Positions 1-64,000 of a stretch of 64,000 nt of DNA are shown one piece after another (the first letter of the stretch is position 1; every line of letters starts with the position of its first letter). The stretch spans positions 17,654-81,653 of the forward strand of contig DASXRG010000136.1 in assembly GCA_036506735.1 (NCBI GenBank). Direction: 5' to 3'. The translations under genes were made by a program, and so were the position numbers. The stretch is from Candidatus Binatia bacterium. GTDB lineage: Bacteria > Desulfobacterota > Binatia > UBA9968. The notes under the pieces are model-generated. The model did no database searches, was not told the origin of the DNA, and saw only the letters and a list, made by a program, of their open reading frames with translations.

Positions 1-522
1 GGTGGGATTTAAAACTCTGCCGCTCTGCAGCATGTTGTCGAGCACGATCAGCCCGCCGCGCCGCGTGAGTTCGATGCAACGATCGTAATACGCGCCGTAG
101 GCGGGCTTGTCGGCGTCGATAAAACAGATATCGAAAGGACCGCTGAGAGTTTTCAACGTCTCCAGGGCCGGACCGAGTTTGATCTCGATCTTTTTTCCGT
201 GCGGGCTTTCCGCGAAGTAGCGCCGCGCGATCTCGGTCGTTTCGGGATTCACGTCGCAGGTGATAAGACGGCCTTCATCGGGGAGCGCCTCCGCCCACGC
301 CAGCGCGCTGTAGCCGGTGAACATGCCGATCTCTAGAATTCGCTTCGCACCGGTTATACGGACGAGCAATCTCAGAAATGCTCCTTCGAGCGGACCGACG
401 AGCATTTGTGGATGCGTTGTTTTCTGATGCGTCTCTTGCGCGAGGCGGGCGTGCAGCGGCGACAGTCCGCGCGTGTGCCGCTCGGCGTAATCCTCGATCT
501 CTTGAGCTACCGGTCGAATCAT
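1..522 (-). CDS. Class I SAM-dependent O-methyltransferase (caffeoyl-CoA OMT-like, PF01596-type); C-terminus runs off the window start
   Basis: Reverse-strand translation MIRPVAQEIEDYAERHT...ILEIGMFTGYSALAWAEALPDEGRLITCDVNPE...ICFIDADKPAYGAYYDRCIELTRRGGLIVLDNMLQSGRVLNP carries the OMT motifs. ATG at 522 is preceded by GGAGG. The ORF track missed it because it is edge-truncated. Confidence 0.75.
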   Translation of the reverse strand, partial: MIRPVAQEIEDYAERHTRGLSPLHARLAQETHQKTTHPQMLVGPLEGAFLRLLVRITGAKRILEIGMFTGYSALAWAEALPDEGRLITCDVNPETTEIARRYFAESPHGKKIEIKLGPALETLKTLSGPFDICFIDADKPAYGAYYDRCIELTRRGGLIVLDNMLQSGRVLNPT

Positions 523-598
523 CGCGCACCTCCTTGGCCAAAGCTTCTCCGGCTCAATATAACCGGGATGTCGCCCAATCGCTATGGGCGCGATGCCG

Positions 599-627
599 TT
601 GCGTCCTAGCAGAGAGTTTGGTAATGA
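599..627 (+). promoter_or_regulatory. Candidate sigma70-like promoter (TTGCGT-N17-TAATGA) in the divergent intergenic region upstream of the first SBP gene
   Basis: Hexamers read directly from the sequence; spacing is 17 nt. The -10 lies only ~7 nt upstream of the GTG at 634 (ATG at 643), so the mRNA would be leaderless or nearly so. Confidence 0.2.
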
Positions 628-633
628 GCGCAC

Positions 634-1737
634 GTGGCGGTGATGCTCTTTATCCTCCCATTTTTATTCTCCTTGAGCGCAACCCAAGCTCTGCTTGCCG
701 CTGAAACCGAGGCCTGGAAGACCGAGTGGTCGAGGACGGTCGACAGCGCCAAGAAGGAAGCCCAGCTCACGGCGTACGGCGGCGCGGAGATCAGCCACCC
801 GGATATCATCGCCGCGTTCAACAAAGAGTTCCCCGAGATCAAGGTCGCGGCGGTCACGGGACGGGCGCCGGACCTGACCGCGCGCATTCTGGCCGAGAGA
901 CGCGCCGAGAAATATTTGGCCGACATTATAGCGAGCGGGCCCAATGCTCCCCGCACGCTGTATCTCGCCAAGGCACTCGACCCGATTGCGACCGCGTTGA
1001 TCCTGCCGGAGGTCACGGACCAGACCAAATGGTACGGCGGCCGGCATTGGTACGCGGATCCGGAGAACAAGCATATCCTGCTCTTCGAAGGCTCCGTCTC
1101 GACGACGGGCGTTGCCGTCAATACCAAGCTGATGAGCCCGAACGAGATCGCATCTTACTGGGACCTCGTGCAGCCGAGATGGAAGGGAAAACTCCTGATG
1201 ATGGATCCGCGCGGCGCGGCGCTGCCCACGCCGGTGTTGATGCTCTACTATGACCCTGACGTGGGGCCGGAGTTTTTGCGCACGCTCCTCGGCAAAATGG
1301 ATATCACGCTCTTCCGCGACCGGAGCCAGGGAACTAACTGGCTCGGCACGGGAAAATTTCCCGTCTGCTTCTATTGCCGCGATCTCGATCTCGCGCAGAA
1401 GCAAGGACTCCCGATCGCCGAGGTGCCGCCGGCGCAGATGAAGGAAGGATCGACGATCGGCGGCGGCAGCAGCAGCGTGCTCGCGCTGATCAACCGCGCG
1501 CCTCACCCCAACGCGGCGCGCGTTTTCATCAACTGGTATCTATCGCGCCAGGGGCAGATGGTTTGGCAGAAGGTGATGAACGTTAAAGAGGTCGAGCCGT
1601 CGGACTCGATGCGGATCGATATTCCCAAGGATGATGTCCTGCCGGAAGCGCGGCGCGGCGAAGGGCGGAGGTATCGCGTCGTCGGCTTTCTCGATCCGGT
1701 TCCGCTGCAGCAGCTCCTGAAAGAAGTTCTGAAATAG
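634..1737 (+). CDS. Periplasmic ABC-transporter SBP, Fe3+/thiamine/spermidine-type (cluster D), paralog 1
   Basis: N-terminal hydrophobic signal-like segment. Motifs shared by all five paralogs: KEFPEIKV...LxxRIxAERRAxKYLADxxxGG and C-terminal APHPNAARVFINWYLSRQGQ. GTG start at 634, alternative ATG at 643. Confidence 0.8.
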   Translation: MAVMLFILPFLFSLSATQALLAAETEAWKTEWSRTVDSAKKEAQLTAYGGAEISHPDIIAAFNKEFPEIKVAAVTGRAPDLTARILAERRAEKYLADIIASGPNAPRTLYLAKALDPIATALILPEVTDQTKWYGGRHWYADPENKHILLFEGSVSTTGVAVNTKLMSPNEIASYWDLVQPRWKGKLLMMDPRGAALPTPVLMLYYDPDVGPEFLRTLLGKMDITLFRDRSQGTNWLGTGKFPVCFYCRDLDLAQKQGLPIAEVPPAQMKEGSTIGGGSSSVLALINRAPHPNAARVFINWYLSRQGQMVWQKVMNVKEVEPSDSMRIDIPKDDVLPEARRGEGRRYRVVGFLDPVPLQQLLKEVLK

Positions 1738-1747
1738 GAGGAATAAG

Positions 1748-2704
1748 ATGGCGCAGGGTGAAAATTACGATCCCGTCGAGATTCGCGGTTTCTTCCGCTC
1801 TCATACCCACCTGCCGATCTGGGAAATCATCGAGCAGGCCGGTATCTGGAAGCAGGTCGGCCTGAAAGTCAGCTTCGAGTTCTGCGACAGCTCCAATATA
1901 GCGGAAGCCGCGCTGTTCGACGGCAGCATCGATTTCGTCTCGGGAAATCATATTACTCCGTATGCGTTGGTCGCGCGCGGGAAGCCGATCGTGTGTCTGG
2001 CCTCCCCTTCCAACAGCGTGAACGACAAGCTGCTGTCCCGCGAGCCCGTAACTTCCGTTGCCGAGCTCCGCGGCAAGCGCATCGCCGATACAACCCTGCT
2101 CGACCCGGCGGGCGGCTACCACCACCTGCGCGGCAATCACATGCTCTACGTGATGCGCGGCGGCCTTGGCCTGGAAGACGTTCGCTGGGTCGAGCTCACC
2201 GACTCGATGGCGGTGTTTCGCACCGCGCAATTGGAGGCGCTCAAGTCCGGCACAGCGGATGCCACGTTCGTCACCGGCGGCACGGAGAAGTACACGCAGG
2301 CTGGATTCCACGTGCTCGATCTCGAGCCGCTGCCGATGATCACCGGCCCGACGCTCACGAGCACACTGGCGAACCTCAAACGGAAAGACCGGCTCGGCGA
2401 GCGGCTGGTCAAGGCCCTGGTCTTAGGTGTGCACTTCGCGCGCACGCGGCGCGAGGAGACCGAGCGCATTCTCGAAGGATTGAAGCGGAGAGAGCCACAG
2501 GCCGGCCGGGTGAGCTACAACAGCGTGGCGAAGCTGCAGCCGAAGCCCTACCCCGATCTCGGCGGCGTGGCCAATGCCTATACGCTTTGCTGTCTCAAGG
2601 ATCCGGCGGCGAAGGAGTTGAGCCCGGCCGCGCTTTGGGACGTCCATCATCTGCGCGAGCTGGATGATTCGGGGTTCATCGATCGGCTTTACAAACAGGC
2701 GTGA
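1748..2704 (+). CDS. NMT1/THI5-like (SsuA-fold) protein without signal peptide, cytoplasmic, paralog 1
   Basis: 318 aa, starts MAQGENYDPVEIRGFFRSHTHLP with no hydrophobic leader. SsuA/NMT1-like core (GKPIVCLASPSNSVNDKL, LRGKRIADTT). Conserved His cluster (SHTH, GNH, HHLRGNH) and LCC dyad. Start is 10 nt after the upstream SBP stop. Confidence 0.8.
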   Translation: MAQGENYDPVEIRGFFRSHTHLPIWEIIEQAGIWKQVGLKVSFEFCDSSNIAEAALFDGSIDFVSGNHITPYALVARGKPIVCLASPSNSVNDKLLSREPVTSVAELRGKRIADTTLLDPAGGYHHLRGNHMLYVMRGGLGLEDVRWVELTDSMAVFRTAQLEALKSGTADATFVTGGTEKYTQAGFHVLDLEPLPMITGPTLTSTLANLKRKDRLGERLVKALVLGVHFARTRREETERILEGLKRREPQAGRVSYNSVAKLQPKPYPDLGGVANAYTLCCLKDPAAKELSPAALWDVHHLRELDDSGFIDRLYKQA

Positions 2705-2742
2705 GGCTTGAGGCGCGAGGCGTGAGCGAAAGAGGGAACCTT

Positions 2743-3864
2743 ATGAAGCATAGGATGGCGCTGGCGATAACCATCGTCTTTGCTCTGTCGTTGTCGGGAG
2801 CCGAGGCGGCGGAGATGAAGCCCGACGCGAAGGCTGCGTGGGAGAAAACTCTCGCGGGCGCTAAAAAGGAGGGCGAGGTGAGAATCTGGGGCGACATGGA
2901 GATCACCCACCAAGATATCGTCGCCGCCTTCACGAAAGAAATTCCCTTCATCAAAGCGGTGTCGGTGAGCGGCAAGGTCGGCGACTTGATGCCGCGCATT
3001 ATCGCCGAGCGCCGCGGCGGCAAATATTTGGCCGACGTTTACAGCGGCGGCCTCGGCGGCCGCGCCTTTTACGATTTTCAGCGCGCCGGGGTGCTCGATC
3101 CGCTGAAGCCGCAGCTCGTGCTTCCCGACGTCGTCGACGAATCGAAATGGCTGAACGGCAAACATTACTACGCCGACGCGGAGGGGCAGTACGTTTTCAT
3201 GTACGAAGGCAGCGTCGCCGGCGTCGGACTTTATTACAACAGCAAGCTGTTCGACCCGAAGGAGTTTCACTCCTACTGGGATCTGCTCAATCCGAAGTGG
3301 AAGGGAAAAATCGTTTTGTTCGAACGGCCGGGGACCGGCTCGCCGAACATGGTGCGTTATTACTATAACCCGCAGCTCGGGCCGGAGTTCGTGCGGCGGC
3401 TCTGGAGCGAAATGGACCTCGTCGTTTCTCAAGAGCGGCGCCAGGCGACCGATTGGCTCGGCACGGGAAAATTCGTTCTGTGTCTCGATTGCGCCGACAC
3501 CGACGCGGCGCGCAAGCAAGGCGTCCCGGTCGGCGAGTTCGATCACGCCAATTTGAAGGAAGCCGGCAGCGATATCGGCACGAGCGGCAACAGCGGTCTC
3601 GCGCTGATCAACAAAGCACCGAACCCGAACGCGGCGCGCGTTTTGATCAACTGGTTTCTCTCGCGCCAGGGACAAACCGTTTTTCAGGACGTCATGAACA
3701 ACAAAGTCGTCGAGCCTTCGGACTCGATGCGGATAGATATTCCTAAAAACAACGTTCTCCCTCCCTCTCGGCGCGAAGAAGGGAAAAAATACGTCGTCAC
3801 CGGGTTTCAGGACCCCGACCCGGTGGCGAAGCTGATCAACGAAATCCGGTCTAAAAATAAGTAA
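2743..3864 (+). CDS. Periplasmic ABC-transporter SBP, Fe3+/thiamine-type, paralog 2
   Basis: MKHRMALAITIVFALSLSGAEAAE signal peptide; AGAGGG RBS before ATG 2743. Full-length similarity to SBP1 (KEIPFIKAVSVSGKVGDLMPRIIAERRGGKYLADVYSGG; APNPNAARVLINWFLSRQGQ). Confidence 0.8.
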   Translation: MKHRMALAITIVFALSLSGAEAAEMKPDAKAAWEKTLAGAKKEGEVRIWGDMEITHQDIVAAFTKEIPFIKAVSVSGKVGDLMPRIIAERRGGKYLADVYSGGLGGRAFYDFQRAGVLDPLKPQLVLPDVVDESKWLNGKHYYADAEGQYVFMYEGSVAGVGLYYNSKLFDPKEFHSYWDLLNPKWKGKIVLFERPGTGSPNMVRYYYNPQLGPEFVRRLWSEMDLVVSQERRQATDWLGTGKFVLCLDCADTDAARKQGVPVGEFDHANLKEAGSDIGTSGNSGLALINKAPNPNAARVLINWFLSRQGQTVFQDVMNNKVVEPSDSMRIDIPKNNVLPPSRREEGKKYVVTGFQDPDPVAKLINEIRSKNK

Positions 3865-3874
3865 AGGAGATTTC

Positions 3875-4819
3875 ATGTCGGACTACCAGCCGATCGAGAT
3901 CAAGGGCTTCTACAGATCACATACTCATCTACCGGTTTGGGAAGTAATCGAAAAGGCGGGGATCTGGAAACAACTGGAAATCAAAGCGAGCTTCGAGTAT
4001 TGCGATAGCTCGAGCGTGGCCGAAGCGGCGTTGTTTGACGGCGACGTCGATTTCGTCTCGGGAAATCACATCAGCCCGTATGGCCTGGTGGCCGAAGGCA
4101 AGCCGATCGTGTCGCTCGCCTCGCCGTCGAACAGCGTCAACGACAAGCTCATTGCGCGCGCGCCGATAAAATCCGTCGGCGAGCTGAGAGGAAAACGGCT
4201 GGCCGACACGACCGTGACGGACAAAGGCGGGGGCTACAACCATATCCGCGGCAACCACATGCTCTACGTGCTGAAGGCTGGGTTAAAATTGGATGAGGTC
4301 AAATGGGTGGAGATCGCGGACATCATGTCGGAAAGTTTTCGCGCAGCACAGCTCGAAGCGGTGCGGGAAGGCAAAGCGGACGCCGCGATGGTCACGGGCG
4401 GCGCGGAGAAGTTTCAGCAGGATGGGTTTCACGTTCTGGAACTGGGCCGGATGCCGATGGTCAACGGCCCGACGCTCACGTCCACTCTGACGAATCTCAA
4501 ACGCAAGGACCGCCTCGCCGAACGGCTGGTGAAGGGCCTCGTTCTCGGCATCCATTGGGCGCGGTCGAATCCGGATGAGACCGAGCGCGTCCTCGGCGCA
4601 TTGCGCCAATGTACGCCCGAGTCCAATGCGACTTACAACAGCGTCGCGAAGCTTCTGCCCAAGCCCTACCCCGACCATCAGGCGATTGCCAACGCTTACG
4701 AGCTGTGCTGCATGAAAGATCCCAAGGCAAAGGAGTTGAGCCCGGTCGCGCTCTGGGACCTGCACTATTTGCGCGAGCTGGACGATTCCGGCTTCATCGA
4801 CCGGCTGTATGGCGCGTAA
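3875..4819 (+). CDS. NMT1/THI5-like protein without signal peptide, paralog 2
   Basis: 314 aa, alignable end-to-end with 1748-2704 (MSDYQPIEIKGFYRSHTHLPVWEVIEKAGIWKQ...YELCCMKDPKAKELSP...LRELDDSGFIDRLY). AGGAG RBS. Starts 10 nt after the SBP2 stop. Confidence 0.8.
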   Translation: MSDYQPIEIKGFYRSHTHLPVWEVIEKAGIWKQLEIKASFEYCDSSSVAEAALFDGDVDFVSGNHISPYGLVAEGKPIVSLASPSNSVNDKLIARAPIKSVGELRGKRLADTTVTDKGGGYNHIRGNHMLYVLKAGLKLDEVKWVEIADIMSESFRAAQLEAVREGKADAAMVTGGAEKFQQDGFHVLELGRMPMVNGPTLTSTLTNLKRKDRLAERLVKGLVLGIHWARSNPDETERVLGALRQCTPESNATYNSVAKLLPKPYPDHQAIANAYELCCMKDPKAKELSPVALWDLHYLRELDDSGFIDRLYGA

Positions 4820-4867
4820 AATTGGCGTCCTCGTAAAGACGTTTAGCTGATAGAGAGGAGAACGAAG

Positions 4868-5554
4868 ATGGAAGAAAAAGTGATCACGATGGCCGACAAG
4901 GTTCAGATATTCGATGTCGATGAGGCGCTGAAAAAAGGCGATCAATTGGTCGGCCGCACCGATATGGCTAGGTCGCCGAACAGTTTTGTCGCAGTTTTCC
5001 GGACGCGGCCGCGCGGCGGCGAAACCCACATTCACCAGCATCCCGACTCCGATCAGATCCTCTTCGTTCTAAGGAGCGAATTGACCGTCGAAGGACTGTC
5101 GGAAAAATATGTGTTGAAACCGAATCAAGGCGTCCTGATACCGGCCGGCGTTCATTACGGCTTCACCAACACGACCGATAAGGATTTGATCTTTTTGTCG
5201 ATGCGCACGGAGTCGAGCGGAGGCCGCAGGGTCGCGTACGTGAAAAATGTCCCTTCGAATGTTCACCTCAAGATTCCGGCCGACGCGCTCGCGGCTCGGG
5301 GAATCGGCCACCATATTTACGTGTACGCCATGGACCGCGATACGTTCGGCTTGTCGCCTCTCCTGTTCGAGGATTGGAATAAGGGCTCTCTTTTACGCAT
5401 GAACTGCGAATACGAGATGGATGACGGTCACGTTGTCGCCAAGCTGCCTGAGCGGCTGGTCCAGTGGTACAAGATCGACAGGCTGTCGGACTCGAATTAC
5501 AAATTTATCACGGAGCCGGAAAAGACGCGGGTTCGCGTGGAGCTAAAACGCTGA
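4868..5554 (+). CDS. Cupin-domain protein
   Basis: HIHQHPDSDQILFVLRSELTVEGLSEKYVLKPNQGVLIPAGVHYGF is a classic cupin_2 two-His/Glu motif region. GAGAGGAG RBS. Confidence 0.7.
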   Translation: MEEKVITMADKVQIFDVDEALKKGDQLVGRTDMARSPNSFVAVFRTRPRGGETHIHQHPDSDQILFVLRSELTVEGLSEKYVLKPNQGVLIPAGVHYGFTNTTDKDLIFLSMRTESSGGRRVAYVKNVPSNVHLKIPADALAARGIGHHIYVYAMDRDTFGLSPLLFEDWNKGSLLRMNCEYEMDDGHVVAKLPERLVQWYKIDRLSDSNYKFITEPEKTRVRVELKR

Positions 5555-5559
5555 GGAAA

Positions 5560-5625
5560 AACGTAAGGCGTGAAAGGTAAGGCGTGAAGCGTCCGCCTCA
5601 CCCCTTACCCCTTACCCCTTACGGA
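5560..5625. repeat. GC-rich imperfect inverted-repeat / stem-loop element (GTAAGG x2 ... CCCCTTA x3) between the cupin gene and SBP3
   Basis: Left arm ggtaaggcgtgaagcg pairs with right arm cgcctcaccccttacc (14/16). Flanking direct repeats gtaaggcgtgaa x2 and cccctta x3. No U-tract follows, so this is a possible transcription attenuator or REP-like element. Confidence 0.35.
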
Positions 5626-5645
5626 TACGGGGTGGAGCCAGAAAG

Positions 5646-6692
5646 ATGAAAAGTCGTCGATTCTTTCAGGTAACGATCACGTGCTTGCTCCTTCTTCCCG
5701 CCCTCGTCTTCGCCCAGGGGCTGGACAGGATTGTCGAAGGAGCCAAGAAAGAAGGGAAAGCAAAGATCGGGCTCACGGTTCGATGGCAGGAAGGGGGCAA
5801 GCCCGGCGCAAAGAAGATTGTCGAGCTCTTTCAGTCGCGCTATCCTTTCGTCAAGATCGAATATGAGCGCGTCGGCGGGTCGCGCGAGCGGGAGCGGGTT
5901 CTTTCCGAGCTGGCGGCGGGACAGGTCTCTTACGACGTGACGGTTTTGAGCGAGACGCAGGTGCCGATCGCACTCAAAGCGAACGTCATCGAGAAGATCG
6001 ACTGGCGCGCTCTCGGCGTCGTGCCGCAGCACGTCCATGATAACGACGTCGGCATCAACTATCGCTCTCAGCTTTACGGCATCGCTTACAATCGCAAGCT
6101 CGTTCCCGATTCCGTCGGCGCGAAGCTCAACTGGGACGACTGCGCCTCGGCTCAGTATCGCGGCAAGATCGCGATCGACAGCCGGCCGCGTCACCTGGAG
6201 ATATTTTGGCAGCCGCAGGTGTGGGGACGCGAGAGAACTCTAGCGCACGCGCGGCGCCTGGCTGACAACGCCACAAAATTCGAGCAGGACCGTACCGCGG
6301 CGATAACCAAGCTCGCGCTCGGCGAGTACGCCATCGTTTGCGGCTCCTTTTATTCGACCTATTATGAAGCGGTCCGTTCGGGCGAGAATAGCCAACTCGC
6401 TTTCCGTGTCGCTGAGCCCGTTCCCATGAGCCTCGGCGACGTGGTTTTCGTGCCGCGCGGCGTGCCGCACCCGAACGCGGCCCGACTCTGGGTGGCCTGG
6501 TCTATTTCGGAAGAGGGACAGAAGGTTCTCGACGAGGTGGAGGGAAGCGGCAGCCCCCTCTTCCCAACCACCCAGGCGGCCAGGATGATCAAAGGGAAAA
6601 AGGTCGCATGGTATGAGCCGCAATGGAGAGCCAAGGCGGATGAGATTTTGAAAGAAGTTCTCGAAGCCGTGGGTCTCCCCGTCGTGCGGTGA
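5646..6692 (+). CDS. Periplasmic ABC-transporter SBP, Fe3+/thiamine-type, paralog 3
   Basis: Signal peptide MKSRRFFQVTITCLLLLPALVFAQG. VPHPNAARLWVAWSISEEGQ motif. GGAG RBS. Stop overlaps the permease start (ATGA). Confidence 0.8.
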   Translation: MKSRRFFQVTITCLLLLPALVFAQGLDRIVEGAKKEGKAKIGLTVRWQEGGKPGAKKIVELFQSRYPFVKIEYERVGGSRERERVLSELAAGQVSYDVTVLSETQVPIALKANVIEKIDWRALGVVPQHVHDNDVGINYRSQLYGIAYNRKLVPDSVGAKLNWDDCASAQYRGKIAIDSRPRHLEIFWQPQVWGRERTLAHARRLADNATKFEQDRTAAITKLALGEYAIVCGSFYSTYYEAVRSGENSQLAFRVAEPVPMSLGDVVFVPRGVPHPNAARLWVAWSISEEGQKVLDEVEGSGSPLFPTTQAARMIKGKKVAWYEPQWRAKADEILKEVLEAVGLPVVR

Positions 6693-8419
6693 GCATGCGG
6701 CTAAGACTTCCGAGCGCCACGACGCTCTTCTTGGCTTGCGTCGTCCTGATTCTGCTCTGGCTCATCGTCATCCCTCTCGGACAGATGGTTCTGAACAGTT
6801 TCCGCACGGGCCATCCCGCCGCGCCCGGTCCGTTCACTTTGAAAAACTACCTGGTCGCTTACACCAGCCCGTTAACCTACCGAATGATTTTCAACACGCT
6901 CGTGTTTGCCGTCGGCGGCACGGCGATCACGACCGTCATCGCGATCTTTTTCGCCTGGCTCCTGGAACGAACCGACATGCCGCTGCAAAATCTTTGCTGG
7001 AGTCTTTTGCTGATCCCGCTGGCCATGCCCGGGCTGCTCTTTTCCATGGCGTACGTTTTTCTGCTTTTGCCCAAGAGCGGTCTATTGAACGTCTTTCTGC
7101 GCGATGCGTTGTCCCACCTCGGCGTCGAGCTTTCCGAGGGGCCGATCAATATCTACTCTCTCGGCGGCATGATCTTTCTTGACGGACTGCGCGGCGTCAC
7201 GACGGTATTTCTCATGATCGTCGGCGCGTTTCGCATCATGGATCCGGCGATGGAGGAAGCCTCCTTCGCCGCGGGCGCAAAGAATTGGATGACGTTAAAG
7301 AAAGTGACCCTGCCGGTTTTGCGCCCTGCTCTTCTGGCGGCGGTGCTCTATGAGTTTGCCTCTTCCATGGAGTCTTTCGAAGCTCCCTTGGTGCTCGGTC
7401 TTCCCGGCCGAGTCTACGTTTACAGCACGATGATTTACATCTCCACGCGCGACGCCATCCCTAACTATGGTTTGGGGGCGGCGTTTGCGGCGAGCTACTT
7501 TGTCCTCTCGCTCGGACTCGTTTACCTTTATCAACGGGCCACGGTCCGGCAGTCGGAGCGCTTCGCCACCGTCACCGGCAGGGGATACCGGCCGCACAGG
7601 ATAAGGCTCGGCCGCTGGCGCTATCCGGCGCTCGCGCTTTTCATTTTGTATTTTCTGTTCGCCGTCGCGCTTCCTCTTGGAGTGCTGGTCTGGACTTCGC
7701 TGCTCCCCTCTTACCAGCCGCCGTCGCGCGCGGCTCTGACGCGGCTTCACTGGGGAAATTACCAAATGATCTTCGCCGACCCCGCCATCCTCAGGGCGAT
7801 CTGGAACACTTTGATCATGACCTTCGGCGCCGCCACGGCGACCGTCGCTCTTGCTTTCGGCGTCTCGTGGCTGGTCGTTCGGGCCCGCGTTAGAGGCTCC
7901 ATGGCTCTGGACGGACTCACCTTCGCGTCGCACGCCATTCCCGGCGTGGTGATCGCGCTTTCGTTTATATTCTTATACCTGCAGCCGCCGATGCGCTCGC
8001 TGGGCCTTTACGGAACCGTGTGGGTCGTCGTCCTGGCGCTCGTAACGCAATACGTTTCGTTCGCCTCCAGAGCCACCAACGCGGCGGTCATGCAGGTTCA
8101 CACGGAGCTCGAGGAGGCGGGCGAAGTGAGTGGAGCAAGCCGGCTGCGCATCCTCTGGCAGATCACTTTCCCCTTGATCCGCCCCGCTTTTATCGCCGCA
8201 TGGATCTGGGTTGCGGCTCACGCGGTCCGCGCCTTTTCGGTCCCGCTGATGCTCGCGGGCCGCGACAGCCGCCCGCTCGCAGTCATGCTCTGGCATCTGT
8301 GGGATGAAGAGCAAAATCTGCCGGCCGCCGCCGCGCTGGGAGTCCTGTTGATTCTGGCCTTGACGCTTCTGACCTTTTCCGGCAGGGCGATCGTCACCCG
8401 GGGCTTCGCATCCTCGTAA
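6689..8419 (+). CDS. Fused two-domain ABC-transporter permease (FbpB/ThiP-like, ~12 TM)
   Basis: 576 aa with two repeated permease halves, many hydrophobic helices and EAA-like loops (e.g. ...GAKNWMTLKKVTLPVLRPALLAAV..., ...ASRLRILWQITFPLIRPAFIAA...). Translationally coupled to SBP3. Confidence 0.85.
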   Translation: MSMRLRLPSATTLFLACVVLILLWLIVIPLGQMVLNSFRTGHPAAPGPFTLKNYLVAYTSPLTYRMIFNTLVFAVGGTAITTVIAIFFAWLLERTDMPLQNLCWSLLLIPLAMPGLLFSMAYVFLLLPKSGLLNVFLRDALSHLGVELSEGPINIYSLGGMIFLDGLRGVTTVFLMIVGAFRIMDPAMEEASFAAGAKNWMTLKKVTLPVLRPALLAAVLYEFASSMESFEAPLVLGLPGRVYVYSTMIYISTRDAIPNYGLGAAFAASYFVLSLGLVYLYQRATVRQSERFATVTGRGYRPHRIRLGRWRYPALALFILYFLFAVALPLGVLVWTSLLPSYQPPSRAALTRLHWGNYQMIFADPAILRAIWNTLIMTFGAATATVALAFGVSWLVVRARVRGSMALDGLTFASHAIPGVVIALSFIFLYLQPPMRSLGLYGTVWVVVLALVTQYVSFASRATNAAVMQVHTELEEAGEVSGASRLRILWQITFPLIRPAFIAAWIWVAAHAVRAFSVPLMLAGRDSRPLAVMLWHLWDEEQNLPAAAALGVLLILALTLLTFSGRAIVTRGFASS

Positions 8420-8432
8420 AGGGGCTTAGGGC

Positions 8433-9575
8433 ATGCTTGATTCTGCGAGGCGAAATCGTCGCACGGCGTGGAGAGCTGCGACTCTTGTCCTGCTGCTTTT
8501 AGGTTTTGTCGATAGCGGCTCGGCGCAGACAGACTGGAAAGCGGAATGGAACAAGACGCTGGCTGCGGCTAAAAAAGAAGGACGCCTTAATCTCTATGTC
8601 GGCCGGTATGGTCAGGCCCCGCTGCTCGCCGAGTTCGCCAAAGAGTTTCCAGAAATCAAACTGGTCACGGTCAATGGAACGGGAAACCAATTAGGGACAA
8701 GAATCTTGGCCGAGGTCAGGTCAAGCAAAGTCATAGCGGATCTCTATAGCGGCGGCGCCAACTCGAGTCATACCCTGCTCTATCGGGGCAAAGTTCTCGA
8801 CGCCTTTCCGACCACGCTGATTCTTCCCGAGGTCGTCGATGAATCCAAGTGGTATTCGGGTAAGCACGTTTACACGGACGTGGAGGGGAAGTATATTTTC
8901 GTTTACATAGCCAATCCGGGCGGCGGGAGCATCTCCTACAACACCGATCTTGTGAATCCTAAGGAGTTCAGGTCGTACTGGGATCTTCTCCAGCTCAAAT
9001 GGAAAGGGAAGATCGGTTCCCAGCCGCTCACGGAAACCGGCCTGGGCGCGACGCTTCAGTTTTTCTTTTATCACCCGGAGATCGGCCCGGAATGGATCAG
9101 GCGAATTTACGGGACGATGCACGTCACGTTCGGCGATCGGCGTCTCATCGTGGATTGGCTGGCTAAAGGAAAACTCGCCCTTTGCGTAGGGTGCAGAGAG
9201 GTGGAGCGCGCTAAAGCGCAAGGACTTCCGGTAGCTCGATTCGATGACGGCACGTGGAAAGAAGGACAGGGTCTAAGCACCGGCGGCGGCTCGATGAGCC
9301 TTATCAAGGGCGCCCCTCATCCAAATGCGGCGAAGGTCTTTATCAACTGGTTTCTCTCCCGCCAGGGACAGATCGCGCTGCAAAGCTCCAACGACCTCTA
9401 TGGCGAGCCCCCGCCCAACTCCCGCAGGATCGATATCCCAAAAGATATGCTCGCGCCGGACGATAGGCTGGTAGAGGGGAGGAAATATGTAGATGTCTCC
9501 CGCAGCGAATATGCCGACATGACGCCGATCTTTAAACTGGCGAAGGATATCATGAAAACCATCGAACAGAAGTAG
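8433..9575 (+). CDS. Periplasmic ABC-transporter SBP, Fe3+/thiamine-type, paralog 4
   Basis: Signal peptide ...TLVLLLLGFVDSGSAQT. KEFPEIKLVTVNGTGNQLGTRILAEVRSSKVIADLYSGG and APHPNAAKVFINWFLSRQGQ motifs. Confidence 0.8.
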   Translation: MLDSARRNRRTAWRAATLVLLLLGFVDSGSAQTDWKAEWNKTLAAAKKEGRLNLYVGRYGQAPLLAEFAKEFPEIKLVTVNGTGNQLGTRILAEVRSSKVIADLYSGGANSSHTLLYRGKVLDAFPTTLILPEVVDESKWYSGKHVYTDVEGKYIFVYIANPGGGSISYNTDLVNPKEFRSYWDLLQLKWKGKIGSQPLTETGLGATLQFFFYHPEIGPEWIRRIYGTMHVTFGDRRLIVDWLAKGKLALCVGCREVERAKAQGLPVARFDDGTWKEGQGLSTGGGSMSLIKGAPHPNAAKVFINWFLSRQGQIALQSSNDLYGEPPPNSRRIDIPKDMLAPDDRLVEGRKYVDVSRSEYADMTPIFKLAKDIMKTIEQK

Positions 9576-9586
9576 CGAGGGACTCG

Positions 9587-10753
9587 GTGAGTAGCGCGTT
9601 GCGAATGTTCGGTATCCTTGGATTTTTCATCTTGGGATTTTTCTTCCATTCGTTGCCGCTCTCAGCCGCGGAAACCAAGCCCGCCTGGCAGGCCGAATGG
9701 GAGAAAGCCGTGCGAGCGGCCGAGCAGGAGGGCCAAGTCGTCGTTTACATCGCCGGCTATGAGGCGGTGATCGCCGCGGGAATTTTTCAGAAGGCATATC
9801 CAAAAATCCGCGTCGTGACCGTGAGCGGATCCGGCACGCAGCTCGCGCCGCGCATCGCCTCGGAGAGAAGAGCGGGCAAGTACCTGGCCGACGTTTACAA
9901 CGGCGGCGGCAACTCGCTGCACCAGATTCTCTATCTCGGCAAGATGCTCGATCCGATCAAGCGCGCGCTGATCCTCCCCGAAGTTCTGGACGAGTCGAAA
10001 TGGTGGGAAGGAAAACACAAGTATGTCGATCCCGAGAGCATGTATGTCTTCGTCTACGAGGGCAACGTCTCGAGCGGCGGCGGCCTGAGCTACAACACCA
10101 AGCTCCTTAACGCGAAGGACTACAGGTCCTTCTGGGATTTCCTCGATCCCAAATTGAAGGGAAAGATCGTCGCCGCAGACCTGAGACAAGTGAGAGGCGC
10201 GGGACTATCGTGGCAGTATCTCTACTACCACCCGCAGCTCGGGCCGGCCTACATCAAGCGCCTTTACGGCGAAATGGACGTGACCATGTCGGCGGATTTG
10301 CGCCAAGCGGTAGACTGGATGGCGATGGGGAAAGTGGTTCTCTGCATTCCTTGTCAAGGCTCGGGCGTAGCGCGGGCGCGAAATCAGGGACTTCCCGTCG
10401 ATCAGTTCGAGCCGTTTCATTTCAAGGAAGGAGTGTCGATCTCTTCGGCCTTCGGCCAACTGGCGTTGCTGAACCGAGCGCCGCATCCGAACGCGGCCAA
10501 GGTATTCATCAATTGGCTCCTCTCGCGCGACGGCCAGAGCGCGTTTCAGAAAATCATGAGCGAGCCCGGCGACCCGCGCGACTCGCGCCGGGTCGACGTG
10601 CCCAAGGACCACATCCCGCCCGGCGAGCGGCGGAGAGACGGGATGCGCTACTTCGACACCGACGATCCCGAGACCAAGGACATAACACCCATCACAAAGC
10701 TTCTCGACGAGCTCCTGGCCAAGAAAAAGCCAGCAGACGGCAGCGCGCCTTAA
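9587..10753 (+). CDS. Periplasmic ABC-transporter SBP, Fe3+/thiamine-type, paralog 5
   Basis: GTG start with GAGGG RBS. Hydrophobic leader ILGFFILGFFFHSLPLSAAE. APRIASERRAGKYLADVYNGG and APHPNAAKVFINWLLSRDGQ motifs. Confidence 0.8.
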   Translation: MSSALRMFGILGFFILGFFFHSLPLSAAETKPAWQAEWEKAVRAAEQEGQVVVYIAGYEAVIAAGIFQKAYPKIRVVTVSGSGTQLAPRIASERRAGKYLADVYNGGGNSLHQILYLGKMLDPIKRALILPEVLDESKWWEGKHKYVDPESMYVFVYEGNVSSGGGLSYNTKLLNAKDYRSFWDFLDPKLKGKIVAADLRQVRGAGLSWQYLYYHPQLGPAYIKRLYGEMDVTMSADLRQAVDWMAMGKVVLCIPCQGSGVARARNQGLPVDQFEPFHFKEGVSISSAFGQLALLNRAPHPNAAKVFINWLLSRDGQSAFQKIMSEPGDPRDSRRVDVPKDHIPPGERRRDGMRYFDTDDPETKDITPITKLLDELLAKKKPADGSAP

Positions 10754-10981
10754 GGGCGCTACGGCCGAGCATCGTCACGTACGTTTTGTACCAAATTCTC
10801 CCCTGCCTGAACATTTTTGTGTTTAGTCCAACCCCCTGATTTACAGCGGGATTGACGGAAAAAATTTCCTACCGGCAAATTTTTCCTAAAGCCCCGGCAT
10901 TTGTTGCCGATGCCAATGCAGTGGCCAGGAAAGCACCCGTCCCAAGGCCTTCCAATTTAATCATTCGATATAAGGAACCCT

Positions 10982-13114
10982 GTGAAGACCAAACTCGATC
11001 TTCCTTCGAACTTGTTTAGCTATAAACCGACCCAACTCGCCAGCGGCATGCTGGACCGGGTGCGCAAGAAAGGCGTCGGCGCGATCGCGCCCGAGAAGGG
11101 CCTTTCACAAAAAGGCCTTTCTCAAGCCGTCGCCCAAAGCGCTCTAAAGATCCAGCAGCAACTCAGCGTCAAGGCGAACACCGACAACCGCGTCCAGTCG
11201 CGCGTCGAGAGCCAAACGGCGCGGTCGGCGGTGCAGGACGGCCAAACCGTCAAGGTCTTAACCAAGCAGGCGATTCAAGGGGAAACCAATCAGCAGCAGC
11301 GGTCGGAAGTCTCGCAGCGCTCCCAGCAGGTGGTCCAGGGCCAAACCAACGGCAAGCCGGTCTACAAAAATGTGGAGCGGGAGGTTTTTCAGATCAACGT
11401 CGGAAACAGGGAAGCGGAGTTCAAGGAAGTGCGCGTCAACCACGACAGCTCGACGCGGAACGTCGTGCAGAAGGCCAACGCCACGCGCGTGAGCCTCAGC
11501 ACTGACAGTTCCAGCACCCGAAACCGTAGCGATACGGTCGCCGCTCAGAACCGAACCGAGACCGAGACCTACGTCAGAACCTACGACTCTTTGGGCAATT
11601 TGGTGAGCGAGAAGGCGAGCCGGCAAGCCGTTACGACGACGCAGCAGCAGCAATCGGCCGTGAAGGCGCAGGCGGAGGCGAGCCGGCAAGTCGCGCAGCA
11701 GACCACCGTCGAGGCGAGCCAGGAAGGTAAGAAATCCGTCCGCGCGGGCACGACCGAAACGACCGACACTTCCAAGGGTCATCAACAAATCGAAACTCAA
11801 ATCCAATCGAAGACCGCCACGTTGGTGGAAAACCTCGGCGCCGACGGAGAGGTTCTTTCCGCCAAGGCCAGCGCGCAGCAGGTGACGACGACCGAGGCGA
11901 GAACGATCGACACGAGCCGCGCGAGCCACACCGAGCAAACCAACCTGACGCGCACCGGCCCGGATCAATTGGAAACCACAAGCCATACCCAATACGATAC
12001 CAGAGCCAGGACCGTGGATCAGATCAAAACCGAAGGCGACACGCAGCAATTCGACGACAAGGGCGCGCTGGTGCGCGAGCAGGCCTTCGAGCGACAGGTC
12101 ACCACGACCAGCACCGAGAACCGAAACGGCGAATCGCAGACGCGCGCGGCGACCAGCAAAGAAAAGAACGGCGACACCGTGGCGGAAACCGACATTACGT
12201 CAAGCGAATCGGTCGCCGCCGCAACGAGAGTCGTGTCCGAACAGGGCGGCGCGAAAACCGAAAGGGTGATCGAGAGCCAACTCCACACCGAACTGCGCGC
12301 CGACTTGGCGAACCGAATGGAGGCCGACGGGCAGAGGACGATCTCGTTCGACACGCAGCAGACCCGCACGGCACAAACCGCCGATCTGACCGCGGGCACG
12401 AATGGCCAGGGCCGCCTCGTCGAGAGCGAAACGAAGATCGCCCAACTAGCCCGCGGCCAAATCGAATATTCGCCCGAGACGCAGCAAGTCGGCGTCCACG
12501 CCGGAGCGGGCGCGATCATCGTCGACATTAGAAGCGCCGCCGGACTGCGCGCCAGCTTTAAACTCGATGAAGGACAGCTTGAATTCGACTTTTCGGCCGA
12601 GACTGCGACGGTCTCTCATCAGGAAGTCACGACCGGGAAAGTGATCCAGGGAAACGACGGCGCATCGACCGTGACGGGCTCATCCACCGACTCGCAGCGT
12701 GCTTCTGTCGAGACCGTTCACTTTCACGGCCACGTCAACGCGTCCGTCGATGCCGCAGGCAACCGGGTGTTGGAGCTCGACGGAGAACTCACTCAGGATT
12801 CAGCCGCCGTTCTCGTAGCCAACCAGCAGCAGGGAATCCAGGCCGAGCGAAGCTACACAGAGCTGGATGTCTTCGGGCGGCTGGCGGTCAATCGCCAGGT
12901 CTCCACGAACGGTTCCGCAACCGAGTTTCAGACTCAGGCTGAAGCCGAGCTGACAGTGGCTCGCGTCGAGAAGCGCGAAGACGCCGCGGTCGGCATGGCG
13001 AGCCTCAGTCGCTTGACCACGGCCGATGCCGTGCGCGCGGGTTTCCAAGCCTATCGCAGCACGATTCAACTTCACGTCGGCGGCTTCGATCTCGGCATCA
13101 GCTTCGTAGCTTAG
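10982..13114 (+). CDS. Gln/Thr/Ser-rich low-complexity protein (710 aa), unknown function, likely largely disordered
   Basis: No Cys and few hydrophobic residues. Internal ~70-90-aa repeats with motif G.LVSEKAS.Q.VTTT (three times). C-terminal ~170 aa less biased (…IQLHVGGFDLGISFVA). AAGGA RBS, GTG start. Preceded by a 228-bp lower-GC leader. Confidence 0.6.
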   Translation: MKTKLDLPSNLFSYKPTQLASGMLDRVRKKGVGAIAPEKGLSQKGLSQAVAQSALKIQQQLSVKANTDNRVQSRVESQTARSAVQDGQTVKVLTKQAIQGETNQQQRSEVSQRSQQVVQGQTNGKPVYKNVEREVFQINVGNREAEFKEVRVNHDSSTRNVVQKANATRVSLSTDSSSTRNRSDTVAAQNRTETETYVRTYDSLGNLVSEKASRQAVTTTQQQQSAVKAQAEASRQVAQQTTVEASQEGKKSVRAGTTETTDTSKGHQQIETQIQSKTATLVENLGADGEVLSAKASAQQVTTTEARTIDTSRASHTEQTNLTRTGPDQLETTSHTQYDTRARTVDQIKTEGDTQQFDDKGALVREQAFERQVTTTSTENRNGESQTRAATSKEKNGDTVAETDITSSESVAAATRVVSEQGGAKTERVIESQLHTELRADLANRMEADGQRTISFDTQQTRTAQTADLTAGTNGQGRLVESETKIAQLARGQIEYSPETQQVGVHAGAGAIIVDIRSAAGLRASFKLDEGQLEFDFSAETATVSHQEVTTGKVIQGNDGASTVTGSSTDSQRASVETVHFHGHVNASVDAAGNRVLELDGELTQDSAAVLVANQQQGIQAERSYTELDVFGRLAVNRQVSTNGSATEFQTQAEAELTVARVEKREDAAVGMASLSRLTTADAVRAGFQAYRSTIQLHVGGFDLGISFVA

Positions 13115-13119
13115 GAGTC

Positions 13120-14031
13120 ATGAGCCAGCTCCATATCGATGAACGACAGTCCGCGCGCCACGCGGACCTCTCCGACCATCATCACGAGGCGAACCGGCTC
13201 GCGCGGGAAGGGCGTCTCGCCCAGGCGGTGGCCCAGTGGGAGCTGTCGTTGAACGACGCGCCGCAATGCGCCGCCACCCATTACAATTTGGGGCTCGCCT
13301 ACTATCGCCAGGGAAATTTCGCCAAAGCCGCGAGCCATTGGCAAAAAGCCGCCGATGTCGATCCGCGCCATCCCGAGGCCCCTTATGCGTTGGGCCTCGC
13401 CTACTCCGAGCAAGGGCTGGTCGATCAGGCGAGAGACACTTTCGAGAGATTTCTGCAAACCAACCCGCGCCACCCCGCGACCTTGAATAATTTGGGACTC
13501 CTGCAGGCGCAAAAGCAACGCTTCGAAGAGGCGGCCGATTATTTCCGCCGGGCGATAGAAGCCAACCCCGGCTATGCCAACGCTCACTACAATCTCGGGA
13601 CCGTGTGGTATGAACAGGGAAAATATCCGGAGGCGATCGAAGCATTAAAGAAAGTTCTCGATCTCGAGCCGGGCTACGCCATGGCGCACCATAATCTCGG
13701 CCTCTGTCACGATCGTCTGGGAAATTTTGACGATGCGGAAAGATCGTTCCATCAAGCGCAGGCCTTGGATCCCGATTTCCCGCCGGCCTATTACAATCTC
13801 GGTCTCGTCTACTATCATTGGCAGCGATATGACGAAGCGATCGCGAGCTACCGCCAGGCCAAGGCTCGCGGGTTCGACAACTCGCTGCTCCGCTATGAGT
13901 TAGGCCTCGCTTATTCGGCTCTCGGCAGGAAATACGAGACGCTGAAGGTGTGGCAATCGATCGTCGCGGACGACCCGCACGGGCCACTGACCCCGGAAGT
14001 CAAGCTGCGGATCGCCGACCTCTTCACATAA
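13120..14031 (+). CDS. Tetratricopeptide-repeat (TPR) protein
   Basis: At least seven canonical TPR units (HYNLGLAYYRQGNFAKA...; AHYNLGTVWYEQGKYPEAIEALKKVLDLEP...). Start 6 nt after the Q/T-rich gene stop, with AGGAG RBS, indicating an operon. Confidence 0.8.
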   Translation: MSQLHIDERQSARHADLSDHHHEANRLAREGRLAQAVAQWELSLNDAPQCAATHYNLGLAYYRQGNFAKAASHWQKAADVDPRHPEAPYALGLAYSEQGLVDQARDTFERFLQTNPRHPATLNNLGLLQAQKQRFEEAADYFRRAIEANPGYANAHYNLGTVWYEQGKYPEAIEALKKVLDLEPGYAMAHHNLGLCHDRLGNFDDAERSFHQAQALDPDFPPAYYNLGLVYYHWQRYDEAIASYRQAKARGFDNSLLRYELGLAYSALGRKYETLKVWQSIVADDPHGPLTPEVKLRIADLFT

Positions 14032-14033
14032 TC

Positions 14034-15011
14034 TCACTGGTCACGCAAAACTTTTTCCAACGGCCCGTTTTCCCGGAACGGCTCCGGCCATCCCAGATAT
14101 TCTTTGAACTCGGGACGTTTTCCGATCAAGTCTTTCACCACGTTGTCGATCCCCTTGTCCGGCACCCGAGGCGCCCGCTTGAAAAGCGGCGCGTACACGG
14201 CCACCGACCGTTTGACGATCCCGAGATCTTTTTCCCGCAGCCATTTGGCAAACGACTTTTCCGCCAACGCGCGATCCTTTCGGATCAAATGAATCGCCGC
14301 GACGTAGGCCCGGAGAAAGTCCTCGGTGAGCTTCGGCTCCGCTTTGATAAACGCGCGGCTGCTGGTCACGCAGGATGAAGGATAAATCAAATCCGTTTTG
14401 CTGAGATCGACGAGCACCGGCCAGCCGCGATCCAAAAAAGATATCGCGTAGCGGGTCGTCAGGGCGGCTGCGGCGATGCGCCCCGCTTCCAACGCCGCGA
14501 CCATTTCCGGCCCGGCGCCCAACTGCAGGACCGTCACGTCCCGCTCGGGATCGAGGCCGGCGTGCTTCAGCGCCGCGCGGAGATAGAAATGCGTGCTCGA
14601 ACCGTAGCGCGTCACGCCGCTCGCCAGGCCCTTGAGCTCCGCCGGCGACTTGATTTCGGGACGCGCGATCAGGTAGACGGGGTCGGTGTCGATGGGACAG
14701 GCGAGCAAAACCACGTCGCCTCCCGCCACCCGCGCCGCCACCACCGATTCCGCGCCGACGCCGGAAAACGGCAGATCGCCGGTGATGATGACCAGCGCAA
14801 TCAATGAGCCGCCGCGAATCTGCACCGGCTCGACTTCCAAGCCATGCCGGGCAAAAAGGCCGGCGTCTTTCGCCACCCAGACGGGAAGATGCGCGGGCGA
14901 GGCGGTCGTTCCGTAGTAGATGCGTCTCAGCTCCTGCGCCGGGGTTGGCCGGCCAACCAGGAGCAACGCCGCGCAGATGGCGAGCTGAATTTTAAATTTG
15001 AAGCCGGTCAT
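14034..15011 (-). CDS. NMT1/SsuA-like periplasmic SBP (nitrate/sulfonate/bicarbonate family), orphan
   Basis: Signal peptide MTGFKFKIQLAICAALLLVGRPTPAQ. SsuA-like core (GGSLIALVIITGDLPFSG..., VVLLACPIDTDPVYLIARPEIKSPAELKG). Confidence 0.75.
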   Translation of the reverse strand: MTGFKFKIQLAICAALLLVGRPTPAQELRRIYYGTTASPAHLPVWVAKDAGLFARHGLEVEPVQIRGGSLIALVIITGDLPFSGVGAESVVAARVAGGDVVLLACPIDTDPVYLIARPEIKSPAELKGLASGVTRYGSSTHFYLRAALKHAGLDPERDVTVLQLGAGPEMVAALEAGRIAAAALTTRYAISFLDRGWPVLVDLSKTDLIYPSSCVTSSRAFIKAEPKLTEDFLRAYVAAIHLIRKDRALAEKSFAKWLREKDLGIVKRSVAVYAPLFKRAPRVPDKGIDNVVKDLIGKRPEFKEYLGWPEPFRENGPLEKVLRDQ

Positions 15012-15159
15012 CGCGACTCGACCCGGCCGGGCTGTGACGGGCGACAGACCTCAGCCGCAGTCTTGATAATCGCTTATATTCCGCGGAACGTTCGCCCGTC
15101 AACGGGAGAAATGTTGGGGCTTTGGAGCGAATGGGCCTGTTCACGAAGGAATGCGACGG

Positions 15160-15603
15160 CTACTTTCCCCGCACCGTCAGCACCGGGCAGAAAGCCTGCG
15201 AGACGACCCGGCTGGCAACGCTGCCCATGAGCAACTTTGAAATGCCGGTGCGGCCGTGCGTGCCGATCACGATCATGTCGGCGCGGCGATTTTTCGCGGC
15301 GCGAACGATTTGATCGTGCGCCACGCCTTTGAGCAGCAGGTTCGTCACCTTGATTTTCGTCCGCTTGAGTTTGTTCGCCAGCGTCGCGAGCGAAGACTGC
15401 GCTTGCTGCCGGGCGGTTTTTTCCAACTCGACATAGAGAAGCGGATCCGCCTCGGGCTCCGGCGGATACATCACGTGCGGGACCAGAACGTGGACCAGCA
15501 GCAGCTCGGCTTTGAATTGTTTGGCAAAATCCACGGCTGTTTCCAGCGCCCGGCTCGAGGCCTTGGAAAAATCGGTCGCATGGAGAATCCGACGCAGTTT
15601 CAT
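15160..15603 (-). CDS. Universal stress protein (UspA family)
   Basis: MKLRRILHATDFSKASSRALETAVDFAKQFKAELLLVHV...IVIGTHGRTGISKLLMGSVASRVV is the UspA ATP-binding motif (G-x2-G-x9-G(S/T)). Confidence 0.75.
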   Translation of the reverse strand: MKLRRILHATDFSKASSRALETAVDFAKQFKAELLLVHVLVPHVMYPPEPEADPLLYVELEKTARQQAQSSLATLANKLKRTKIKVTNLLLKGVAHDQIVRAAKNRRADMIVIGTHGRTGISKLLMGSVASRVVSQAFCPVLTVRGK

Positions 15604-15662
15604 AACACCCTCCCCTGCCCTCACCGCTTATCCAGAGTTATGACGCGCCGCCGCAAAAGCAC

Positions 15663-16067
15663 TTACAATGAAGTGCGATGCCGATGATAAGTGTGGTCGG
15701 GGTGATCGTCCGGATGCCGTTCTACGTCCGGATGACGCTCTACGGGATAAGCTTCTCTTTCTCCTCCAAGTCGCGCATTCTCGATCTCCAGTTCGTGGAC
15801 CCGCTGTTCGAGCTCAGCCACCGTGCGCCGGCTATTTCTCACCGCCCGATCTCTGCCGTAAATGGTCATCCTTGCCGAAACGGACTGAGCCACGTAAAGA
15901 ATCCACGCGATGAGGAGCCCGGCGAGGAGCGAGCCGACTACGACTAAATACAGCGGGACTTCCTCCAGGGCGTACTCCGCGAGCCGGATCGTCACGGGAA
16001 CCGTATTTTGAGTTGCAAAGTAACCGATGCCCAATCCAAAAACCACCGCAATAAGTAAAGGTAACAT
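15663..16067 (-). CDS. LapA-like (DUF1049) small inner-membrane protein
   Basis: Two N-terminal TM helices, then a coiled segment (ELEQRVHELEIENARL) and a His/Asp-rich tail. Architecture typical of the lipopolysaccharide assembly protein A family. Confidence 0.5.
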   Translation of the reverse strand: MLPLLIAVVFGLGIGYFATQNTVPVTIRLAEYALEEVPLYLVVVGSLLAGLLIAWILYVAQSVSARMTIYGRDRAVRNSRRTVAELEQRVHELEIENARLGGEREAYPVERHPDVERHPDDHPDHTYHRHRTSL

Positions 16068-16197
16068 AGTTCGCTCCTTCCTATAGACACACGCTTCTAA
16101 AAAATTTTACCGGCGTTGGAAAAACAAGTCGATCCGGGTGAATACCTTATGCGTATAAACTCTGCCGCCGGGTGTCAGGTAAGGACTAGGGCGGCCG

Positions 16198-17190
16198 TCA
16201 CTCGACCTTGTAGCCCAGCTCCTTGGCGATTTCGATCGCGAATCTGGGCTCGGCGACGTCTTGAAACGATACGGTCTTGGCGGAGGGTTTGAGCTGCGAC
16301 TGGACCATTTTGATGATGTTGTTCATGCCTTCTTCCGTCGGAATGCCGGTGTCATTGAAGTTGCTTTGCACCAGGCTATAGGTTTCCGCGGCGGTTTCCC
16401 GATCCATATTGAGGACGCGCACGATCAGATCGATAGTTTTTTCTTTCGCCTTGAGCATCTCTCTTTTGGCGAGCTGCAGCGCGCGAATCAGTCTCTTGAC
16501 CTCGTCGGGACGGTTTTTGATCGTTCGAAGCATCGCGGTCAGTCCGCCCGACGGCATCTCGACCAGCGCGCCGACGTCGAGCAGTTTACGAAAACCCTGC
16601 CGCTGGGCGAAAAACATATAAGGAGGATTCAGGGACGCGGCGTCGAGAAACTTCGATTCCAACGAGGAGACGAGCTGCATCGGCGGCACGGACATGATGA
16701 TGAAATCTTTGGCGTTGAATCCCTGCTTCTCCAGCGCGAACGTCAACGCGACGTGGCTGGTGCCGCCGAGACCGCTTACGCCGATGCGCTTTTGTTTGAG
16801 ATCGTGAACGGTTTTAAATTCCGGCCGCGCCATCAGCCAATAGGCGATCCGGTTGGTCGACGACCACACGGCGCGGGAGTCGAGGCCGCTCAGGCTCGCC
16901 CCGACCGTCGCCGGCCCGATGCCCGATTGGTAGTCGAGATCTCCCGAGACCAGCGCGGCGGCCGCGGCCGACGAGCGCATGAGGATGATCTCGACTTCGA
17001 GCCCCTGGCCGGCGAAAAATTTCCAGTCGCGCGCCGCGATCAGCGGCAGCGCGGTGAAGCTGAAGTTGGCATTGGAGATTCTAATCCTGCGCCGCTCTTG
17101 CGAGCCGGCGCTCGCAGCGTGGAGCAAAAAGAAAACCAGCAGGCACGCGGCGGACAACCGGCGGAGCGAGCTTTCGAGTCGCATCGTCAA
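16198..17190 (-). CDS. NMT1/SsuA-like periplasmic SBP, orphan
   Basis: Signal peptide LLVFFLLHAASAGSQ. SsuA-like motifs (VSGDLDYQSGIG; KQKRIGVSGLGGTSHVAL). 4-nt overlap with the upstream SBP gene. Confidence 0.75.
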   Translation of the reverse strand: MTMRLESSLRRLSAACLLVFFLLHAASAGSQERRRIRISNANFSFTALPLIAARDWKFFAGQGLEVEIILMRSSAAAAALVSGDLDYQSGIGPATVGASLSGLDSRAVWSSTNRIAYWLMARPEFKTVHDLKQKRIGVSGLGGTSHVALTFALEKQGFNAKDFIIMSVPPMQLVSSLESKFLDAASLNPPYMFFAQRQGFRKLLDVGALVEMPSGGLTAMLRTIKNRPDEVKRLIRALQLAKREMLKAKEKTIDLIVRVLNMDRETAAETYSLVQSNFNDTGIPTEEGMNNIIKMVQSQLKPSAKTVSFQDVAEPRFAIEIAKELGYKVE

Positions 17191-18185
17191 CGGCCCTGAC
17201 CCGGGAAAACCGCGCTGTCGCGGACCTTGTTGAGCAGGCTCATGTCTTCGAGGTCGTCCGGCGTAAACGTCTTGGCGATTTTCAAGGTCTCGCGATAAAT
17301 TTCGATCTCCGTCTCCACCGCCTTGCGCGGCTTCGTGCCGTCTTTGCTGTAACTCGGCAGCATCGCGGTAAACGATTTTTCCGCCAGCACCGGATCGATT
17401 TTGTGAAAAGCCGCGATGTACTGAATCATTTCGTTCCGGTTCGCCGGATTGTGCAAGTAGGCCATGGTTTTGAGTAAGCCGGCGATCAGCGTCTGTGCTT
17501 TAGTGGAATTTTTCGCCAGCGTGACCGTTGAAGTCACGAGACCGATGAAGCTCAAAGGCGCGTATGCCTTGGCTTCGGCGAGATGGCTGTATCCTTTCGC
17601 TTCGAGCTCTTGCGCGAACGGCGGCGCCAGCATCGTCGCCGCGACCTTGCCGGTCGTCAAAGACTTGTAAGCGGTCTCGGTCACGCCAGTGGAGAGCAAA
17701 GTGACGCGCGCGGGATCGACGCCGTTCGCTTTTAAAATTATTTTCGCCGCCATGCCGGTGGCGTCGGTGATCGCGTTCACGCTGACGACCTTGCCGGCCA
17801 GCTCTTGAACGCTCTTCAGCTCCGGCTGGCCGACGAGCACGTGCGCCGGCTCGTGCTGCACATAAAAAATGCGCCGCAGCGGATGGCCCTGCATGATGGC
17901 GGAAGTCGCCGCTCCCAGCGTCGTGGAAAAATCCAGCTCGCCGGCGACGAGAGCGACGATGGCGGTCGGCGGCGCCATTGCGACGAACTGTATTTCGATC
18001 GCTTCCCGGGGAAAGAAACCCTTATCCTTGCCGAAGTAGTAAGGCATCAGCGCAAGGCTCTTCGAAGGAATGTGGATCGTGACCTTGGCCGGCTGCGATG
18101 CGGGTTGGCTGAGCGATGGCCAAAGAACCGACACGACGGCGAAAACGACGACCGACAGCAGCCATCGACGCGCAGCACTCTTCAC
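17187..18185 (-). CDS. NMT1/SsuA-like periplasmic SBP, orphan
   Basis: Signal peptide MKSAARRWLLSVVVFAVVSVLWPSLSQPASQ. SsuA-like core (VAGELDFSTTLGAATS; LAGKVVSVNAITDATGMAAKI). Confidence 0.75.
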   Translation of the reverse strand: MKSAARRWLLSVVVFAVVSVLWPSLSQPASQPAKVTIHIPSKSLALMPYYFGKDKGFFPREAIEIQFVAMAPPTAIVALVAGELDFSTTLGAATSAIMQGHPLRRIFYVQHEPAHVLVGQPELKSVQELAGKVVSVNAITDATGMAAKIILKANGVDPARVTLLSTGVTETAYKSLTTGKVAATMLAPPFAQELEAKGYSHLAEAKAYAPLSFIGLVTSTVTLAKNSTKAQTLIAGLLKTMAYLHNPANRNEMIQYIAAFHKIDPVLAEKSFTAMLPSYSKDGTKPRKAVETEIEIYRETLKIAKTFTPDDLEDMSLLNKVRDSAVFPGQGR

Positions 18186-18214
18186 GAGACTCCCATTAGA
18201 ATTGATTGACCGTG

Positions 18215-18409
18215 TTATGTTTCGTATTGCTCAAGAGCGCCCGGCACCGGGCAATAAGGCAAGCACTCTCCGCAACCCGTGCATTCTTTCTCGATGACCT
18301 CGAACCGGTGGTGGATCTCCTGCATCATGGGGTGCACGGCGCCCTCGGGACAGGCTTCCCGGCAGAGACCGCAAGCGATGCACAGGCTCTGATCGATTCT
18401 GACTTTCAT
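18215..18409 (-). CDS. 2x[4Fe-4S] ferredoxin (64 aa)
   Basis: MKVRIDQSLCIACGLCREACPEGAV...EKECTGCGECLPYCPVPGA contains two CxxCxxCxxxCP motifs. Its ATG overlaps the TGA of the upstream gene (ATGA). Confidence 0.7.
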   Translation of the reverse strand: MKVRIDQSLCIACGLCREACPEGAVHPMMQEIHHRFEVIEKECTGCGECLPYCPVPGALEQYET

Positions 18410-19164
18410 GCGGGCGGCTCGCCTCCGCCCGCACCGCCCAAGGCGCGGGTCGGCGCAGACGCCCAGGGCTTGAGCAGGAAATCGAAAACTTCTTCGATGG
18501 GCTTTTGATCTTCGGGAGTCAACGCGTAGGCGTCGATTTGATATTTTCCTTCCATGAAGTGCATCATCTCCTCGACCTCCTGGCTGCGCAACTGGTGGCG
18601 GATCAAAGGATCGTCGACAACGCTCAAGGTCGCCGTGATGCTCAAGCATGCGGTCGCTTCGTTGAAGTAGTGCTGGCCCGCGCGAGCGAGCGGGTGGATG
18701 TGCGGGAACATCGACGTCATGCCGAAGTAGGCGAGCTTGGGCTGCGTATTCGCGCGCGGATCGTCCATCAACTCCTCCTCCCGTTTGACCCAACCGCCGC
18801 GAATGAGCACGTCCGCGTGGAGCTGGCCGTGCTTGACTTCGTCCCAGATCTGGCGCGCCCGCATGCGCTGAAGATCGATGTACTTGGGCTGCTCGTCGAC
18901 CGTCACCGAAAGGATCTGCGTCGACATCTGCTTGATCGACATGCAGGGCCCCTCGACGGCATATCCGGCCAAAGCCCGCGCGGCCTTCCAATCGTCGCGC
19001 CCCGACTTGAGATCCGCCGCGGCGGTCTTCAGCGCTCCGGCCACAATGTTGTCCCAGACCGGAATGCAGCGCTCGGTCTGGCGCATGCGAAAATCGACCC
19101 CGGCGCCGGCGAAGCCTACCGGATAGACCCACTTGGTTAAAAAATCTTCCAGAATCGGCTGCAT
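18406..19164 (-). CDS. Hypothetical protein (252 aa), possibly an all-alpha metal-binding or diiron/heme-oxygenase-like enzyme, ferredoxin-coupled
   Basis: No recognisable family. Contains EEMMHFMEG (ExxH) and HIHP motifs. Translationally coupled to the downstream ferredoxin. Confidence 0.5.
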   Translation of the reverse strand: MQPILEDFLTKWVYPVGFAGAGVDFRMRQTERCIPVWDNIVAGALKTAAADLKSGRDDWKAARALAGYAVEGPCMSIKQMSTQILSVTVDEQPKYIDLQRMRARQIWDEVKHGQLHADVLIRGGWVKREEELMDDPRANTQPKLAYFGMTSMFPHIHPLARAGQHYFNEATACLSITATLSVVDDPLIRHQLRSQEVEEMMHFMEGKYQIDAYALTPEDQKPIEEVFDFLLKPWASAPTRALGGAGGGEPPA

Positions 19165-19173
19165 GAAATCGCG

Positions 19174-19467
19174 CTACTCCTCGGCCGCTTTCGACGCGGC
19201 GCTACGCGGCCATCTGAGATCGTCGGTCCAGACCTCGGGCGGCGGAGGAACGAGAGATCTGCCGGTGTCCGATTCGACGATCGATCCTTCCGCCGGACAG
19301 TACATGAGACAAACCGTGCACTTCGGATAGATGCAGCGATCGTCGATCTCCAAGAGATGCTGGTCGGTAGAGGAGACCACGACGGCGTTCAAGTTGATCT
19401 CCCGGCACGCGACGTAGCACATCCGGCACTCGGTGCATTTTGCGTGGTCGATTTTTAAGCGCGCCAT
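19174..19467 (-). CDS. 2x[4Fe-4S] ferredoxin (~97 aa)
   Basis: MARLKIDHAKCTECRMCYVACREINLNAVVV...DDRCIYPKCTVCLMYCPAEGSI contains two Cys clusters. Start assigned to the internal ATG; the ORF could extend to 19524. Confidence 0.65.
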   Translation of the reverse strand: MARLKIDHAKCTECRMCYVACREINLNAVVVSSTDQHLLEIDDRCIYPKCTVCLMYCPAEGSIVESDTGRSLVPPPPEVWTDDLRWPRSAASKAAEE

Positions 19468-19483
19468 GACCTGGACCAATCCC

Positions 19484-20239
19484 TCAATCGATGTCGGCGG
19501 AGATGATCTCTCCCCTCTCCTCAACTTCCATCTCGAGCACGAATCGGGCGACCTCTTCGAGCATGAACAGGTAATCGCGCCGGACCTCGGCGCAAAGTCG
19601 CCGCGCGAGCTCGACGTCGACCGCCTTCTTGACGAACCGCTCCACCTGAAGGCGCCCCATCAAGACGTGGCTCCGAGTCTCGGCGCGCTGGCTCGAAAAG
19701 ATTTGACGGATCGGTTCGTCGGGTAGCGACGCGGCGAAGCGGTCGAGCCAAACCAACTCCATGGCCTTCGGTCCCAAGTTCAACGCCGCGATCCTGAGAT
19801 TCTGCGGATAGTTGGCCAGCGCGCGCAGGCTGAAGATAAACGAAGCGACGCGGGTTGCGGGAACGAGCCGGCAGTAAGGGTGCTCGAATGCCCGCCTCTG
19901 GGTGCGCGCCCACTTGCGCCTCAGAATCTCGTCCAGGTACTGCATCTCGTGCATGGAGTCGTCGTAAATCTGCTTGCCGAAAAGGTAGGCGACCGTCGGC
20001 GGGTATTCGTTCAAGTTGATCCCCAAGGCCCAACCACCGTAGACGTAGTACATGAGCCGCTTCACCGTCCATAGCCGGCCGAGGAGCTTGAAGTAGTGAT
20101 CGTCGCCGAATTCGCCTCTGCGCGCCGCGGCCAGCAGCGCGTCCATCGGTGTCGTCGAGGCCTCCTCCTCGCTTTGCCGGCGCAGCTCGTCGGCGAGAGC
20201 GGCGCCCGGTTTTTCGATTGAAGAGCTCATCGCATGCAT
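19484..20239 (-). CDS. Hypothetical protein (251 aa), unknown helical protein, possible metalloenzyme
   Basis: LWTVKRLMYYVYGGWALGINLNEYPP...DDSMHEMQYLDEILRRKW. No confident family assignment. Sits directly between the BNR gene and ferredoxin 2. Confidence 0.5.
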   Translation of the reverse strand: MHAMSSSIEKPGAALADELRRQSEEEASTTPMDALLAAARRGEFGDDHYFKLLGRLWTVKRLMYYVYGGWALGINLNEYPPTVAYLFGKQIYDDSMHEMQYLDEILRRKWARTQRRAFEHPYCRLVPATRVASFIFSLRALANYPQNLRIAALNLGPKAMELVWLDRFAASLPDEPIRQIFSSQRAETRSHVLMGRLQVERFVKKAVDVELARRLCAEVRRDYLFMLEEVARFVLEMEVEERGEIISADID

Positions 20240-20240
20240 T

Positions 20241-21359
20241 TCAGCTTGCGGCGAGAAGACGCTCGTGCCCCTTCTTGGAAATCGGCGCGAGCCCGGACGC
20301 GATCAGAGTCCAGTGCTCGCCGCCGTCCTCACTTGAGTAAATCTCGCCGCCGGTCGTGCCGGCAAAAACCGAGTATCCTTCGCCCCAATCAACCAGACAC
20401 AAGGCACCGATCTCGTGCTTCATCCTGTCGGGGAGCCCGCCCGCCAGCCTCTTCCAGCTCCGTCCCCCATCCTCGCTGCGATAAATCTTGCCGCCGGCCT
20501 CGGCGAGCGCTCCGCGCGCGCGCCAGGTGCTCGGGTTGTGTTCAGCGGCGGAGACAAACATGACGTCCGGCCGCCGCGGATTCAGAACGAAGCCGTCCGG
20601 GTAGACGTCTTCCGCCCAGTCGGAACTGGTCCATCGCTCCCAGCCGCCTCCGCCATTGAAAGTGACGTACAATCCCGCCCCGCCGGTGAGGTAGATCCTT
20701 TCCGGGTCGCGCGGATCGATGAGCGCCCGGTGCACGTCATAGAAATGCTCCACCGGACGGTTCTTGTCCCGGAGGAAGCCGACCGTATTGAGCTCGGCCC
20801 AGCTTTTTCCCGCGTCGGCGCTCTTTAGAAACGCGCCCTGTTCGATGCAGGCGTAGATGGTGTCGGGCGTGCGGGGATCGAACGTGATGAATTTCGTGTG
20901 CGCGACGTGCGGCGGAGCCGGGAACGACCAATCCTGGACGCTCGGCACCGCGCGCAGAGAGGGCAGCTCCGTCCAGTGAAGCCCCAGGTCGTCGCTGTAG
21001 AAGAGGTGCGCCGGCTCCGTGCCGGCATAAATCCGAACCTTGCCGTCCAACTGAGCCGAAGCCAAACTGTAAACGTCTTGATAGGTCAGCCCTCGGTCGC
21101 GCCGCTCCCAACTTTTCCCGCCGTCCGCGCTGGCGTGGAGCGAGCCGAAGAACGCGCCGGCAAAGAGCTGGCCTTGACTCGGCTCGCTGACCATCGAGCT
21201 GATGTGCAGTCCGCGCAGCGCGCGATGGGCCGCGCGCCACTCTGTGCCACCGGAGCGCTCCAGAAGAACGAGACCGTCTTGAGTCCCGACCCATACCTGC
21301 CGCGGCCGCTCAGTGGACGTATAGACATTCGAGCCACCGTGAGTAAGTCCGATTTCCAT
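20241..21359 (-). CDS. BNR/Asp-box repeat beta-propeller protein (Ycf48/sortilin-like), no signal peptide
   Basis: Six SxDxGxxW Asp-box motifs (SADGGKSW, SDDLGLHW, SADAGKSW, TFNGGGGW, SEDGGRSW, SEDGGEHW). Confidence 0.7.
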   Translation of the reverse strand: MEIGLTHGGSNVYTSTERPRQVWVGTQDGLVLLERSGGTEWRAAHRALRGLHISSMVSEPSQGQLFAGAFFGSLHASADGGKSWERRDRGLTYQDVYSLASAQLDGKVRIYAGTEPAHLFYSDDLGLHWTELPSLRAVPSVQDWSFPAPPHVAHTKFITFDPRTPDTIYACIEQGAFLKSADAGKSWAELNTVGFLRDKNRPVEHFYDVHRALIDPRDPERIYLTGGAGLYVTFNGGGGWERWTSSDWAEDVYPDGFVLNPRRPDVMFVSAAEHNPSTWRARGALAEAGGKIYRSEDGGRSWKRLAGGLPDRMKHEIGALCLVDWGEGYSVFAGTTGGEIYSSEDGGEHWTLIASGLAPISKKGHERLLAAS

Positions 21360-21398
21360 ATTTTTCCTCCCGACGTCGAGTCAGCTCGTCTTACCATC

Positions 21399-22418
21399 CT
21401 ACTTTCTGTAAAGCGCCGCAACAAAGCCGCTCTGCTCGATCCGCTTCACATACGAAGGATCGATAATCAGATTCGGATCCGTCTGCTTTGCCTGGGGGTA
21501 TTGGAACGAGACCATGTCCAACGCGGTCTTGATGACCGGCAAAGAAGGATGCGGCGCGGCTTCCACCACCGCGGCCGTGTACTGATAAATATCCTCCAGA
21601 ATCTCTTCGCTCGTCCCCCTCATGTACTGTCTCATGACCGCCAGCGCCTTTTGTTTGTTCGTTTTGAAGATAAAAATCCCCTCGATGACGCATTTCAAGA
21701 CCTTTTCCACGAGCTCGGGATTCTTGCTCAAAGTTTGTCTGAGGGTGGTCACCGTGTTGTAGGGATACTCGATTCCGAGCCGGTCGTAATTCGACAGCTC
21801 GCGGAAGCCCATTTTCCTCGCGATCAGCAGGTATGGAATCGAAACGGCCGCCGCGTCGACGACGCCCCGCTCCAGCGCCTGCAGCGAGAGAGTCGGCTCA
21901 CCCATGGGCAACAGCTTCACGTCCCGATCGGGCGTGAGGCCATATTTCGCCGGCAGCACGTACCGCACCATCGCATCGAGAAACGCCCCCGGGCGTCCCG
22001 TCGCCAGAGTTTTGCCTCTCAACTCTTCGACGCTCTTGATTTCGGTTTTCGAGACGATCCCTGATCCGACTTTATTGGTTACCGTCGCGATGATCACCTG
22101 GTCCCTGACGCCGAGAACGTGCGAGGTCACCGCGCCGGTGCCCGTGGCGACGACGAACGGCACTTCGCCGCTCGCCAGCAACTGCTGCGGCCGCACACGT
22201 CCCGCATAGACGGCCTTCAAATCCAGACCGTATTTGGTCCCCAGCCTCTCTGCCACCGCGATCCACAGCGGAATGTACGGACCTGAAAAAGACGAATAAC
22301 CGACTGTAAGGCTTTCCAACCGGGATGCGGCGAGACATGGGGCTGCAAAGACGGCCCATCCATAGACGAGCCACAGGCCGATGAGATATTTTTTGTTGGC
22401 CACGGAGGTCGCCGTCAC
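21399..22418 (-). CDS. NMT1/SsuA-like periplasmic SBP, orphan
   Basis: Leader LIGLWLVYGWAVFAAPCLAAS. SsuA-like core (LLASGEVPFVVATGTGAV; LRGKTLATGRPGAFLD). Confidence 0.75.
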   Translation of the reverse strand: MTATSVANKKYLIGLWLVYGWAVFAAPCLAASRLESLTVGYSSFSGPYIPLWIAVAERLGTKYGLDLKAVYAGRVRPQQLLASGEVPFVVATGTGAVTSHVLGVRDQVIIATVTNKVGSGIVSKTEIKSVEELRGKTLATGRPGAFLDAMVRYVLPAKYGLTPDRDVKLLPMGEPTLSLQALERGVVDAAAVSIPYLLIARKMGFRELSNYDRLGIEYPYNTVTTLRQTLSKNPELVEKVLKCVIEGIFIFKTNKQKALAVMRQYMRGTSEEILEDIYQYTAAVVEAAPHPSLPVIKTALDMVSFQYPQAKQTDPNLIIDPSYVKRIEQSGFVAALYRK

Positions 22419-22560
22419 GGCGGAGAAGTCTGAGTCTCGTTACCACTTCTGACAATGACAAATCAATAGATGAAGCCAAGCCGCCGGCGGCTTGACACAA
22501 AGAGCCAGCCGTAATTATAACGTACCAGCTAATCTGTTTCGTGCCGTCCTCTGAAGGATC

Positions 22561-23778
22561 GTGATCATCGTGAAAACCAACGGAACTGCGCCGCTCTCCG
22601 GGTATCGAGTCTTGGACCTCGCGGGGCCGTTGGCTTTTCATTGCGTGAAGCTCCTGGCGGATATGGGCGCGGACGTGGTGAAGGTAGAACCGCCGGGCGG
22701 CGATCCGGCGCGTCATGTCCCACCCTTCAAGGATGACATGCCGCATGCAGAGAAGAGCCTCTATTTCCTACACTACAACACCAACAAGCGCGGCATCACC
22801 TTGAACTTGGATGCGCGTGAGGGGCGGTCGATTTTCTTGCAGCTTGCCCGCTCGGCGCACGTGGTGGTCGAGACGTTTCGCCCTGGACACATGGACGAGT
22901 TGGGTCTGGGCTACGGTGCGCTGAGCGGCACTAACCCAGGCCTCGTCATGGCGTCTCTCACCCCATTCGGGCAGACAGGTCCGTGGCGCGACTACAAGGC
23001 GACCGACATCGCCGGCCTCGCGCTCAGCAACCTGATGGTCATGACCGGCGAGCCCGGCGAGCCTCCCCTGCAGGCGCCCGGCGAGGTGGCCTACGGCATG
23101 GCGTCGACTTACGGGGCATTCGGCGTCGCCGTTGCCCTCTATCATCGCGAGAACGGCGGCAAGGGCCAGCACATCGACGTGTCGATGCACGAGTGCGGCG
23201 CTCACATCGCCGGCTACTTCATTCCTCAATACGGCGCCACCGGCGCCAAGCCCAGCCGCGCCTCGCGCAAAGGCGAAGAGACCGATCTTTATGATCCGTA
23301 TCCGGCGAAAAATGGATACGTGCGGATCTTCATCATTCCGTCGGAGCAGTGGCGCAGGCTGGTGGACTGGATGGGCCGTCCGGAAGCGATCGCGGGCCCG
23401 GAGTTCGAGAAGATGGAACACCGCCGGCAACATCCGGAGCCGGTTCTAAGGACGATCACGGAATTTTGCAAGCGCCACACTAAAGAGGAACTCTACGAGG
23501 AAGGGCAAAAACGCCGCATCAGCGTGACGCCGATCAATACGGCGCGTGAATTCATGGAGAGCGCCCACACGAAGGCGCGGCATCTCTTCCTCGAGATGGA
23601 GCACCCGGCCGTCGGCAAATATCTCCACTACGGCCCGGTTCCGAGATTCAGCGAAACGCCGGGCCGGGTAACTAGAACCGCGCCGCTGATCGGCGAGCAC
23701 AACGAGGAGATCTACTGCGGCGAGCTGGGTTTTTCCAAAAAGGACCTCATCACGCTGGGCGCGGCCGGGGTGATTTAG
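22561..23778 (+). CDS. CoA-transferase family III (CaiB/BaiF-type)
   Basis: LSGYRVLDLAGPLAFHCVKLLADMGADVVKVEPPGGDP is the N-terminal family III signature. Conserved Asp region (MVMTGEPGEPP). GTG start. Confidence 0.85.
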   Translation: MIIVKTNGTAPLSGYRVLDLAGPLAFHCVKLLADMGADVVKVEPPGGDPARHVPPFKDDMPHAEKSLYFLHYNTNKRGITLNLDAREGRSIFLQLARSAHVVVETFRPGHMDELGLGYGALSGTNPGLVMASLTPFGQTGPWRDYKATDIAGLALSNLMVMTGEPGEPPLQAPGEVAYGMASTYGAFGVAVALYHRENGGKGQHIDVSMHECGAHIAGYFIPQYGATGAKPSRASRKGEETDLYDPYPAKNGYVRIFIIPSEQWRRLVDWMGRPEAIAGPEFEKMEHRRQHPEPVLRTITEFCKRHTKEELYEEGQKRRISVTPINTAREFMESAHTKARHLFLEMEHPAVGKYLHYGPVPRFSETPGRVTRTAPLIGEHNEEIYCGELGFSKKDLITLGAAGVI

Positions 23779-23786
23779 GAGGAGCC

Positions 23787-24995
23787 ATGCAGCAGCTTCC
23801 ATTGGAGGGGATTCGAGTCCTCGAGCTGACCACCGGCGCGGCCGGGCCTACCTGCGCGCGCGTGCTTTGTGAGTTTGGCGCCGAGGTAATCCGAGTCGAG
23901 ACCCGGTTGCGCGGCGACGGCCACAGAGGCGAGGACCCGAAGAAATGGAACAAGAAACCGGATTTCGTAAAACTCCATCGGGGCAAGAAGTCCTTCACCG
24001 TGAACATGAAGCTGGACAAAGGGCGCGAGCTGGTCAAGCAGCTGGCCAAGAAATGCGACGTGCTGGTCGAGAACTACGGCCTGGGTGTCTTGGAAAGGTG
24101 GGGGCTCGATTATCCCCAACTGAAAGAGCTGAATCCATCCTGCATTCTCGTGCGCGTCAAGGGGCTGGGCTGCACCGGCCCGCACGCCGCGGATCTCACC
24201 TGGGGTCCAAACGTAGGAAACATCATGGGTGGCACCTACTTGTGGAATTATCCCGGAGCCACCACCGCGACGGCGGAGCCCAGGACTCAGCATCCCGACT
24301 TCATGGGTGGCGTGACCGGCGCTTTCGCCGTGGTCCTCGCCTTGATGCAGCGGAAAAAAATCGGACAGGGGCAATGGATCGACAACGCGCAGCTCGAGAT
24401 CGGCGCATCGCTCCTCGGTCCGCGCTATCTGGAATACTCCGTCAACGGCCGGGAGCCTGGGCCCGAGGGAAACCGGAGTCTCGTCGCCGCGCCTTACGGG
24501 GCCTACCGATGCAAGGGCGACGACCGTTGGTGCGCCATCGCCGTTTACACTCAAGAGGAATGGGAAAAATTCTCGCGCTTGCTGGAGCACTCGGGCCTGG
24601 ACCGCAACGGCCAGTTCACGACCCACTTGGAGCGCGTGCGCCGGCGGGAAGAGTTGGATCGCTGGGTCGAGATGTGGACCAGCCAGCGCGACGCCTATGA
24701 AGTGATGGAAAAGCTGCAAGGGATCGGGGTCTGCGCCGCGGTGGTGCAGGATGTGGAGGACCAATTCACGCGCGACGCCCAGTACGCCGCGCGCGGCTTC
24801 CTCGTGAAGCTTAAAGAGCCCGAGGCCGGGGTAGTGGTGACGGAAGGTATTCCCGTGCGGTTGTCGGAGACGCCGGGAAGGGTGCGCGGCGCCGCGCCGC
24901 TCATGGGCGAACATACCCAGGAAATCGCTCGCGACCTGCTCGGGCTCAGCGACGCAGAGATCAAAACTTTAGAGCAGGAAGGCGTTTTGACTTAA
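23787..24995 (+). CDS. CoA-transferase family III (CaiB/BaiF-type), paralog
   Basis: LEGIRVLELTTGAAGPTCARVLCEFGAEVIRVE. GGAGG RBS. Starts 8 nt after the upstream paralog. Confidence 0.85.
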   Translation: MQQLPLEGIRVLELTTGAAGPTCARVLCEFGAEVIRVETRLRGDGHRGEDPKKWNKKPDFVKLHRGKKSFTVNMKLDKGRELVKQLAKKCDVLVENYGLGVLERWGLDYPQLKELNPSCILVRVKGLGCTGPHAADLTWGPNVGNIMGGTYLWNYPGATTATAEPRTQHPDFMGGVTGAFAVVLALMQRKKIGQGQWIDNAQLEIGASLLGPRYLEYSVNGREPGPEGNRSLVAAPYGAYRCKGDDRWCAIAVYTQEEWEKFSRLLEHSGLDRNGQFTTHLERVRRREELDRWVEMWTSQRDAYEVMEKLQGIGVCAAVVQDVEDQFTRDAQYAARGFLVKLKEPEAGVVVTEGIPVRLSETPGRVRGAAPLMGEHTQEIARDLLGLSDAEIKTLEQEGVLT

Positions 24996-25016
24996 ACACA
25001 AGAAAGGGGAATCAGC

Positions 25017-25835
25017 ATGCCAGAACCAATTCTCATCTACGAGAAAAGAGATCCTCATATCGCTATCATTCGACTCAACCGGCCGGAGAAAAAGAACTCG
25101 ATCAGCAGCGAGCTGCACTGGGCGCTCGACGAGGCGTGGCACAAGGCCAAAGACGATGAGGACGTCTGGAGCATTATTCTCACCGGCTCGGGGGATTCGT
25201 TCTGCGCGGGGGGCGACTTAAAAGAGAATCTGGCGTCGGCCCGCGGCGAGCTTAAGAAACCTCGCTTCGGAAATCGAACCTACTCGAATCTCCGCGACCT
25301 GGAGCTCCATAAGCCGATAATCGCCGCGATCAACGGCTACGCGGTGGGCGGCGGCTTCAGCCTGGCGCTCAACTGCGACATACGCTATTGCGTTCCGGCG
25401 ACGAAGTTCGGTTGTTCCGAGGTCCGTTGGTCCCACCTGGCCGCGTGGCCGGCCTACGTGTGCACTCTGCCTCTGGGCTGGGCTTTTTGGTTCGCATTCA
25501 CCGGACAGACGGTCGACGCGGAGACGGCTTTTCGCCTCGGACTGGTGCAGAAGATCTGCGAGCCGGAGAAGCTCCTCGACGACTGCGTGGAGCTATGCAC
25601 GATCATCAACCGCAATGGAAAGTTGATCGCGGCCCACACAAAAGAATACATCTACAAGCTCTTGTATGAGATTCAGGGCTGGGAGCAAGGCTACAAGGTG
25701 CACCGGGACTATTACACCCACCTGCGCCAGAGCAAGGACTACGATGAGGGCTCCGCAGCTTTTGCCGAAAGGCGCAAACCGGAGTTTACCGCCACTTATT
25801 ACGACAAGAAGGACAAGCCGCCGGGAGTTCCCTAA
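25017..25835 (+). CDS. Enoyl-CoA hydratase/isomerase (crotonase) family protein, divergent
   Basis: IAIIRLNRPEKKNSIS...ILTGSGDSFCAGGDLKE...PIIAAINGYAVGGGFSLALNCDIRY are canonical. The usual second oxyanion-hole segment is replaced by SEVRWSHLAAWPAYVCTLPLGWAFW. Confidence 0.75.
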   Translation: MPEPILIYEKRDPHIAIIRLNRPEKKNSISSELHWALDEAWHKAKDDEDVWSIILTGSGDSFCAGGDLKENLASARGELKKPRFGNRTYSNLRDLELHKPIIAAINGYAVGGGFSLALNCDIRYCVPATKFGCSEVRWSHLAAWPAYVCTLPLGWAFWFAFTGQTVDAETAFRLGLVQKICEPEKLLDDCVELCTIINRNGKLIAAHTKEYIYKLLYEIQGWEQGYKVHRDYYTHLRQSKDYDEGSAAFAERRKPEFTATYYDKKDKPPGVP

Positions 25836-25839
25836 CCCT

Positions 25840-26916
25840 TCATCCCTTCCCCAGGTGGTGGGCGAGAAAGTCCGCGATCAGCGGCCGGTATTTGAACGGC
25901 ATGTTGTTGCACACGTGATTGCCGCCTTCCAGCACGACCATCTCTTTCGGGCCTGAAGCTTCAGCGTAAATTCTCTTCGGCTGTTCGAGCGGGATGAAAT
26001 CTTTCGTCCCGTGCACAATCAATAGCGGGCAGCGGATCTTCGGCGCCAGCCCTTCGAGCGTGCAGCGGCGATGGAGGTCCGCGAGCTGCTTTTTGTCGTA
26101 GATCTTCCAGATGTGCGCGATGCGGGCGAACTCGAACGGATCGTCGAAGCGATTGAGCGAGCGGGTGCGGTCGTACATGCCGCCCGATAGGGTGCAGGCC
26201 TTGATGCGATCGTCGCACGCCGCCGAGCGCGGGCCGAGGTAGCCGCCCATGCTGGGACCGAAGACGCCGAGCCGTTTGGCGTCAACCTGCTGCAGCTTTT
26301 CCAAATAGTCGATGACGGTCGAAGTCGCGCGCTCGAACTCGACGATGATTCCGCCTTGAAACCAGCTCTCGCCCTGCCCCGGGCCGTCGAAGGTGAACGT
26401 CGCCAGACCGCGGCGCAGGAAAACGTCTTCCATCGTGCGCGCTTCTTCTTTGGTCGATTCAAGGCCGGAGATGATCATCACCACCGGCGGCTTTTTCACC
26501 GCCGTTGGAACTCGGAGGTAAGCGGGCAAACGAAAATGATCGAACGGCATTTCGTGGCGCTCGGCCGGCGGGTCGAGATAAGGCGCAGCCTTCGCGTAGC
26601 AGGCGACTCGCTTGTGATGCGCCGCCGTGTACTGGTCCCGATCCTCGGGAGAATTGTTGCAAGCGAAGTGATAGGCCATCGCCGCAAGCAAATAAGCTTC
26701 GGTCGCGCTCTCGCGGTTGCCCTTGGCCTCGTTCTCGCGCGCGAACTCTTCGTGCCCGGCGGCGGTCGCCGACCACTCGCGGCACCAGTCCTGCCAGGCC
26801 CCGATGCGCGCGCTGGTCGTGGCGAGATCGTTGTAGTCGATGCCCTGGACGATCATGCGCGGCGCCCAAGTTTGTAAGACATGATCGACGGTCGCATCCG
26901 GATGTTTGGCCAGCAT
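25840..26916 (-). CDS. Alpha/beta hydrolase, FrsA/DUF1100-like esterase family
   Basis: VMIISGLESTKEE...RLGVFGPSMGGYLG (GxSxG nucleophile elbow)...LIVHGTKDFIP...GGNHV. Paralogous to 32188-33297 and 57393-58490. Confidence 0.7.
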   Translation of the reverse strand: MLAKHPDATVDHVLQTWAPRMIVQGIDYNDLATTSARIGAWQDWCREWSATAAGHEEFARENEAKGNRESATEAYLLAAMAYHFACNNSPEDRDQYTAAHHKRVACYAKAAPYLDPPAERHEMPFDHFRLPAYLRVPTAVKKPPVVMIISGLESTKEEARTMEDVFLRRGLATFTFDGPGQGESWFQGGIIVEFERATSTVIDYLEKLQQVDAKRLGVFGPSMGGYLGPRSAACDDRIKACTLSGGMYDRTRSLNRFDDPFEFARIAHIWKIYDKKQLADLHRRCTLEGLAPKIRCPLLIVHGTKDFIPLEQPKRIYAEASGPKEMVVLEGGNHVCNNMPFKYRPLIADFLAHHLGKG

Positions 26917-26939
26917 GAGGGTCTCCTTACTTGACGGTT

Positions 26940-27992
26940 TCAGTCGCCGCAGGTTCCTATCTTCGTCGGCCCTCCCGCCGCTTTCAACGCCTCCTCGCCG
27001 AGCTTGACGTCGACGACCTGGTCATAGGTTGGCTTTTTGTCCGCCTGGATGTCGCCGTTCTCGATGCCGTTCTGGATCGACCACTCGGTGCGCTCTTTGG
27101 AAAAGCCGGTGTTGACGCTCCAGACGCAATTTTTCATCAGGTAATCGTAAGAGAAGCTGACCGCCTCCTGCGGTTTCTTGGTCGCCTCCACCATGACCGG
27201 AATGACCTTCTCCTTCTGCGCGTAGATCGCGCGGTTCGCTTCGATGAGTGAAGTCGCCACGTCGCGCACCAAAGCGCGATCCTTGGCGAGCATGCTCTCC
27301 GACGCGCCGTAGGCGTTGAAGAAATATTTCGGCATCAATTTGGCCAGATCCACCAGCACGTGCAGCCCCGGCTTTTCCTTCTGCGCCAGATAGACGTCTT
27401 CGGGATGCAGCGCCACGCCGTTAACCTGCCCGGCGATGAGACCGGGCAGCCTTCCGGCAGTCGCAGAGGAAACGAACTGGGCGTCGTCGACCGTAAGTCC
27501 GGCGCTCTTGAGCACCTCGCGGCCCATGACCCAATTAAGGCCGCCCACACCGCCGCCGGTCGCGCTCAGCCGCTTGCCTTTCAAATCCGCCGCCGTCTTG
27601 ACTTCCTCGCTCACCATATAGGCTTGCGGCAGGCGCGGCGCCATGCCCCAGAATTGTTTCGCCTTGAGACCCTGCGCGATGGCAGTCGCATTGATCGTGG
27701 CCATCGCTTGGCCCTGCACCACCGCGGCCAGATTGGCCGCCGAAGCGCCGCCTTCGAACTCGACGATTTCCGCGTCGATGCAATGCCGCGCGAAAATTCC
27801 CAGCGCGCGCGCCACGTAGATCGGAGTGTGCACCACGTTGGGCGGGGAGACCGAGATGCCGAGTTTCACCTTGCGCATCTCTTTGCAGGCGGGCTTGGCC
27901 GGTTCGGCGGCAAAAGCAAAATTCGCGACGGCAACCAAGAGCGCGAACAAAACGGTCAGAGCTATTCGACCGAGCAACCGTTGTCGAATCAT
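26940..27992 (-). CDS. NMT1/SsuA-like periplasmic SBP of a sulfonate/nitrate/taurine-type ABC transporter
   Basis: Signal peptide LLGRIALTVLFALLVAVANFAFAAE. AAGGAGG RBS. Downstream of a cognate permease and ATPase. Confidence 0.8.
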   Translation of the reverse strand: MIRQRLLGRIALTVLFALLVAVANFAFAAEPAKPACKEMRKVKLGISVSPPNVVHTPIYVARALGIFARHCIDAEIVEFEGGASAANLAAVVQGQAMATINATAIAQGLKAKQFWGMAPRLPQAYMVSEEVKTAADLKGKRLSATGGGVGGLNWVMGREVLKSAGLTVDDAQFVSSATAGRLPGLIAGQVNGVALHPEDVYLAQKEKPGLHVLVDLAKLMPKYFFNAYGASESMLAKDRALVRDVATSLIEANRAIYAQKEKVIPVMVEATKKPQEAVSFSYDYLMKNCVWSVNTGFSKERTEWSIQNGIENGDIQADKKPTYDQVVDVKLGEEALKAAGGPTKIGTCGD

Positions 27993-28011
27993 GTGAACCT
28001 CCTTCGTTCCC

Positions 28012-28887
28012 TTATTCTCGTCCCGGTTGATGCATCCACGGCGCGACGCGACGTTCGACGAAGCGCAAAATCCCGGTCAACGTGATGCCCAAAATTCCCA
28101 GCGTCACGATCGGCACGAACATCGCGTCGGTGCGGTACGTGCTGGCATAGCGCGAGATGAGATAGCCGATGCCCGTGATCGCCGTGTAGAGATCCGCCAG
28201 CACCATGCCGATCATGCCGCGGCCGATGGCGAGCCTCAAGCCGGCCACGATGAAGGGCACCGCCGCCGGCAACACGATGTGGCGCCAGAGATCGCGCTCG
28301 CGGCAGCGAAACGCGCGGCCGACCTCGATCAAGCGGTCGTCGACATTTTTTACTCCCTGATACGTGTTGATCACGATCGGGAAGAAAGTAAAAAGAAAAA
28401 CCACGGCGGTCTTGGCCGTCATTTCAAAACCGAACCAGAGCACCAGCACCGGCACCAGCGCGACCGAAGGGATGGAATAGAGCGCCGTGATGTAAGTATC
28501 GAGCGCGAGATCGACGACCCAAAAGCGCGCCATGACGAGGCCGAGCGCGATGCCAAAAACGGCCGCGAGACCGAGGCCGGTAAAGAGCACGATCAGGCTC
28601 TGCGACAGATATCTCCACAGCTCGCCGCTGGCGATCATCTTGACCGCGGCATTGGCCACCGCCGTTGGATAGGTGAACAAGATCGGATTGGTTTGACGGC
28701 CAAAGTATTCCCAGGCGCCGAGCACGACAACGAACGAAGCGATTCGAATCGCCACGCGAATCGCCGCCGCGCGCCGTTCGGCCGCCTGCGCGCGCTCCCG
28801 CGCCGCCTGCTGCTCCGCCGCCAGCTCTTGATCGGCGGCAGCGACAGCGCCCGCAGATATTCCATTGTCGGCTTTGCTGATGCTCAT
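28012..28887 (-). CDS. ABC-transporter permease (NitT/TauT, SsuC-like)
   Basis: Six TM helices. EAA-type loop ...EVGRAFRCRERDLWRHIVLPAAVPFIVAGLRLAIG. Confidence 0.8.
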   Translation of the reverse strand: MSISKADNGISAGAVAAADQELAAEQQAARERAQAAERRAAAIRVAIRIASFVVVLGAWEYFGRQTNPILFTYPTAVANAAVKMIASGELWRYLSQSLIVLFTGLGLAAVFGIALGLVMARFWVVDLALDTYITALYSIPSVALVPVLVLWFGFEMTAKTAVVFLFTFFPIVINTYQGVKNVDDRLIEVGRAFRCRERDLWRHIVLPAAVPFIVAGLRLAIGRGMIGMVLADLYTAITGIGYLISRYASTYRTDAMFVPIVTLGILGITLTGILRFVERRVAPWMHQPGRE

Positions 28888-28893
28888 CGCTTC

Positions 28894-29694
28894 CTACATG
28901 ACCACCGAAGGCCGCAGCTCGTCCCAGATGTGATTTCGCATCTCCATGTAACGCGGCGCGGCGCGCACCGCCGCCGGGTCACGCGGCCGGGAAAAATCCA
29001 CATTCAAAACCTCTTTGACCCGGCCGGGCCGGCTCGCCATCACCGCCACGCGGTCGCCGAGGACCAGCGCCTCGTCGATCGAGTGCGTGATGAAGACCAT
29101 GGTCTTGCGCTCGCGCTCGTGCAGACGAAGCAACTCTTCCTGCAGCACCTCGCGCGTCTGCGCGTCCACGGAAGCAAACGGCTCGTCCATCAACAAAATC
29201 TCCGGTTGCGTCGCAAGCGCGCGCGCCAGGCCGACTCGCTGCTGCATGCCGCCGCTGAGCTGGTAAGGATAGTGATCGTCGAATCCGGTAAGCCCGACGA
29301 GCCGGATGTAATGCTCGACCCGTTCGCTGAGTTCTTTGCGGGCAACGCCGGCGATCTTGAGGCCGAAGCCGACGTTGTCGACGACCGTCTTCCACGGCAG
29401 CAGGCCGAAATGTTGAAAGACGATCGCGACGCCCGCGCGCGGGCGATCGACCGATTCACCGTCGATCAAGACTTGTCCCGAGCTGGGCGCGAGCAGCCCG
29501 CCGATGCAGCGAAGCAAAGTCGTTTTGCCGCAGCCTGAGGGACCGACGATGCAAAGAACCTCGTTGCTTTTTACTTTGAGCTCGACGTTGCGAAAGGCGA
29601 CGACCGTCCCTTCGAGGAAAAGCTTGCTGGCGTGGTCCACCACGATCTTGGCGCCATCGGCCATGGGGAAAGAACCCGCCGTAACCCCTACCAA
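28894..29694 (-). CDS. ABC-transporter ATP-binding protein (SsuB/TauB-like)
   Basis: Walker A GPSGCGKTT, ABC signature LSGGMQQRVGLARAL, Walker B ILLMDEPF. An alternative internal start is at 29664. Confidence 0.85.
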   Translation of the reverse strand: MVGVTAGSFPMADGAKIVVDHASKLFLEGTVVAFRNVELKVKSNEVLCIVGPSGCGKTTLLRCIGGLLAPSSGQVLIDGESVDRPRAGVAIVFQHFGLLPWKTVVDNVGFGLKIAGVARKELSERVEHYIRLVGLTGFDDHYPYQLSGGMQQRVGLARALATQPEILLMDEPFASVDAQTREVLQEELLRLHERERKTMVFITHSIDEALVLGDRVAVMASRPGRVKEVLNVDFSRPRDPAAVRAAPRYMEMRNHIWDELRPSVVM

Positions 29695-29755
29695 GGCGCT
29701 CCCGACGTGTCAACAAGGAAGGATGAGGCTCAGGCTGACGACTGAGTAAAAAGAT

Positions 29756-30910
29756 TTACCTCCCCCATAATTCTTTCGTGGCGATGCGCGCGCCTTCCGC
29801 CATCGCCTCGAACTTGGCCCAGGCGATTTTCGGATCGCCGACGCGCGGGCCGAGCCCGCAGTCCGTGCCGCCCATGACGTTCTCGCGCCCGACGATTTTG
29901 GCGTAGCGCACGAGGCGGTCGGCGATCAAGCGCGGATGCTCGACGATGTCCGTCGCGTGGCCGACGACGCCGGGAACGAGAACTTTTCCTTCCGGCAGCT
30001 TCACCTCTTCCCACACGCGCCACTCATGATCGTGGCGCGGATTCGACGCTTCGATGGAATAAGTGTTGGCGCGGACTTTCAAAATAATATCGACGATGTC
30101 TCTCAGCGGAATATCGTACTTGTGCGGACCGTGATAACTACCCCAGCAGGTATGGAAGCGGACGCGATCCGGCGGAATTTCTCTCAGCGCGTGATTCAGC
30201 GCGTCGACCCGAACTTCGGCGTACTTGCGATACTCGGCGACGCTCATGTCGGCATGGATTTGCCAGGCGTCGGGCAGGTCGGGGTTGTCGATCTGAAGCA
30301 GAAAGCCGGCGTCGACGATCGCCTTGTACTCCTCCCGCATCGCCTCGGCCAACGCAAAAAGATACTCTTCGTCCGTGCGGTAGTAATCGTTTTTGAGCCA
30401 GTGCTCCATCGTGCCCGGCGCGACCGCCGGCAAAAACGCCTCCTCGACTTTCGCTCCCTGGAGCGCGGCTTTGAAAGTTTCGATGTCCGCTTTGACCGCG
30501 GCGTGGCCGATGTACTTGAGGGGGCCGTTGCAGAAAACCCGCCAGACGTTTTCGCCGCGCATCGTGGTGGTTCTTTTCTGAAAATATTCGGGAAAATCTT
30601 TATAGTCGCGGCCGTAGATCGTCGAAGGGCGCTCTTCCGGTTTGGCCTGCCGCTCGACAAAACCGCTCAGCCGCTCCCGCGCGTAGCGGGAAAAATTCGG
30701 CTTGCCCAACTCGCCGTCGTTGATGACGTCGAGGCCGCAATCGACCTGCTTCTTGACCGCCTCCGCGACCGCGCTCTCCACGCGCCGCGCCAGCGCGGCG
30801 CGGTCGTACGGCTGACCGTTGTTCCGGGCGAGAAGCATCGCTTTTAAATCCTCCGGCAGCGGCAGGCTGCCCGCATGGGTGGTGAGAATCCGCTCGGTGC
30901 TGTGTTTCAT
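29756..30910 (-). CDS. Cobalamin-independent methionine synthase (MetE C-terminal domain)-like methyltransferase
   Basis: 384 aa single MetE-type (Meth_synt_2-like) domain: ...THAGSLP...DVINDGELGKPNF...VRFHTCWGSYHGP...IEASNPRHDHEW... carries the Zn-binding His/Cys/Glu pattern. Confidence 0.7.
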   Translation of the reverse strand: MKHSTERILTTHAGSLPLPEDLKAMLLARNNGQPYDRAALARRVESAVAEAVKKQVDCGLDVINDGELGKPNFSRYARERLSGFVERQAKPEERPSTIYGRDYKDFPEYFQKRTTTMRGENVWRVFCNGPLKYIGHAAVKADIETFKAALQGAKVEEAFLPAVAPGTMEHWLKNDYYRTDEEYLFALAEAMREEYKAIVDAGFLLQIDNPDLPDAWQIHADMSVAEYRKYAEVRVDALNHALREIPPDRVRFHTCWGSYHGPHKYDIPLRDIVDIILKVRANTYSIEASNPRHDHEWRVWEEVKLPEGKVLVPGVVGHATDIVEHPRLIADRLVRYAKIVGRENVMGGTDCGLGPRVGDPKIAWAKFEAMAEGARIATKELWGR

Positions 30911-30980
30911 GTCATCTCCCTTTCCAAATGAACTTTATGCGAATACAAACGCAAGCGTCAACCCCGCCCTTTTGTGATCC

Positions 30981-31009
30981 TTGACAGCAACCGAACGGCT
31001 CTCTAGAAT
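30981..31009 (+). promoter_or_regulatory. Candidate sigma70 promoter TTGACA-N17-TAGAAT upstream of the glyoxalase-family gene
   Basis: Perfect -35 (30981-30986), 17-nt spacer and near-consensus -10 (31004-31009), ~25 nt before the AAGGAGA RBS and ATG 31035. Confidence 0.35.
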
Positions 31010-31034
31010 CCATCGCATCTAAGGAGAACCAATT

Positions 31035-31415
31035 ATGGGTAAAATTCGTCACATCGCCTACCGCGCGGCCGACGTTGAAAAGATGGCCAACTTCTTCGTC
31101 GATGCCCTGGGAATGGAAATCACGCAGCGGCGGAAGAACCGCGCCATCGATCTCTCCGACGGCTCGATTAACATCACGGTTTTGCCGCTGCGCGGCGCCG
31201 GGCCGAACGGCGAGCCGGAGAATCAAGGCATCGATCACATCGGCTTCTCGGTGGAAAACGACGACGCGGCGGGGCAAAAGCTGGAAAGCGCGGGCGCGAA
31301 AAAGATCGCCACGATCGAGCTCGGCAGCGCGGCGCACTACGAAGCGAAGTACAAAGGTCCCGAAGGGATCGTGGTTGATATCGGCAAGTGGATCGGCACG
31401 GAACCGGTAAAATAG
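31035..31415 (+). CDS. Glyoxalase/bleomycin-resistance/VOC family protein
   Basis: 126 aa. IRHIAYRAADVEKMANFFVDALGME...GIDHIGFSVEND is a paired beta-alpha-beta-beta-beta VOC module. Confidence 0.7.
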   Translation: MGKIRHIAYRAADVEKMANFFVDALGMEITQRRKNRAIDLSDGSINITVLPLRGAGPNGEPENQGIDHIGFSVENDDAAGQKLESAGAKKIATIELGSAAHYEAKYKGPEGIVVDIGKWIGTEPVK

Positions 31416-31436
31416 GCCGGATTGTGGAGCTCGCCT

Positions 31437-32159
31437 CTAGGGTTTCATCTTCGAGTAGGAATTGATCGTCGCGTGCAGGTTCTTGGCGAAGTCGTTTGCC
31501 GCCTGCGTGTCCATCCCATAAGCGAATCTCGCATATTCTTTCACGGCCAGCACCGCGGGCAGCGGATATTTGGTCAGCTGATTGACGAGCTCGCTCACCG
31601 CGGACTCCAGCTTATCAGCCGAAACAACGCCGCTCGCCAAACCGAAACCGACGGCTTGGCGCGCGTCGACTTCCTCGGTCGAATAGACCAAATACATGAG
31701 CGCTTTGCGCGGCACGCGGTCGATTAGCGCCGACATCGCGATCGTCGGCATGATGTTGTGTCCCATCTCCGGCACTTGAAAGCGCGCCTTCTCGCTCGCC
31801 AGCGTGATGTCGCACAGCGCCGCCAGCGCGCAGCCGAACCCGGCGGCTCTTCCCTGCACGGCGCCGACGATTGGGACTTTCGCCCGGCGGAATGCGTCGT
31901 AGCAATTGAAGATGGTCTCGCTTCGGCCGCGGAAATCGTAAGCTTCGATGGCAGCCCCGCGCTGGCCCATCGCCTCGCGACCCAGACAAAATTCTTCGCC
32001 CGCGGCTTTGAGGACAATCAGCCGCGACTCCTTCGCGGCATTGTCGATCATGTCCGCCAATTGGCCGATCGTCGCATCGCTCACGCGATTGCCGATCTCC
32101 GGTCGGTTCAGCGTGATCACGCTTACATCGCCGTTTCGCTCGTAAAGTAATTCCGCCAT
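31437..32159 (-). CDS. Enoyl-CoA hydratase/isomerase family protein
   Basis: VSVITLNRPEIGNRVSDAT...VLKAAGEEFCLGRE...PIVGAVQGRAAGFGCALAALCDITLA is the canonical crotonase fold. Confidence 0.8.
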   Translation of the reverse strand: MAELLYERNGDVSVITLNRPEIGNRVSDATIGQLADMIDNAAKESRLIVLKAAGEEFCLGREAMGQRGAAIEAYDFRGRSETIFNCYDAFRRAKVPIVGAVQGRAAGFGCALAALCDITLASEKARFQVPEMGHNIMPTIAMSALIDRVPRKALMYLVYSTEEVDARQAVGFGLASGVVSADKLESAVSELVNQLTKYPLPAVLAVKEYARFAYGMDTQAANDFAKNLHATINSYSKMKP

Positions 32160-32187
32160 AGGACCTCCGTTGATCTAAAAACTGTAC

Positions 32188-33297
32188 TTACAGCCGCTCC
32201 TCCAGCCAATCGAGCATGAACGGCAAGTTATGCGCCCAGTAGTCGTGACTGCAATGGATCGCGCCGCCGGTGTCCGGGTCGTCGTAGATCTTCAAACTTT
32301 TGTCGGCGCTGCCAAGCTCGGCGAACAGGCGCTTCGCGCCCTCGACCCTCATGAGGCGGTCTCCGCCGCCGTGCGCAATCAATGTGGGGCAGGTGATTTT
32401 TTTCGCCGCGCCTGCCAGTGTGAACAACTCCAGCCGCTCGCGCGCCTCGGCGTCCGTGACGCCGCCGAGGATGCGCTGCAAAGTCGGCTGCAGGTGCGGG
32501 CAAAAAAGATAAAGATCATCGAGCACGCTGTAGCAGCCGGACCAGCAGACGAGCGCCTTGATCCGCTGATCGAAGGCCGCGGCGCGCGGCGCGTAGTAGC
32601 CGGCCATGCTGATCCCGACGACGGCGATCCTGTTTGGCTCGACTTCGGAACGAGAGACAAGATAGTCGATGCAGGCCCGCGCCGGAATTTCATAATCGTG
32701 GCGCGTCGGAATATTTTTCACGTAGTGCGACGAGCCGCGGCCCGGCGTGTCCGCCAGCAGCACCGCCCAGCCGCGCGCCAGCATCGGCCGGGCGCCGAAG
32801 TAAATTTCCTCCGCGTAGGCGTCCGCGCCGCCGAGAAAGAGAATCGCCGGCCAGGGTCCGGGTTGGGGATCGACCGGATGACAGAAATAGCCGTCGTACT
32901 CTTCGTCGCCGCAGCGCACGCTGATCACTTCGATGGGCGGCGCGTGGAGTTCGGCCGCGGCGCGAAAATTTTCCCGGGCTTTTAGAAAACGTTGGGTTTT
33001 CTCTCTCATCTCGTCCGCGGTAAGCAGGACGTCCGACATGCGATAATATTGGTTGGCGTGAAAAAAATTCCTCATGGCGCTGTCCTGGTGACCTAGAGCC
33101 AGCGCCCGCTTTGCGGTCGCCTCCGTCCTCTCGGCCAGATCGAGCCAGCCGCGCTCCCACCCTTCCAGGTCGCCCGGCTCGAGGCGCTCGCAGAGCCGCG
33201 CGATGTCGAAAAGGTCTCCGCCGCCTTGCTGCGCCTCGGCGGCGAGCCTGAGCACGTGAAAGCCCCACGGATGATTCGGCTTCAGAAAATTCAGCAT
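32188..33297 (-). CDS. Alpha/beta hydrolase, FrsA/DUF1100-like esterase family, paralog
   Basis: AILFLGGADAYAEE...RIAVVGISMAGYY...LIAHGGGDRLM...HCSHDYW. Alignable to 25840-26916 and 57393-58490. Confidence 0.7.
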   Translation of the reverse strand: MLNFLKPNHPWGFHVLRLAAEAQQGGGDLFDIARLCERLEPGDLEGWERGWLDLAERTEATAKRALALGHQDSAMRNFFHANQYYRMSDVLLTADEMREKTQRFLKARENFRAAAELHAPPIEVISVRCGDEEYDGYFCHPVDPQPGPWPAILFLGGADAYAEEIYFGARPMLARGWAVLLADTPGRGSSHYVKNIPTRHDYEIPARACIDYLVSRSEVEPNRIAVVGISMAGYYAPRAAAFDQRIKALVCWSGCYSVLDDLYLFCPHLQPTLQRILGGVTDAEARERLELFTLAGAAKKITCPTLIAHGGGDRLMRVEGAKRLFAELGSADKSLKIYDDPDTGGAIHCSHDYWAHNLPFMLDWLEERL

Positions 33298-33358
33298 GAA
33301 GTTGTTGCACCGTTGGCAGAAAGAACCTAGGCAAAATTTTGTTGGGCGTCAAGCCAAC

Positions 33359-33393
33359 AAAAAAAGGCCCGCCGCAGATTGCTGCGACGGGCC
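33359..33393 (-). terminator. Rho-independent terminator downstream of dacC (minus strand)
   Basis: Hairpin ggcccgccgcag-attg-ctgcgacgggcc (11/12 bp stem), followed on the minus strand by a 7-nt U-run (plus-strand A7 at 33359-33365). A second short hairpin ttgttgg...ccaacaa lies adjacent. Confidence 0.45.
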
Positions 33394-33428
33394 CGCTCAG
33401 GTTCTTCAATCCTAATTCAGCCGCCCTG

Positions 33429-34616
33429 CTAGAACATGCGATCCCAGAGGCGCCAGATAATATTGGACTGCTGGATATCCTGATTGGAAATCAAGGTGAA
33501 TTTTCCGACGGGCTTGTCGCCCAGTGTGAGAGTTAGCTCGCCGAGCTTGTCGCCCTTCTTGAGCGGCGCCCACACCGGACTGCTCAGTTGAATATTGGAT
33601 TTGATCGCCTTCTCATCCGCTCGTTTGACCAGAATCTGCGCCGGGCTGCCGACCACCGCCTGAAGCGATTTGATCTGGCCCCCCTTGATCCTAATCGCTT
33701 GCGGCACAACCTCGCCGGGTTTCATGACCGTCAGGATCTTGTATTCGCTGAATCCCATCGTCAGCAGACGCGCCCCTTCACGGAAACGAATCTTGTTGGT
33801 GGGAGAACCCAGGGTCACAGAGATCAGCCGCATGCCGTCGCGCTCCGCGGTCGCCGCGAGATTGAACCCGGCTTCATGATAGGAGCCGGTCTTGAGTCCG
33901 TCCGCTCCGGGAAATTTTCCGATCAGATGATTGGTGTTTTCCAGGACGAACTTTCCGTCGCGGAAACCCTCCTTGACGATCGAGGTCCATTTGAGAATCT
34001 CCGGATACTTGACCAGCTCGCGCGCCAGCAGCGCCGTATCGTAGGCGCTGGTGACGTCTGGCTGCTGGCTTCTTTCCGGCGGGAGACCGTGCGCGTTGAA
34101 GTACTTTGTATCCTTGAGCCCCAGCTCCTGCGCGCGCTGGTTCATCATCACGACAAAGGCGTCGGCGTCGCCCGCGAGTTTTTCCGCCACGGCTTCGGAA
34201 GCGTCGTTGGCCGAGTGGACGGCGATCGCCTTCATCATGTCTTCGAGGGGAAAACTTTCTCCCTGCTTGAGATAGACCTGCGAGCCGCCCATCTTGCTGG
34301 CGCGCGCCGAGACCAGAACGGGATCGGTCAGCTTGATCGCTCCCTGCTTGACTTTTTCGATCACGATGAGCATGAGCATCATCTTCGTGAGCGAAGCCGG
34401 CGGCCAGGGTTTGTGGATTTCCTGCTCAAAAAGGATTTGCCCGGTTTTTGGCTCCATCAGGATCGCCGCGACGTACGGCGTCTGATTGTCCTCGACGACC
34501 TTCTGCGCGCCACGGCCCAGCCGTTGCGCGTTGGTCTCGCCGAGGAACAGCGCGTGGAGAAAAAACAGCGCGGCCAAAAAACTCACGGTCAAATGTCTTG
34601 CTTTACGTACCGTCAT
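33429..34616 (-). CDS. dacC: D-alanyl-D-alanine carboxypeptidase (peptidase S11, PBP5/6-like)
   Basis: Signal peptide. SxxK (ASLTKMM), SxN (HSANDA) and KTG (LKTGSY) motifs, plus a C-terminal beta-domain. Confidence 0.8.
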   Translation of the reverse strand: MTVRKARHLTVSFLAALFFLHALFLGETNAQRLGRGAQKVVEDNQTPYVAAILMEPKTGQILFEQEIHKPWPPASLTKMMLMLIVIEKVKQGAIKLTDPVLVSARASKMGGSQVYLKQGESFPLEDMMKAIAVHSANDASEAVAEKLAGDADAFVVMMNQRAQELGLKDTKYFNAHGLPPERSQQPDVTSAYDTALLARELVKYPEILKWTSIVKEGFRDGKFVLENTNHLIGKFPGADGLKTGSYHEAGFNLAATAERDGMRLISVTLGSPTNKIRFREGARLLTMGFSEYKILTVMKPGEVVPQAIRIKGGQIKSLQAVVGSPAQILVKRADEKAIKSNIQLSSPVWAPLKKGDKLGELTLTLGDKPVGKFTLISNQDIQQSNIIWRLWDRMF

Positions 34617-34805
34617 TCTGGAAAGCCTCCTTACGGCTTAAAATTGCTGGGGCTGATTTTACACGTTTGCAAGGAACCTGACAAGTTTTCAGTCCCGGCA
34701 GCGCCGAAAGGGCAAGAAATGGCCGGAACCAGAGCTTTAAATCTCAGATTGCAGATGCCGGTAGCGTTTCTAGGCAGCAGGATTCGGCGGATTGACAGAA
34801 ACGCT

Positions 34806-35534
34806 CTAGGTTTCGTTCACGAGCTTGCCTTCTTGATACGCGACGCACTGGCCGCTCTGGCTCAACGGGAGCTCGGCCGCCAGAACGAACGCCTGGCCCA
34901 AGATCTCGGGACCGGGCATACGGTTAAGCGCCTCCTGCGGAGCGCCTTCGGTGGCGATGGGAACGCGCGGCGAAAAAATCACCACGCAGACATTCGACTC
35001 TCTCACTTCCTCCGCGACGTAGCGCGTGAAGGTGCGGATGGCTTCTTTGGTCACCATGTAAGCGCACGCGCCGGCGGGTTTGACGCCTCCGCCGCCGTAG
35101 AGATTGACGATGTGGCCCGACCTCTTCGATTCCATGTGCGGAAGAACCTGCTTGGTGCAAAAAAAGGTGCCGCCGAGATTCGTTTGGATGACGCGGTCCC
35201 AAAACGCTGCGTCCATGTCCCGGATGCGCGGCCACCGCGGAATTCCCCAGGCAAAATGCGGCACGATCGCGGCGTTATTGACCAGGACGTCGATTTGACC
35301 GAACCTGCTCATCGTCTGATCGACCATCTTCTTCACGTCTTCTTCGGTGCGCACATCGGCGTTAACCGCGAGACTGTCCGTAAGGCGAGCAAGCTCGCCC
35401 GAAGTTTTCTGCAGCCGTTCTTTGTCGAAGTCGGCGATCACAACCTTCGCCTTCTCTCGTGCGAAAGTTATGGCCGCGTGCCGGCCGATCCCTTTGCCGC
35501 CGCCGGTAACGATAACGACTTTTCCTTCGAGCAT
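34806..35534 (-). CDS. Short-chain dehydrogenase/reductase (SDR)
   Basis: MLEGKVVIVTGGGKGIGRHAA (TGxxxGxG), NNAAI, YxxxK (CAYMVTKEA). Start set at the internal ATG that yields a canonical SDR N-terminus. Confidence 0.85.
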   Translation of the reverse strand: MLEGKVVIVTGGGKGIGRHAAITFAREKAKVVIADFDKERLQKTSGELARLTDSLAVNADVRTEEDVKKMVDQTMSRFGQIDVLVNNAAIVPHFAWGIPRWPRIRDMDAAFWDRVIQTNLGGTFFCTKQVLPHMESKRSGHIVNLYGGGGVKPAGACAYMVTKEAIRTFTRYVAEEVRESNVCVVIFSPRVPIATEGAPQEALNRMPGPEILGQAFVLAAELPLSQSGQCVAYQEGKLVNET

Positions 35535-35627
35535 GAGCGCCCTCCTGGATCGAATTATTGTTACAACTGAACCAGCGCATATCGCAAACCGCTGGCTCAA
35601 TCAATCCGCTGTTGTTACTATCACAGC

Positions 35628-36065
35628 ATGGGCTGGCAGGAGAATCTCATCGAAGATGCCGCACAGATCCGAGAGCTGATCTCACGAACCAAAAGCGTCG
35701 CCGTCCTCGGCATCAAAACGGAAAAGCAGGGCTCCCAGCCCGCTTTCTACGTCCCCAGCTATCTCGCCGCCGCCGGCTTCGAGATCATTCCGGTGCCGGT
35801 CTATTACCCGAACGTTACGGATATTCTCGGTAAAAAAGTTTATCGCCGATTGATCGACGTGCCCGGCGAAATCGATCTGGTCGATGTCTTCCGCCGGGCG
35901 CACGATATCTCCGGACACGCGGAAGACATCCTGGCGAAAAAGCCGCAGGCGGTCTGGTTTCAATCCGGAATCCGCAACGACGAGGTGGCCGAGCAATTAG
36001 CGAAAGCCGGCATACAAGTGGTTCAAGACCGCTGCCTGATGGTCGAGCATCGCTCAATGCTATGA
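35628..36065 (+). CDS. CoA-binding domain protein (YccU/CoA_binding_2 family)
   Basis: 145 aa. ...KSVAVLGIKTEKQGSQPAFYVPSYLAAAGFEIIPV... is a Rossmann-like CoA-binding signature. Confidence 0.7.
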   Translation: MGWQENLIEDAAQIRELISRTKSVAVLGIKTEKQGSQPAFYVPSYLAAAGFEIIPVPVYYPNVTDILGKKVYRRLIDVPGEIDLVDVFRRAHDISGHAEDILAKKPQAVWFQSGIRNDEVAEQLAKAGIQVVQDRCLMVEHRSML

Positions 36066-36105
36066 ACGTGTTGTAACGGAATGGACGGAGTGTAAAATTG
36101 AAAAT

Positions 36106-36726
36106 ATGAAAACCGAAACCGAGCTCGGCCTCACGCGCCGCGAATTTCTTACCGCTTCGGTGGCAGTGCCCGCCATCCTTTTATGTAACTCGGTTCACGG
36201 TTGGGAGATCGTTGCGGCGACGCGTGAGCTGGAAGCGACGCCGGCCTGCGGCGACAAAGACGACGTGACGCCGGCGCAAACGGAGGGGCCGTTCTTCAAG
36301 CCGCGCTCGCCGGAGCGCAAGTCGCTGCTCGAACCGGGCATCCAGGGAACCAAAATTATTCTTGAAGGCCGCGTTCGTTCGACGAAATGCAAACCCATCG
36401 AGAAAGCGCTCGTCGATTTCTGGCAGGCGGACGCGGGCGGAGAATATGACAACGCTGGCTACAGGCTGCGCGGCCACCAGTTTACCGATGGGAATGGATT
36501 GTATCGTTTGGAAACGATCGTGCCGGGGCTCTACCCCGGACGCACGCGCCACTTCCACGTCCGCGTGCAGGCGCCGAACCGCCCGATTCTTACCACGCAG
36601 CTTTATTTTCCCGGCGAGCCCGACAACAAACGAGACGGGATCTTCAATCCGAAACTGGTGATGGCTATCCGCGACGCGGCAGGCGCTAAGACCGGTAACT
36701 TCGATTTTGTTGTGGATCTTGGTTAA
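36106..36726 (+). CDS. Intradiol ring-cleavage dioxygenase-like protein with twin-arginine (Tat) signal
   Basis: TRREFLTASVAVPAIL is a Tat motif. Dioxygenase_C-like core: VDFWQADAGGEYDN...GLYPGRTRHFHVRVQAPN...TQLYFPGEP. Confidence 0.7.
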   Translation: MKTETELGLTRREFLTASVAVPAILLCNSVHGWEIVAATRELEATPACGDKDDVTPAQTEGPFFKPRSPERKSLLEPGIQGTKIILEGRVRSTKCKPIEKALVDFWQADAGGEYDNAGYRLRGHQFTDGNGLYRLETIVPGLYPGRTRHFHVRVQAPNRPILTTQLYFPGEPDNKRDGIFNPKLVMAIRDAAGAKTGNFDFVVDLG

Positions 36727-36895
36727 GGAAACCAGACAAGAGTTTCGAGTTTTGAGTTTCGCATCAACTTGATCCTTCGACCTTTCGATTTCACTCAAGG
36801 CCGCAATCCGGTCCAATGGTGAACCCAGGACTTCGAGTCGTGAGTCTTAGTCGAACGATCAAAGGCCGGTCAAGACGCGACCGCATTCAGCCTGT

Positions 36896-37984
36896 TCACT
36901 TGCGACCCACCGCGTCAAGGAATTTTTCCTGTACAGCCTCACAGGCTACGCGGTAGAGGAGATCTCGGTCGGGCGATTGAGCGAGGAATCCCAGCGGAAT
37001 TTGAAAGCCGCCTTTTTCTCTAATATTTCCACCGCCGTAATATGTTTGCCTTTCCTCATCGAGCCCGAACGCCTTCTTTAGAAACGTATCGGGCTTGATG
37101 GTGTCACTGCGGGTACGCATCGAACCGTCGACCGTTGCGCCGTCCACGATCCCGAATACGAGCACCGTGTCGATACCCTCACGTTGCAAGAGAAACTCGG
37201 AGACTTGCGGGATGCCGTCCCTATGCTCGGCGCGGACAAAGCCGACATCGGTGAGGATGATATTGTCGAATACCTGTTTCTTTTCCAGAGCTTTCTGGAG
37301 CATGTCCATTATCGCCGGCTTGAGAAACTGCGTAGAGATCTTTTTGATCAACGATTGGTCAACACAGGGCCAAAGGTAGGCCGCTCCTTCAAACTCCAAC
37401 CGACTCGCCTCGAGCATCGCCATGGTGTCCGACCGGATGCCGTGCATAAGCGCCGTAGCCAAGCGTACGTGCTCGATGTCCCCCGGGTTGAGGCCTTTGG
37501 GGAATTGCGCGCGCAGGTACTCTGCGTAGATGGCGGATGTGGACGAAGCGTCCTTACGGATATCCACAAACTCGGCAGGGATGTCGCCGAGCCGCGCATG
37601 GTGATCAACCAGAGAGAGCAAACCTTTGTTAACAAGCTTGTCTGAAATCGGATTGTCAATCTTTTGGGTATCGACAAAAGCCACGGCGCTGTAGGGCTGC
37701 AGGTCGAACTTATCGTTGTAGAGCTGCAGATCAATTTCCAGCAGTTTCACCAGGGCGCAGTTCTGCTGGTGACTGACCTCATGAAAACAGAGCAGCATGG
37801 TATCGATGTCAAACTGCTTGGCTAGCAGCGTGTGTGCCAGGCCCGAGGCGATACTATCCGGATCCGGGTAACCCGTGAGGACTACCAGTATCCTCTCGCC
37901 CCGGTGGCGCCGCAGCACCTCGCAAAACTCTTCCCACTTTTTGCTGGCTGCCTTCTCTTCTTCGAGGTTGACTCGCTCAACCAC
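36896..37984 (-). CDS. nrnA: DHH-family phosphoesterase (NrnA-like oligoribonuclease/pAp phosphatase; DHH + DHHA1)
   Basis: Motifs ILVVLTGYPDPDSIAS, VDHHARLGD (DHH), and C-terminal GGGNIREKGG (DHHA1 GGGH-like). Confidence 0.7.
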   Translation of the reverse strand: MVERVNLEEEKAASKKWEEFCEVLRRHRGERILVVLTGYPDPDSIASGLAHTLLAKQFDIDTMLLCFHEVSHQQNCALVKLLEIDLQLYNDKFDLQPYSAVAFVDTQKIDNPISDKLVNKGLLSLVDHHARLGDIPAEFVDIRKDASSTSAIYAEYLRAQFPKGLNPGDIEHVRLATALMHGIRSDTMAMLEASRLEFEGAAYLWPCVDQSLIKKISTQFLKPAIMDMLQKALEKKQVFDNIILTDVGFVRAEHRDGIPQVSEFLLQREGIDTVLVFGIVDGATVDGSMRTRSDTIKPDTFLKKAFGLDEERQTYYGGGNIREKGGFQIPLGFLAQSPDRDLLYRVACEAVQEKFLDAVGRK

Positions 37985-38300
37985 ACGCAGGGGTCGGTCT
38001 CCCTGCGCGGTTGCTTCAGCTTTGTTGGCCGTAGAGCTTTCTCCTTATAAATAAACGCCCTAGGATTAAACCGCGTCCACCCTCAATAGACCCTACGAAT
38101 GTGCGACCCGCAGCGTAACGCGCGCGACGCAGAACAACAATCAGGTGAGTTCGGGAGCTTAAAGAAAAAAAATCCTGAAGCAGCCGTCGGGAAATCCCTG
38201 GGGAGTGTTAACCACCACGATCGGCGCGGGAGTAATTTTTAGTGAAAAGAGGCCAATCGAGATTCGAGACCCGACTTTAGAGCCGGCGAAGGCGCAATTT

Positions 38301-39263
38301 TTATAACCTCCCCAACTCTTTTAGGACTTCCTCAGCGATTGAAGTGTCCGCCACCTGTTCCAAAGCGACGGTCTTCGGCAATCCCGCCTTTCTTTCTATC
38401 TCCAAGAGGTTCTCCACTCCGGCGGTATCGACGCGGCCGTCCCGGCTGAAAGCGTTGACCACGACTTCGTAGGACTCGCGCGCCATCGCCTCGTCCATCG
38501 CGAAGCGCTTGCGAATCACTTCGGTAGAACTCGCCCGCTCTTCGCGCAGGTGCCTCAACGCCTCCACCTCGGACTTCAAAACCCTTTTCACCTGCGAGCG
38601 GTTCTGCTTGATTTTTTCGACGGTCGCGGAGAGCCCCGCCAACGGGATCGAGACGACATCGGCGGTATTCGCCAGCAGAGGGAAACCCTCGCGCTTCATT
38701 AAAATCGAAAACGGCGGCGCGACCAGAATTGCGTCCACGCGCTTTGCCTTGAAGGCCTCGACGACGAACTTCTCCTCGCCGATCGCGAGAAACTTGACGT
38801 CACGATCGGGATCGAGGCCGAAGTGCTGCAGCAGCAGCCGGCCGCTGATCTGGTTGGTGCCGCCGAGACTGGTGACGCCGACTACGCGCCCTTTCAGCTC
38901 TTTGACGCTTTTGATCGATGGATAGACGATGAGACTGAAAAACGGCGCCTTGATGCTGGTCGAAAAGGCGCGCACCGGAGCGCCCCTGGCCGCCGAGCGG
39001 ATCGCCGAGCCGAAGACTTCCGCATAATCCGCGTCGCCGCTGACCAGCGCCGCGATGTTGACCGCCGGGCGCGCCTGCACCAGCTCGGCGCTCAAACCGT
39101 TCTTGGCGTAAAGGCCGCGATCTTTGGCGATGAAGGCGGCGAGAAACGAGAGCGAGTTGTTGGCGTAGGTGATGCGGATTTTTTCCTGCGCGTGGGCCGA
39201 ACAAACCGCGAGCAGAAGGACGAGGAGAAAACTCGCCGCATACCCAATCCCTTGTCGCTTCAT
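38301..39263 (-). CDS. NMT1/SsuA-like periplasmic SBP, orphan
   Basis: Signal peptide ASFLLVLLLAVCSAHAQE. SsuA-like core (LVSGDADYAEVFGSA; LKGRVVGVTSLGGTNQ). Confidence 0.75.
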   Translation of the reverse strand: MKRQGIGYAASFLLVLLLAVCSAHAQEKIRITYANNSLSFLAAFIAKDRGLYAKNGLSAELVQARPAVNIAALVSGDADYAEVFGSAIRSAARGAPVRAFSTSIKAPFFSLIVYPSIKSVKELKGRVVGVTSLGGTNQISGRLLLQHFGLDPDRDVKFLAIGEEKFVVEAFKAKRVDAILVAPPFSILMKREGFPLLANTADVVSIPLAGLSATVEKIKQNRSQVKRVLKSEVEALRHLREERASSTEVIRKRFAMDEAMARESYEVVVNAFSRDGRVDTAGVENLLEIERKAGLPKTVALEQVADTSIAEEVLKELGRL

Positions 39264-39303
39264 GATTTTTTTTCACCCGGAACTTGGAACTCGGAACTCG
39301 AAA

Positions 39304-40290
39304 CTATTTTTTTCCGTACAGGCGATCGATATAACCGCTCTTTTTGATCTCCTCCATGAGACTCGTATCGATGAAATCCTTGGCCTGAGGATTGCGGTCC
39401 TTCGAGGTCAAAATCGAATCCAACGCCGCCTGGATGCCCTTCAACTCGGGTATCGGATACTCGCGCAGACTGCCCGCAAGCCTGGCGTAAACTTCTTTGG
39501 CGGCTTGTGGATCGTCGACACCCTCCTGTTTCATAGCCGCGAGCGGCACCTCCGGCCGGGTTTTGAAGACGTGGATTCCGTCGATGTAGGACTCCAGTAG
39601 TTTTCGCAAGGTCTCCCGCCGCGTTTGGAGAACGGATACGGGAGCGACGATGCCGAAGCGCGCATAATCCAACGGCAGCTCTGAAAGATCCGCCAGCACT
39701 CGGCAACACTTCGTGGCCAGCACCTTGTAAACTTGCTCGGGACTCACCAGCGCCCCCTCGACGTGGCCGCCGACCAGCGCGGTGATTCGCGTCGGCGTAT
39801 TGCCCGACTGCAGAATCGTCACGTCCTTCTCGGGATTGAGCTTCAAGAAGCGCAGCGCCAGTCTCGTCGTTACGTCGGAGGCCGAGCCGAACCGGCTGAT
39901 CGCGATGCGCTTGCCTTTGAGATCATCCGCCGTCTTGACGTTGCTGCGCACGACGAGATAGTGCTCCAGCCGGTTGATCGTGACCGCGATCACTCTTACA
40001 TCCAGGATGCCGGCTACCTTTGGACTGAGCTGTGCGGGCACATCGGAATCGGTGACAATAACGTCCCCCGCTATCATCGCCTGCGACATGATGCTGCCGC
40101 TGTTGAAATAGATGGGCTTCACATCCAGGCCGCGCTTCTGCCAGAGTCTCTCCCGCTCGATCACGAGGCGCAGTGTGCCGCTCACGCCGGTGCCGCTGTA
40201 GCCCATATTGATCGTCTCAGCTCGAATCGTCTGCGGGGAAAATACCGCCGCTGACACCATCGCCAAAACCAACGCAACGCGTCGCATCAA
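39304..40290 (-). CDS. NMT1/SsuA-like periplasmic SBP, orphan
   Basis: Signal peptide VALVLAMVSAAVFSPQTIRAE. Core motifs (MIAGDVIVTDSD; LKGKRIAISRFGSASD). Confidence 0.75.
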   Translation of the reverse strand: MMRRVALVLAMVSAAVFSPQTIRAETINMGYSGTGVSGTLRLVIERERLWQKRGLDVKPIYFNSGSIMSQAMIAGDVIVTDSDVPAQLSPKVAGILDVRVIAVTINRLEHYLVVRSNVKTADDLKGKRIAISRFGSASDVTTRLALRFLKLNPEKDVTILQSGNTPTRITALVGGHVEGALVSPEQVYKVLATKCCRVLADLSELPLDYARFGIVAPVSVLQTRRETLRKLLESYIDGIHVFKTRPEVPLAAMKQEGVDDPQAAKEVYARLAGSLREYPIPELKGIQAALDSILTSKDRNPQAKDFIDTSLMEEIKKSGYIDRLYGKK

Positions 40291-40325
40291 AGTTTTACCC
40301 GCCCTTTCTTAAAGCCATTGGATTG

Positions 40326-41252
40326 TCAGCTCCGCCGCCTGCGAGCGCGCCACTTTCGCAGCAGCCACACGAGAAGCAGGATCGCGATGAAAACCGGCGC
40401 GAGCCACACCCAACCTTTTACGAATCGCACCGCCGAGTAGACCGGACTGCTATCGACCGTTACAGTTTTGGTGAAAACGGGAAGTTCCCTTCTTTCCTCA
40501 CTGTCGCTTCCGGGCACCTTGGTGCTCACCGTCACCGTGAGCAGCAACGACTGGGGTCCCGATCGCAGCGGCGTCACGTCCCAAATCCACGGGACCGGTC
40601 CCTCGCCTTGCAACATTCTTTCCTCGTCGTTCAAAGGGGTAATGTCGAAGCCGTCTCCCGATAGACGCGCCCGGATAGAGCTGCCGGCCGTGATCTCGTC
40701 CGCGTCCGTGATGCCGGATTCTTTCAGCGTCTTGGTAAAATCGTCGGCCAGCTCGTCCGGCACGCGCGCCTGGATCTTCTCCTTAATGCCGGCCCTCATG
40801 CGCTCGGGAGCATCGAAAACGACGCGCGCGCCGGCCATTTTTTCCAGCTGATCGCGCGCGATCAGCGCGGACAGCCGGGGACCGCCGGGCGACGGCGGCG
40901 GGGGCGTTTTCCGCGCGGGAGGAGATGTTTTCGCGGGCGGGTTCGCGCTCTGGGACGTGCCGGTCTGGGTTGCGCTCTTGCTCTCCGCCGTGCTCCTGGT
41001 TTTCGGCAGCCCTGCATCCGGGACATTAGCGGCAACGCGCACGGCGGGCTCGGGACAGACCGCCGGTTTGCACGCCGTTCCCGAGGGAGCATTCCGAACC
41101 GGCGGGCCGGCGAATGCCATTGGACTTTGACTCGGGAATTGAAGCTTGCAGGCGGAGCCCAGAGCCACGACCGCGAGAACCGACAGCGGCAGGATAAATA
41201 AGAATAACTTTTTTCTCCCCGCCGCGGGAGAGTTGGCCTTGCGCAATTTCAT
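40326..41252 (-). CDS. Hypothetical envelope protein: N-terminal signal, Pro/Ala-rich linker, folded domain, C-terminal TM anchor with poly-Arg tail
   Basis: LFLFILPLSVLAVVALGSAC leader. PPAKTSPPARKTPPPPSPGGP linker. C-terminal GWVWLAPVFIAILLLVWLLRKWRARRRRS. Confidence 0.5.
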   Translation of the reverse strand: MKLRKANSPAAGRKKLFLFILPLSVLAVVALGSACKLQFPSQSPMAFAGPPVRNAPSGTACKPAVCPEPAVRVAANVPDAGLPKTRSTAESKSATQTGTSQSANPPAKTSPPARKTPPPPSPGGPRLSALIARDQLEKMAGARVVFDAPERMRAGIKEKIQARVPDELADDFTKTLKESGITDADEITAGSSIRARLSGDGFDITPLNDEERMLQGEGPVPWIWDVTPLRSGPQSLLLTVTVSTKVPGSDSEERRELPVFTKTVTVDSSPVYSAVRFVKGWVWLAPVFIAILLLVWLLRKWRARRRRS

Positions 41253-41434
41253 GAACTCGACTGCTATTGTATGCGGAATCGCGCCCTAAACCAAAGCGCG
41301 CGACCGCTTTTTATTATCATTCGGTCGTTGGGCTTGCAAAGAGAGAGCGCGCGCCGCTCGCCCGCTCAACGGGGGGTACTTGCAAAAGATCTCCTCGGAG
41401 CTAAGCTTTACAAAGTCCCTAGAGGTGGAGAATT

Positions 41435-42013
41435 ATGATGCAAAGGCCGAGCGTTTTCATAGTCGGTTTCTCTATTCTGCTGGCAGGCTGTTCGGTAAGT
41501 ACTCAGGTCACGAACACCTCTCGTTCCGCTATCGAACAACGGCTGCTCGTTGGCTCATTGGAGCGTGCGCTGGACGCGCGCGATATCGAGCAATTCAAAG
41601 GCAAAACCGTCGGCGTTGATTTCTATGGCCTGACCGGTGACAAGGAATTTGCGCGGGAATTTTTCACCGCGTGGCTGCAAGAACACCGAGCGCGGGTCAC
41701 TCCAGACCCCCAAAAGGCGGAGTTGCGGCTCAAAGTTTTTGCCTCCGCCCTCGGAGTCGACAAAGGTCAATCTTTCTTCGGCCTTCCGGTTCTCACGGTC
41801 CCGGTCATAGGCGTCACCGTGCCTGAGATCGCTCTGTATAAATCCGTGAGGTACCGCGGACGCGCGGACGTTCAAATCTACACGTTGGATGCCGCGAACG
41901 GAGAGTTCGTCGAAAAGAGCCCGGAGAGAGCCGGCGAGACGAAGTACGACGACTACACGATCCTCGTCTTTATCAACTACACTCGCAGCGACCTGGACGA
42001 CCAAGACAGGTAA
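41435..42013 (+). CDS. Hypothetical lipoprotein
   Basis: Lipobox LLAGC (FSILLAGCSVS). 192 aa with no recognised domain. GGTGGAG RBS. Confidence 0.55.
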   Translation: MMQRPSVFIVGFSILLAGCSVSTQVTNTSRSAIEQRLLVGSLERALDARDIEQFKGKTVGVDFYGLTGDKEFAREFFTAWLQEHRARVTPDPQKAELRLKVFASALGVDKGQSFFGLPVLTVPVIGVTVPEIALYKSVRYRGRADVQIYTLDAANGEFVEKSPERAGETKYDDYTILVFINYTRSDLDDQDR

Positions 42014-42116
42014 CGGCGCCCAACGCTTCGCACTTCGCTTGCGGGAATCCCGCGCATTTCCGCCTGTTGCTATTCACCGCGACGCTCCTCTATGATCCGG
42101 TTCAAAGGAGACGGCC

Positions 42117-44303
42117 ATGGCCAACACGGTTGCGGCGGGCGGACTCAAAATAGACGAACAGTTGTTTCGCCTCGTGCGGGACGAGATCGCGCCGGGCACG
42201 GGCGTGGACGCCGATGATTTTTGGCGCTCGTTCGGCGCGATCGTGCGCGACCTGGGTCCGAAAAACCGCGCGCTGTTGGAAAAACGGGACGAGCTGCAAA
42301 AACAAATCGACGAGTGGCATCTTGCCCGCAAAGACCGGCCGTTCGATCTCAAAGAGTATAAGTCGTTTCTCAAAGAGATCGGCTATCTCGTCCCTGAGGG
42401 AAAAGATTTTCAGGCGGCAACCGCCGGCGTCGATCCGGAAATCACCGAGATCGCCGGCGCGCAATTGGTCGTGCCGCTCGATAACGCGCGCTACGCGCTC
42501 AACGCCGCCAATGCGCGCTGGGGAAGTTTGTACGACGCGCTTTACGGCACCAACGTGATTCCAGAAGACGGCGGCGCCGAGAAGGGCGAGAGCTACAACC
42601 CGCGGCGCGGCGCCAAAGTCATCGCCTACACCGAGGAGTTCTTGGACAAAGTGATCGGTCTCGAGCGCGGAAGCTTTTCGGACGCGGCGCGATTTTCTCT
42701 GAAAGACGCCGGCGGCAAGAAACAACTCGCGGCGACGATGAAGAACGGCGCGACGGCGGGACTCGCGGACCCGGGCAAATTTGCCGGCTATGTGGAAAAA
42801 GCGGGCGAGTTGACGAGTATTCTGCTGCGCAACAACAACTCGCACATCGAGATTCAGATCGATCGCAGCCACCCGATCGGCAAAACCCACGCGGCGGGCG
42901 TGAAGGACGTGGTCCTGGAATCGGCGATCACGACGATCGAAGACTGCGAGGACGCCGTGGCGGCCGTCGATGCCGCCGACAAGGTGACGGTCTATCGCCA
43001 CTGGTGCGGCATCATGAAAGGCACGCTCGAAGCGAGGTTCGAAAAAAACGGCCGGCCGCTCAACCGCGCGCTGAATCCGGATCGTATTTTCACGACGCCG
43101 GCCGGCGGGAAGCTCACCTTGCCGGGAAGAAGCTTGCTGCTCGTGCGCAACGTCGGCATCCACATGTACACCGACGCCGTGACGACGGAGGACGGCAGGG
43201 AGGTTCCCGAGGGATTTCTCGACGCGATGGTGACGGTGCTGGCGGCGCTACACGACCTCAAAGGAAAAAACCGAGGCGCCAACAGCCGCGCGGGGAGCAT
43301 TTACATCGTCAAGCCTAAACAGCACGGCCCGGAAGAAGTCGCCGCGACCGTCGAACTCTTCGAGCGGGTGGAAGACGCGCTCGGCTTGAAGCGCAACACT
43401 CTCAAGATCGGCATCATGGATGAAGAGCGGCGCACGACGGTGAACTTGAAGGAATGCATCCGCGCGGCCCGCGAGCGCGTGGTTTTCATCAACACCGGAT
43501 TTTTGGATCGCACCGGCGACGAAATTCATACGAGCATGGAATTGGGCGCGATGCTGCCGAAGGAAGAGATCAAAGCACAGCCGTGGATCAAGGCCTACGA
43601 AGATTGGAACGTGGACATCGGCATCGAGACCGGACTGCCGGGCAAAGCGCAGATCGGCAAGGGCATGTGGACGGCGCCCGACGAGATGCGCGAGATGGTG
43701 CAGACCAAGATCGCCCATCCCCAGGCCGGCGCGAACACCGCCTGGGTGCCGTCGCCGACCGCGGCGACCCTGCATGCGCTGCACTATCATTATGTCAATG
43801 TCGCCAAGCGCCAGGCGGAGCTGGCGAAAAGGGGCCGCGCGAGTCTGGATAACATTCTCACACCACCGTTGTTAGACCGGAAATTGAAGCCGGAGGAGAT
43901 CCAGCGCGATCTCGACAACAACGCGCAAGGGATCCTCGGCTACGTCGTGCGCTGGGTCGATCAGGGCATCGGCTGCTCCAAAGTGCCCAACATCCACGAC
44001 GTCGCGCTGATGGAAGACCGTGCGACGCTGAGAATCTCGAGCCAGCACATCGCCAACTGGCTACACCACGGAATTGTCACGAAGGAGCAGGTCATCGAGA
44101 CGCTGAAACGCATGGCGAAAGTCGTCGATCGGCAAAACGCCGGCGACCGCAACTACCGCAACATGGCGCCCGATTATGATAAGAGCATCGCGTTTCAGGC
44201 GGCGCTCGATTTGGTTTTCAAAGGCCGCGCAGCCCCGAACGGCTACACCGAGCCGGTGCTTCACGCCCGGCGTAGGGAAGTGAAGGCGGTGAAGCGAACG
44301 TGA
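42117..44303 (+). CDS. glcB: Malate synthase G
   Basis: 728 aa. Full-length match to malate synthase G hallmarks (MANTV...[26 protein letters not shown]...; catalytic ...[16 protein letters not shown]...; ...[16 protein letters not shown]...). Confidence 0.9.
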
Positions 44304-44368
44304 TTACTTTATTCGGGTAAATACCGGATACAAGTTTAAGCCGGCTTGGCGGATAATCGGTAGATGCC

Positions 44369-44737
44369 ATGGCCAGCCGGACCCAATGGACGATCGCGAT
44401 CCGTTGCCATCTATGCCATGGAAAATTCGCTCTGCGCCATCTGGAACTGGATAGCGTTTTCATCTCTCCGCTGACCACTTTCTGCCCGCATTGTCATACC
44501 CAGCTGCACGTCACGTCGGGACCGAACAACGCCCGGTACGCTTACTTGCAACGGGTCGACCTCAGAGAAGAAACAGAATCGATCTACAGAAAAACCAGCG
44601 GCAGCTACGTTTGGCACTTTTCCGAGGATTGTTCTCGCTGGCCCACAGACGCCTACGTGCAGATGGAAATCCAGCCTGACGTCGGCGAGATCTGCGGCGA
44701 GTGCAAAACCAAACAACGAAGAATGAGGGTTCACTAA
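44369..44737 (+). CDS. Small Cys/His-rich (zinc-ribbon-like) hypothetical protein
   Basis: 122 aa with CHLCHG...CPHCH and C-terminal CGECKTK, i.e. two CxxC pairs at each end. Confidence 0.45.
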   Translation: MASRTQWTIAIRCHLCHGKFALRHLELDSVFISPLTTFCPHCHTQLHVTSGPNNARYAYLQRVDLREETESIYRKTSGSYVWHFSEDCSRWPTDAYVQMEIQPDVGEICGECKTKQRRMRVH

Positions 44738-44749
44738 CTCCGCGGCTGC

Positions 44750-45265
44750 TCAGGACCTTGTCCCAAGAACATCCTTGGTCAATAACACCGCCACCGGCCG
44801 GTTCGAGTCTTCCGCCAAGATCCAGGCGTTCTTGAAAGTCCAATCGATGTCTTCCACGCTGCGCAGGACGTAGTGCCGGACGCCTAAAGCATCCAAGACG
44901 GGTATCGTCGCGGTTCCGACTCTGGCGAAGCCCCGATCGCCGATATCGCCCGCGTAATAAATAACCAGAAGCATCGGCAGCTCGAGTTGTATCCCCGTCG
45001 TCACGATGCCGTTGCAGCTGTTGAGCAGCCCCGCATTCTGCATGAGCATCGCCGGCTTTTTTCCGACCAAGCGGGCGCCGGCGCAAATCCCTATTCCCTC
45101 TTCCTCACGGCACAGAGGGACGTGGATGATCTCTGCGTCGCGCTCGAGGGCGTCGATGAGATCGAGGCAGTTGATATCCGGAAGGCTCGCAACGAGATTG
45201 ACCCCGGCTTTTTTCGCGCCGTCCAGGATCGCCCGAGCCCTGGCTTTTGCGTCCATCTCAGTCAC
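44750..45265 (-). CDS. Sulfopyruvate/phosphonopyruvate decarboxylase alpha subunit-like (TPP_enzyme_N, ComD-like)
   Basis: 171 aa. ...IHVPLCREEEGIGICAGARLVGKKPAMLMQNAGLLNSCNGIVT... is a ThDP pyrimidine-binding domain. 4-nt overlap with the upstream SBP gene. Confidence 0.7.
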   Translation of the reverse strand: MTEMDAKARARAILDGAKKAGVNLVASLPDINCLDLIDALERDAEIIHVPLCREEEGIGICAGARLVGKKPAMLMQNAGLLNSCNGIVTTGIQLELPMLLVIYYAGDIGDRGFARVGTATIPVLDALGVRHYVLRSVEDIDWTFKNAWILAEDSNRPVAVLLTKDVLGTRS

Positions 45266-46290
45266 TGGTAAAGCCGCGCGATCCAGCCGCTCTTGTCGAG
45301 TTCTTCCACGAAGCTGGTGTCGACAAAAGCCGCCGGATCGGCGCCCCTCGCTTCGGGCATCGACGACTCGGCAAAAGAGTCGAGAATCGCCTTGACCCCG
45401 TTTTGCGTCGGGTACGGTGCCCTGGACAGATAGCGCAGCGCGTACACGCGATACGTCTCCTCCAAAACCTCGGGATTCTGCGTCTTCGTGTATTTCTGAA
45501 TAATTTTGAGTGAGAACGTCTTGTCGATCTTAAAGCGATGGATCGCCTCGGTGAGGGAACGAATAAATTGGCCGACCGTTTCCTTGCGCTCGCGAATGAA
45601 GCGCCGCGTGGTTCCGTAGCAGGTGCTGGCGTACTCGATGCCCGTCGAGCCGGCGTCCATGAATTCCCGGAAGCCGAGCGTCTGCGCGGTGATGTTCGAA
45701 GGTGGAGAGAAGACGCCGCCGTCGAGCAGCCCCGACTTCATGCTCGCCAATATTTCCGGATAGCCGCCCATCGGGCGAACGACAACGTCCCGGCTCGGGT
45801 CGAGACCGGATCGTCTTAGTAGAGTGCGCAAAGTAAAATCCGAAAGGCTCCCCAGCGTGGTGACACCGAATCTTTTTCCCTTGAGGTCTTTCGGCTCCTT
45901 CATGTCCGCAAGTGTCATCAGCGAGAAGACCAAAGTGTTGTAAGTGGTCGCAATCAGCACGGCGTCCTTGGCCCCATTGAGATTCGCGGCGACCAGGGCG
46001 TTTCCTCCCGTGCCGATTACCTGCAACTGGTTTGAAAGAAGGGCCGCCATCGAACGCGGGCCGCCGGTAAGATAGACGAGATCTACGTCGAGCCCGTGCT
46101 TGCGGAAGATTCCGGTTTCCTTCGCGATCCACAAAACCGCCTGGGCCCCGCTGATCGAAGGATAACTGATCGTCAAATGATTGAGCTTGCCCTCCTGGGC
46201 AAACCCGAAAGCGCGCGCCAAAACGACCGCCGCCAAGACCAGTCCGCACGACGTGACTTTCCTCAAAGATTCACTCAACCTTTCTTCCAA
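45262..46290 (-). CDS. NMT1/SsuA-like periplasmic SBP embedded between decarboxylase subunit genes
   Basis: Signal peptide VTSCGLVLAAVVLARAFGFAQE. SsuA-like core (LLSNQLQVIGTGGNA; LKGKRFGVTTLGSLSD). Overlaps the comE-like stop by 16 nt. Confidence 0.75.
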   Translation of the reverse strand: MEERLSESLRKVTSCGLVLAAVVLARAFGFAQEGKLNHLTISYPSISGAQAVLWIAKETGIFRKHGLDVDLVYLTGGPRSMAALLSNQLQVIGTGGNALVAANLNGAKDAVLIATTYNTLVFSLMTLADMKEPKDLKGKRFGVTTLGSLSDFTLRTLLRRSGLDPSRDVVVRPMGGYPEILASMKSGLLDGGVFSPPSNITAQTLGFREFMDAGSTGIEYASTCYGTTRRFIRERKETVGQFIRSLTEAIHRFKIDKTFSLKIIQKYTKTQNPEVLEETYRVYALRYLSRAPYPTQNGVKAILDSFAESSMPEARGADPAAFVDTSFVEELDKSGWIARLYQ

Positions 46291-46904
46291 CTCCCGGGAA
46301 TGCGCGCCTGGAGGATCGGAATGCCTTCGGTCTGTTCGATGTGGCGAGTGAAACGATATTTGTTTTCAACGTCAGGCCAGGGCCACGGCGGCACCTCTCC
46401 CCGCCCCGGCGCTACTTTGGCGCAGATGAAGGTGTGTTCCCAGCGCGCCAACGCGTCGCTGAAGAGCTTTTTGAATTCATCCACGGAAGCGGCGCCAAAT
46501 GCGTTCTTGATGCCGACGCCCCTCGCCACGGCGACAAAATCGACGCCCTCCGCGGTTGCGGTCTTCGTTCCGCCCGAAGATTCATAGACACCGTTGTCGA
46601 ACACAACATGGATCAAGTTTTTCGGGTTCTTTCGCATGATCGTCGGCAGACCGCACAAGTTCATCAAAAGCGAGCCGTCGCCGTCGAGCGCGATCACTCT
46701 CCGCTGAGGCAAACCGAGAGCCATTCCCAAAGCGATCGAAGAGGTGAGCCCGAGAGTCCAACAGCGCAGGTTCCCATCGCTCGGACGATAGGCGTTCCAC
46801 TCGGACGACGTGCCACCGACGCAGACCACCACGAGCGCGTCGCCGACCGATCCGGCGATTTCTTTAAGACACTCGTGCCGTTTCACCAGGGTGACCCATA
46901 CCAA
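46275..46904 (-). CDS. Sulfopyruvate/phosphonopyruvate decarboxylase beta subunit-like (TPP_enzyme_C, ComE-like)
   Basis: ThDP-binding motif GDGSLLMNLCGLPTI...VVFDNGVYESSGG (GDG-x24-NN). Confidence 0.75.
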   Translation of the reverse strand: MVWVTLVKRHECLKEIAGSVGDALVVVCVGGTSSEWNAYRPSDGNLRCWTLGLTSSIALGMALGLPQRRVIALDGDGSLLMNLCGLPTIMRKNPKNLIHVVFDNGVYESSGGTKTATAEGVDFVAVARGVGIKNAFGAASVDEFKKLFSDALARWEHTFICAKVAPGRGEVPPWPWPDVENKYRFTRHIEQTEGIPILQARIPGSWKKG

Positions 46905-47014
46905 CGTTCCGACTACGCGTCAAGTTTCAGTCTCAAACGATCGTCGTTCTTGAAGCCGTGGAGCTTATTTTATAAGAAGGGTACGGAACGAGACGATCGC
47001 AGGAAGGATCGGCG

Positions 47015-47170
47015 ATGGACGTACGAGCCGCAGCCGCATTCGCGCCGGGGAAGCCTCTTAAAGTCGAAACCGTACAACTCGACGGGCCGAAAGAAGGCGA
47101 GGTCCTGGTCGAGATCAAGGCGACCGGAGTGTGCCACACGGACGAGTTCACGCGCTCGGGCGCTGATTCG
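47015..47170 (+). pseudogene. 5' fragment (first ~50 codons) of a class III alcohol dehydrogenase (frmA) paralog, with duplicated upstream promoter/RBS region from ~46919
   Basis: [49 protein letters not shown] matches the N-terminus of the intact gene at 51965. Upstream ~100 bp also align (gcgtcaag...cgttcttg...acgatcgcag.aagga). Homology ends abruptly after 47160. Confidence 0.6.
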
Positions 47171-47534
47171 GAGAGAAGAGCCGATGGGCGCCGCCGCGGT
47201 CGTAGGTGATGCTGCGAACTTCCTTGCGGTTGGCCCGCAGGCGCTGGTCGATTTGTTGGAAGCTGGTGAGAACGCCGGATTGGTCGCTCGCCTCGACCAG
47301 AAGCAGGACCGGCGCTTTAATCGAGTCCAGCCGCTCGGTCAACTCTTGCACCTCTCGTCCCACGGGGGCGAGGAGACCGAGCGCTTTCAAATCGTTCCGC
47401 CCCAGCGCAACCGACAACGATAACGCCCCTCCGCGAGAAAAGCCTACGAGCGCGATTCGCGACGCGTCGATGTCCGCCAGCGTCTTGACGTGATCGATCG
47501 AGCGGGCGATCTGCTGTTTGTGACGCGGCTGCAT
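47148..47534 (-). pseudogene. Dienelactone-hydrolase family gene, N-terminally truncated fragment
   Basis: ORF starts MQPRHKQ, but DLH homology (EDGYNLKAIREAFAADGFFVFAPIRKGGPE...IALVGFSRGG...) continues in-frame upstream to an in-frame stop. The ~40 N-terminal residues are missing. Confidence 0.45.
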
Positions 47535-47633
47535 TTCCGGCCCGCCTTTGCGAATCGGGGCGAAGACGAAGAAACCATCGGCAGCGAAGGCCTCACGGAT
47601 GGCTTTGAGGTTGTAGCCATCCTCCGCCGCTCC

Positions 47634-48326
47634 TCAACTTCCCGCCTTGATGAAAACGACGCTGCGCCCGTCCGGCGATAATCCAGGCTGGACGCAGCTT
47701 ACGCCGTCACACGCGCTGATGTTCTGCGGCGCGGCGTTGCCGCGTCGAAGGTAAACCTCGGTCCATTCTATATTGCGCGAGAGACCGCGCTTGGTTTCGG
47801 TCTTGGTATAAACGACCGTGTCGCCGTACACCCGTTCCTGGCCGCGGATTTGCGCCAGCATGCGGCGCTGCTCGTCCGACTTGGCGTCATACGGCAACGG
47901 CGTAACTCCGCCGCTCTTCAGCGACACCACCGCCAGCGGCGCGCCTTTGGCGCCGTTCTCCATTAGCAGCACGGCCTCGTCCGGACTCTTGCCGTCGAAT
48001 CCTACCAGCTTGAGCGCGCCCGGGACTTTTTGCACGCCCACGGCTTTGCCGCCTTCGGAAGGAATCCGAACGATCGTGTCGCCCTTGAGGGCGTAGACGG
48101 CTCGATCCGCCGGCGAGAAGACGGGCGCGCGGTAACCGCCGTCGGTCGTCAACGCTCTTACCGTCCCCCGGTCCAGGCTCGCGATCCAGACGTTTCCCGT
48201 GTCGATCTCATCGCCCGGTCCGCGCATCTGCCCGGGCGCCGCGGTCAGCCCCGAAACCCGCAGCAGGCGGTTGACGAGCGATTCCGTGGCGGCGCCGACA
48301 GGAACCGCCAGCGCCAGCAATAGCAT
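47634..48326 (-). CDS. Secreted hypothetical protein (possible beta-propeller/TolB-like fold)
   Basis: Start set at MLLLALAVPVGAATE (signal peptide); the longer upstream ORF overlaps the neighbouring gene. Repeated ...VYALKGDTIVRIP / VVSLKSGGVTPLP strands. Confidence 0.5.
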   Translation of the reverse strand: MLLLALAVPVGAATESLVNRLLRVSGLTAAPGQMRGPGDEIDTGNVWIASLDRGTVRALTTDGGYRAPVFSPADRAVYALKGDTIVRIPSEGGKAVGVQKVPGALKLVGFDGKSPDEAVLLMENGAKGAPLAVVSLKSGGVTPLPYDAKSDEQRRMLAQIRGQERVYGDTVVYTKTETKRGLSRNIEWTEVYLRRGNAAPQNISACDGVSCVQPGLSPDGRSVVFIKAGS

Positions 48327-48352
48327 CACGCGCGCCAACCGCCGTGGACCGA

Positions 48353-49231
48353 TCACCGCTTCTCTCCGGTCAGAAAAAGTTTCGGCACCATACGGTCGAA
48401 GCCGAGAATCTCCGTGCGCTCGATTTTGCCGCGCGGCACCGTGAGCAGCTCCCGGCGCGGCGCTTCCGGACGCCGAATCAGAAACGTCGCGCCGTCCTTC
48501 CCTTCCCACACGAGCCATGCCTCCTCGCCGTCGGCCAGCACCTTGTCTCCGATCGCCGCGACCCGCGGCAGCGTTTTGTCGGCGATGAGAACTCCGTAAT
48601 TGATCGGCAACAGCAGGATCTGCACCGCCGCGAGAAACGCGAGCAACGCTCTGGCGAACGCCGCCCGCGCGCCCAGCGGTTCATCGCGGAGCGCCGCCAG
48701 GATCGCCAGGGAAACCGCGCAGGCCGCGACGAGCCCGCTAAAATAGAGCGGCATGAGCGCATCGTCGAGCAGCAGCCTGACGAGCCAGGCGGGCTGCGGC
48801 GGCAAGGCGGGAGCCAGCAGCAGATCGGTGAAGAAGAAGCATTGCCGCATGACGAACTGAATCATAATCACGGCGAAAACCACGCCGAAAACCGCGAGCC
48901 GCTCCGGCTGTACCATCCAGACCGTAGCTTTGGCGCGAGCCGTCTCCGGCACAAGCCTGCCCGCCGACCACGCCAGCGCCGCCAGCGGCAGCGCGACGAG
49001 CACAACGGCCGGCACGGCGGAGACGAGGTAAACGAGAAAACGCGCCCCGGTGAAGAGATATCGCTCATCGAGAACGGCGAGGTCCGTGCCGATGCCGATC
49101 GCGGTCAGATGAAATCTGAGCGCGAGATAACCGAGCACGTATAACAGGAAGCTGCCGACGACCGTGTACCTCGTCCAGTCGCTTCCCAGCGCCTTGACGC
49201 GCTCGCCCAGTTCCTGCAGCAGGTTCGCCAC
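48353..49231 (-). CDS. Polytopic membrane protein with C-terminal soluble domain, hypothetical
   Basis: At least six predicted TM helices (FLLYVLGYLALRF..., FLVYLVSAVPAVVLVALPLAALAW..., FGVVFAVIMIQFVM...), then a ~60-aa hydrophilic tail. GTG start 3 nt after the CHAT gene stop. Confidence 0.55.
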   Translation of the reverse strand: MANLLQELGERVKALGSDWTRYTVVGSFLLYVLGYLALRFHLTAIGIGTDLAVLDERYLFTGARFLVYLVSAVPAVVLVALPLAALAWSAGRLVPETARAKATVWMVQPERLAVFGVVFAVIMIQFVMRQCFFFTDLLLAPALPPQPAWLVRLLLDDALMPLYFSGLVAACAVSLAILAALRDEPLGARAAFARALLAFLAAVQILLLPINYGVLIADKTLPRVAAIGDKVLADGEEAWLVWEGKDGATFLIRRPEAPRRELLTVPRGKIERTEILGFDRMVPKLFLTGEKR

Positions 49232-49234
49232 TTT

Positions 49235-51766
49235 TTATCGCCCGATCATCGTGAACGCCGCCCAGTAGTACGGATGGCCGTACGCCGGATTGCTTTTCAC
49301 TTTTATGAGCGCCGCGCGCGCCGCCTCCTGCGGCGGCCGGTTGAGCGCGGCTTCGTAAAAGCTTTGCATCCACAGCGCGGTCGCCGCCGAGTCCACCTTC
49401 CAGTGCGACACGACCAGGGTTCCCGCGCCCGCGTAAATCAGCGCGCGCACGATGCCGAGGACTTCGTTCGCGTGCGTCGCCTCGGCGCGTCCGGTTTCGC
49501 ACGCGGAAAGCACGACCAGCCGACTTTTTTCGAGCGGCAGGCCGAACATCTCCGCCGCGGTCAGCTTGCCGTCGTCGCCGGCGCCGCCAGCGAGCGACAG
49601 GTAGGAGAGCATCGGCTCGGCGCCGTCGAATTTGCCGTGCACGGAGAGATGAATCACGTCGAAATCGCGCACCCAGGATTTAACATCGCCTTCGCGCGCG
49701 AGCTCATCGACGACGACCTTGTTGCGCCCGGGAAAAAGTTTCGCGATCGCCTGCACCTCGGGAACCGCCGCGTCGATGCTCGGATCCGCGACCGCGAGCA
49801 GCCTGCCGCCCGATAACCCCGGCGGCCGCCTGAGGCCGAGCAGCACGGAGGCGCTCGGGGCGTAGGTGATCTGAAAACGCTCGCCGAGGTAACGCCCGTC
49901 CGCCGGATCCTGGAAAACCTGAAATGGAACGTAATGCAGGTCTTCGTGCGGGATAATGACCAGCCGCTCGCTGCGAATGCGCGCGAGGACCGGCTGGATG
50001 AGGAAAAGGAACAGCTCGCGCGCGGTCGTTTCATCGAAACGCGCGTTCCGGTCGGCGAGACTTTTTTGCAGCGCGGCGACCTTGCCGATCATCTCGCTCC
50101 GCGGCAGAAAAACGCTGCGCACGAATACCGAGTCGGGCGCGATGTGCCAGACGATGATGCTGTGCTCGAGGACAAGGTATTCGAGCACCTCATAACCTTC
50201 CTCGCGCATCGATTGCTGCAAGGCCTTGAGACTCGCCGGCGCCGAAGTGACGAGGTTCTGCAGCCGCGGCGACTCGACGGCCATGCGCGCGACGACTTTT
50301 TGGTGCTGCGCCTCGAGCGTCCGTATCTGATCCTGGAGCGCGCTCATCTGCGGCGCGTTCTTCGCCGCGTCGCGCTGGCTCGCGATTTCGAAGAGCCGGC
50401 TCTGCGCGTCGGCGATCCGGGTTCGGAGCACCGTCGATTCCGCGTAGAGCTTTTGTTCCTCGGGCCGTTCGAGCCCGAGCTTGCGGCTGGCGAGCAGATC
50501 GGCGAGCGCCCGGGAGCGCGAACGCTCGAACAGCTCGAAGGCCTCGGCGTAACGGCGGCGCTCGAGCAACTGCTGGATCGGCGCGTAGTAGAAATTGATC
50601 CGGTCCTCGAGAAAAGTGCCCCGGCTGCGCTCGTCGCGCAGCGCCCGGCGGTCGCTTTCGAGCGTCTCGACCGCTTTCAAGAAATCCGCCAGTGCCGCGT
50701 CGTTGTTGCCGCGCAGCTCGTTCATCATGCCTTCGGTGAAATGGGTCCGCGCCTGAACGACGTCGGCAAAGCCGCCCGCCTGCTGCTCCATGCGCTTGGA
50801 AGCCTGGTAGATCTCGTTGAGCATCGGCGGAATTTCTCCGGGCGGCGGGACAAATTTTTCCGTCACCAGAACGTCGGCGGCCTTCTTCGGATGGAACACG
50901 CCGGTCTTTTGCACGGTCTGGTGCATGCGTTCCTGGGACTGGATCAGGCCGCGGCTCGCTTCGACGTTGCCGATCAGGCCCTCGGTCTGGCGCGCGAGCC
51001 CGGAGTAGCCGAGCTTGCGGACGATCGCGAGCCCCTGCTCGAGGTCGGCGCGCGCGCGGTCGAGCGCCTGATAGCACGGCTCGAACGAGCGCTGGAAATC
51101 GCATTTTCCGCCGGTTTTGAAATACACGTCCGACCGGTTCAAGTAGGCAAAATACGAAGCCATCGGATCTTTCGCCTGTGCGGCGACCGTGACCTCGCGG
51201 TTGAGAGTATCCGACGCGCCGGCGAGGTTGCCCTGCGCGATCTGGACGGTGCCGAGCACGTCCAGCGCGCGCGCCAGCACGTCCTTGTCGCTGATGCCTT
51301 CCGCAAGCCGCACGGCTTGCGTCGCATCGGCGAAGGCCTGGCCGACGTTTCGCCGCGAAGATTCGGCGAGCGCCTTCCACGCGAGCGCGTCCGCCTGATG
51401 CGCCACGTTTCGAGCGCGCTTGGCGGCCTCTTCGGCCTGCTGGTATAACGCGATGGCATTCGGCCACTGGCTTTGCATCCGATAAATGTGGCCCTGTTTG
51501 GTCAAGCCGAGCGCGAGCGCCGGCCAGTCGCCGCGGGCGGCGAGCATTTGGTTGCTGGCGCCGAGCTCCGCGTCCGCCTGCGCGAGGTCGGAGAGCCGCG
51601 AGCGCGGGTCGCCGGTTTTGCGAAACTGGTCGACAAATCCGTCGATGCGCTCGATCGCGCGCTTCTGCAAGGCGATCGGATCGCTTTGGGCGCGGGCAGA
51701 TTGCGCCGGCAGGAGCAGACACAAAAACAGCGCCGTAAATACGAAAGTGAAATCGCGTCGATCCAT
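49235..51766 (-). CDS. Secreted TPR-CHAT protein (caspase-like His/Cys protease domain)
   Basis: Signal peptide MDRRDFTFVFTALFLCLLLPAQSARAQS with GGGAG RBS. N-terminal helical TPR-like repeats. C-terminal CHAT domain with His (DVIHLSVHGKFD) and Cys (LVVLSACETG) dyad. Confidence 0.8.
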   Translation of the reverse strand: MDRRDFTFVFTALFLCLLLPAQSARAQSDPIALQKRAIERIDGFVDQFRKTGDPRSRLSDLAQADAELGASNQMLAARGDWPALALGLTKQGHIYRMQSQWPNAIALYQQAEEAAKRARNVAHQADALAWKALAESSRRNVGQAFADATQAVRLAEGISDKDVLARALDVLGTVQIAQGNLAGASDTLNREVTVAAQAKDPMASYFAYLNRSDVYFKTGGKCDFQRSFEPCYQALDRARADLEQGLAIVRKLGYSGLARQTEGLIGNVEASRGLIQSQERMHQTVQKTGVFHPKKAADVLVTEKFVPPPGEIPPMLNEIYQASKRMEQQAGGFADVVQARTHFTEGMMNELRGNNDAALADFLKAVETLESDRRALRDERSRGTFLEDRINFYYAPIQQLLERRRYAEAFELFERSRSRALADLLASRKLGLERPEEQKLYAESTVLRTRIADAQSRLFEIASQRDAAKNAPQMSALQDQIRTLEAQHQKVVARMAVESPRLQNLVTSAPASLKALQQSMREEGYEVLEYLVLEHSIIVWHIAPDSVFVRSVFLPRSEMIGKVAALQKSLADRNARFDETTARELFLFLIQPVLARIRSERLVIIPHEDLHYVPFQVFQDPADGRYLGERFQITYAPSASVLLGLRRPPGLSGGRLLAVADPSIDAAVPEVQAIAKLFPGRNKVVVDELAREGDVKSWVRDFDVIHLSVHGKFDGAEPMLSYLSLAGGAGDDGKLTAAEMFGLPLEKSRLVVLSACETGRAEATHANEVLGIVRALIYAGAGTLVVSHWKVDSAATALWMQSFYEAALNRPPQEAARAALIKVKSNPAYGHPYYWAAFTMIGR

Positions 51767-51964
51767 AAGCGCTCCCGGCCGGGTGGCACTGAAAATCAAA
51801 CGTTAATCGCCGCGGCTGCCTCGCCGAAGTAGTGTGACGTAAATTAAGTCAATTGAGGCGAAGCGTCAAGCGAGAACGGCCACACACGCCGACAAAAGCG
51901 CGTTCTTGCGGGCTAGGGTCGTATCTTGTAAGAACAGCTACACGATCGCAGAAAGGAGTTAACG

Positions 51965-53074
51965 ATGGACGTACGAGCGGCGGTGGCGTTCGCGCCGGGC
52001 CAACCACTCAAGACTGAAACCGTAAAACTGGAAGGTCCGAAAGACGGCGAAGTCCTGATCGAGATCAAGGCGACCGGAGTCTGCCACACGGATGAGTTCA
52101 CGCGCTCGGGCGGCGATCCGGAGGGACTCTTCCCGGTAATTTTCGGCCACGAGGGCGCGGGCATCGTCGTGGATGTCGGACGCGGCGTGACTTCAGTTGC
52201 GAAGGACGATCATGTCATCCCGCTCTACATCCCTGAGTGCCGCAACTGCAAGGCGTGCCTGTCGGGCAAAACGAATCTCTGCACCGCGATCCGTGCGACC
52301 CAGGGCAAAGGCGTGATGCCGGACGGGACCAGCCGGTTTTCGCTCGGCGGCGAGAAGCTGCACCACTACATGGGCTGCTCGACGTTCGCCAACTACACGG
52401 TGCTGCCGGAGATCGCCGTCGCGAAAATTCGCAAAGACGCGCCGTTCGACAAAGTCTGCTACATCGGCTGCGGCGTGACGACCGGAATCGGCGCGGTGCT
52501 CAACACCGCGAAAGTCGAGCCCGGCGCGAGCGTGGTCGTGTTCGGCTTGGGCGGCATCGGCCTCAACGTCGTGCAAGGCGCGCGCATGGCCGGCGCGAAC
52601 CGGACCATCGGCGTCGATATCAATCCGAAGCGCGAAACGCTGGCGCGGAAATTCGGCATGACGGACTTCGTCAACCCGAAAGAAGTCGCAGGCGATCTCG
52701 TCGCACACCTCACGGACCTCACCGACGGCGGCGCCGACTACAGCTTCGAGTGCATCGGCAACGTGGACGTGATGCGCCAGGCGTTGGAGTGCTGCCACCG
52801 GGGCTGGGGCGTGTCGACGATCATCGGCGTCGCCGGCGCGGGACATGAGATCAGGACGCGCCCGTTTCAGCTCGTCACCGGCCGCGTCTGGAAAGGCACC
52901 GCCTTCGGCGGCGCCAGAGGCCGCACCGACGTGCCGAAATTCGTCGATTGGTACATGGAAAAGAAGATCAACATCGACGACCTCATCACCCACACGATGC
53001 CGCTGGAAAAAATCAACGACGCGTTCGATCTGATGCACTCAGGAGAGTCGATCAGAAGTGTGGTGATCTATTAG
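51965..53074 (+). CDS. frmA: S-(hydroxymethyl)glutathione dehydrogenase / class III alcohol dehydrogenase
   Basis: 369 aa. Catalytic Zn (GVCHTD, GHEGAG), structural Zn Cys cluster ([15 protein letters not shown]), NAD Rossmann motif GLGGIGL. AAAGGAG RBS. Confidence 0.9.
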
Positions 53075-53132
53075 GCGAGAGGCTAGCGGCAACAGGCGAG
53101 AATTCTTTCGTTCATGCCTCGCGCCTCACGCC

Positions 53133-53921
53133 TCACGCCTTCTTGATGCCGCGGACGGCGCGCGCCCTGCCATTCAGTTTAAACGGTCGATCAGGACCAG
53201 CGCCGATAACTCTTTCACGCACCCGCGCGCGCACAGCTTCCTGCTGTTCGGCAGGCAAACTGACGAAGTAAGACCCGCCCGATCCCTGGCCGCCATAGAA
53301 CGGCGCCCAGAAATCGTCGAACGACTTAAACTCGGGCGATATGACCAGTGGCTTTTCTTCGACGTCGGTAAATCCAACTTCGTGCCACAAAGCTGAAAGT
53401 TGGTCCTTGACGTAAAGCCGCTCATCCCGCGTCTGTTTGCCGGCGGGATCGATTTCCGCCGCGCTGTCCCAAAACACCGAATGGAGCTCATTCTCGTCCC
53501 GGTCCCAAACGGCCGCCGCTACGATTCCTCCCCGCCGGGCGACCCGGCTCATTTCGCATAGTGCGCCGCGAGCGTCCGGAATCAACTGAATGACGAGGAG
53601 AGCGAGGCATTTGTCGAACGAGCCGTCGGGATAAGGCAGGCTCAGAGCATTGCCGATGTCGAAGGTGACGCGCGGATCGCTCGCGCGGGAGCGGGCATAT
53701 TCAATGAAAGCCTCCGATCGGTCGATGCCGACGATCTCGCTTCGAGCCCGCCGGGCTGCGGCGGTGAAAGCGAGCCCTCCCGTCCCGCAGCCGACGTCGA
53801 GCAGCCGTTCGCCGTCTTTGATGCCGACAAAATCGATAAACGGCCCGGCCAATAGCTGGCTGTAACGGCCGGTGCGCTGATTGTAGGCTTCAGCGTTGGA
53901 AAACCCGCCGGGTTTGCTCAT
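53133..53921 (-). CDS. Class I SAM-dependent methyltransferase (Methyltransf_11/25-like)
   Basis: Motif I LLDVGCGTGGLAF; post-I acidic residue. Paralog of 53928-54710. Confidence 0.75.
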   Translation of the reverse strand: MSKPGGFSNAEAYNQRTGRYSQLLAGPFIDFVGIKDGERLLDVGCGTGGLAFTAAARRARSEIVGIDRSEAFIEYARSRASDPRVTFDIGNALSLPYPDGSFDKCLALLVIQLIPDARGALCEMSRVARRGGIVAAAVWDRDENELHSVFWDSAAEIDPAGKQTRDERLYVKDQLSALWHEVGFTDVEEKPLVISPEFKSFDDFWAPFYGGQGSGGSYFVSLPAEQQEAVRARVRERVIGAGPDRPFKLNGRARAVRGIKKA

Positions 53922-53927
53922 AACTCG

Positions 53928-54710
53928 TTATCTAACGCCGCGGACAGCCCAGGCTTTCGCTCGCAGTTTGAACGCTCGGTCGGGGCCGGCGCCGAACACT
54001 TTCTCGCGCACGCGATTACGCAAGGTTAGCTGTTTGTCGACAGATAGACTGGCCAAGTAAGAACCGGCCGGACCTTGGCCTTCGACCAACGGCTTCCAGT
54101 ACTCGTCAAACGATTTAAATTCAGGCCAAAGGAGCAATGCCGTTTCATCAATGCCGGTAAACCCGCCTTCGACCCATAAGCCTGCGAGTTGACCCGCGAC
54201 GTAACCCCGGGTCTCCCGCATCTTTCCAGCCTCCGGGCTGATTTCAGCCGCGCTATTCCAGAAGAAAGTGTGAAAGTCATCCTCGTCCCGGTCCCAAACG
54301 CATGCCGCTACAGTTCCCCCCTGCCGGGTCACCCGTCGCATCTCGGATACCGCTCTCCGGACATCTGGAATGAACTGGACGACGAGCAAAGATAGGGATT
54401 TGTCGAAGGAACCGTCAGTATAAGGAAGGCTCAGAGCGTCGCCGACCTCGAACCTTAAGCGCGGCTCGCTCGTCTGCGCGCGGTCGTATTCGATAAAGGA
54501 TTCTGATCGATCGATTCCAACAATCTCGCTTCGAGGATTCAGGGCTGCGGCGACAAACGCAAGCGAGCCTGTGCCACAGCCGACATCGAGCAGGCGCTCG
54601 CCGTCTTTGACGCCGGCAAAATCGATAAATTGTGGCGCCAACAGCCGGCTGATACGGCCGGTGTGGCGATTGTATGCTTCCGCGTTGGAAAACCTGCCGG
54701 TCAATTTCAT
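53928..54710 (-). CDS. Class I SAM-dependent methyltransferase, paralog
   Basis: MKLTGRFSNAEAYNRHTGRISRLLAPQFIDFAGVKDGERLLDVGCGTGSLAF is co-linear with 53133-53921. Start set at the internal ATG matching the paralog N-terminus. Confidence 0.75.
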   Translation of the reverse strand: MKLTGRFSNAEAYNRHTGRISRLLAPQFIDFAGVKDGERLLDVGCGTGSLAFVAAALNPRSEIVGIDRSESFIEYDRAQTSEPRLRFEVGDALSLPYTDGSFDKSLSLLVVQFIPDVRRAVSEMRRVTRQGGTVAACVWDRDEDDFHTFFWNSAAEISPEAGKMRETRGYVAGQLAGLWVEGGFTGIDETALLLWPEFKSFDEYWKPLVEGQGPAGSYLASLSVDKQLTLRNRVREKVFGAGPDRAFKLRAKAWAVRGVR

Positions 54711-54717
54711 GAGTGAT

Positions 54718-55461
54718 TTACGTCTTTTTCTTGCTGAGCCTGAACGGGATGATCTTCGGCACCTGCTGCTGATATTGCCTGTAGGCGTCGCCGAAGAAAC
54801 TGACCAGATCTTTCTCCTCGTATTTAATCGCGCGCAGAATATATCCAGTGGTGACGATGGCAAATAGCAAGTGGCCAACGGTCATCGTCGGCGTCGACCA
54901 GAAGGCAAAAAACCAGCCGAGATAAAGCGGGTGGCGCACGTATTTATAAAGACCGGGCGTCTTGAAGGTCACCGGCGTGGGCTGTTTCCCTATGAGGTGA
55001 AGAAAAACCTGGCGCAAGCCGAAGAGATCGAAGTGGTTGATCAAAAATGTGCTCGTCAGGACAAGGAGCCAGCCGAGCGCAAAGAGCGCCCATAAGATAA
55101 AGCGCCCTGCCGGATTCTCCACGTTCCAAATGACGCCGGTCATCGGCCGCCACTGCCAGAAGAGAAGGATCAGCAGCAGGCTGGAGAGCAGGACATAAGT
55201 GCTGCGCTCCGCCGGCTCGGGGATGATCTTCGTCCAAGCGCGCTTGAATCCCTGACGCGCCATCACGCTGTGCTGAATCGCGAAGAGTCCCAGCAGCGCG
55301 ACGTTGATCACCAGCGCCTGGCCGCGCGGGCCTAGCACGCCGCCGTCGATACCTTTTGGAACGAGAAAATTACTCAGGAACCCGATTGCGTAAAGAAAAG
55401 TTCCCAGGAATATAAGGTAGCAGACCACACCGTAGATAAAGATAAAAACACGCCCCACCAT
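54718..55461 (-). CDS. Membrane methyltransferase of the ICMT/PEMT (isoprenylcysteine carboxyl / phospholipid methyltransferase, MddA-like) family
   Basis: Four or five TM helices and C-terminal RHPLYLG...EEKDLVSFFGDAYRQY motif. GGAGG RBS before ATG 55461. Confidence 0.7.
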   Translation of the reverse strand: MVGRVFIFIYGVVCYLIFLGTFLYAIGFLSNFLVPKGIDGGVLGPRGQALVINVALLGLFAIQHSVMARQGFKRAWTKIIPEPAERSTYVLLSSLLLILLFWQWRPMTGVIWNVENPAGRFILWALFALGWLLVLTSTFLINHFDLFGLRQVFLHLIGKQPTPVTFKTPGLYKYVRHPLYLGWFFAFWSTPTMTVGHLLFAIVTTGYILRAIKYEEKDLVSFFGDAYRQYQQQVPKIIPFRLSKKKT

Positions 55462-55675
55462 AGAAGACCTCCTTCCCGAAGGTTCTAACCGCTGGTAAAG
55501 ATCCCGGCGGGCCGTGTGAAACAACTCGAAGATGTGGCCGGATCGAGCGAGCCAGCCATAATAGCTCCCATGAAATTAGGATGGGACGGCAACGGTTGTC
55601 AAGAAAATAGTATTATGTAGAAGAGCGCGAATGCTTAACGCACGCCGCGCGCGCCGCCCACGCGTGGCGCGGCGC

Positions 55676-55852
55676 CGCAGCCGCGAGCGTGTAGGTAAGC
55701 GATCCGGTGCCGCAGCCGACATCGAGCAGGCGCTCGCCGTCCGCGATTCCCACGAAGTCGACGAAGCGCCGCGCGAAGAGCCGGCTCCACCGTCCCATGT
55801 AGCGCTCGTAACCCTCGGCGTTGGAAAAATTAACTGTCGGATTCGTCGTCAT
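55676..55852 (-). pseudogene. N-terminal fragment (~58 aa) of a third methyltransferase paralog
   Basis: MTTNPTVNFSNAEGYERYMGRWSRLFARRFVDFVGIADGERLLDVGCGTGSL matches the paralog N-termini through motif I. It then diverges into unrelated sequence and no frame restores homology. Confidence 0.55.
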
Positions 55853-55862
55853 CGCGCAAAGC

Positions 55863-56174
55863 TCAACGCCAGTCCCTATCCGGAGGGATCACGTTCTTGC
55901 CGAAGCGCCGCTCCGCCGGCGCGGCGAGCCAGGATTGTGTTTTTTCGAAGTAGAGTTTGAAGTGCGGTGTTTGGCGATGCGCTTCCAGCGCCGCTTCGTC
56001 CTTGTAAACTTCGTAAAAATAAAAACGGTTGGGATCGTCGCGGTCCTGGATCACGTCGAAGCGCACACAACCGGGCTCCTGCTGCGAATGTTCCGCGTCG
56101 TAGCGCGCCATCTCCAAGAATTCGGCGGCGTGCTCCGGCTTTACCTGAAACGTCACCTGCAGCACGACCATCAA
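55863..56174 (-). CDS. Antibiotic-biosynthesis-monooxygenase (ABM) domain protein
   Basis: 103 aa. ...VRFDVIQDRDDPNRFYFYEVYKDEAALEAHRQTPHF... is a ferredoxin-like ABM signature. Confidence 0.7.
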   Translation of the reverse strand: MMVVLQVTFQVKPEHAAEFLEMARYDAEHSQQEPGCVRFDVIQDRDDPNRFYFYEVYKDEAALEAHRQTPHFKLYFEKTQSWLAAPAERRFGKNVIPPDRDWR

Positions 56175-56188
56175 GGTACCTCGCGACT

Positions 56189-56632
56189 CTACTTTGCGGG
56201 GATAAGGTCAAATTTTCCGGACGCTTCTTCGTAGAACAGCGCGCCTTCTTTCGCGTCCCCGCCGCTCCAGTGCTTCAATTTGCCGGGAATTCGGATGAAG
56301 CTGCCCGGGCCTACCCGTTTCTCACCCGCGTCGTCCTTATACAGGTATGCGCCTTTGATGACGACGAGCCAAACGTCGTTCGTGTGCGTGTGCATCCCGG
56401 CATCCATCCCCGGTTTGAATTTCGTGAACGCGCCGTACGGTCCCTTGTCGGGATTACCCCAAAGCACCGCCCTGGTTACGCCCGGAACTACTTCCTTATA
56501 CTTGGCCTCGTCCGCAGTGGCGAAGATCGCCGGCTTGGCTTTGGTTTGTTTTTCCGCGCTCTCGGCGAAGCCGATCCATGACGTAGCGGCTAGTTCAACC
56601 GCCAATCCAAAAACTATCAAAAACTTTTTCAT
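56189..56632 (-). CDS. Secreted cupin-domain protein
   Basis: Signal peptide MKKFLIVFGLAVELAATSWIGFAES. Cupin His cluster (GMHTHTNDVWLVVIKG...GSFIRIPGKLKHW). Confidence 0.6.
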   Translation of the reverse strand: MKKFLIVFGLAVELAATSWIGFAESAEKQTKAKPAIFATADEAKYKEVVPGVTRAVLWGNPDKGPYGAFTKFKPGMDAGMHTHTNDVWLVVIKGAYLYKDDAGEKRVGPGSFIRIPGKLKHWSGGDAKEGALFYEEASGKFDLIPAK

Positions 56633-56732
56633 GGCACCCTCCTGTTGTCGGAACCCTACCGCGAAGTGCAACGGGTTGTAATTGCCATAACGGAAGCCCG
56701 ACAAGTGGTCAAGGTGTCCTAATCAGATGAGC

Positions 56733-57323
56733 CTAAAACGGCAACGCTATCTGCTCCCCCGCCTTGGGCTCGGCGCGTGGACGTTGCGCCAATGCTTTGA
56801 TGCGTCCCTCGAGCCATTGAATATAGAATCGATGGGTCTTCCGCTTCTGCAGCGCGGCGATGCAGAGGCGGCGAACTGATTGCGAATACGCCGGCCAGTT
56901 TTCTCGCATGACGCGCGGCAGGCGAATGTACGTCGGCGCATCGTCGCAAAACAAATTGCTCCGCGCTAGCGTCCAGATGTCGCACTGCTTCTCGCCGTAA
57001 GGAATCGTACCGCCCTTCCCTACTTTCTTTTCCTTCCAAGAAATCTTCGACAGCCCTTGCAGCAAGTGCGTCATCTCGTGGCCGATCGTATTGTAGGTGA
57101 GCGTTTTGACTTTGAGGCGGATCGTGAGCTTCGCCGCGGCTTCGGCGCGGAGCGGCACGAGCGCGCTGCCGAGATGCGCCGCCGTGTAACCGACGGTGAT
57201 TTTTTTGCCCTGCAGCTCGGGAAAATGGCGCAACGCGTTTTGCAGCATGTCGATGACGCGGCGGGAGAGCCGCTTTTTCATCCGCGGCGTGAAGAGGAAA
57301 GGGAATTCCGGCGCGCGACTCAT
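56733..57323 (-). CDS. Putative HExxH zinc metallopeptidase (SprT/YgjP-like)
   Basis: Motif TIGHEMTHLLQG. Family placement uncertain. Confidence 0.45.
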   Translation of the reverse strand: MSRAPEFPFLFTPRMKKRLSRRVIDMLQNALRHFPELQGKKITVGYTAAHLGSALVPLRAEAAAKLTIRLKVKTLTYNTIGHEMTHLLQGLSKISWKEKKVGKGGTIPYGEKQCDIWTLARSNLFCDDAPTYIRLPRVMRENWPAYSQSVRRLCIAALQKRKTHRFYIQWLEGRIKALAQRPRAEPKAGEQIALPF

Positions 57324-57392
57324 TGATCGCGACGATTTTACGCGATTTGGCGGCGGCGGAAAAGAGTTTTTTTGAGCAGAGAACCCGGTGCG

Positions 57393-58490
57393 TTAGTCCA
57401 GTTTAGTATGGAGCCAAGTCAAAACCGTCTTAAAAATGTCGGGAATCGCGCCCATGTGGCCGCCGGAAAAAAGCCGCATCGCTTTCGGCTCGCCGTGCTC
57501 GAGCAGCAGGTAAAAATCCTCCAGCGGCACCTGCTTGTCCTCCTTGCCGTTGACGAGCAGCATCGGCGCGCACGGTTTGTCGAGCCAGCCCTGAGTTTTT
57601 AACGAGAGCGCCGGCATGACCTCGATCAGCTCTTCGAAAGTTTTCTTGCCGAAGAGATTCGCCCGCGCCTCGATCAAGTCGAAAAGATAGGACGGCGCGT
57701 TGCGCGATCTTTCCTGCCATTCGGCCTGAAAAAAGGAGTGGACGCCGCCGCCCCAGTTGACGGCGGCGCGCAATCTTTCATGCTCGACGTGGGCCATCTT
57801 GGTGGACCAGTAGCCGCCGAAGCTCGCGCCGACTACGGCGATTTTCTTCGGATCGACCTCGGGTCGCTTGAGCAAATAATCCAGCGCGGCCGAGTGAACG
57901 CGATGCGCGTCGGGCGACGCCAGCATCGGACATTCGCCGGTGCCCGGGCTGTCCAACACCAAACAGCCCCAGCCCTCGCGCACGAACGCCTCGGCAAAGG
58001 TCAGACGCTCTTCTTTCCAGTTGTCGATCCCGCCCCAGTGCATCACCAACGGCGCGGGCAGCTTCTTGGGAAATCTCAGGTGGCCGGCTATCTCTTTGCC
58101 GTCGAAGGGGATCGCGACGCGCTCGAGCGGAATGTCGAAGTAGCGGGAAGCGGCCAGATACATTTCGCGGGTCTTGAGATAAGCCTGCCGCTTGCCCGGA
58201 GAGTTGGGAAATGGATGGCGCGCGATGCCGTAGTAACCGTAGGCTTTGAGTAAGGCCGCCTTCGCCTGCTTGGCGTCGCCGCGAGCCTCCGCCGCCTTCG
58301 CCTTGTTTTCCCAGCGGGCGCCGATCTCGCTCCACGCCGCGGCCCACTTTTCGGCTTCGATGCTGTCCAGCCTGGCGAGCGCTTCTTCGGCCTCTGCCTT
58401 GTCGGCGTGAGAAAACGGGGCGCGCAGGCCGACGCGGCTCCGAATGTCGTCTTTGATTTCAGCGAGAGTACGTGCGGCGAACATGCTCAT
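57393..58490 (-). CDS. Alpha/beta hydrolase, FrsA/DUF1100-like esterase family, paralog
   Basis: LVMHWGGIDNWKEE...KIAVVGASFGGYW...LLVNGKEDKQVP...SGGHM. Third copy in the window. Confidence 0.7.
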   Translation of the reverse strand: MSMFAARTLAEIKDDIRSRVGLRAPFSHADKAEAEEALARLDSIEAEKWAAAWSEIGARWENKAKAAEARGDAKQAKAALLKAYGYYGIARHPFPNSPGKRQAYLKTREMYLAASRYFDIPLERVAIPFDGKEIAGHLRFPKKLPAPLVMHWGGIDNWKEERLTFAEAFVREGWGCLVLDSPGTGECPMLASPDAHRVHSAALDYLLKRPEVDPKKIAVVGASFGGYWSTKMAHVEHERLRAAVNWGGGVHSFFQAEWQERSRNAPSYLFDLIEARANLFGKKTFEELIEVMPALSLKTQGWLDKPCAPMLLVNGKEDKQVPLEDFYLLLEHGEPKAMRLFSGGHMGAIPDIFKTVLTWLHTKLD

Positions 58491-58776
58491 TCCTCCCCTT
58501 TGACGTGAACTCTAGTGCCCGAGCCCAGGCTTTGCAACCCGGTTTGAGTCCGAGAGAGAATGTGATCGCTTCCCATGCTGCGCCGTATTTTGTCTTAACA
58601 TCAAAACAATTCCGTATTTCGGTATGATTACGGTTTTTGGTTCCTGGTAGAGAACAGACCGTGGCCAGAAATCCCTATAAATGCGACAAATCAGTGGCTT
58701 ATAAGACGGAACATTGCAGAATTCTTTGGCCTGCCTTTTGCTCCCTCACCCTGGATCCTGGTCTTGGAGAACCGCT

Positions 58777-61308
58777 ATGCAAACTTTTCAGCCATTATTT
58801 TTGTTCAACCTGCCCATTCCAGTTTGGCAAATCGCGCTCTATGTCGCGCTGATGAGTTTCTTTCTGATCAACCACAAGATCAGATTATGCCTTGCCACGT
58901 CGTATCTGTTCATCTTGTTTTGGCTTTACTATTCGTTCCGGGCCGATCTCCTTTTGGTTACCAAAGAAGATTTCGTCGCGCAGGCTGCCTATACCGTGTT
59001 TGGATTTGCCCTCTTGGGACTTGGCCTGTTTGCCTATTTCTTTGTCGAAGGCGGCACGGAAACTCTTTTAGAAAACTTAAGCAAGCGGAACGGGGAAATC
59101 GCCGACCTGAAGTTAAAATTGAAAAAGGCGGAAAAAAGAGTCCACGGGCTGGAGACCCAGGCGGAGGAAGCGCAGCGCAGTTTTCAAGCGCAGGAATCGT
59201 CCCTGGCGAAACAACTGGAGGAAGAGTTAAACGCCGACATCGCCGCGCTCGAACATCGATTAAACGACCGGGAAAATCTGCTCGAGAAACGCAACGAAGA
59301 GATTGCCGACCTCAAGTCAACGGCAAGAGAGGCCGAAAAAAGCGCATCCGGATTGAAGACCCAGGTTGAAGAAATGCAGCGCAGCCTCGAAGCCGATCAG
59401 TCGACCTTTAGGAAAAGCCTGGAAAAAGAGTTCCACAAAAAGGTCGCCGATCTGGAGCATCGACTTAAGGACGGTGCGAATCTCCTCGAGAAGCGTAATG
59501 GAGAGATCGCCGACTTAAAATCCAAGGCAAAAGATGCGGAGAAAAACGCCCAGGCGCTGAAAACTCAAGTCGAGGACGGTCAGCGCAGGGCGGATGAGGC
59601 GGAAAAAAGCGCCCGCGCCTTGAAGACCCAGATCGAAGACGCGCAGCGCAGTTTCCAAGCTGAGCGATCGGCCGCCAAGAAAGCGCTCGAAAAGGAATTC
59701 AACACTCTCGAAAAAGAGTTCAATACAACGATCGCCGATCTCGAGCGCCGGCTAGAGGACGGCGAAAGCCTCATCGAGAAGCGCAACGGCGAGATCGCCG
59801 ACTTCAAGGCCAAGGCAAAGGAGACGGAGAAGAGCGCCCAGGCGCTGAAAACCCAGGTCGAGGACAGCCAGCGCCGGGCGGATGAAGCGGAAAAAAGCGC
59901 CCGCACGTTGAAGGCGCAGGTCGAAGAAGCTCAGCGCAGCTCTAACGCCCGGGACTCGACCGCGAAGAAAAAACTCGAGCAAGAGCTCAACGCAAAGATC
60001 GATGAACTCGAGCACCGGCTCAAGGACGGCGAGAGCCTGCTCGAGCAGCGCAACAGCGAGATCGCCGACCTGAAGTCCAAGACCAAAGAAGCGGAGAAAA
60101 ATTTTCATGCACTGAAGACTCAGGTCGAAGAAAGCCAGGCAAAGGTTAGGGAAGCGGAAAAAGACGCTCGCGCGTTCAAGGAAGACACGCAACGCGGCCA
60201 TACCGCCCAGGAATCGGCCGCCAAGAAAAAACTCGAGAAAGAGTTTAACGCAAAGATCGCCGACGTCGAACATCAACTGAAGGACAGCGAGAATCTCCTG
60301 GAGAAGCGCAACGGCGAGATTGCCGATCTGAAGTCGAAGGCAAAAGAGGCGGAAAAAGGCGCCCGGACGCTGAAGGCGCAGGTCGAGGAGACGCAGCGCA
60401 GCCTCCATGCGGAGCAGTCGGCCCTCATGAAAAAACTGGCGGACGAGCTGAACGGAAAGGTCGCCGACCTCCAACGGCGGCTGGAAGACGGCCAGGCTTT
60501 GTTAGAGAAGCGCAATGGAGAGATCGCCAGCTTCAAGCAGAAAACGGAAGAAGCGGAAAAAAGCGCGCGCGCATTGAAGCAGCAGGCGGAAGAAACGCAG
60601 CGAAGCCTTGACACGCGGGAATCGGCCGCCACAAAACAACTCGCGGACGAGCTCAACGCCAAGATCGCGGACCTCGAGCAACGGCTGAAGGACCGTGAGA
60701 ATCTGTTAGGGAAACGGAACGAGGAGATCGCGGACTTCAAGCGTAAGACGGTCGACGCGGAAAAAACCGCCTGGCTGTCGAAAAACCTGGACCAAAAAGA
60801 TCGACAAGGCCCTCCGGCTCAAATTTCCAAAAACGCGCTGGAGCAAGCGCTTAAAAATAACAAGGCACTGGAAAAACAGCTCAATGGTTTGGAAGAGCAG
60901 ATTAAAAACAAAGACAACCTGTTGAGCCTGATGGCGAAGCGCAACGGAGAGATTGCCGATTTGAAGCTGAGGGCGGAAGAAGCGGAGAAAAAAGTCCACG
61001 CGCTGAAAAATCACGACAAAGGCGTTGGGCACGATGCGCAAATACAAGATTCCAACAACAAGAATCTGGAGCAGGAGTTGAAAAACAAGATGCTCGAGCT
61101 CAAACAGCTCCGGGAGCAGGTTAACCATAAAGAAGGCCTTCTCGGTCTCATGGCAAAACGCAACCTGGAACTTGCCGATCTGAAGTCAAAGGCCGATGAA
61201 AGGATCGAAGCGTTGGAGGCTCAACTGCAAGAAAGCCGGCCGGTGCTCCACACCGGAGAATCCGGCAACGGCAATTCGCACTCCAATCATCAGAACCACA
61301 GACCTTGA
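58777..61308 (+). CDS. Membrane-anchored giant coiled-coil tandem-repeat protein (3 N-terminal TM helices, then ~10 repeats of ~66-93 residues)
   Basis: Start at ATG 58777 (GGAGAA RBS); ORF could extend to 58714. TM segments WQIALYVALMSFFLI, LCLATSYLFILFWLYY, AAYTVFGFALLGLGLFAYFFV. Repeat unit LEKRNGEIADLKSKAKEAEKSARALKTQVEEAQRS...EKEFNAKIADLEHRLKDGENL with heptad pattern. Confidence 0.7.
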   Translation: MQTFQPLFLFNLPIPVWQIALYVALMSFFLINHKIRLCLATSYLFILFWLYYSFRADLLLVTKEDFVAQAAYTVFGFALLGLGLFAYFFVEGGTETLLENLSKRNGEIADLKLKLKKAEKRVHGLETQAEEAQRSFQAQESSLAKQLEEELNADIAALEHRLNDRENLLEKRNEEIADLKSTAREAEKSASGLKTQVEEMQRSLEADQSTFRKSLEKEFHKKVADLEHRLKDGANLLEKRNGEIADLKSKAKDAEKNAQALKTQVEDGQRRADEAEKSARALKTQIEDAQRSFQAERSAAKKALEKEFNTLEKEFNTTIADLERRLEDGESLIEKRNGEIADFKAKAKETEKSAQALKTQVEDSQRRADEAEKSARTLKAQVEEAQRSSNARDSTAKKKLEQELNAKIDELEHRLKDGESLLEQRNSEIADLKSKTKEAEKNFHALKTQVEESQAKVREAEKDARAFKEDTQRGHTAQESAAKKKLEKEFNAKIADVEHQLKDSENLLEKRNGEIADLKSKAKEAEKGARTLKAQVEETQRSLHAEQSALMKKLADELNGKVADLQRRLEDGQALLEKRNGEIASFKQKTEEAEKSARALKQQAEETQRSLDTRESAATKQLADELNAKIADLEQRLKDRENLLGKRNEEIADFKRKTVDAEKTAWLSKNLDQKDRQGPPAQISKNALEQALKNNKALEKQLNGLEEQIKNKDNLLSLMAKRNGEIADLKLRAEEAEKKVHALKNHDKGVGHDAQIQDSNNKNLEQELKNKMLELKQLREQVNHKEGLLGLMAKRNLELADLKSKADERIEALEAQLQESRPVLHTGESGNGNSHSNHQNHRP
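59083..61230 (+). repeat. Tandem degenerate in-frame DNA repeats (~200-280 bp, ~10 copies) inside the coiled-coil gene
   Basis: Recurring block aagcgcaacggNgagatYgccgaYctgaag (KRNGEIADLK) at ~59083, 59284, 59491, 59770, 60037, 60298, 60508, 60706, 60937 and 61150. Confidence 0.7.
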
Positions 61309-61359
61309 CCCGCCCTGAATAAACGACCACCGTGGCGAAACGATCGCCGCGCGTTCCGT

Positions 61360-62370
61360 TTACCTTTTATCCCCCCAGAGCTTGGCGAAGAAATCGCTTT
61401 TATCCAGCTCGATTAAATATCTGCGATCGATCAAGTCCGCCGGCTTGGCGAGTTTCGCCCGCGGGTCCGTCGGGGCGATCTCGTCGAGCGAAGCCTGCAG
61501 CGCCGATGGTTGGATTTCCAAACGGCGCTCGAGGGCGGGAATCTCCGATTGATAAGCGGCGTCGAGAATCTTCGTGTCGGTGACGCGCATATATTTCCCC
61601 AGGACTTTGTAGACGAGGTTTTTGTCGGTGTGCAAAATTTTCGCCGCCTCGGCCATCGCCCGCATGAACCTTCCGATGACCGGACCGCGCTGAGCGATCA
61701 CCGAGCGGAGCGTGACGAACGTAGTGGCGGCATAAGGAATGCGAAGCTCCAGACCGTTGACGATCAGACGGTATCCCTGCGACGCCGCGCCCGCGTCGCC
61801 CGGCGCAACCAGCGAGGCCGCATCGACACGGCCGGCGACGAGCGCCGCCAGCGACTCCGGCCCCCCGCCTGTCGGCACCGCCTGAACATCCTTGCCGGCG
61901 TCGAGACCGAATTTTCTCAGCGCCTGGATGGTGAAATAGTGGGTATTGCTGCCGAACCGCCCTATCCCGATCCTTCGTCCTTTCAGCTCCTCGGGCCGTT
62001 TGATCTCCGCCTTGCCCATAATGTTGTGCGTCAGGATGTTTTTTACGGCGCCGATGAAGACCAAATCGGTGCTGCCTTGAACGTAAGCGCGCACGTTGCC
62101 GATCGCGCCCGTGACGGCGATCTCCCCGTCGCCGCCCAACATGGCGGCGGTTGCGACCGGCGACGACGAGATGAAAACCAGGCGAAAATCCAGATCGTAT
62201 TTTTTAAACAGTCCCGCATCCTGGGCGATCCACGGCATCGATTGCGACAAGACTTGCGCCGAGTGAAGGCCGACCAGCTTGTCGGCCGCGCAAACTCCGC
62301 CGTAAGGCAACAACGAGCCCAGCACGACGAACGCCGACCAACGAAAATATCTGTGAAAATGTTTGAACAT
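61360..62370 (-). CDS. NMT1/SsuA-like periplasmic SBP, orphan
   Basis: Signal peptide FRWSAFVVLGSLLPYGGVCAADK. SsuA-like core (AMLGGDGEIAVTGAIGN; LKGRRIGIGRFGSNTH). Confidence 0.75.
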   Translation of the reverse strand: MFKHFHRYFRWSAFVVLGSLLPYGGVCAADKLVGLHSAQVLSQSMPWIAQDAGLFKKYDLDFRLVFISSSPVATAAMLGGDGEIAVTGAIGNVRAYVQGSTDLVFIGAVKNILTHNIMGKAEIKRPEELKGRRIGIGRFGSNTHYFTIQALRKFGLDAGKDVQAVPTGGGPESLAALVAGRVDAASLVAPGDAGAASQGYRLIVNGLELRIPYAATTFVTLRSVIAQRGPVIGRFMRAMAEAAKILHTDKNLVYKVLGKYMRVTDTKILDAAYQSEIPALERRLEIQPSALQASLDEIAPTDPRAKLAKPADLIDRRYLIELDKSDFFAKLWGDKR

Positions 62371-62556
62371 GAAACTCCTCGCTTCCCGCCTGATTCGGAT
62401 TCTGCGTCTGATATTACCTCTTATTGAGCGGCGCGTTCAACAAAGCCGTAGCCGTCAGTCAAAAATTTCAAGCGAATTGACAGTACGGCACTGTTGATCT
62501 ACTGTCTGGCGAGCTTGGGCCGAACGCACAAGAGCAAGTCAAAGGAGGCGCCTCTC

Positions 62557-63807
62557 ATGGTAACCCGCAGCACGTCGAGCTTCGGTCTGGTCGGCACGGA
62601 CTGGCAGCAGCGCATCAATTGGGATCGGCTCAGGAAGTACCGCCTCGACCGCGCGCGTGAGGCATTGAAGCGCAACGGATTGGGCGCGATCCTCGCGATG
62701 TACGACGAAAACGTCCGCTACATTTCGAGCACGGTCACGCCCGGCTGGTGCCGCCTGAAGCCCGGCCTGCGCTACGCGCTCTTGTGCGAGGGCGCCGAGC
62801 CCGTGCTCTTCGAGCAAGGCGACATCGGCATACAAATCAATCGCCACTGCCCGTGGATTCCGCGCGACAACGTGCGCTACGCCTACTCCTGGATCAAAGG
62901 CGCCGTCGGTGGCGCGTCGCGCCAGCAGGTAAAAAAATTCACCGAGGCGATCGTCGAAGAGCTGAAGAAGTACCACGTGGACAAGGCTCCCCTTGGCGTC
63001 GACTTTGTCGACCTCAACATGATCAACGCCTTCAAGGAAGCGGGCATCAACTGGACCGACGGCGCATCTCCGATGGTGGAAGCGCGCGCGATCAAGAACG
63101 AGGACGAGCTGGAGGCGATGCGCATCGTCGCCGCCATCTGCGACGGCTGCCACACGGCGATCTCCCATTTCATCAGACCGGGAATGCAGGAGCACCAGAT
63201 CACCGCCTTCGCCATGAACTTCCTCTACAACATTCCGGGGATCGAAGACGTGGAGGACATCATCGTATCGTCCGGGCCGAATAGCTGGCCGAACTGGCGG
63301 CACTTTTCCGATCGGATCATCCAGCCGGGCGATCTGGTGATCATTGACATGGCGGCAGTCACCTGGAACGGCTACAAGAGCTGCATGTACCGCACCTACT
63401 GCGTGGGTAAAAAGCCGACCAAAGAGCAGAACGATTTTTATCATATCGCCTACGATTGGCTGTATCGGGCCATCGAAAAGGTGAAACCCGGAGCGACGAC
63501 AAAGGAGATCGCCGAGGTCTGGCCCTCGGCGATGGAGACTTGGGGATACAAAGAAGAGGATCAGGCGGCGGCGAATCTGTGGGGCCATGGGCTCGGACTC
63601 GCGCAATACGACACGCCGGTCATCTCGCGAATTTATTCTCTCGACTTCCCGGTAGTGATCCAGCCCGGAATGAGCTTTGCGCTGGAGACCCAGCACGGCA
63701 AGCCGCTTCAGTGGGGCGTACGGCTGGAGGAGATGATGGTCGTCACCGAAAGGGGGCCGGAAGTCACGACCCAATTTCCCATAGAGGAAATCACCGTCAT
63801 CGATTAG
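62557..63807 (+). CDS. M24-family metallopeptidase (Xaa-Pro aminopeptidase/creatinase/ectoine-hydrolase-like)
   Basis: AAAGGAGG RBS before ATG 62557. Creatinase_N-like N-domain and pita-bread C-domain with metal ligands (DLVIIDMAA, HGLGL, FALE, VRLEEMMVVTE). Confidence 0.8.
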   Translation: MVTRSTSSFGLVGTDWQQRINWDRLRKYRLDRAREALKRNGLGAILAMYDENVRYISSTVTPGWCRLKPGLRYALLCEGAEPVLFEQGDIGIQINRHCPWIPRDNVRYAYSWIKGAVGGASRQQVKKFTEAIVEELKKYHVDKAPLGVDFVDLNMINAFKEAGINWTDGASPMVEARAIKNEDELEAMRIVAAICDGCHTAISHFIRPGMQEHQITAFAMNFLYNIPGIEDVEDIIVSSGPNSWPNWRHFSDRIIQPGDLVIIDMAAVTWNGYKSCMYRTYCVGKKPTKEQNDFYHIAYDWLYRAIEKVKPGATTKEIAEVWPSAMETWGYKEEDQAAANLWGHGLGLAQYDTPVISRIYSLDFPVVIQPGMSFALETQHGKPLQWGVRLEEMMVVTERGPEVTTQFPIEEITVID

Positions 63808-63837
63808 GCGATTCCGGCGGCGGCCTATTCCATTCAA

Positions 63838-64000
63838 TGAAGCGACGATCAAAGACGTCGAAGACGCGAAAACGCGCCGCCGCTTTAGCAGAGCGCTCAC
63901 GCCGTGCGTCATCCACGATCGATATTCACGCCCACTTTGTTCCCGAGGGGTATCTCCGCGCCATCGAGGCGGAAGGAGAGCCGCGCGGCGTGCGTCTGCT
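63838..64000 (+). CDS. Amidohydrolase-2 (ACMSD/TIM-barrel metal hydrolase) family protein, 5' part only; runs off the window end
   Basis: ...STIDIHAHFVPEGYLRAIEA is the HxH metal-binding start of amidohydrolase_2 enzymes. Start codon uncertain. Confidence 0.45.

Follow-up and report, generated by a model that had tools for sequence, protein, structure and literature searches.

What does a protein with the fold of a periplasmic binder, but no export signal, do when it is encoded directly behind a genuine periplasmic solute-binding protein (SBP), and why does such a pair of genes occur twice in succession? Enzymes have arisen from binding-protein folds on few occasions, the known cases being THI5, DszB, thiaminase I, MqnA/MqnD and OphC, and each of them is informative on how catalysis arises from binding. 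The locus described here lies in a genome of the Binatia, a lineage of abundant, uncultured soil bacteria about whose substrates little is known. The initial annotation had read it as a tandem cassette that couples capture of a ligand in the periplasm to a cytoplasmic enzyme resembling THI5 or DszB. We refer to the signal-less proteins as N1 and N2, to their relatives as the N family, and to the entire 64,000 nucleotides analysed as the window.

The duplicated cassette and the surrounding array

The cassette belongs to a same-strand array with short intergenic gaps, between whose genes we found no convincing terminator on the + strand:

634..1737 (alternative start 643), + strand: SBP1, a predicted periplasmic SBP of the FbpA/PhnS class (cluster D), from the clade found upstream of N
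1748..2704, + strand: N1, a signal-less protein of the NMT1/SsuA fold, 'GYHHLRGN' subtype
2743..3864 (alternative start 2755), + strand: SBP2, a paralogue of SBP1 (49% identity) from the same upstream-of-N clade
3875..4819, + strand: N2, a paralogue of N1 (69% identity), 'GYNHIRGN' subtype
4868..5554, + strand: a monocupin of 228 aa (Pfam Cupin_2, 42 bits)
5646..6692, + strand: SBP3, a distinct SBP_bac_1 binder whose N-terminus, MKSRRFFQV, resembles a twin-arginine signal
6689..8419, + strand: an FbpB/PhnU2-type ABC permease with two fused domains; the SBP3 stop overlaps its start
8433..9575, + strand: SBP4, a paralogue of SBP1 and SBP2 (41% identical to SBP1)
9587..10753, + strand: SBP5, a further such paralogue (43% identical to SBP1) and the final gene of the array

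The head-to-tail duplication first noticed here is real. All four open reading frames are present on the + strand, the gap between SBP and N is 10 nt in both copies, each with a GGAGG/AGGAG ribosome-binding site, and both pairs of paralogues are co-linear (E 2e-172 for N1 against N2, E 6e-132 for SBP1 against SBP2). In the public record of this contig, gene callers place the start codons of SBP1 and SBP2 at 643 and 2755. The cassette is best explained as a conserved module of two genes, a dedicated SBP gene and then an N gene, that was duplicated in tandem long ago. Across nine tandem loci, 23 positions set the first-copy N apart from the second-copy N, including T70S, H125N, L127I and T199N, all of which adjoin invariant residues. 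Were N an enzyme, as considered below, N1 and N2 would share the same chemistry and act on two related substrates.

The monocupin, which has no signal peptide, carries the metal-binding motifs HIHQH...D and PAGVHYGFTN, and no close relative of solved structure was found for it; it is the only enzyme next to the cassette in this window, with no adjoining Rieske oxygenase or Gfo dehydrogenase. The gene order N - cupin - SBP3 recurs in five further loci (L014, L015, L020, L025 and L028), with the permease next where the contig continues, and the succession cupin - SBP3 - permease is typical downstream of the GYNHIRGN subtype to which N2 belongs. The permease has two Pfam BPD_transp_1 domains and scores 160 bits against NCBIfam PhnU2, which is under the cut-off. 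We found no ATPase gene after it within the window, whose sole ATPase (28894-29694) lies about 20 kb off and adjoins an NMT1-like ORF (26940-27992); in the related loci L056, L076 and L103 the gene after the permease encodes an ATPase that has a TOBE_2 domain. The window also encodes nine ordinary NMT1-like paralogues, all on the strand opposite to the cassette, and signal peptides are present in all seven of those whose N-termini were read.

A signal-less family with a distinctive set of residues

The two-lobed alpha/beta fold of the NMT1/SsuA/THI5 superfamily is recognizable in the N proteins by several lines of comparison. N1 and N2 score 21.3 and 29.8 bits against Pfam NMT1 (PF09084; cut-off 20.5 bits), the N family profile matches TauA and SsuA with E 1e-9 and 3qsl with E 3e-10, and the hhalign probability against THI5 is 97%; the structure model is of moderate quality (pLDDT 76). 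The SBPs of the cassette have N-terminal signal peptides, whereas N1 and N2 have none and begin with hydrophilic residues. The initial annotation had described them as signal-less, and a search for a missed signal peptide agrees with it: because in-frame stops lie 5 codons before the N1 ATG and 13 codons before that of N2, no signal peptide can be fitted to either. Moreover, all 39 aligned family members start within about 12 residues of strand 1, with no N-terminal extension. These observations support the prediction that N is a cytoplasmic protein built on the NMT1/SsuA binding-protein fold.

Comparison with the periplasmic sister clade of NMT1/SsuA-type SBPs, which share the fold but, where their N-termini were read, have signal peptides, brings out several nearly invariant polar positions. 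R17 is found in 38/39 cytoplasmic members (S/A/P in the periplasmic sisters), H68 likewise in 38/39 (G in the sisters), H126 in 35/39 (A/S/R in the sisters) and T202 in 36/39, again not in the sisters; Tyr72 is kept in 35/39, and G66 is near-invariant across the signal-less family, N1 reading G66-N67-H68. To judge from the topology and from the alignment with TauA and SsuA loops, the invariant residues would sit in those loops that border the ligand cleft of proteins with this fold. The C-terminal motif KPYP...WD...LD.SGFID is common to N and the periplasmic sisters.

The initial annotation had drawn attention to conserved polar residues, in particular a cluster of histidines and a Cys-Cys dyad, and the motifs concerned (RSHTHLP, SGNH, HxRGNHMLYV and LCC) are indeed present in N1 and N2. 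The clade-specific polar residues predicted in the cleft bear out the general claim. Within the histidine cluster, H68 and H126 are near-invariant family-wide, but H19, H21 and H131 are kept in the close clade only. The Cys-Cys dyad, too, is confined to the close clade and fails as a hallmark: LCC spans residues 280-282, and in the wider family a Cys stands at 281 in 4/39 members and at 282 in 11/39.

N belongs to a hitherto uncharacterised offshoot of periplasmic NMT1/SsuA-type binders. It descends from such binders, has since lost the export signal and has gained the near-invariant Arg17 / Gly66-His68 / His126 / Thr202 set. The loss of export together with the gain of an invariant Arg/His/His, relative to periplasmic sisters of the same genomes, constitutes the signature of the family. 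All of its members come from metagenomes; they number about 1,000 hits, which bear generic names only and are annotated everywhere as transporter SBPs. The subtypes HHPR, NHIR, HHLR and NHLR, named for the residues flanking H126, each have a characteristic gene context of their own, so the subtypes track the neighbouring genes.

Association with one SBP clade and with catabolic operons

If the two genes form a functional pair, their association should recur, a test that the initial annotation had proposed. We surveyed 77 loci from species-representative genomes. Among 141 SBPs, 50 form a single clade, and the SBPs directly upstream of N fall within it in 42 of 43 cases; close N homologues have an SBP of the clade upstream in 39 of the 48 cases that could be scored. 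Pairwise identities of N correlate with those of its SBP (r 0.76), and in the reverse test, with loci seeded from SBP1 homologues, N lies directly downstream in 4/4. The pairing is not due to chance, and these sequence comparisons show N to be co-inherited with one SBP clade. We found no published description of either the N family or the SBP-N pairing, in agreement with the earlier suggestion that this is not a described system.

The partner SBPs had been assigned to the Fe3+/thiamine (FbpA/ThiB) type. Profile match, fold, signal peptide and the fused FbpB-like permease in the operon all place SBP1 and SBP2 in the FbpA/PhnS class, cluster D; the stretches best conserved across these SBPs, at about residues 122-152 and 315-333, have low confidence in the model. 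The idea of one SBP feeding one enzyme proved too simple, since most loci have one N amid many SBPs, and N of the HHPR subtype also occurs in SBP-less operons with the order Gfo - Rieske - aldolase_II - N, seen in 8-10 Binatia genomes.

The conserved neighbours across genomes are phthalate-family Rieske oxygenases, cupins and bicupins, UbiD decarboxylases and Gfo/Idh/MocA dehydrogenases, accompanied on the transport side by an FbpB-type permease and a TOBE-type ATPase. Recurrent orders include S-N-S-Rieske-bicupin(-permease-ATPase) and Rieske-Gfo-Rieske-S-N-S, where S denotes an SBP. Up to a dozen SBP paralogues may stand in one operon, interleaved with decarboxylases and dehydrogenases; presumably the many SBPs of an operon share one fused permease and one TOBE-type ATPase. 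More distant N clades sit among genes for UbiD, cupin, Rieske, Amidohydro_2, HpaB, GST and hydrolase proteins. The best explanation of these contexts is that the SBP-N module belongs to operons for uptake plus catabolism, mostly in Binatia. Nothing in them points to the thiamine-pyrimidine or organosulfur substrate once suggested for the cassette; the neighbours are catabolic genes and the FbpB-type permease with its TOBE-type ATPase.

Possible functions of the N family

By analogy with the phthalate-pathway decarboxylase OphC, N could be a cytoplasmic SBP-fold enzyme, the reading that we favour and to which we give nearly even chances. The protein would bind an anionic compound, probably of the aromatic-acid type, either imported or made by a neighbouring oxygenase, and would convert it with no need for an organic cofactor; the Arg would hold the anion and a His would serve as proton donor. 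Most likely, an acid group would be removed or rearranged in a lyase-type reaction. Within the same superfamily, OphC/Pht5 and the desulfinase DszB carry out such reactions. From the earlier proposal of an enzyme rather than a transporter component, the predicted cytoplasmic location and the clade-specific polar cleft residues survive, and the enzymatic activity itself is what we infer. Several points count against it: conserved polar cleft residues are equally expected of a specific binding protein, N stands between permease and ATPase in one distant relative, where one would look for a transporter subunit, N keeps neither the catalytic residues of THI5 nor H60 and R70 of DszB and resembles OphC at the superfamily level only, and the cassette of this window adjoins only a cupin.

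Some of the same points favour the main rival, a non-catalytic cytoplasmic ligand-binding protein, acting either as a sensor of an internal metabolite that tunes the importer, in the manner of NrtC/CmpC, or as a carrier that receives the imported compound from the transporter and passes it to the Rieske or cupin enzymes; we regard this as doubtful, though it deserves serious consideration. The regulatory role of such domains is documented for the NrtBCD/CmpABCD importers (PMC10945777, PMC13287603). In L085-L088 an N of 40% identity lies in an operon of the order SBP - permease - N - ATPase - bicupin, and both the single N amid many SBPs, which would fit a shared transporter component, and the co-inheritance of the N-SBP module speak in its favour. 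However, the C-terminal regulatory domain of NrtC/CmpC, from cyanobacterial nitrate/bicarbonate ABC importers, is fused to the ATPase, whereas N is free-standing; among the multi-domain relatives examined there was no fusion of N to an ATPase, such fusions being seen only in periplasmic relatives. The NrtC/CmpC domain is also homologous to its own periplasmic SBP, unlike N, whose partner comes from another structural cluster (FbpA/PhnS, not NMT1). Furthermore, the SBP-less operons with N of the HHPR subtype have no adjoining transporter gene, and the more distant N clades sit among enzymes only. The cleft set stays invariant over 24-60% identity despite changing partners and contexts, which fits a shared chemistry better than sensing that has diverged.

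Considerably less probable is a role in metal handling, with N taking up iron or a metal chelate from the FbpABC-like importer and supplying it to the Rieske and cupin enzymes. Here H68, H126 and Y72 would bind the metal, and a synergistic anion would be held by R17 and T202, on the model of transferrin and FbpA. The two histidines and Tyr72 together with the Arg and Thr do resemble a metal-plus-anion site, and both recurrent enzyme partners, Rieske oxygenases and cupins, require mononuclear iron. Against this, the many paralogous SBPs that share an operon with decarboxylases and dehydrogenases argue for diverse organic ligands and not for a single metal, the same structural class of SBP also binds 2-aminoethylphosphonate, sugar phosphates and polyamines, and the neighbourhood showed no genes for iron regulation or siderophores. 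It is hardly credible that N is an ordinary periplasmic SBP exported without a signal of its own, for instance together with its partner, or that the adjacency is a by-product of SBP density, even though annotation pipelines label N an 'ABC transporter substrate-binding protein' and SBP genes crowd Binatia loci. The stop codons exclude a signal peptide in N1 and N2, the whole N clade is without one, and no NitT/TauT-type permease or ATPase adjoins N, the only permease of the array being of the FbpB/PhnU2 type. Co-export is further opposed by the Sec-type signals of SBP1 and SBP2, as Sec does not carry folded partner proteins, and chance adjacency is unable to explain the clade-specific upstream SBPs or the reverse test.

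A bolder form of the enzyme reading, which we consider rather unlikely, is that N is the founding member of a new enzyme class on the binding-protein fold, with Arg/His/His as its active site, and forms with its dedicated SBP a unit for 'capture and process'. On the outer side of the membrane the SBP would select the compound, which would enter through a shared ABC translocator; N would then carry out the committed first cytoplasmic step, perhaps while docked on the importer for direct transfer of the substrate. If this were true, duplication of the SBP-N pair would be the way in which these bacteria add new substrates. Quite apart from that scenario, N is tied to a dedicated clade of SBPs, and its operons, mostly in Binatia, bring numerous SBPs together with catabolic genes. 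Knowing its ligand would show whether N serves an ABC importer as enzyme, sensor or hand-over protein. It would also put right the widespread annotation of N as a transporter SBP and provide a handle on what the large SBP arrays import.

Relationship to known binding-protein-fold enzymes

Enzymes of the Venus-flytrap fold have been reviewed (PMC9672406). The sequences of THI5 and DszB used for comparison were checked against PDB 4h6d and 2de2, respectively. In the hhalign alignment with the HMP-P synthase THI5/NMT1, the PLP-lysine K62 corresponds to the invariant G66 of N and the substrate histidine H66 to T70; PMITGPT is the stretch of N aligned with the CCCFC motif. The LCC of N belongs to another helix, near the C-terminus, and N loci show no thiamine context. 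In the 2'-hydroxybiphenyl-2-sulfinate desulfinase DszB, the catalytic H60 and R70 are part of an insertion peculiar to DszB, to which nothing in N corresponds, and the nucleophile C27, just outside the alignment, extrapolates to position 19 of N, which is variable and has no common Cys; no dsz-type context is seen at N loci. Of the two enzymes that the initial annotation had invoked, N lacks K62, H66 and the CCCFC motif of THI5, and H60 and R70 of DszB.

The parallel drawn above is with OphC/Pht5, the 4,5-dihydroxyphthalate decarboxylase of the Gram-negative phthalate pathway, a family that we take to be the decarboxylase on the basis of the oph/pht literature and of the gene cluster seen. It is not known to have a solved structure or defined catalytic residues. 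Against the N profile, OphC gives an hhalign probability of 86% (E 5e-6, 19% identity over 203 columns), a relation at the superfamily level only; it has neither the GNH nor the H126 motif of N, no motif is common to both, and, unlike N, OphC is not paired with an FbpA-class periplasmic SBP. Nevertheless, OphC is signal-less like N, has about 330 aa and the same superfamily fold, shows weak Pfam matches to NMT1 and Phosphonate-bd, and is likewise annotated as an 'ABC transporter substrate-binding protein'. Its neighbours in the oph cluster are a Rieske oxygenase of the LigXa_C type and a dehydrogenase of the Gfo/Idh/MocA family, and the same partners accompany N at many loci of the family outside this window, in the orders Gfo - Rieske - aldolase_II - N and Rieske - Gfo - Rieske - S - N.

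Organization of the SBP-N array

Nine genes on one strand (634-10753) form a single array, which combines periplasmic substrate-binding proteins (SBPs), mostly of the FbpA/PhnS class, with two NMT1/SsuA-fold proteins, N1 and N2. The family of the latter is termed N below, and residue numbers refer to it.

634/643-1737, + strand: SBP1
1748-2704, + strand: N1
2743/2755-3864, + strand: SBP2
3875-4819, + strand: N2
following N2, + strand: 228-aa cupin
5646-6692, + strand: SBP3, distinct from the other SBPs
6689-8419, + strand: FbpB-type, fused two-domain ABC permease
8433-9575, + strand: SBP4, a further paralogue
following SBP4, + strand: SBP5, likewise

Successive genes are separated by 10, 38-50, 10, 48 and 91 nt, a 4-nt overlap, and 13 and 11 nt, and a + strand search between them yielded no convincing terminator. 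Over their full length N1 and N2 share 69% identity and SBP1 and SBP2 49%; in either pair, exactly 10 nt, including a ribosome-binding site, separate the SBP gene from the N gene behind it. The ORFs, identities and spacing thus confirm the head-to-tail duplicated cassette described in the initial annotation. A signal peptide is present at the N-terminus of all five array SBPs and absent from N1 and N2, where in-frame stops 5 and 13 codons before the respective starts rule out an overlooked one, in agreement with the earlier description of both as signal-less. The N-terminus of SBP3 (MKSRRFFQV) is twin-arginine-like and SBP4 has RR pairs within its N-region, while the signals of SBP1, SBP2 and SBP5 look Sec-type.

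No ATPase gene adjoins the permease. The sole ABC ATPase of the window (28894-29694) lies beside an NMT1-like ORF about 20 kb away, and the array may depend on an ATPase encoded elsewhere. Right behind the array is a 710-aa ORF (10982-13114, + strand; also in L005, the identical public contig of a Candidatus Binatia metagenome-assembled genome) with no Pfam match, whose product is Q/T/S/E-rich and repetitive-looking and whose DNA is very strongly AT-skewed (up to 0.49). Directly upstream, and divergent, is a class I SAM-dependent O-methyltransferase gene (275-541 region, - strand; L005 8140-8775) of the Methyltransf_3, caffeoyl-CoA O-methyltransferase-like type; a connection with methoxylated aromatic substrates is speculative.

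Conservation of the pairing and of the tandem duplication

We surveyed 77 loci from species-representative genomes, mostly of Binatia, with a few MAGs labelled Verrucomicrobiia/Udaeobacter, Chloroflexota, Acidiferrales or Thermoleophilaceae, and scored all their ORFs with HMMs made from the window proteins. Since these loci are related by descent, the counts are to be read as conserved synteny and not as independent events: 39 close N homologues have an SBP directly upstream, 9 have none and 6 sit at a contig edge. A neighbour-joining tree built from the 141 SBPs of these loci puts 42 of the 43 located directly upstream of N into one clade of 50, the rest of which come mostly from contigs that end before N. 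Pairwise identities of N and of the upstream SBPs are correlated (r 0.76; means 0.675 and 0.626, respectively). In the reverse direction, four loci were picked from SBP1 homologues regardless of N, and N was immediately downstream in all four, one copy being frameshifted. The pairing suspected from the window alone therefore recurs in related genomes. At L101 (8417-9362) the N behind an SBP1 homologue is split across two frames and called as three short genes, reflecting either an assembly indel or a pseudogene.

The tandem arrangement S-N-S-N (S denoting an SBP) is found in nine loci, in which 23 positions, including T70S, H125N, L127I and T199N, consistently separate first-copy from second-copy N proteins; these four adjoin invariant residues of the family. 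Hence, the duplication is old and has been maintained.

The SBPs themselves carry a CxxC pair (VCFYC, SBP1 residues ~245-248) in the same columns of SBP2, SBP4, SBP5 and loci L001-L084, present in 110 of the 141 SBPs of the SBP1 family with equal counts at both columns; the pair might form a disulfide in the periplasm or bind a metal. The most conserved motif of this family, LPEV.D..KW..G.H.Y.D (residues ~122-152), falls in a segment predicted with very low confidence.

Reach of the N family and its periplasmic relatives

Pfam and NCBIfam register a weak NMT1/SsuA similarity in N. Searches of solved structures in the PDB with single sequences and close-family profiles gave no significant match, and SsuA, TauA and THI5 were reached solely with a diverse family profile. 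Among 5.8 billion proteins there are 1,101 matches to N; the best 120 of these share 67-100% identity with it and measure 279-337 aa, in almost every case 307-337, and so have no N-terminal extension fit for a signal peptide. When a profile was run against 1.84 billion cluster representatives, it recovered some 40 signal-less clusters of full length, with 24-60% identity; the relatives beyond these carry about 40 extra N-terminal residues, i.e. signal peptides. Fusions to further domains (LysM, HAMP, sCache) were encountered in periplasmic relatives only. All cluster names are generic, and every member is metagenomic and bears a generic transporter name. A degenerate-motif scan of metagenome contigs returned 9 loci, 2 of them without N.

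The window also encodes nine scattered NMT1-like ORFs:

14034-15011, - strand
16198-17190, - strand
17187-18185, - strand
21399-22418, - strand
26940-27992, - strand
38301-39263, - strand
39304-40290, - strand
45262-46290, - strand
61360-62370, - strand

A signal peptide is present in all seven N-termini read, and most of the nine ORFs lack neighbouring transporter genes. These binders, apparently orphans, have thus expanded to a large number, and they form the sister lineage of the cytoplasmic N family.

Residues that distinguish N

We aligned 39 signal-less N members with two kinds of periplasmic protein, 20 relatives that bear a signal and 7 NMT1 paralogues encoded in the window. The C-terminal motif KPYP...WD...LD.SGFID is common to both groups, identifying them as sister lineages, whereas nine other positions set them apart.

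Residues of N conserved in signal-less members, with their periplasmic counterparts
R17: signal-less 38/39; periplasmic S/A/P
G66: signal-less 38/39; periplasmic variable (V/G/A/M/I)
H68: signal-less 38/39; periplasmic mostly G
H126: signal-less 35/39; periplasmic A/S/R
P196: signal-less 34/39; periplasmic I/L/V
M197: signal-less 31/39; periplasmic P/E/A
T202: signal-less 36/39; periplasmic variable (G/T)
N276: signal-less 35/39; periplasmic mixed (A, N, others)
W297: signal-less 38/39; periplasmic mostly V

At the level of sequence, the change relative to the periplasmic relatives is a functional shift that goes beyond loss of the signal. In the predicted model strand 1 leads into R17 and strand 3 into G66-H68, and H126 opens the first helix of the second lobe; the loops bearing them align with the ligand loops of TauA/SsuA, and this topology would place all of them in the ligand cleft. 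The Cys-Cys dyad, earlier taken as an enzyme signature, does not hold up (of the signal-less members, 4/39 have Cys at position 281 and 11/39 at position 282): like H19, H21 and H131 it is conserved in the close clade only and was discarded as a family-wide catalytic feature.

Comparison with THI5, DszB and OphC/Pht5

The initial annotation had proposed an enzyme resembling THI5 or DszB. After verification of both sequences against the PDB, alignment to N placed the PLP-lysine K62 of THI5 at the invariant G66, its H66 at T70 and its CCCFC motif at PMITGPT. H60 and R70 of DszB sit within a DszB-specific insertion, and its C27 lies just beyond the alignment edge, the extrapolated register pointing to variable position 19 of N. 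N is therefore an orthologue of neither enzyme; it forms a branch of its own within the superfamily, marked by a distinct set of conserved residues. The suggested thiamine-pyrimidine or organosulfur ligand likewise finds no support in neighbouring genes or active-site residues. As the cupins of N loci have no informative relative among solved structures, the context narrows the probable substrate class no further than 'anionic/aromatic'.

A possible functional parallel is the OphC/Pht5 family, signal-less and weakly NMT1-like, which we take to be the 4,5-dihydroxyphthalate decarboxylase of the oph/pht literature. In a classic oph cluster it is encoded alongside a Rieske oxygenase of the LigXa_C type and a dehydrogenase of the Gfo/Idh/MocA family. 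RefSeq names it 'ABC transporter substrate-binding protein' at L100 (6001-6993, on the Ralstonia plasmid NZ_CP146093.1) and in some 200 further plasmid records, despite the recognisable phthalate clusters around it, which looks like systematic misannotation of an enzyme.

Operonic contexts

Gene-order strings with Pfam checks resolved the following architectures.

Architectures of N loci
Type I (window): S-N-S-N, then cupin - SBP3 - permease - S-S; tandem in nine loci
Type II: S-N-S-Rieske-bicupin(-S-Rieske); about 17 loci
Type III: Rieske-Gfo-Rieske-S-N-S (Gfo, Gfo/Idh/MocA dehydrogenase); several loci
Group B: Gfo/Idh/MocA - Rieske - class II aldolase - N, SBP-free; 8-10 Binatia genomes

Three type II loci (L056, L076, L103) end in a fused permease followed by an ATPase with a TOBE_2 domain, and a 40%-identical relative of N lies in the order SBP - permease - N - ATPase - bicupin (L085). 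More distant clades neighbour UbiD, cupin, Rieske, Amidohydro_2 and HpaB genes, besides arylmalonate-decarboxylase-like, GST, dienelactone-hydrolase and nitroreductase genes. By the four residues around H126, N can be sorted into subtypes that track gene context: HHLR, the tandem first copy (N1); NHIR, the tandem second copy (N2) and the type III N; HHPR, type II and group B; and NHLR, mostly solitary N.

Two loci are unusual. L002 (1-20960, Binatia MAG GCA_030157145.1) is a dense 20-kb same-strand island with one N and about 12 FbpA-class SBPs, between which lie Rieske oxygenase, Gfo/Idh/MocA and UbiD genes, each present twice. At L099 (1280-4878) a distant N homologue lies beside a bicupin and an EutA-like (BcrAD/BadFG ATPase superfamily) gene, a combination unique among the loci.

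Functional interpretation

N is evidently a cytoplasmic descendant of periplasmic binders, with a clade-specific invariant polar set in predicted cleft loops. It is co-inherited with one SBP clade, its subtypes track catabolic neighbours, and the same subtype occurs both with and without SBPs. The reading we favour, at slightly under an even chance, is that N is an enzyme, since 1) the cleft set is fixed over 24-60% identity while the partners vary; 2) N fills the 'enzyme slots' of SBP/enzyme arrays and persists in transporter-free operons; and 3) the superfamily has yielded acid-group-removing enzymes at least twice (DszB and OphC/Pht5). Such an enzyme would work in the cytoplasm on a compound imported by the array or made by the neighbouring oxygenase. 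By analogy, one might guess at a reaction in which Arg anchors a carboxylate-like group and His assists in removing or rearranging it.

The fold match and the position of N in the L085 operon would suit a non-catalytic cytoplasmic binder, either a regulator resembling the NrtC/CmpC domains or a hand-over carrier; we regard this as a distinctly weaker but real contender, against which stand the SBP-free operons, a partner SBP that belongs to a different class and the absence of an N-ATPase fusion. Metal handling, to which the His/His/Tyr and Arg/Thr set and the ferric-binder-like partner SBPs might point, fits poorly with the multiplicity of SBPs and seems improbable. Still less credit can be given to export without a signal of its own, opposed by the in-frame stops before N1 and N2, or to a meaningless adjacency, which is at odds with the single clade of upstream SBPs and the reverse test.

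Neither annotations nor the literature consulted (on Binatia SBPs and Rieske proteins, cytoplasmic SsuA-fold enzymes, and dihydroxyphthalate decarboxylase with SBPs) describe the N family or its pairing with an SBP, consistent with the initial annotation's view of the pairing as undescribed. Enzymes built on the SBP fold are already known, as are SBP-like regulatory domains in the cytoplasm; judged by sequence, what N adds to them is an uncharacterised branch that bears a signature of its own, and whose conserved pairing with a periplasmic SBP from another class is new.

Follow-up and report, generated by a model that had tools for sequence, protein, structure and literature searches.

Within the 64-kb stretch of Candidatus Binatia DNA analysed here (the window), a real, translated and conserved gene encodes a 710-aa protein that is followed by the gene of a cytoplasmic TPR protein (Table 1). 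The larger protein, called the beta protein after its predicted fold, belongs to an undescribed family; the novelty lies in this family and in the two-gene module, not in the regulatory parts. As motility-type signals control the family, the beta protein is probably a new component of the motile/sessile switch, and the module likely belongs to a motility/c-di-GMP regulon.

Table 1 Features of the beta-protein/TPR module in the window
Feature	Position	Strand	Remarks
A/T-tract palindromes GGAAAAAATTTCC and GGCAAATTTTTCC	10857-10869, 10874-10886	+	Immediately precede the -35 element
Putative sigma-28 (FliA/WhiG)-type promoter, TAAAG-N14-GCCGAT	10887-10911	+	-35 TAAAG, -10 GCCGAT
Inverted repeat CGGCA-N5-TGCCG	10895-10909	+	In the promoter spacer, overlaps the -10 element; invariant columns
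Ribosome-binding site AAGGA	10972-10976	+	5 nt upstream of GTG; read from the sequence
Gene of the 710-aa protein (predicted all-beta)	10982-13114	+	GTG start, TAG stop at 13112-13114
N-terminal helices (predicted)	11003-11086 (residues 8-35)	+	
Linker, predicted disordered	residues 38-53	+	
Long-hairpin sheet (predicted)	11144-12475 (residues 55-498)	+	
Three related long beta-hairpin units (predicted)	11480-12175 (residues 167-250, 251-328, 329-398)	+	
C-terminal beta region (predicted)	12512-13111 (residues 511-710)	+	Best conserved part
Shine-Dalgarno sequence AGGAG of the TPR gene	13113-13117	+	Overlaps the upstream TAG stop
Gene of the 303-aa cytoplasmic TPR protein	13120-14031	+	6-7 repeats and a conserved C-terminal tail

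The beta-protein family and its TPR partner

The codon-position GC of the beta-protein frame (0.62/0.46/0.76) resembles that of the neighbouring genes, and mismatches with three orthologues reach 0.46-0.53 at the third codon position, roughly double the values of the first and second. Because third-position mismatches dominate and codon-position GC is neighbour-like, the frame is translated. The composition is dominated by T (11.8%), A (11.1%), Q (10.4%), S (9.0%), V (9.0%), E (7.5%), and R (6.8%), with neither Cys nor Trp. T, S, Q, and N together reach 35.1%, whereas the remaining 47 ORFs in the window have 15.9 +/- 2.6% (z = 7.5); the share of hydrophobic residues is 21% versus 34%, and that of Pro 0.8% versus 4.9%. 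Thus the bias first described (Cys-free, T/S/Q-rich) is real, but the phrase "almost no hydrophobic core" was overstated, as Val accounts for 9%. Three motif copies (residues 205-220, 289-304, and 361-376) and the C-terminus GGFDLGISFVA are present as annotated, and the translation contains no long poly-Q or poly-N runs. Since no 15-residue window of the N-terminus is hydrophobic (maximum Kyte-Doolittle value 0.25), a signal peptide is unlikely, in line with the earlier reading of the sequence.

Eight full-length orthologues share 53-65% identity almost without indels and a conserved N-terminus (MKTK...), and distant members keep the same length at 17-20% identity. The family is rare: an exhaustive profile search yielded 26 clusters among 1.84 billion representatives, with full-length members of about 600-750 aa and about ten matches that are fragments. 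In the diverse family alignment, conservation is nowhere sufficient for scanning metagenomes, and a narrower alignment led to four more partial loci. Over 27 members (17,387 residues), Cys amounts to 0.01% and Trp to 0.07%, with T, A, S, V, Q, G, and N dominant; no hydrophobic N-terminus or transmembrane stretch occurs across the members. Such an export-type composition, poor in Cys and Trp, resembles that of flagellins and other Sec-independent secreted proteins. Of the 26 members with a C-terminus present, 25 end in Ala, and the tail ...ISF(V/Y)A-COOH is almost invariant.

No match to the beta protein was found in Pfam, NCBIfam, PHROGs, or PADLOC, and a sequence-profile search of the PDB returned noise only (E >= 0.3). 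Pfam scans for LEA or other domains (E <= 1 for the window protein, E <= 0.1 for the 27 members) gave no family match; one member has weak similarity to Tcp10_C (E = 0.027) and MORN_2 (E = 0.01). The initial statement that no characterised family fits is therefore upheld. Relatives were found neither on plasmids (tblastn) nor on IMG/VR viral contigs; together with the PHROGs and PADLOC results, this led to the rejection of a phage or anti-phage defence protein.

In the TPR protein, Pfam detects TPR_1 (1.3e-51, six stretches) and TPR_2 (3.1e-49), so that its description as a seven-repeat protein holds for the presence of multiple TPRs, six of which are scored. The gene begins after a spacer of 5 nt, rather than 6 nt, from the upstream gene and has its own ribosome-binding site, as annotated. 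As this site overlaps the preceding stop codon, translational coupling is possible, and judging from this layout the two genes are probably coupled. All named TPR equivalogs in NCBIfam (MamA, PilW, LcrH/SycD, Tgl, NlpI, LapB, and others) score below their curated cut-offs (MamA, the best, 131 bits versus 200; PilW 112 versus 154; LcrH_SycD 67 versus 104.8), with weak sub-threshold matches to the PgaA and BcsC models as well. No signal peptide was seen in the TPR protein.

A TPR orthologue of about 300 aa adjoins the beta gene in 12 of 14 distinct loci, very distant lineages included, and the adjacency is kept where the beta protein is only 17-20% identical. In the Binatia clade (the window, L001, L002/3, L004, L014, and the P0007 contig), it follows in the same orientation after 5 nt; L020 and L019 show the same orientation with larger gaps (13 nt and 201 nt, respectively), while the TPR gene is convergent in L006/7/8, L009, L016/17, and L018. 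The TPR orthologues align gap-free and collinearly to the C-terminal tail at 29-59% identity. This synteny, which had been proposed as a check, makes it very likely that the TPR protein is functionally linked to the beta protein, as the initial annotation supposed. Members L010 and L011 lack a TPR neighbour and carry neither a riboswitch nor a sigma-28 motif.

Predicted architecture of the beta protein

AlphaFold2 with the 27-sequence alignment predicts an N-terminal helix followed by 23 antiparallel strands, the longest of 42 residues (pLDDT 83.8, pTM 0.70; all five models at 78.9-83.8). Predicted strands comprise 86% of residues 55-710; the strands measure 20-42 residues, are separated by tight Gly turns, and show a weak V/A/T face opposite a polar face. 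Eleven of the 17 invariant Gly residues fall into predicted loops, which make up 14% of the residues (p = 2e-6). Each hairpin unit contains the turn motif (Y/F/L)(D/G)xxGxL(V/L)S.. and then ..QxVTTT; in hhalign, the first and second units match at 85% probability (E = 6e-6), and the second and third at 63% (E = 7e-5). The conserved C-terminal beta region is more hydrophobic. AlphaFold may over-predict hairpins in repetitive polar sequences. On the strength of the models, a folded, all-beta protein with very long hairpins is nevertheless predicted with good confidence.

A disordered scaffold or condensate, an LEA-like protein, or a prion-like Q/T-rich protein had been proposed initially. The polar, biased composition and the linker would suit such a protein; however, the nearly indel-free conservation over the full length, the constant length of the distant members, the confident beta fold with invariant Gly at its turns, and the lack of LEA or other Pfam matches and of long poly-Q or poly-N runs make this proposal scarcely credible, and it is abandoned.

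Foldseek searches (PDB with both models; BFVD) found no global match (TM-score <=0.15), only local beta-meander similarity. Its local matches include TonB-dependent, LptD, and TamA barrels, which, along with the 23 predicted strands and the weak PgaA and BcsC matches of the TPR protein, might suggest an outer-membrane barrel or exopolysaccharide porin working with a TPR protein, as in AlgE/AlgK, PgaA, BcsC, or PelB. The combination of a TPR protein with a beta-rich protein, controlled by c-di-GMP, is a familiar one. Yet signal peptides and lipoboxes are missing from both proteins, the polar strands of 30-42 residues form no hydrophobic belt, the terminal residue is Ala and not aromatic, TM-scores to barrels do not exceed 0.15, and the module has no linked synthase genes. 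A porin is very improbable, being largely refuted by the missing signal peptides.

Polar sheets of hairpin repeats, similar to the one predicted here, are also found in OspA, CPAP G-box/Tcp10_C, and MORN proteins. In comparison with these and with RHS/YD proteins, the predicted strands are three to four times longer, the repeat unit is 70-84 aa instead of about 20, and TM-scores are at most 0.15. The YD motif of RHS/YD repeats is resembled only by the YDxxGxL turn; an RHS/YD-repeat protein was rejected, as there is no Pfam RHS_repeat match and the unit length differs. If true, the predicted architecture would represent a new fold type, with very long hairpins lacking a conventional hydrophobic core, of interest to structural biologists and protein designers; the models also caution that "low-complexity, Q/T-rich" ORFs may be well-folded beta proteins.

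Control signals and genomic context

The 228 bp upstream of the beta gene were correctly annotated as a lower-GC leader (0.475-0.52 versus about 0.60 around it). Among the elements noted there, the A/T-tract palindromes are conserved in the alignment of all Binatia-clade leaders, whereas TTGACG (10852-10857) is present in the window but unconserved in orthologous leaders. The palindromes might be UP-element-like tracts or sites of a dimeric regulator. Downstream of them, TAAAG-N14-GCCGAT, which the initial annotation had missed, is invariant in five distinct Binatia-clade leaders (at -87 to -95), and L020 has a one-mismatch copy at -58; TAAA-N15-GCCGAT has a single exact match in the window (0.17 expected). 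The motif matches the sigma-28 consensus TAAAGTTT-n11-GCCGATAA (PMC2859248; PMC8325347) and is presumably used by a sigma-28 holoenzyme, with a predicted transcription start at about 10918-10921 and a leader of about 62 nt. The inverted repeat in the promoter spacer may be an operator. A simple sigma-70 scan gave no promoter in the window leader, and Rfam (E <= 1) gave no structured RNA beyond two chance matches and, in particular, no c-di-GMP-I riboswitch. A sigma-54 reading of CGGCA...TTGCC was rejected because GG and GC are spaced by 10 nt instead of 12 nt.

Five distant members (L006, L009, L013, L016, and L018) lie directly behind c-di-GMP-I or c-di-GMP-I-GGC riboswitches (51.8-65.2 bits, above the Rfam gathering threshold), each followed by a terminator. 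Three of these aptamers score best as the GGC variant of the c-di-GMP-I clan, with c-di-GMP as the putative ligand. According to folding, aptamer and terminator can form together in three of the five leaders, and a possible antiterminator uses aptamer bases in L013 and L016. The layout weakly fits an OFF switch, but expression could also peak in sessile cells of the riboswitch lineages. The arrangement is likewise that of c-di-GMP-I (GEMM-I) regulons, such as the Clostridioides difficile flgB operon. Unlike in those regulons, the window itself has no riboswitch and the regulated gene family is undescribed; a literature search yielded no TPR or hypothetical-protein module combined with a c-di-GMP riboswitch. 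The two inputs seen across the lineages of the family, a sigma-28-type promoter and c-di-GMP, are the same as in the WhiG-RsiG-c-di-GMP switch of Actinobacteria, where a sigma-28-clade factor with a TAAA/GCCGATAA promoter is under c-di-GMP control (PMC8325347); the Binatia factor may be WhiG/RsiG or FliA/FlgM.

Among the riboswitch-bearing loci, L006 is divergent from a 12-gene che operon, and L009 lies beside response-regulator and Hpt kinase genes, about 4.4 kb from flgB-flgC-fliE-F-G-H-I. No flagellar or che genes were detected in the window or the Binatia-clade loci (tblastn with L006 and L009 queries), and no fliA gene in the window or the Binatia loci examined.

Candidate roles of the module

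We tentatively interpret the beta protein as a structural protein of the motility/c-di-GMP regulon that lacks a Sec signal, may be exported, and would be held or targeted by its TPR partner. In this scheme, the hydrophilic, Cys-free protein and its dedicated partner would be transcribed in the Binatia relative from the sigma-28 (FliA/WhiG-type) promoter behind A/T tracts, and elsewhere the same gene would be gated by the c-di-GMP-I riboswitch and terminator. Within the cytoplasm, the TPR protein would hold or target the freshly synthesised beta protein, possibly via its C-terminal tail; the beta protein might then leave Sec-independently, with the flagellar type III export apparatus as the most likely route, and act outside the cell as a structural or adhesive sheet. 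Export as such, suggested by composition and analogy, is doubtful. A more specific version is unlikely: the family would be a new type of extracellular or envelope element, a giant sheet of 30-42-residue antiparallel strands that, having no Sec signal, is exported by the flagellar type III apparatus under escort of the TPR protein, which reads its free C-terminal tail. Outside swimming cells, such sheets would join edge to edge and form a sheath, a fibre, or an adhesive layer. If true, flagellar export would gain a non-axial, all-beta cargo whose chaperone represents a new class, both governed by sigma-28 or c-di-GMP.

A close parallel is offered by late flagellar substrates and their chaperones (FliC-FliS, FlgK/FlgL-FlgN, and FliD-FliT), which share with the module a sigma-28-type promoter and an adjacent gene for a cytoplasmic partner. 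Those substrates are also Cys/Trp-free, rich in T/S/Q/N/A, and free of a Sec signal, with a flexible N-terminus and a conserved C-terminus, and distant members of the family adjoin che and flagellar operons. In contrast, the beta protein has no Flagellin_N/C, Flg_bb_rod, Flg_bbr_C, FliD, or FliK domain (Pfam), and is predicted to be all-beta up to its C-terminus, without terminal coiled coils. The 300-aa TPR partner, whose role in export would be analogous, differs in fold from FliS, FlgN, and FliT; to our knowledge, the known flagellar chaperones are not TPR proteins. Further points against the preferred interpretation are that neither protein shows homology to axial proteins of the flagellum, to export substrates, or to chaperone families (Pfam, NCBIfam), that flagellar and che genes were not detected in the window or the Binatia-clade loci, that L010 and L011 lack its characteristic features, that sessile-phase expression is conceivable, and that sigma-28-clade factors also serve non-flagellar genes, in Rubrobacter those for type IV pili and in Streptomyces those for sporulation (PMC8325347).

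Rather unlikely is a wholly intracellular role, in which the beta and TPR proteins either form, in the motile phase, a large beta-sheet scaffold located at the membrane, at the chemoreceptor array, or at the base of the flagellum, or cover an intracellular surface, with the amphipathic N-terminal helix as an anchor. It would agree with the lack of a signal peptide in both proteins, of any recognised secretion signal, and of linked secretion genes, and with the existence of cytoplasmic TPR scaffolds, MamA being the best NCBIfam match. The top local Foldseek matches are open lipid-binding sheets (vitellogenin and ApoB100), and the strands have a weak V/A/T face; as an apolar face, however, this does not suffice to bind membranes or lipids, and the TM-scores are meaningless. 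Moreover, the near-zero Cys and Trp content and 35% T+S+Q+N are unusual for cytoplasmic proteins of the genome.

Still less probable is a biofilm or adhesion matrix protein that is somehow released from the cell, with the riboswitch ON at high c-di-GMP and the Binatia promoter read by a non-flagellar WhiG-like factor. c-di-GMP-I riboswitches often control adhesin and matrix genes, the composition suits a surface protein, and one member is auto-annotated as "adhesin" by JGI; c-di-GMP can, in addition, control sigma-28-clade factors, and such factors can drive type IV pili (PMC8325347). Nonetheless, the neighbours of L006 and L009 are che and flagellar rather than matrix genes, the leader layouts weakly suit an OFF switch, and most Binatota orders encode flagella (PMC8262859). 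The cell-surface matrix role suggested in the initial annotation keeps a place among the candidates.

For the partner, class II TPR chaperones (SycD/LcrH/IpgC/PcrH) provide another example of a cytoplasmic TPR protein encoded beside a Sec-independent protein that it may bind. They differ in having about 160 aa, three TPRs, and helical membrane-protein clients; the LcrH_SycD model scores below its cut-off, and no injectisome genes are present. In PEX5-PTS1 and Hop-EEVD, TPR receptors recognise free C-terminal peptides, to which the near-invariant Ala-COOH tail next to a TPR partner would be analogous, although tail binding is putative and neither system is related in sequence to the module.

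Individually, the sigma-28 motif, the riboswitch, and the TPR protein are ordinary, and genes controlled by a sigma-28 promoter or a c-di-GMP riboswitch can mostly be assigned to known families concerned with motility, chemotaxis, pili, or adhesins. In the present case, two unrelated devices of motile/sessile control converge on one family without known relatives, and nearly always the same TPR pairing is kept across lineages labelled as different phyla. Because of this convergence and persistence, the pair is a testable candidate for a missing motility or surface component of Binatia and other little-known soil and sediment bacteria. In a FliG comparison, the riboswitch-bearing lineage has no close named relative: identity falls from 71% to 45%, and phylum labels are mixed at about 40%.

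The beta protein family

The gene listed first in the table encodes a 710-residue product (the beta protein), which the initial annotation described as a strongly biased, Gln/Thr-rich low-complexity protein. The reading frame is present as described, and AAGGA lies 5 nt upstream of its GTG start. GC at codon positions 1, 2 and 3 (0.62/0.46/0.76) is similar to that of flanking genes, and in comparisons with three orthologues the third codon position (differences of 0.46-0.53) varies roughly twice as much as the first two; by these codon statistics, the frame is a real coding gene. The product is strongly biased towards Thr (11.8%), Ala (11.1%), Gln (10.4%), Ser (9.0%) and Val (9.0%), without Cys or Trp: T, S, Q and N together reach 35.1%, compared with 15.9 +/- 2.6% in the remaining 47 window ORFs (z = 7.5), Pro is at 0.8% vs 4.9%, and hydrophobic residues make up 21% vs 34%. 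The statement that the protein has almost no hydrophobic core needs a small correction, as Val alone accounts for 9%. The three motif copies noticed earlier lie at residues 205-220, 289-304 and 361-376, in hairpin units whose relationship hhalign detects (85% and 63%). No N-terminal hydrophobic segment was found in the beta protein, in agreement with the reported absence of a signal peptide.

Only eight relatives (697-710 aa) emerged when 5.8 billion clustered proteins were searched, all aligned nearly without gaps, with 53-65% identity covering 100% of the length; among them is a protein from an NCBI MAG labelled Candidatus Binatia, and Binatia is likewise the assignment of a GTDB representative. 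When 1.84 billion representatives were searched exhaustively with an HMM, the family grew to 26 clusters, about ten of these hits being fragments. Full-length members have ~600-750 residues, identity to the window protein drops to 17-20% in the most distant, and Verrucomicrobia and Armatimonadetes are among the MAG labels in the family. Conservation is highest in the C-terminal ~200 residues, with the tail ...ISF(V/Y/L)A (final Ala in 25 of 26 members with the C-terminus present). The beta protein is outside every described family, as the initial annotation held: Pfam, NCBIfam, PHROGs and PADLOC give no match to it or to any of the 27 members tested, and the best hit of a profile search against PDB sequences has E = 0.3.

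AlphaFold2 modeling gave a pLDDT of 69.8 with 8 sequences and, with 27 sequences (a shallow alignment), 83.8 with pTM 0.70 (five models, 78.9-83.8). Helices are predicted at residues 8-35, followed by a disordered linker (38-53) and 23 strands, of which nine span 29-42 residues, connected by turns of 2 or 5 residues; strands cover 86% of residues 55-710 in the model. Eleven of the 17 invariant glycines fall in predicted loops, which account for 14% of residues (p = 2e-6), a (Y/F)DxxGxL motif recurs in the 5-residue turns, and alternation of polar with V/A/T residues along the strands is weak but present. Nothing in PDB or BFVD globally matches this predicted architecture: Foldseek (both models against PDB, plus BFVD) returned local beta-meander matches only, with TM <= 0.15 (vitellogenin and ApoB100 sheets, TonB-dependent barrels, and LptD). 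A disordered, LEA-like or prion-like protein, as first suggested, is contradicted by the near gap-free conservation and the predicted fold, and is the least likely of four alternatives to an exported structural protein. A porin-type barrel ranks third, contradicted by the lack of signal peptides and by how polar the strands are.

The TPR partner

As noted earlier, a TPR gene with its own ribosome-binding site lies directly downstream, at a distance of 5 rather than 6 nt; that site, AGGAG, shares bases with the TAG stop codon of the beta-protein gene. In the Binatia clade, a TPR gene (303-304 aa) invariably occupies this position despite differing flanks: solute-binding protein, Usp and LapA genes in the window and in L001 (a locus from an NCBI Binatia MAG), a PIN toxin and a xanthine-dehydrogenase-type gene in L002, and a MauE-like gene in L004. 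In the intermediate clade (L019 and L020), a same-strand orthologue with 45-50% identity follows. In the most distant clade (L006/7/8, L009, L016/17, and L018), the TPR gene (316-338 aa) is adjacent but convergent, and its product, at 29-32% identity, is collinear without gaps over ~260-280 residues, reaching the same C-terminal tail. The pairing proposed from the window alone extends to relatives, with an adjacent TPR gene in 12 of the 14 distinct loci with readable downstream sequence (the exceptions are L010 and L011). Judged by this gene order, the TPR partner belongs to the beta-protein unit. No NCBIfam TPR equivalog attains its cut-off with the protein, and no description of a conserved beta-protein/TPR module was found in the literature searched. 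The promoter motif, riboswitch and TPR repeats are standard parts; the novelty is at the level of the protein family and the module.

Features of the beta-protein locus and aptamers upstream of distant family members
Feature	Position	Strand	Remarks
Beta-protein ORF	10982-13114	+	GTG start, 710 codons
TPR gene	13120-14031	+	5 nt after beta-protein gene; six TPR stretches scored by Pfam
Inverted repeat CGGCA-N5-TGCCG	10895-10909		inside sigma-28-type promoter spacer, overlaps -10 element; invariant
Aptamers, one set	L006 9848-9929; L016 9238-9318; L018 4462-4541		contrasted with L009, L013
Aptamers, other set	L009 9852-9932; L013 1-71		contrasted with L006, L016, L018

Upstream control and possible function

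The 228-bp leader is GC-poor, as first described (0.475-0.52 vs ~0.60 around it). Aligned leaders of four Binatia-clade loci share an invariant island, GGAAAAAATTTCC-N-GG(C/A)AAATTTTTCC-TAAAG-N14-GCCGAT; the TTGACG pointed out in the initial annotation is not conserved. TAAAG-N14-GCCGAT exactly fits the flagellar sigma-factor consensus, TAAAGTTT-n11-GCCGATAA (PMC2859248), also stated as -35 TAAA and -10 GCCGATAA (PMC8325347). This sigma-28-type motif is the sole exact match within the 64-kb window (0.17 expected), and its position relative to the start codon is -87 to -95 in 5/5 distinct Binatia-clade leaders; L020 has a one-mismatch copy at -58 (background ~0.05 per 350 nt). Transcription from the window motif would be expected to begin near 10918-10921. 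The inverted repeat, common to the same 5/5 leaders, is not accounted for by sigma-28 recognition and is possibly the operator of another regulator.

No riboswitch was found in the window. In five other loci (L006, L009, L013, L016, and L018), a c-di-GMP-I or c-di-GMP-I-GGC aptamer (51.8-65.2 bits, exceeding the gathering thresholds) directly precedes the family gene, each with a clear intrinsic terminator behind it; in L006 and L009, TTGAAT-N17-TGnTATAAT sigma-70 promoters were recognized by eye upstream of the aptamer. Since the aptamers of these orthologues are partly of the standard class (GACGCAAAGC) and partly of the Rfam 'GGC' variant (in L006 and L016, GGCGCAAAGC), the two classes seem to share one regulatory purpose here. 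The L006 gene is divergent from a 12-gene chemotaxis operon (encoding CheY, CheX, CheA, CheD, CheB, a PilZ protein, CheR, an MCP, and CheW), and that of L009 adjoins response-regulator and Hpt kinase genes, ~4.4 kb from flgB-flgC-fliE-fliF-fliG-fliH-fliI. In this riboswitch-bearing lineage (L006 1-9676; L009 1-9684), the che operon has two CheD and two CheX genes besides a PilZ gene. No named relative of the FliG encoded in this lineage exceeds 45% identity, indicating a deep uncultured lineage. Neither the window nor the Binatia loci contain flagellar or che genes; most Binatota orders are reported to have flagellar genes (PMC8262859).

Two independent motile/sessile control devices, a sigma-28-clade promoter and c-di-GMP riboswitches, precede one rare gene family in different lineages. 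Sigma-28-clade factors can themselves be under c-di-GMP control (PMC8325347). The family is likely to be part of a motile/sessile-switch regulon. A matrix protein produced at high c-di-GMP is the second most probable of the four alternatives.

Family-wide, no Sec signal or transmembrane segment was found, and the composition is rich in T/S/Q/N/A and poor in Cys (0.01%) and Trp (0.07%). Flagellins and other proteins exported independently of Sec typically have these properties. Because of this resemblance and the dedicated cytoplasmic partner, which fits such a picture, the beta protein is by analogy favored to be a Sec-independent exported structural protein; a non-exported scaffold is the most likely rival. 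The flagellar export apparatus would be the likeliest route of export, with the TPR protein acting as a chaperone or targeting factor that possibly reads the invariant C-terminal tail of the beta protein, in a proposed parallel to PEX5 and Hop, which read C-terminal peptides.

Other genes

Periplasmic solute-binding protein genes (SBP_bac_1/6/8 and NMT1-like, at least 10 copies) are unusually dense at 600-10750 and 14034-18185, accompanied by just one permease gene (6689-8419) and by a cupin gene (4868-5554). L001 shows the same arrangement, and has an extra gene (7691-9679), absent from the window, between the solute-binding protein and beta-protein genes; in its 662-aa product, a soluble N-terminal domain precedes a C-terminal half that crosses the membrane several times, and no Pfam match is on record. 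The 864-aa ORF at 58714-61308 (+) probably encodes a long coiled-coil protein, with sub-threshold coiled-coil-type Pfam matches only (Tropomyosin, 24.8 bits; Fib_alpha, 25.7 bits) and a low GC at codon position 2 (0.33). An 854-aa protein (49235-51799, -) combines N-terminal TPR repeats with a C-terminal CHAT (caspase-like) domain (PF12770, 1.5e-59). The window also contains two tandem paralogous family III CoA-transferase genes (22561-24995; PF02515, 7.8e-100 and 4.4e-96) and a malate synthase G gene (42117-44303).

Follow-up and report, generated by a model that had tools for sequence, protein, structure and literature searches.

The locus under study raises the question of what is performed by two proteins of about 250 residues, here designated A and B, whose genes alternate on the minus strand with those of two small ferredoxins within a 64,000-nucleotide stretch of DNA from Candidatus Binatia bacterium (hereafter, the window). 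The five genes recognized there in a preliminary description are real and correctly delimited:

20241-21359, minus strand: BNR propeller protein, 372 aa
19484-20239, minus strand: protein A, 251 aa
19174-19467, minus strand: ferredoxin Fdx1, 97 aa, counted from ATG
18406-19164, minus strand: protein B, 252 aa
18215-18409, minus strand: ferredoxin Fdx2, 64 aa

Judging by its homologues, the true start of A may be the fourth codon (ATG at 20230); the mechanical ORF of Fdx1 begins upstream of the listed start, with TTG at 19524. The tight spacing pointed out earlier is evident from the sequence: the gaps amount to 1 nt (BNR–A), 16 nt (A–Fdx1) and 9 nt (Fdx1–B), and the B/Fdx2 junction is the single ATGA overlap, through which Fdx2 appears to be translationally coupled to B. 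The BNR gene had been regarded as opening the operon, but it is possibly not the first gene, as a same-strand NMT1-type gene ends 39 nt upstream of it. Two more genes of this type follow Fdx2:

21399-22418, minus strand: NMT1/THI5-type periplasmic substrate-binding protein (Pfam NMT1, 49.3 bits)
17187-18185, minus strand: NMT1-type binding protein (matches Pfam NMT1)
16198-17190, minus strand: NMT1-type binding protein (matches Pfam NMT1)

The upstream gene may be the initial one of the transcription unit; in L008, L018, L020 and L025, too, BNR is immediately preceded by a same-strand gene for a similar substrate-binding protein (SBP). The downstream pair, which begins 29 nt past Fdx2 and overlaps internally by 4 nt, is possibly co-transcribed with the cassette; a search for a convincing terminator between Fdx2 and this pair found none. 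Since as many as 11 NMT1-type SBP paralogues are present in the window, their linkage to the cassette should be considered weak evidence.

The conserved unit comprises four genes, A-Fdx1-B-Fdx2. This block is present in approximately 140 uncultured bacterial species. Of 80 species-level genomes, which represent at least five lineages (Binatia, Rokubacteria/Methylomirabilota, Chloroflexota, Gamma- and Alphaproteobacteria), nearly all retain its order. Upstream of B, A was found in 73 and Fdx1 in 71 of the 74 loci with enough upstream DNA, while Fdx2 follows B in 75 of the 77 loci with enough DNA downstream; given these counts, the association of the genes is far above chance. The flanking genes differ strongly from clade to clade, and the cassette travels as a self-contained unit through very different neighbourhoods. 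Loss of the ferredoxin pairing at homologous loci had been named as an observation that would speak against a redox role of A and B; the pairing is kept across phyla and is sometimes reinforced by fusion, B and Fdx2 being joined in three separate clusters or loci (P0180; P0194/L005; L062). A ferredoxin also adjoins the remote homologues P0303, P0290, P0337 and P0329, including single-subunit ones. None of the loci examined has a reductase gene within the cassette or next to it.

The BNR propeller, in turn, is a clade-specific accessory outside this module: an orthologue (at least 50% identity) precedes A in 24 of 69 loci, all 24 come from the Binatia-type clade, and the loci of the other clades lack it. 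Its identity as an Asp-box protein agrees with Pfam (Sortilin-Vps10, 49.3 bits against a cut-off of 33; PSII_BNR, 39.2 against 27; BNR, 36.5 against 27) and with six Asp-box motifs at residues 77, 122, 180, 233, 295 and 343; an obvious signal peptide was not seen at its N-terminus. Relatives of this protein are annotated in their sources as 'photosystem II stability/assembly factor-like' or 'exo-alpha-sialidase'.

Both small proteins are assigned by Pfam to 4Fe-4S families, and they are distinct from each other, as proposed earlier. Fdx2 is a canonical 2x[4Fe-4S] ferredoxin with the CxxCxxCxxxCP motif occurring twice (Fer4, 50.9 bits at a cut-off of 21.1), and all its eight cysteines are at least 97% conserved among 78 sequences. 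Fdx1 is an atypical 2x[4Fe-4S] ferredoxin with the pattern CxxCxxCxxxCR ... CxxxxCxxCxxxCP, which exceeds the cut-off of Fer4_6 (27.3 vs. 25) and falls below that of Fer4_21 (33.5 vs. 35); in 78 sequences its eight cysteines are at least 99% conserved, as is its proline-rich tail GRSxVPPPPExW.

Searches of Pfam (E<=1), NCBIfam (E<=10) and PDB sequences (E<=10) gave no match for either A or B, in accordance with the initial impression that they have no recognizable family. AF2 models both with confidence as all-helical proteins (pLDDT 77.1 for A and 86.7 for B), as had been predicted. The top Foldseek matches of both are the heme-oxygenase-like di-iron enzymes UndA, PolF, AetD, BesC, CADD, HrmI and RohS, along with TenA, PqqC and the ferritin-like MiaE; TenA homologues, PolF, AetD, BesC and CADD are the best for A, and UndA, a TenA homologue and MiaE for B. 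The agreement in fold is modest (TM 0.5-0.6; Foldseek E of 5e-3 at best), and on the models the proteins could be classed as either heme-oxygenase-like or ferritin-like. Confident homology to a non-redox structural family, the other outcome named beforehand as adverse, was not encountered, the nearest folds being mainly di-iron oxidases.

The candidate di-iron ligands of B are E71, E109, H112, E169, E199 and H202. All 82 orthologues share these six residues, which are also invariant in the alignment with eight remote homologues of 17-28% identity, in which the only other invariant columns are F25, G206 and two predicted second-shell residues, D118 and D185. The resulting pattern, E / ExxH / E / ExxH, is predicted to be a complete four-carboxylate, two-histidine ligand set; the last ligand helix reads Q-x3-E-x2-H, which points to this set instead of one with three histidines and three carboxylates. 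In the AF2 model, E71 is placed at a helix break (E-G-P) between helices 58-71 and 73-83. The family profile of B matched a sole PDB entry, the UndA orthologue 3oql, in a co-linear alignment over about 150 residues that sets E109xxH112 and E169 against its ExxH and Glu. Moreover, one remote homologue yielded sub-threshold Pfam matches solely to di-iron families (COQ7, the ribonucleotide reductase small chain and rubrerythrin). The motifs singled out in the preliminary description fared unequally: EEMMH (E199xxH202) is universal, HIHP is conserved within the B family only, and the histidine of SMHEM, H97 of A, gives way to Gln in 14 of the 71 orthologues of A.

Contrary to the earlier view of A and B as unrelated proteins, both blastp (E 7.5e-6) and hhalign (E 5e-5) identify them as distant paralogues, the profile alignment spanning 113 columns with both metal motifs included. 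The counterpart positions in A, K/E60, D/E94xxH/Q97, E161 and E187-T/N188-xx-H191, look like a degenerate version of the ligand set of B: position 60 is Lys in about half of the loci and Glu in those of Alphaproteobacteria type, and Thr or Asn always occupies the canonical carboxylate position of the last helix. Accordingly degenerate, A may not be a second catalytic oxidoreductase. Nevertheless, its conservation is as strong as that of B (77% mean column identity), with the YYVYGGW motif, E161, E187 and H191 invariant. A-like proteins were always seen adjoining a B-like one, whereas B-like proteins also occur without an A-like partner. The remote locus L091 also holds an A-like and B-like pair, and the A-like protein there has no ferredoxin of its own, since its 95-aa neighbour is devoid of Cys motifs.

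Hints on the substrate come from the neighbouring genes. In the window, three genes are transcribed divergently from the cassette:

22561-23778, plus strand: CoA-transferase CoAT1 (Pfam CoA_transf_3)
23787-24995, plus strand: CoA-transferase CoAT2 (Pfam CoA_transf_3)
25017-25835, plus strand: enoyl-CoA hydratase (Pfam ECH_1)

Among proteins of solved structure, CoAT1 is best matched by a subunit of the two-subunit benzylsuccinate CoA-transferase (3.9e-63). Orthologues of all three (85-90% identity) stand directly after Fdx2 on the same strand in L046, the closest relative, and we regard the three genes as candidate pathway partners. In L037, L040 and L041, the gene immediately preceding A encodes a CoA-transferase. 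The operon of the remote homologue P0303 includes genes of a hydrolase, SnoaL, NicX, CoA_transf_3 and ECH, and P0298 is flanked, with overlapping genes, by a PaaK-like ligase on one side and by an SDR and a thiolase on the other. LigB-type dioxygenase genes adjoin three independent versions, with genes for UbiD, Amidohydro_2, Rieske and MarR proteins in the vicinity. The recurrence of family-III CoA-transferases, PaaK-like ligase, enoyl-CoA hydratase, thiolase, LigB, UbiD and Rieske proteins in unrelated contexts suggests an aromatic or carboxylic acid as the substrate, possibly in the form of a CoA thioester. For the main family the link to CoA is weak: the CoA-transferases of the window have a BLAST match in just 7 of 87 loci, which may be mere background in lineages rich in these enzymes.

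The proposal that A and B are metal-dependent (di-iron or heme-oxygenase-like) oxidoreductases with dedicated ferredoxins is thus supported by fold, ligand pattern and ferredoxin pairing. In a more specific form, to which we lean by a modest degree, the product of the cassette is a ferredoxin-dependent di-iron oxidase or oxygenase whose family had not been annotated before, with B as the catalytic subunit and A as its auxiliary paralogue. Two Fe(II) ions would be held by the six candidate ligands of B, within an all-helical fold nearest to the heme-oxygenase-like di-iron oxidases; Fdx2 would dock on B and bring the diferric site to the diferrous state, and the reduced cluster would react with O2 to oxidize the substrate. 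A carboxylic acid, aromatic or other, is the probable substrate and may be handled as its CoA thioester. A would be an ancient paralogue of B in which some of the ligands have been lost; most likely it forms a hetero-oligomer with B, as a structural or substrate-binding subunit comparable to PaaC in relation to PaaA, and Fdx1 would either serve A or relay electrons from a cellular reductase. The BNR propeller and the NMT1-type binding proteins would represent lineage-specific additions in this organism. A purely structural role for A is uneasy, because it is as conserved as B and has its own dedicated ferredoxin.

It is conceivable, though we give it rather limited credence, that A and B are separate catalytic metalloenzymes of successive steps in one pathway, each reduced by a dedicated ferredoxin (Fdx1 for A, Fdx2 for B), and that they form no hetero-complex. 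The gene pattern can be read as a tandem repeat of 'helical protein + ferredoxin', the invariant residues of A fit such a function, and in Alphaproteobacteria-type loci E60 with E94, H97, E161, E187 and H191 could form a six-ligand site with a shifted ExxxH. Against this stand the substitutions in A at position 60, at H97 and in the last helix, the A-like protein of L091 without its own ferredoxin, and the constant presence of a B-like neighbour. As to the chemistry, the nearest folds would also suit a biosynthetic heme-oxygenase-like di-iron oxidase system acting on a small metabolite by N-oxygenation, desaturation or C-C fragmentation, as in SznF, BesC, UndA, AetD and PolF, and the self-contained mobility of the cassette fits a module making or modifying a common metabolite. 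We consider this unlikely, as NRPS, PKS or other biosynthetic cluster genes are absent from all loci seen and the recurring neighbours are catabolic (LigB, UbiD, Amidohydro_2, Rieske, CoA-transferase, ECH and thiolase).

Still less probable, in our estimation, is a ferredoxin-driven protective or iron-handling system devoid of an organic substrate, which would reduce peroxide or O2 like rubrerythrin or oxidize iron like ferritin. The four-carboxylate, two-histidine set, the sub-threshold rubrerythrin and COQ7 matches of a remote homologue, and the lack of a universally conserved substrate-specific partner are compatible with it, as is the adjoining Fe-S electron donor, a role played in rubrerythrin by its rubredoxin domain. 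However, A and B give no rubrerythrin or ferritin match in Pfam even at E<=1, their structural neighbours are mainly substrate-oxidizing enzymes, with Dps and ferritin appearing in the search with B only at ranks 46-50 (TM about 0.3-0.4), and the remote homologues sit in tightly packed catabolic operons. The position of TenA homologues high among the fold matches, chiefly those of A (1rtw, TM 0.60/0.70), and the NMT1/THI5-type proteins flanking the cassette in the window and several Binatia loci could indicate metal-free TenA/PqqC-type enzymes, engaged for instance in thiamin-pyrimidine salvage with ThiY-like proteins, the ferredoxins being incidental. This we hold to be very improbable: the invariant residues follow a metal-ligand pattern, the ferredoxins accompany the proteins across phyla, sometimes as fusions, and cassette neighbourhoods of other clades contain no SBPs. 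Furthermore, adjacency of NMT1-type genes is expected by chance with so many paralogues in the window, and there is no conserved Cys at position 74 of B, the residue of the window protein being Phe or Gln in the homologues compared.

Among known systems, the heme-oxygenase-like di-iron oxidases (HDOs: UndA, SznF, BesC, AetD, PolF, CADD, RohS and HrmI) come closest in structure to both A and B, and are likewise all-helical proteins of about 250 residues which need external electrons for turnover; an UndA orthologue provides the only profile-to-PDB match, and Glu189, the extra ligand of SznF, is at the tip of a break in auxiliary helix 2, as E71 of B lies at a helix interruption. In contrast to them, A and B belong to no HDO sequence family, the last helix of HDOs typically reads H-x3-D/E-x2-H, and the contexts of the cassette look catabolic, not natural-product. 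A further difference is that a dedicated 2x[4Fe-4S] ferredoxin, in some cases fused, is encoded next to the gene and accompanied by a degenerate paralogue as partner; we know of no characterized HDO with this combination. The ferritin-like di-iron tRNA hydroxylase MiaE shares the tandem ExxH pattern with B (TM about 0.48 normalized by B and 0.59 by MiaE), but it is shorter (about 200 residues), acts on another substrate class and has no ferredoxin pairing, and Pfam, PDB-sequence and profile searches detected no sequence relation between the two. BioE and the cyanobacterial aldehyde-deformylating oxygenase (cADO), two ferritin-like di-iron oxygenases, are likewise small and soluble and carry E / ExxH / E / ExxH ligands; BioE oxidizes acyl-CoA/ACP thioesters (PMC12704756), and cADO, according to the reference list of that paper, receives its electrons from a ferredoxin. 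They differ in fold family (the ADO-like chain 8fhc gives TM of about 0.4 only with B), show no sequence similarity to the cassette proteins, and have no adjacent ferredoxin or degenerate paralogue described.

The electron supply and follow-on chemistry recall the benzoyl-CoA oxygenase BoxAB, a soluble di-iron oxygenase acting on aryl-CoA that receives electrons via two [4Fe-4S] clusters of BoxA and is followed by the ECH-family enzyme BoxC. However, BoxB is about twice the size of the cassette proteins and its structure is absent from the top 50 fold matches of A and B, and BoxA bears FAD and an NADPH site, as no cassette protein does. Homology to the phenylacetyl-CoA epoxidase PaaABC(D)E was not detected (no PF05138 match; hhalign probability <=1% against E. 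coli PaaA and PaaC), and where that system has the flavin/[2Fe-2S] reductase PaaE, the cassette has two stand-alone dicluster ferredoxins and lacks PaaB and PaaD. The likeness is one of organization: a catalytic di-iron subunit, PaaA, is accompanied by its paralogue PaaC (248 aa) without a metal site, the substrate is a CoA thioester, and the neighbouring CoA ligase, ECH-family enzymes, dehydrogenase and thiolase resemble those in the operon of P0298.

Five consecutive genes on the minus strand, reported in the preliminary description, were found by ORF listing and by direct reading of the sequence. These genes, together with the paralogues of a substrate-binding protein (SBP) dispersed around them, are as follows:

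20241-21359, minus strand: BNR, Asp-box beta-propeller protein, 372 aa
19484-20239, minus strand: A, protein of 251 aa
19174-19467, minus strand: Fdx1, ferredoxin, 97 aa, read from an ATG in agreement with the N-terminus conserved among its homologues
18406-19164, minus strand: B, protein of 252 aa
18215-18409, minus strand: Fdx2, ferredoxin, 64 aa
1748-2704, 3875-4819, 14034-15011, 16198-17190, 17187-18185, 21399-22418, 26940-27992, 38301-39263, 39304-40290, 45262-46290 and 61360-62370: NMT1/THI5-type SBP paralogues, detected by BLAST

From BNR to Fdx2 the successive junctions measure 1, 16 and 9 nt, the last one being an ATGA overlap, and the GC content at the third codon position (GC3) is 0.75-0.82 in all five genes, the surrounding genes being alike. 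An NMT1-type SBP gene of the same strand ends 39 nt upstream of the run, and Fdx2 is succeeded by two further such genes, the first 29 nt away and the second overlapping the first by 4 nt; more than five genes may belong to the transcription unit. The scan for consensus promoters and terminators gave counts no higher than those in shuffled sequence and did not delimit the operon, and no RNA element was detected by the Rfam scan of positions 15000-27000 at E ≤ 1. As 11 NMT1/THI5-type SBP genes (4 of them confirmed by Pfam) lie within the 64-kb window, adjacency of an SBP to any operon in it is weak evidence of linkage. Elsewhere on the plus strand, an ORF of 710 aa (10982-13114; GC3 0.76) displays a good coding signal and no Pfam match at E ≤ 1e-3, and 5 nt after it begins an ORF of 303 aa (13120-14031), TPR-like by eye.

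The block A-Fdx1-B-Fdx2, hereafter the cassette, is conserved far beyond this contig. The neighbourhood scan, in which each of 185,579 species was represented by a single genome, revealed 139 genomes with a relative of B, and the best 80 of these 139 are all metagenome-assembled and labelled as Binatia (often as Deltaproteobacteria), Rokubacteria/Methylomirabilota, Dehalococcoidia/Chloroflexota, Gammaproteobacteria including Immundisolibacteraceae, and Alphaproteobacteria including Stellaceae. The gene order is kept almost everywhere: A was present in 73 and Fdx1 in 71 of the 74 loci with enough upstream DNA, and Fdx2 in 75 of the 77 with enough downstream DNA (in L037 and L041, both extremely rich in GC, BLAST and tblastn matches were used in place of GC3 gene calls). 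The pairing with ferredoxins, on which the preliminary description had laid weight, is thus retained at homologous loci, and the anatomy of the cassette and its conservation are matters of direct observation. Clustering of all flanking ORFs revealed nothing beyond the cassette that is common to different clades, and no reductase gene accompanies it in the loci examined. Recurrent neighbours are clade-specific, namely a LigB-type dioxygenase gene upstream and an Amidohydro_2 gene downstream in Alphaproteobacteria, and isochorismatase, GST, DUF3500, NMT1-type SBP and second BNR genes in Binatia.

The BNR protein contains six Asp boxes (S-x-D-x-G-x-x-W) and belongs to the BNR/Asp-box proteins, with Pfam matches over the cut-off to Sortilin-Vps10, PSII_BNR and BNR; its scores against the NCBIfam glycosylhydrolase and Ycf48 models are far under the cut-off. 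Its orthologues were found in 24 of 69 loci, every one in the Binatia-type clade, and it is therefore regarded as accessory and rejected as a core component of the cassette. Binatia-type loci repeatedly carry the second BNR paralogue, 25-29% identical to that of the window, at a distance of 1-6 kb on the downstream side of the cassette (e.g., L008:7666-8640, L017:11393-12361 and L022:9719-10693 of the fetched relatives), often alongside the isochorismatase, GST and DUF3500 genes.

Both small iron-sulfur proteins, Fdx2 and Fdx1, are recognized by Pfam as dicluster 2x[4Fe-4S] ferredoxins (Fer4, 50.9 against a cut-off of 21.1; Fer4_6, 27.3 against 25), and the eight Cys of each are 97-100% conserved among 78 sequences each. 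The Cys pattern of Fdx2 is canonical; that of Fdx1 (CxxCxxCxxxCR ... CxxxxCxxCxxxCP) has atypical spacing, its first motif ending in CR, and is accompanied by a conserved tail, GRSxVPPPPExW. B and Fdx2 form a single ORF in three clusters or loci (P0180, P0194/L005 and L062).

Neither A nor B matched Pfam (E ≤ 1), NCBIfam (E ≤ 10) or PDB chains (phmmer, E ≤ 10), and no description of their family was found in the literature searched. The two had been taken as unrelated, which was not borne out: BLASTP aligned them at E 7.5e-6 over 133 residues, and the profile-profile comparison of the families gave E 5e-5 over 113 columns, with the motifs Q-I-[YW]-D-[DE]-x-x-H and S-Q-x-x-E-x-x-x-H-x-x-x-G aligned. 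On these comparisons, A and B are ancient paralogues. A word-indexed search turned up relatives of both A (545) and B (324), which are without exception "hypothetical" and devoid of Pfam domains, except for two B clusters (313 and 319 aa) with a C-terminal Fer4 domain. When 1.84 billion cluster representatives were searched exhaustively with the HMM profile of B, there were only 112 matches, mostly fragments, with about eight full-length remote relatives. One weak match, P0349 (432 aa), consists of eight tandem units of about 57 residues resembling B residues 67-116 and probably reflects a repeat or faulty assembly, not true relatedness.

Alignment of B orthologues with the remote relatives (17-28% identity) left F25, E71, E109, H112, D118, E169, D185, E199, H202 and G206 as invariant columns. 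Six of these, E71, E109, H112, E169, E199 and H202, are identical in 82 of 82 B orthologues and invariant in 8 remote homologues as well, and their arrangement, E71-(37)-E109xxH112 plus E169-(29)-E199xxH202, reproduces the tandem E...ExxH pattern (four carboxylates, two His) of ferritin-like di-iron-carboxylate oxidases and oxygenases (FDO). This is the ligand set of di-iron-carboxylate enzymes, and the six residues are candidate metal ligands, with D118 and D185 as plausible second-shell partners. The Pfam matches of one remote relative, P0341, all sub-threshold (15 bits), are confined to the COQ7, rubrerythrin and RNR small-chain families. Three His residues of B (H155, H157 and H190; about 18595-18702, minus strand), among them those of the "HIHP" motif singled out in the preliminary description, are invariant or nearly so within the B family, but absent from the remote homologues; they could provide an extra metal site, ferredoxin docking or a substrate contact.

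The corresponding site of A is degenerate and lacks the tandem FDO pattern. At position 60 of A, the counterpart of E71 of B (window about 20060-20062, minus strand), 37 orthologues have Lys and 32 have Glu. H97 is replaced by Gln in 14 of 71, and only Thr or Asn occurs at position 188, which corresponds to E199; E161, E187 and H191 do not vary. In a few aligned sequences, position 60 is Lys in the Binatia-type proteins and Glu in more distant loci, so A may bind metal in certain lineages, but not in others.

AlphaFold2 models built on the family alignments are all-helical for both proteins (B, pLDDT 86.7, pTM 0.85; A, pLDDT 77.1, pTM 0.78). Foldseek against the PDB matched B to UndA (6p5q), the UndA-like TenA homologue 3oql, MiaE, PqqC, PolF, HrmI, RohS and AetD, and A to TenA homologues, PolF, AetD, BesC, CADD, heme oxygenase, PqqC and UndA. 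The top matches of both are chains of heme-oxygenase-like di-iron oxidases (HDO), TenA, PqqC and heme oxygenases, with a TM of only about 0.5-0.6 and best E values of 1.9e-2 (B) and 5.3e-3 (A), which points at most to a fold class for the modelled proteins, with the seven-helix heme-oxygenase-like fold and the four-helix-bundle ferritin fold as candidates, and not to family membership. The sole match of the B-superfamily profile among PDB sequences was again 3oql (E 0.027), co-linear over about 150 residues, its ExxH and Glu pairing with E109xxH112 and E169 of B.

By sequence, neither A nor B belongs to HDO (no Pfam heme-oxygenase-like or TENA_THI-4 match and no significant match to a solved HDO), and B does not carry the HDO ligand pattern (Glu and His in core helix 1, Glu in core helix 2, H-x3-D/E-x2-H in core helix 3). 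Its last ligand helix keeps the register of the latter motif but fails at one position, since in Q195-x3-E199-x2-H202 an invariant Gln replaces the first His. Nor are A and B members of the curated FDO families (PaaA_PaaC, Ribonuc_red_sm, COQ7, Rubrerythrin, MiaE and others; Pfam E ≤ 1, NCBIfam E ≤ 10). Homology to PaaA/PaaC was rejected, as hhalign gave a probability of 1.0% for the B superfamily with Escherichia coli PaaA and 0.2% for the A family with PaaC, and PF05138 (PaaA/PaaC) was matched by neither A, B nor the remote homologues. A TenA-type thiaminase was rejected as well, because the conserved residues make up a metal-ligand pattern and the adjoining NMT1-type SBP genes are of a kind that is very abundant throughout the window.

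As to the substrate, hints come from the neighbourhoods of the remote homologues of B. P0303 lies in a locus with the order TetR, then alpha/beta-hydrolase, ferredoxin, P0303, SnoaL, NicX, CoA_transf_3 and enoyl-CoA hydratase (ECH), and P0290 in the order SBP, UbiD decarboxylase, LigB, a 95-aa protein, an A-like protein, P0290 itself (B-like), ferredoxin and MFS; the E value of the A-like neighbour (245 aa) is 5e-37 with the profile of A, but only 7e-6 with that of B. A ferredoxin gene follows P0337 and likewise P0329, P0298 stands in a run of overlapping genes with a PaaK-like CoA ligase on one side and SDR and thiolase on the other, and P0340 faces a LigB-like gene. In the window, genes of CoA metabolism are located beyond the BNR and SBP genes, two of them being:

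22561-24995, plus strand: CoAT1 and CoAT2, adjacent family-III CoA-transferase paralogues

In this part of the window (18215-25835 in the comparison), CoAT1, CoAT2 and ECH are divergent, and Fdx2 is followed by two SBP genes instead, whereas in L046, the closest relative of the window, their orthologues (85-90% identity) stand on the same strand directly after Fdx2 (L046:1-4238), which points to a recent local rearrangement. A CoA-transferase gene is also located directly upstream of A in three Rokubacteria-type loci. The best solved match of CoAT1 is a subunit of the heteromeric two-subunit benzylsuccinate CoA-transferase (9fn0_A, 3.9e-63), and this suggests that CoAT1 and CoAT2 make up a transferase of two subunits that depends on succinyl-CoA and acts on a substituted dicarboxylic acid. 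A universal link of the cassette to CoA-transferases was not found: BLAST matches occur in only 7 of 87 fetched loci, in lineages rich in such enzymes, so that support for a CoA thioester comes from a small number of tight arrangements and from the remote homologues. That the substrate is an aromatic or carboxylic acid, perhaps in the form of its CoA thioester, is accordingly a lead, and less likely than not.

Taken together, the ligand pattern, the all-helical models and the conserved ferredoxin pairing agree with the earlier reading of metal-dependent oxidoreductases fed by ferredoxins; metal binding, O2 chemistry, complex formation and substrate we infer from sequence, predicted structure and gene context. 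The cassette is best described as an unannotated, phylogenetically scattered four-gene module encoding a putative ferredoxin-dependent di-iron oxygenase, in which B would be the catalytic di-iron subunit, Fdx2 its direct reductant, A an auxiliary paralogue, and Fdx1 a second electron carrier whose partner could be A, Fdx2 or a reductase.

Di-iron oxygenases are responsible for oxidations that rank among the hardest in biology, and research on their heme-oxygenase-like branch is young and growing fast. To our knowledge, the natural electron donors of such di-iron enzymes are mostly unknown. In the studies consulted, they were assayed with chemical reductants; the assay of BioE, for instance, contained NADH and phenazine methosulfate (PMC12704756). 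With ferredoxins inside its operon, the cassette would offer a ready-made system for the study of di-iron cluster reduction in vivo, with a degenerate paralogue built in and a candidate ligand set intermediate between two known scaffolds, and is of moderate to high interest for enzymologists. The A/B family, which neither Pfam nor NCBIfam recognizes, occurs exclusively in lineages of soil and groundwater that are uncultured (Binatia, Rokubacteria, Chloroflexota and Stellaceae) and are thought to be important degraders. If its reaction were assigned, several hundred clusters of "hypothetical" proteins would gain an annotation, and a new catabolic step could emerge.

The proposed mode of action is that of small soluble di-iron oxygenases with an Fe-S donor. 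In the model of B, E71 is located where one helix (58-71) gives way to the next (73-83), in the sequence E-G-P, and this extra Glu resembles Glu189 of SznF, an extra ligand at the tip of the point where auxiliary helix 2 of the heme-oxygenase-like scaffold is interrupted. It is conceivable, though rather unlikely, that the cassette represents, beside PaaABCE and BoxAB, a third type of soluble di-iron oxygenase that arose independently in evolution and acts on CoA-activated aromatic or carboxylic acids, with a heme-oxygenase-like scaffold converged on the ferritin-type set of four carboxylates and two His, and the first such scaffold with a dedicated, sometimes fused, [4Fe-4S] ferredoxin as physiological reductant and a degenerate paralogue as obligate partner. 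Among small di-iron enzymes, BioE is able to act on acyl-CoA (PMC12704756). Like PaaA/PaaC, the cassette pairs a putative catalytic subunit with a degenerate paralogue, A, and like those of BoxAB, its predicted electron donors carry [4Fe-4S] clusters.
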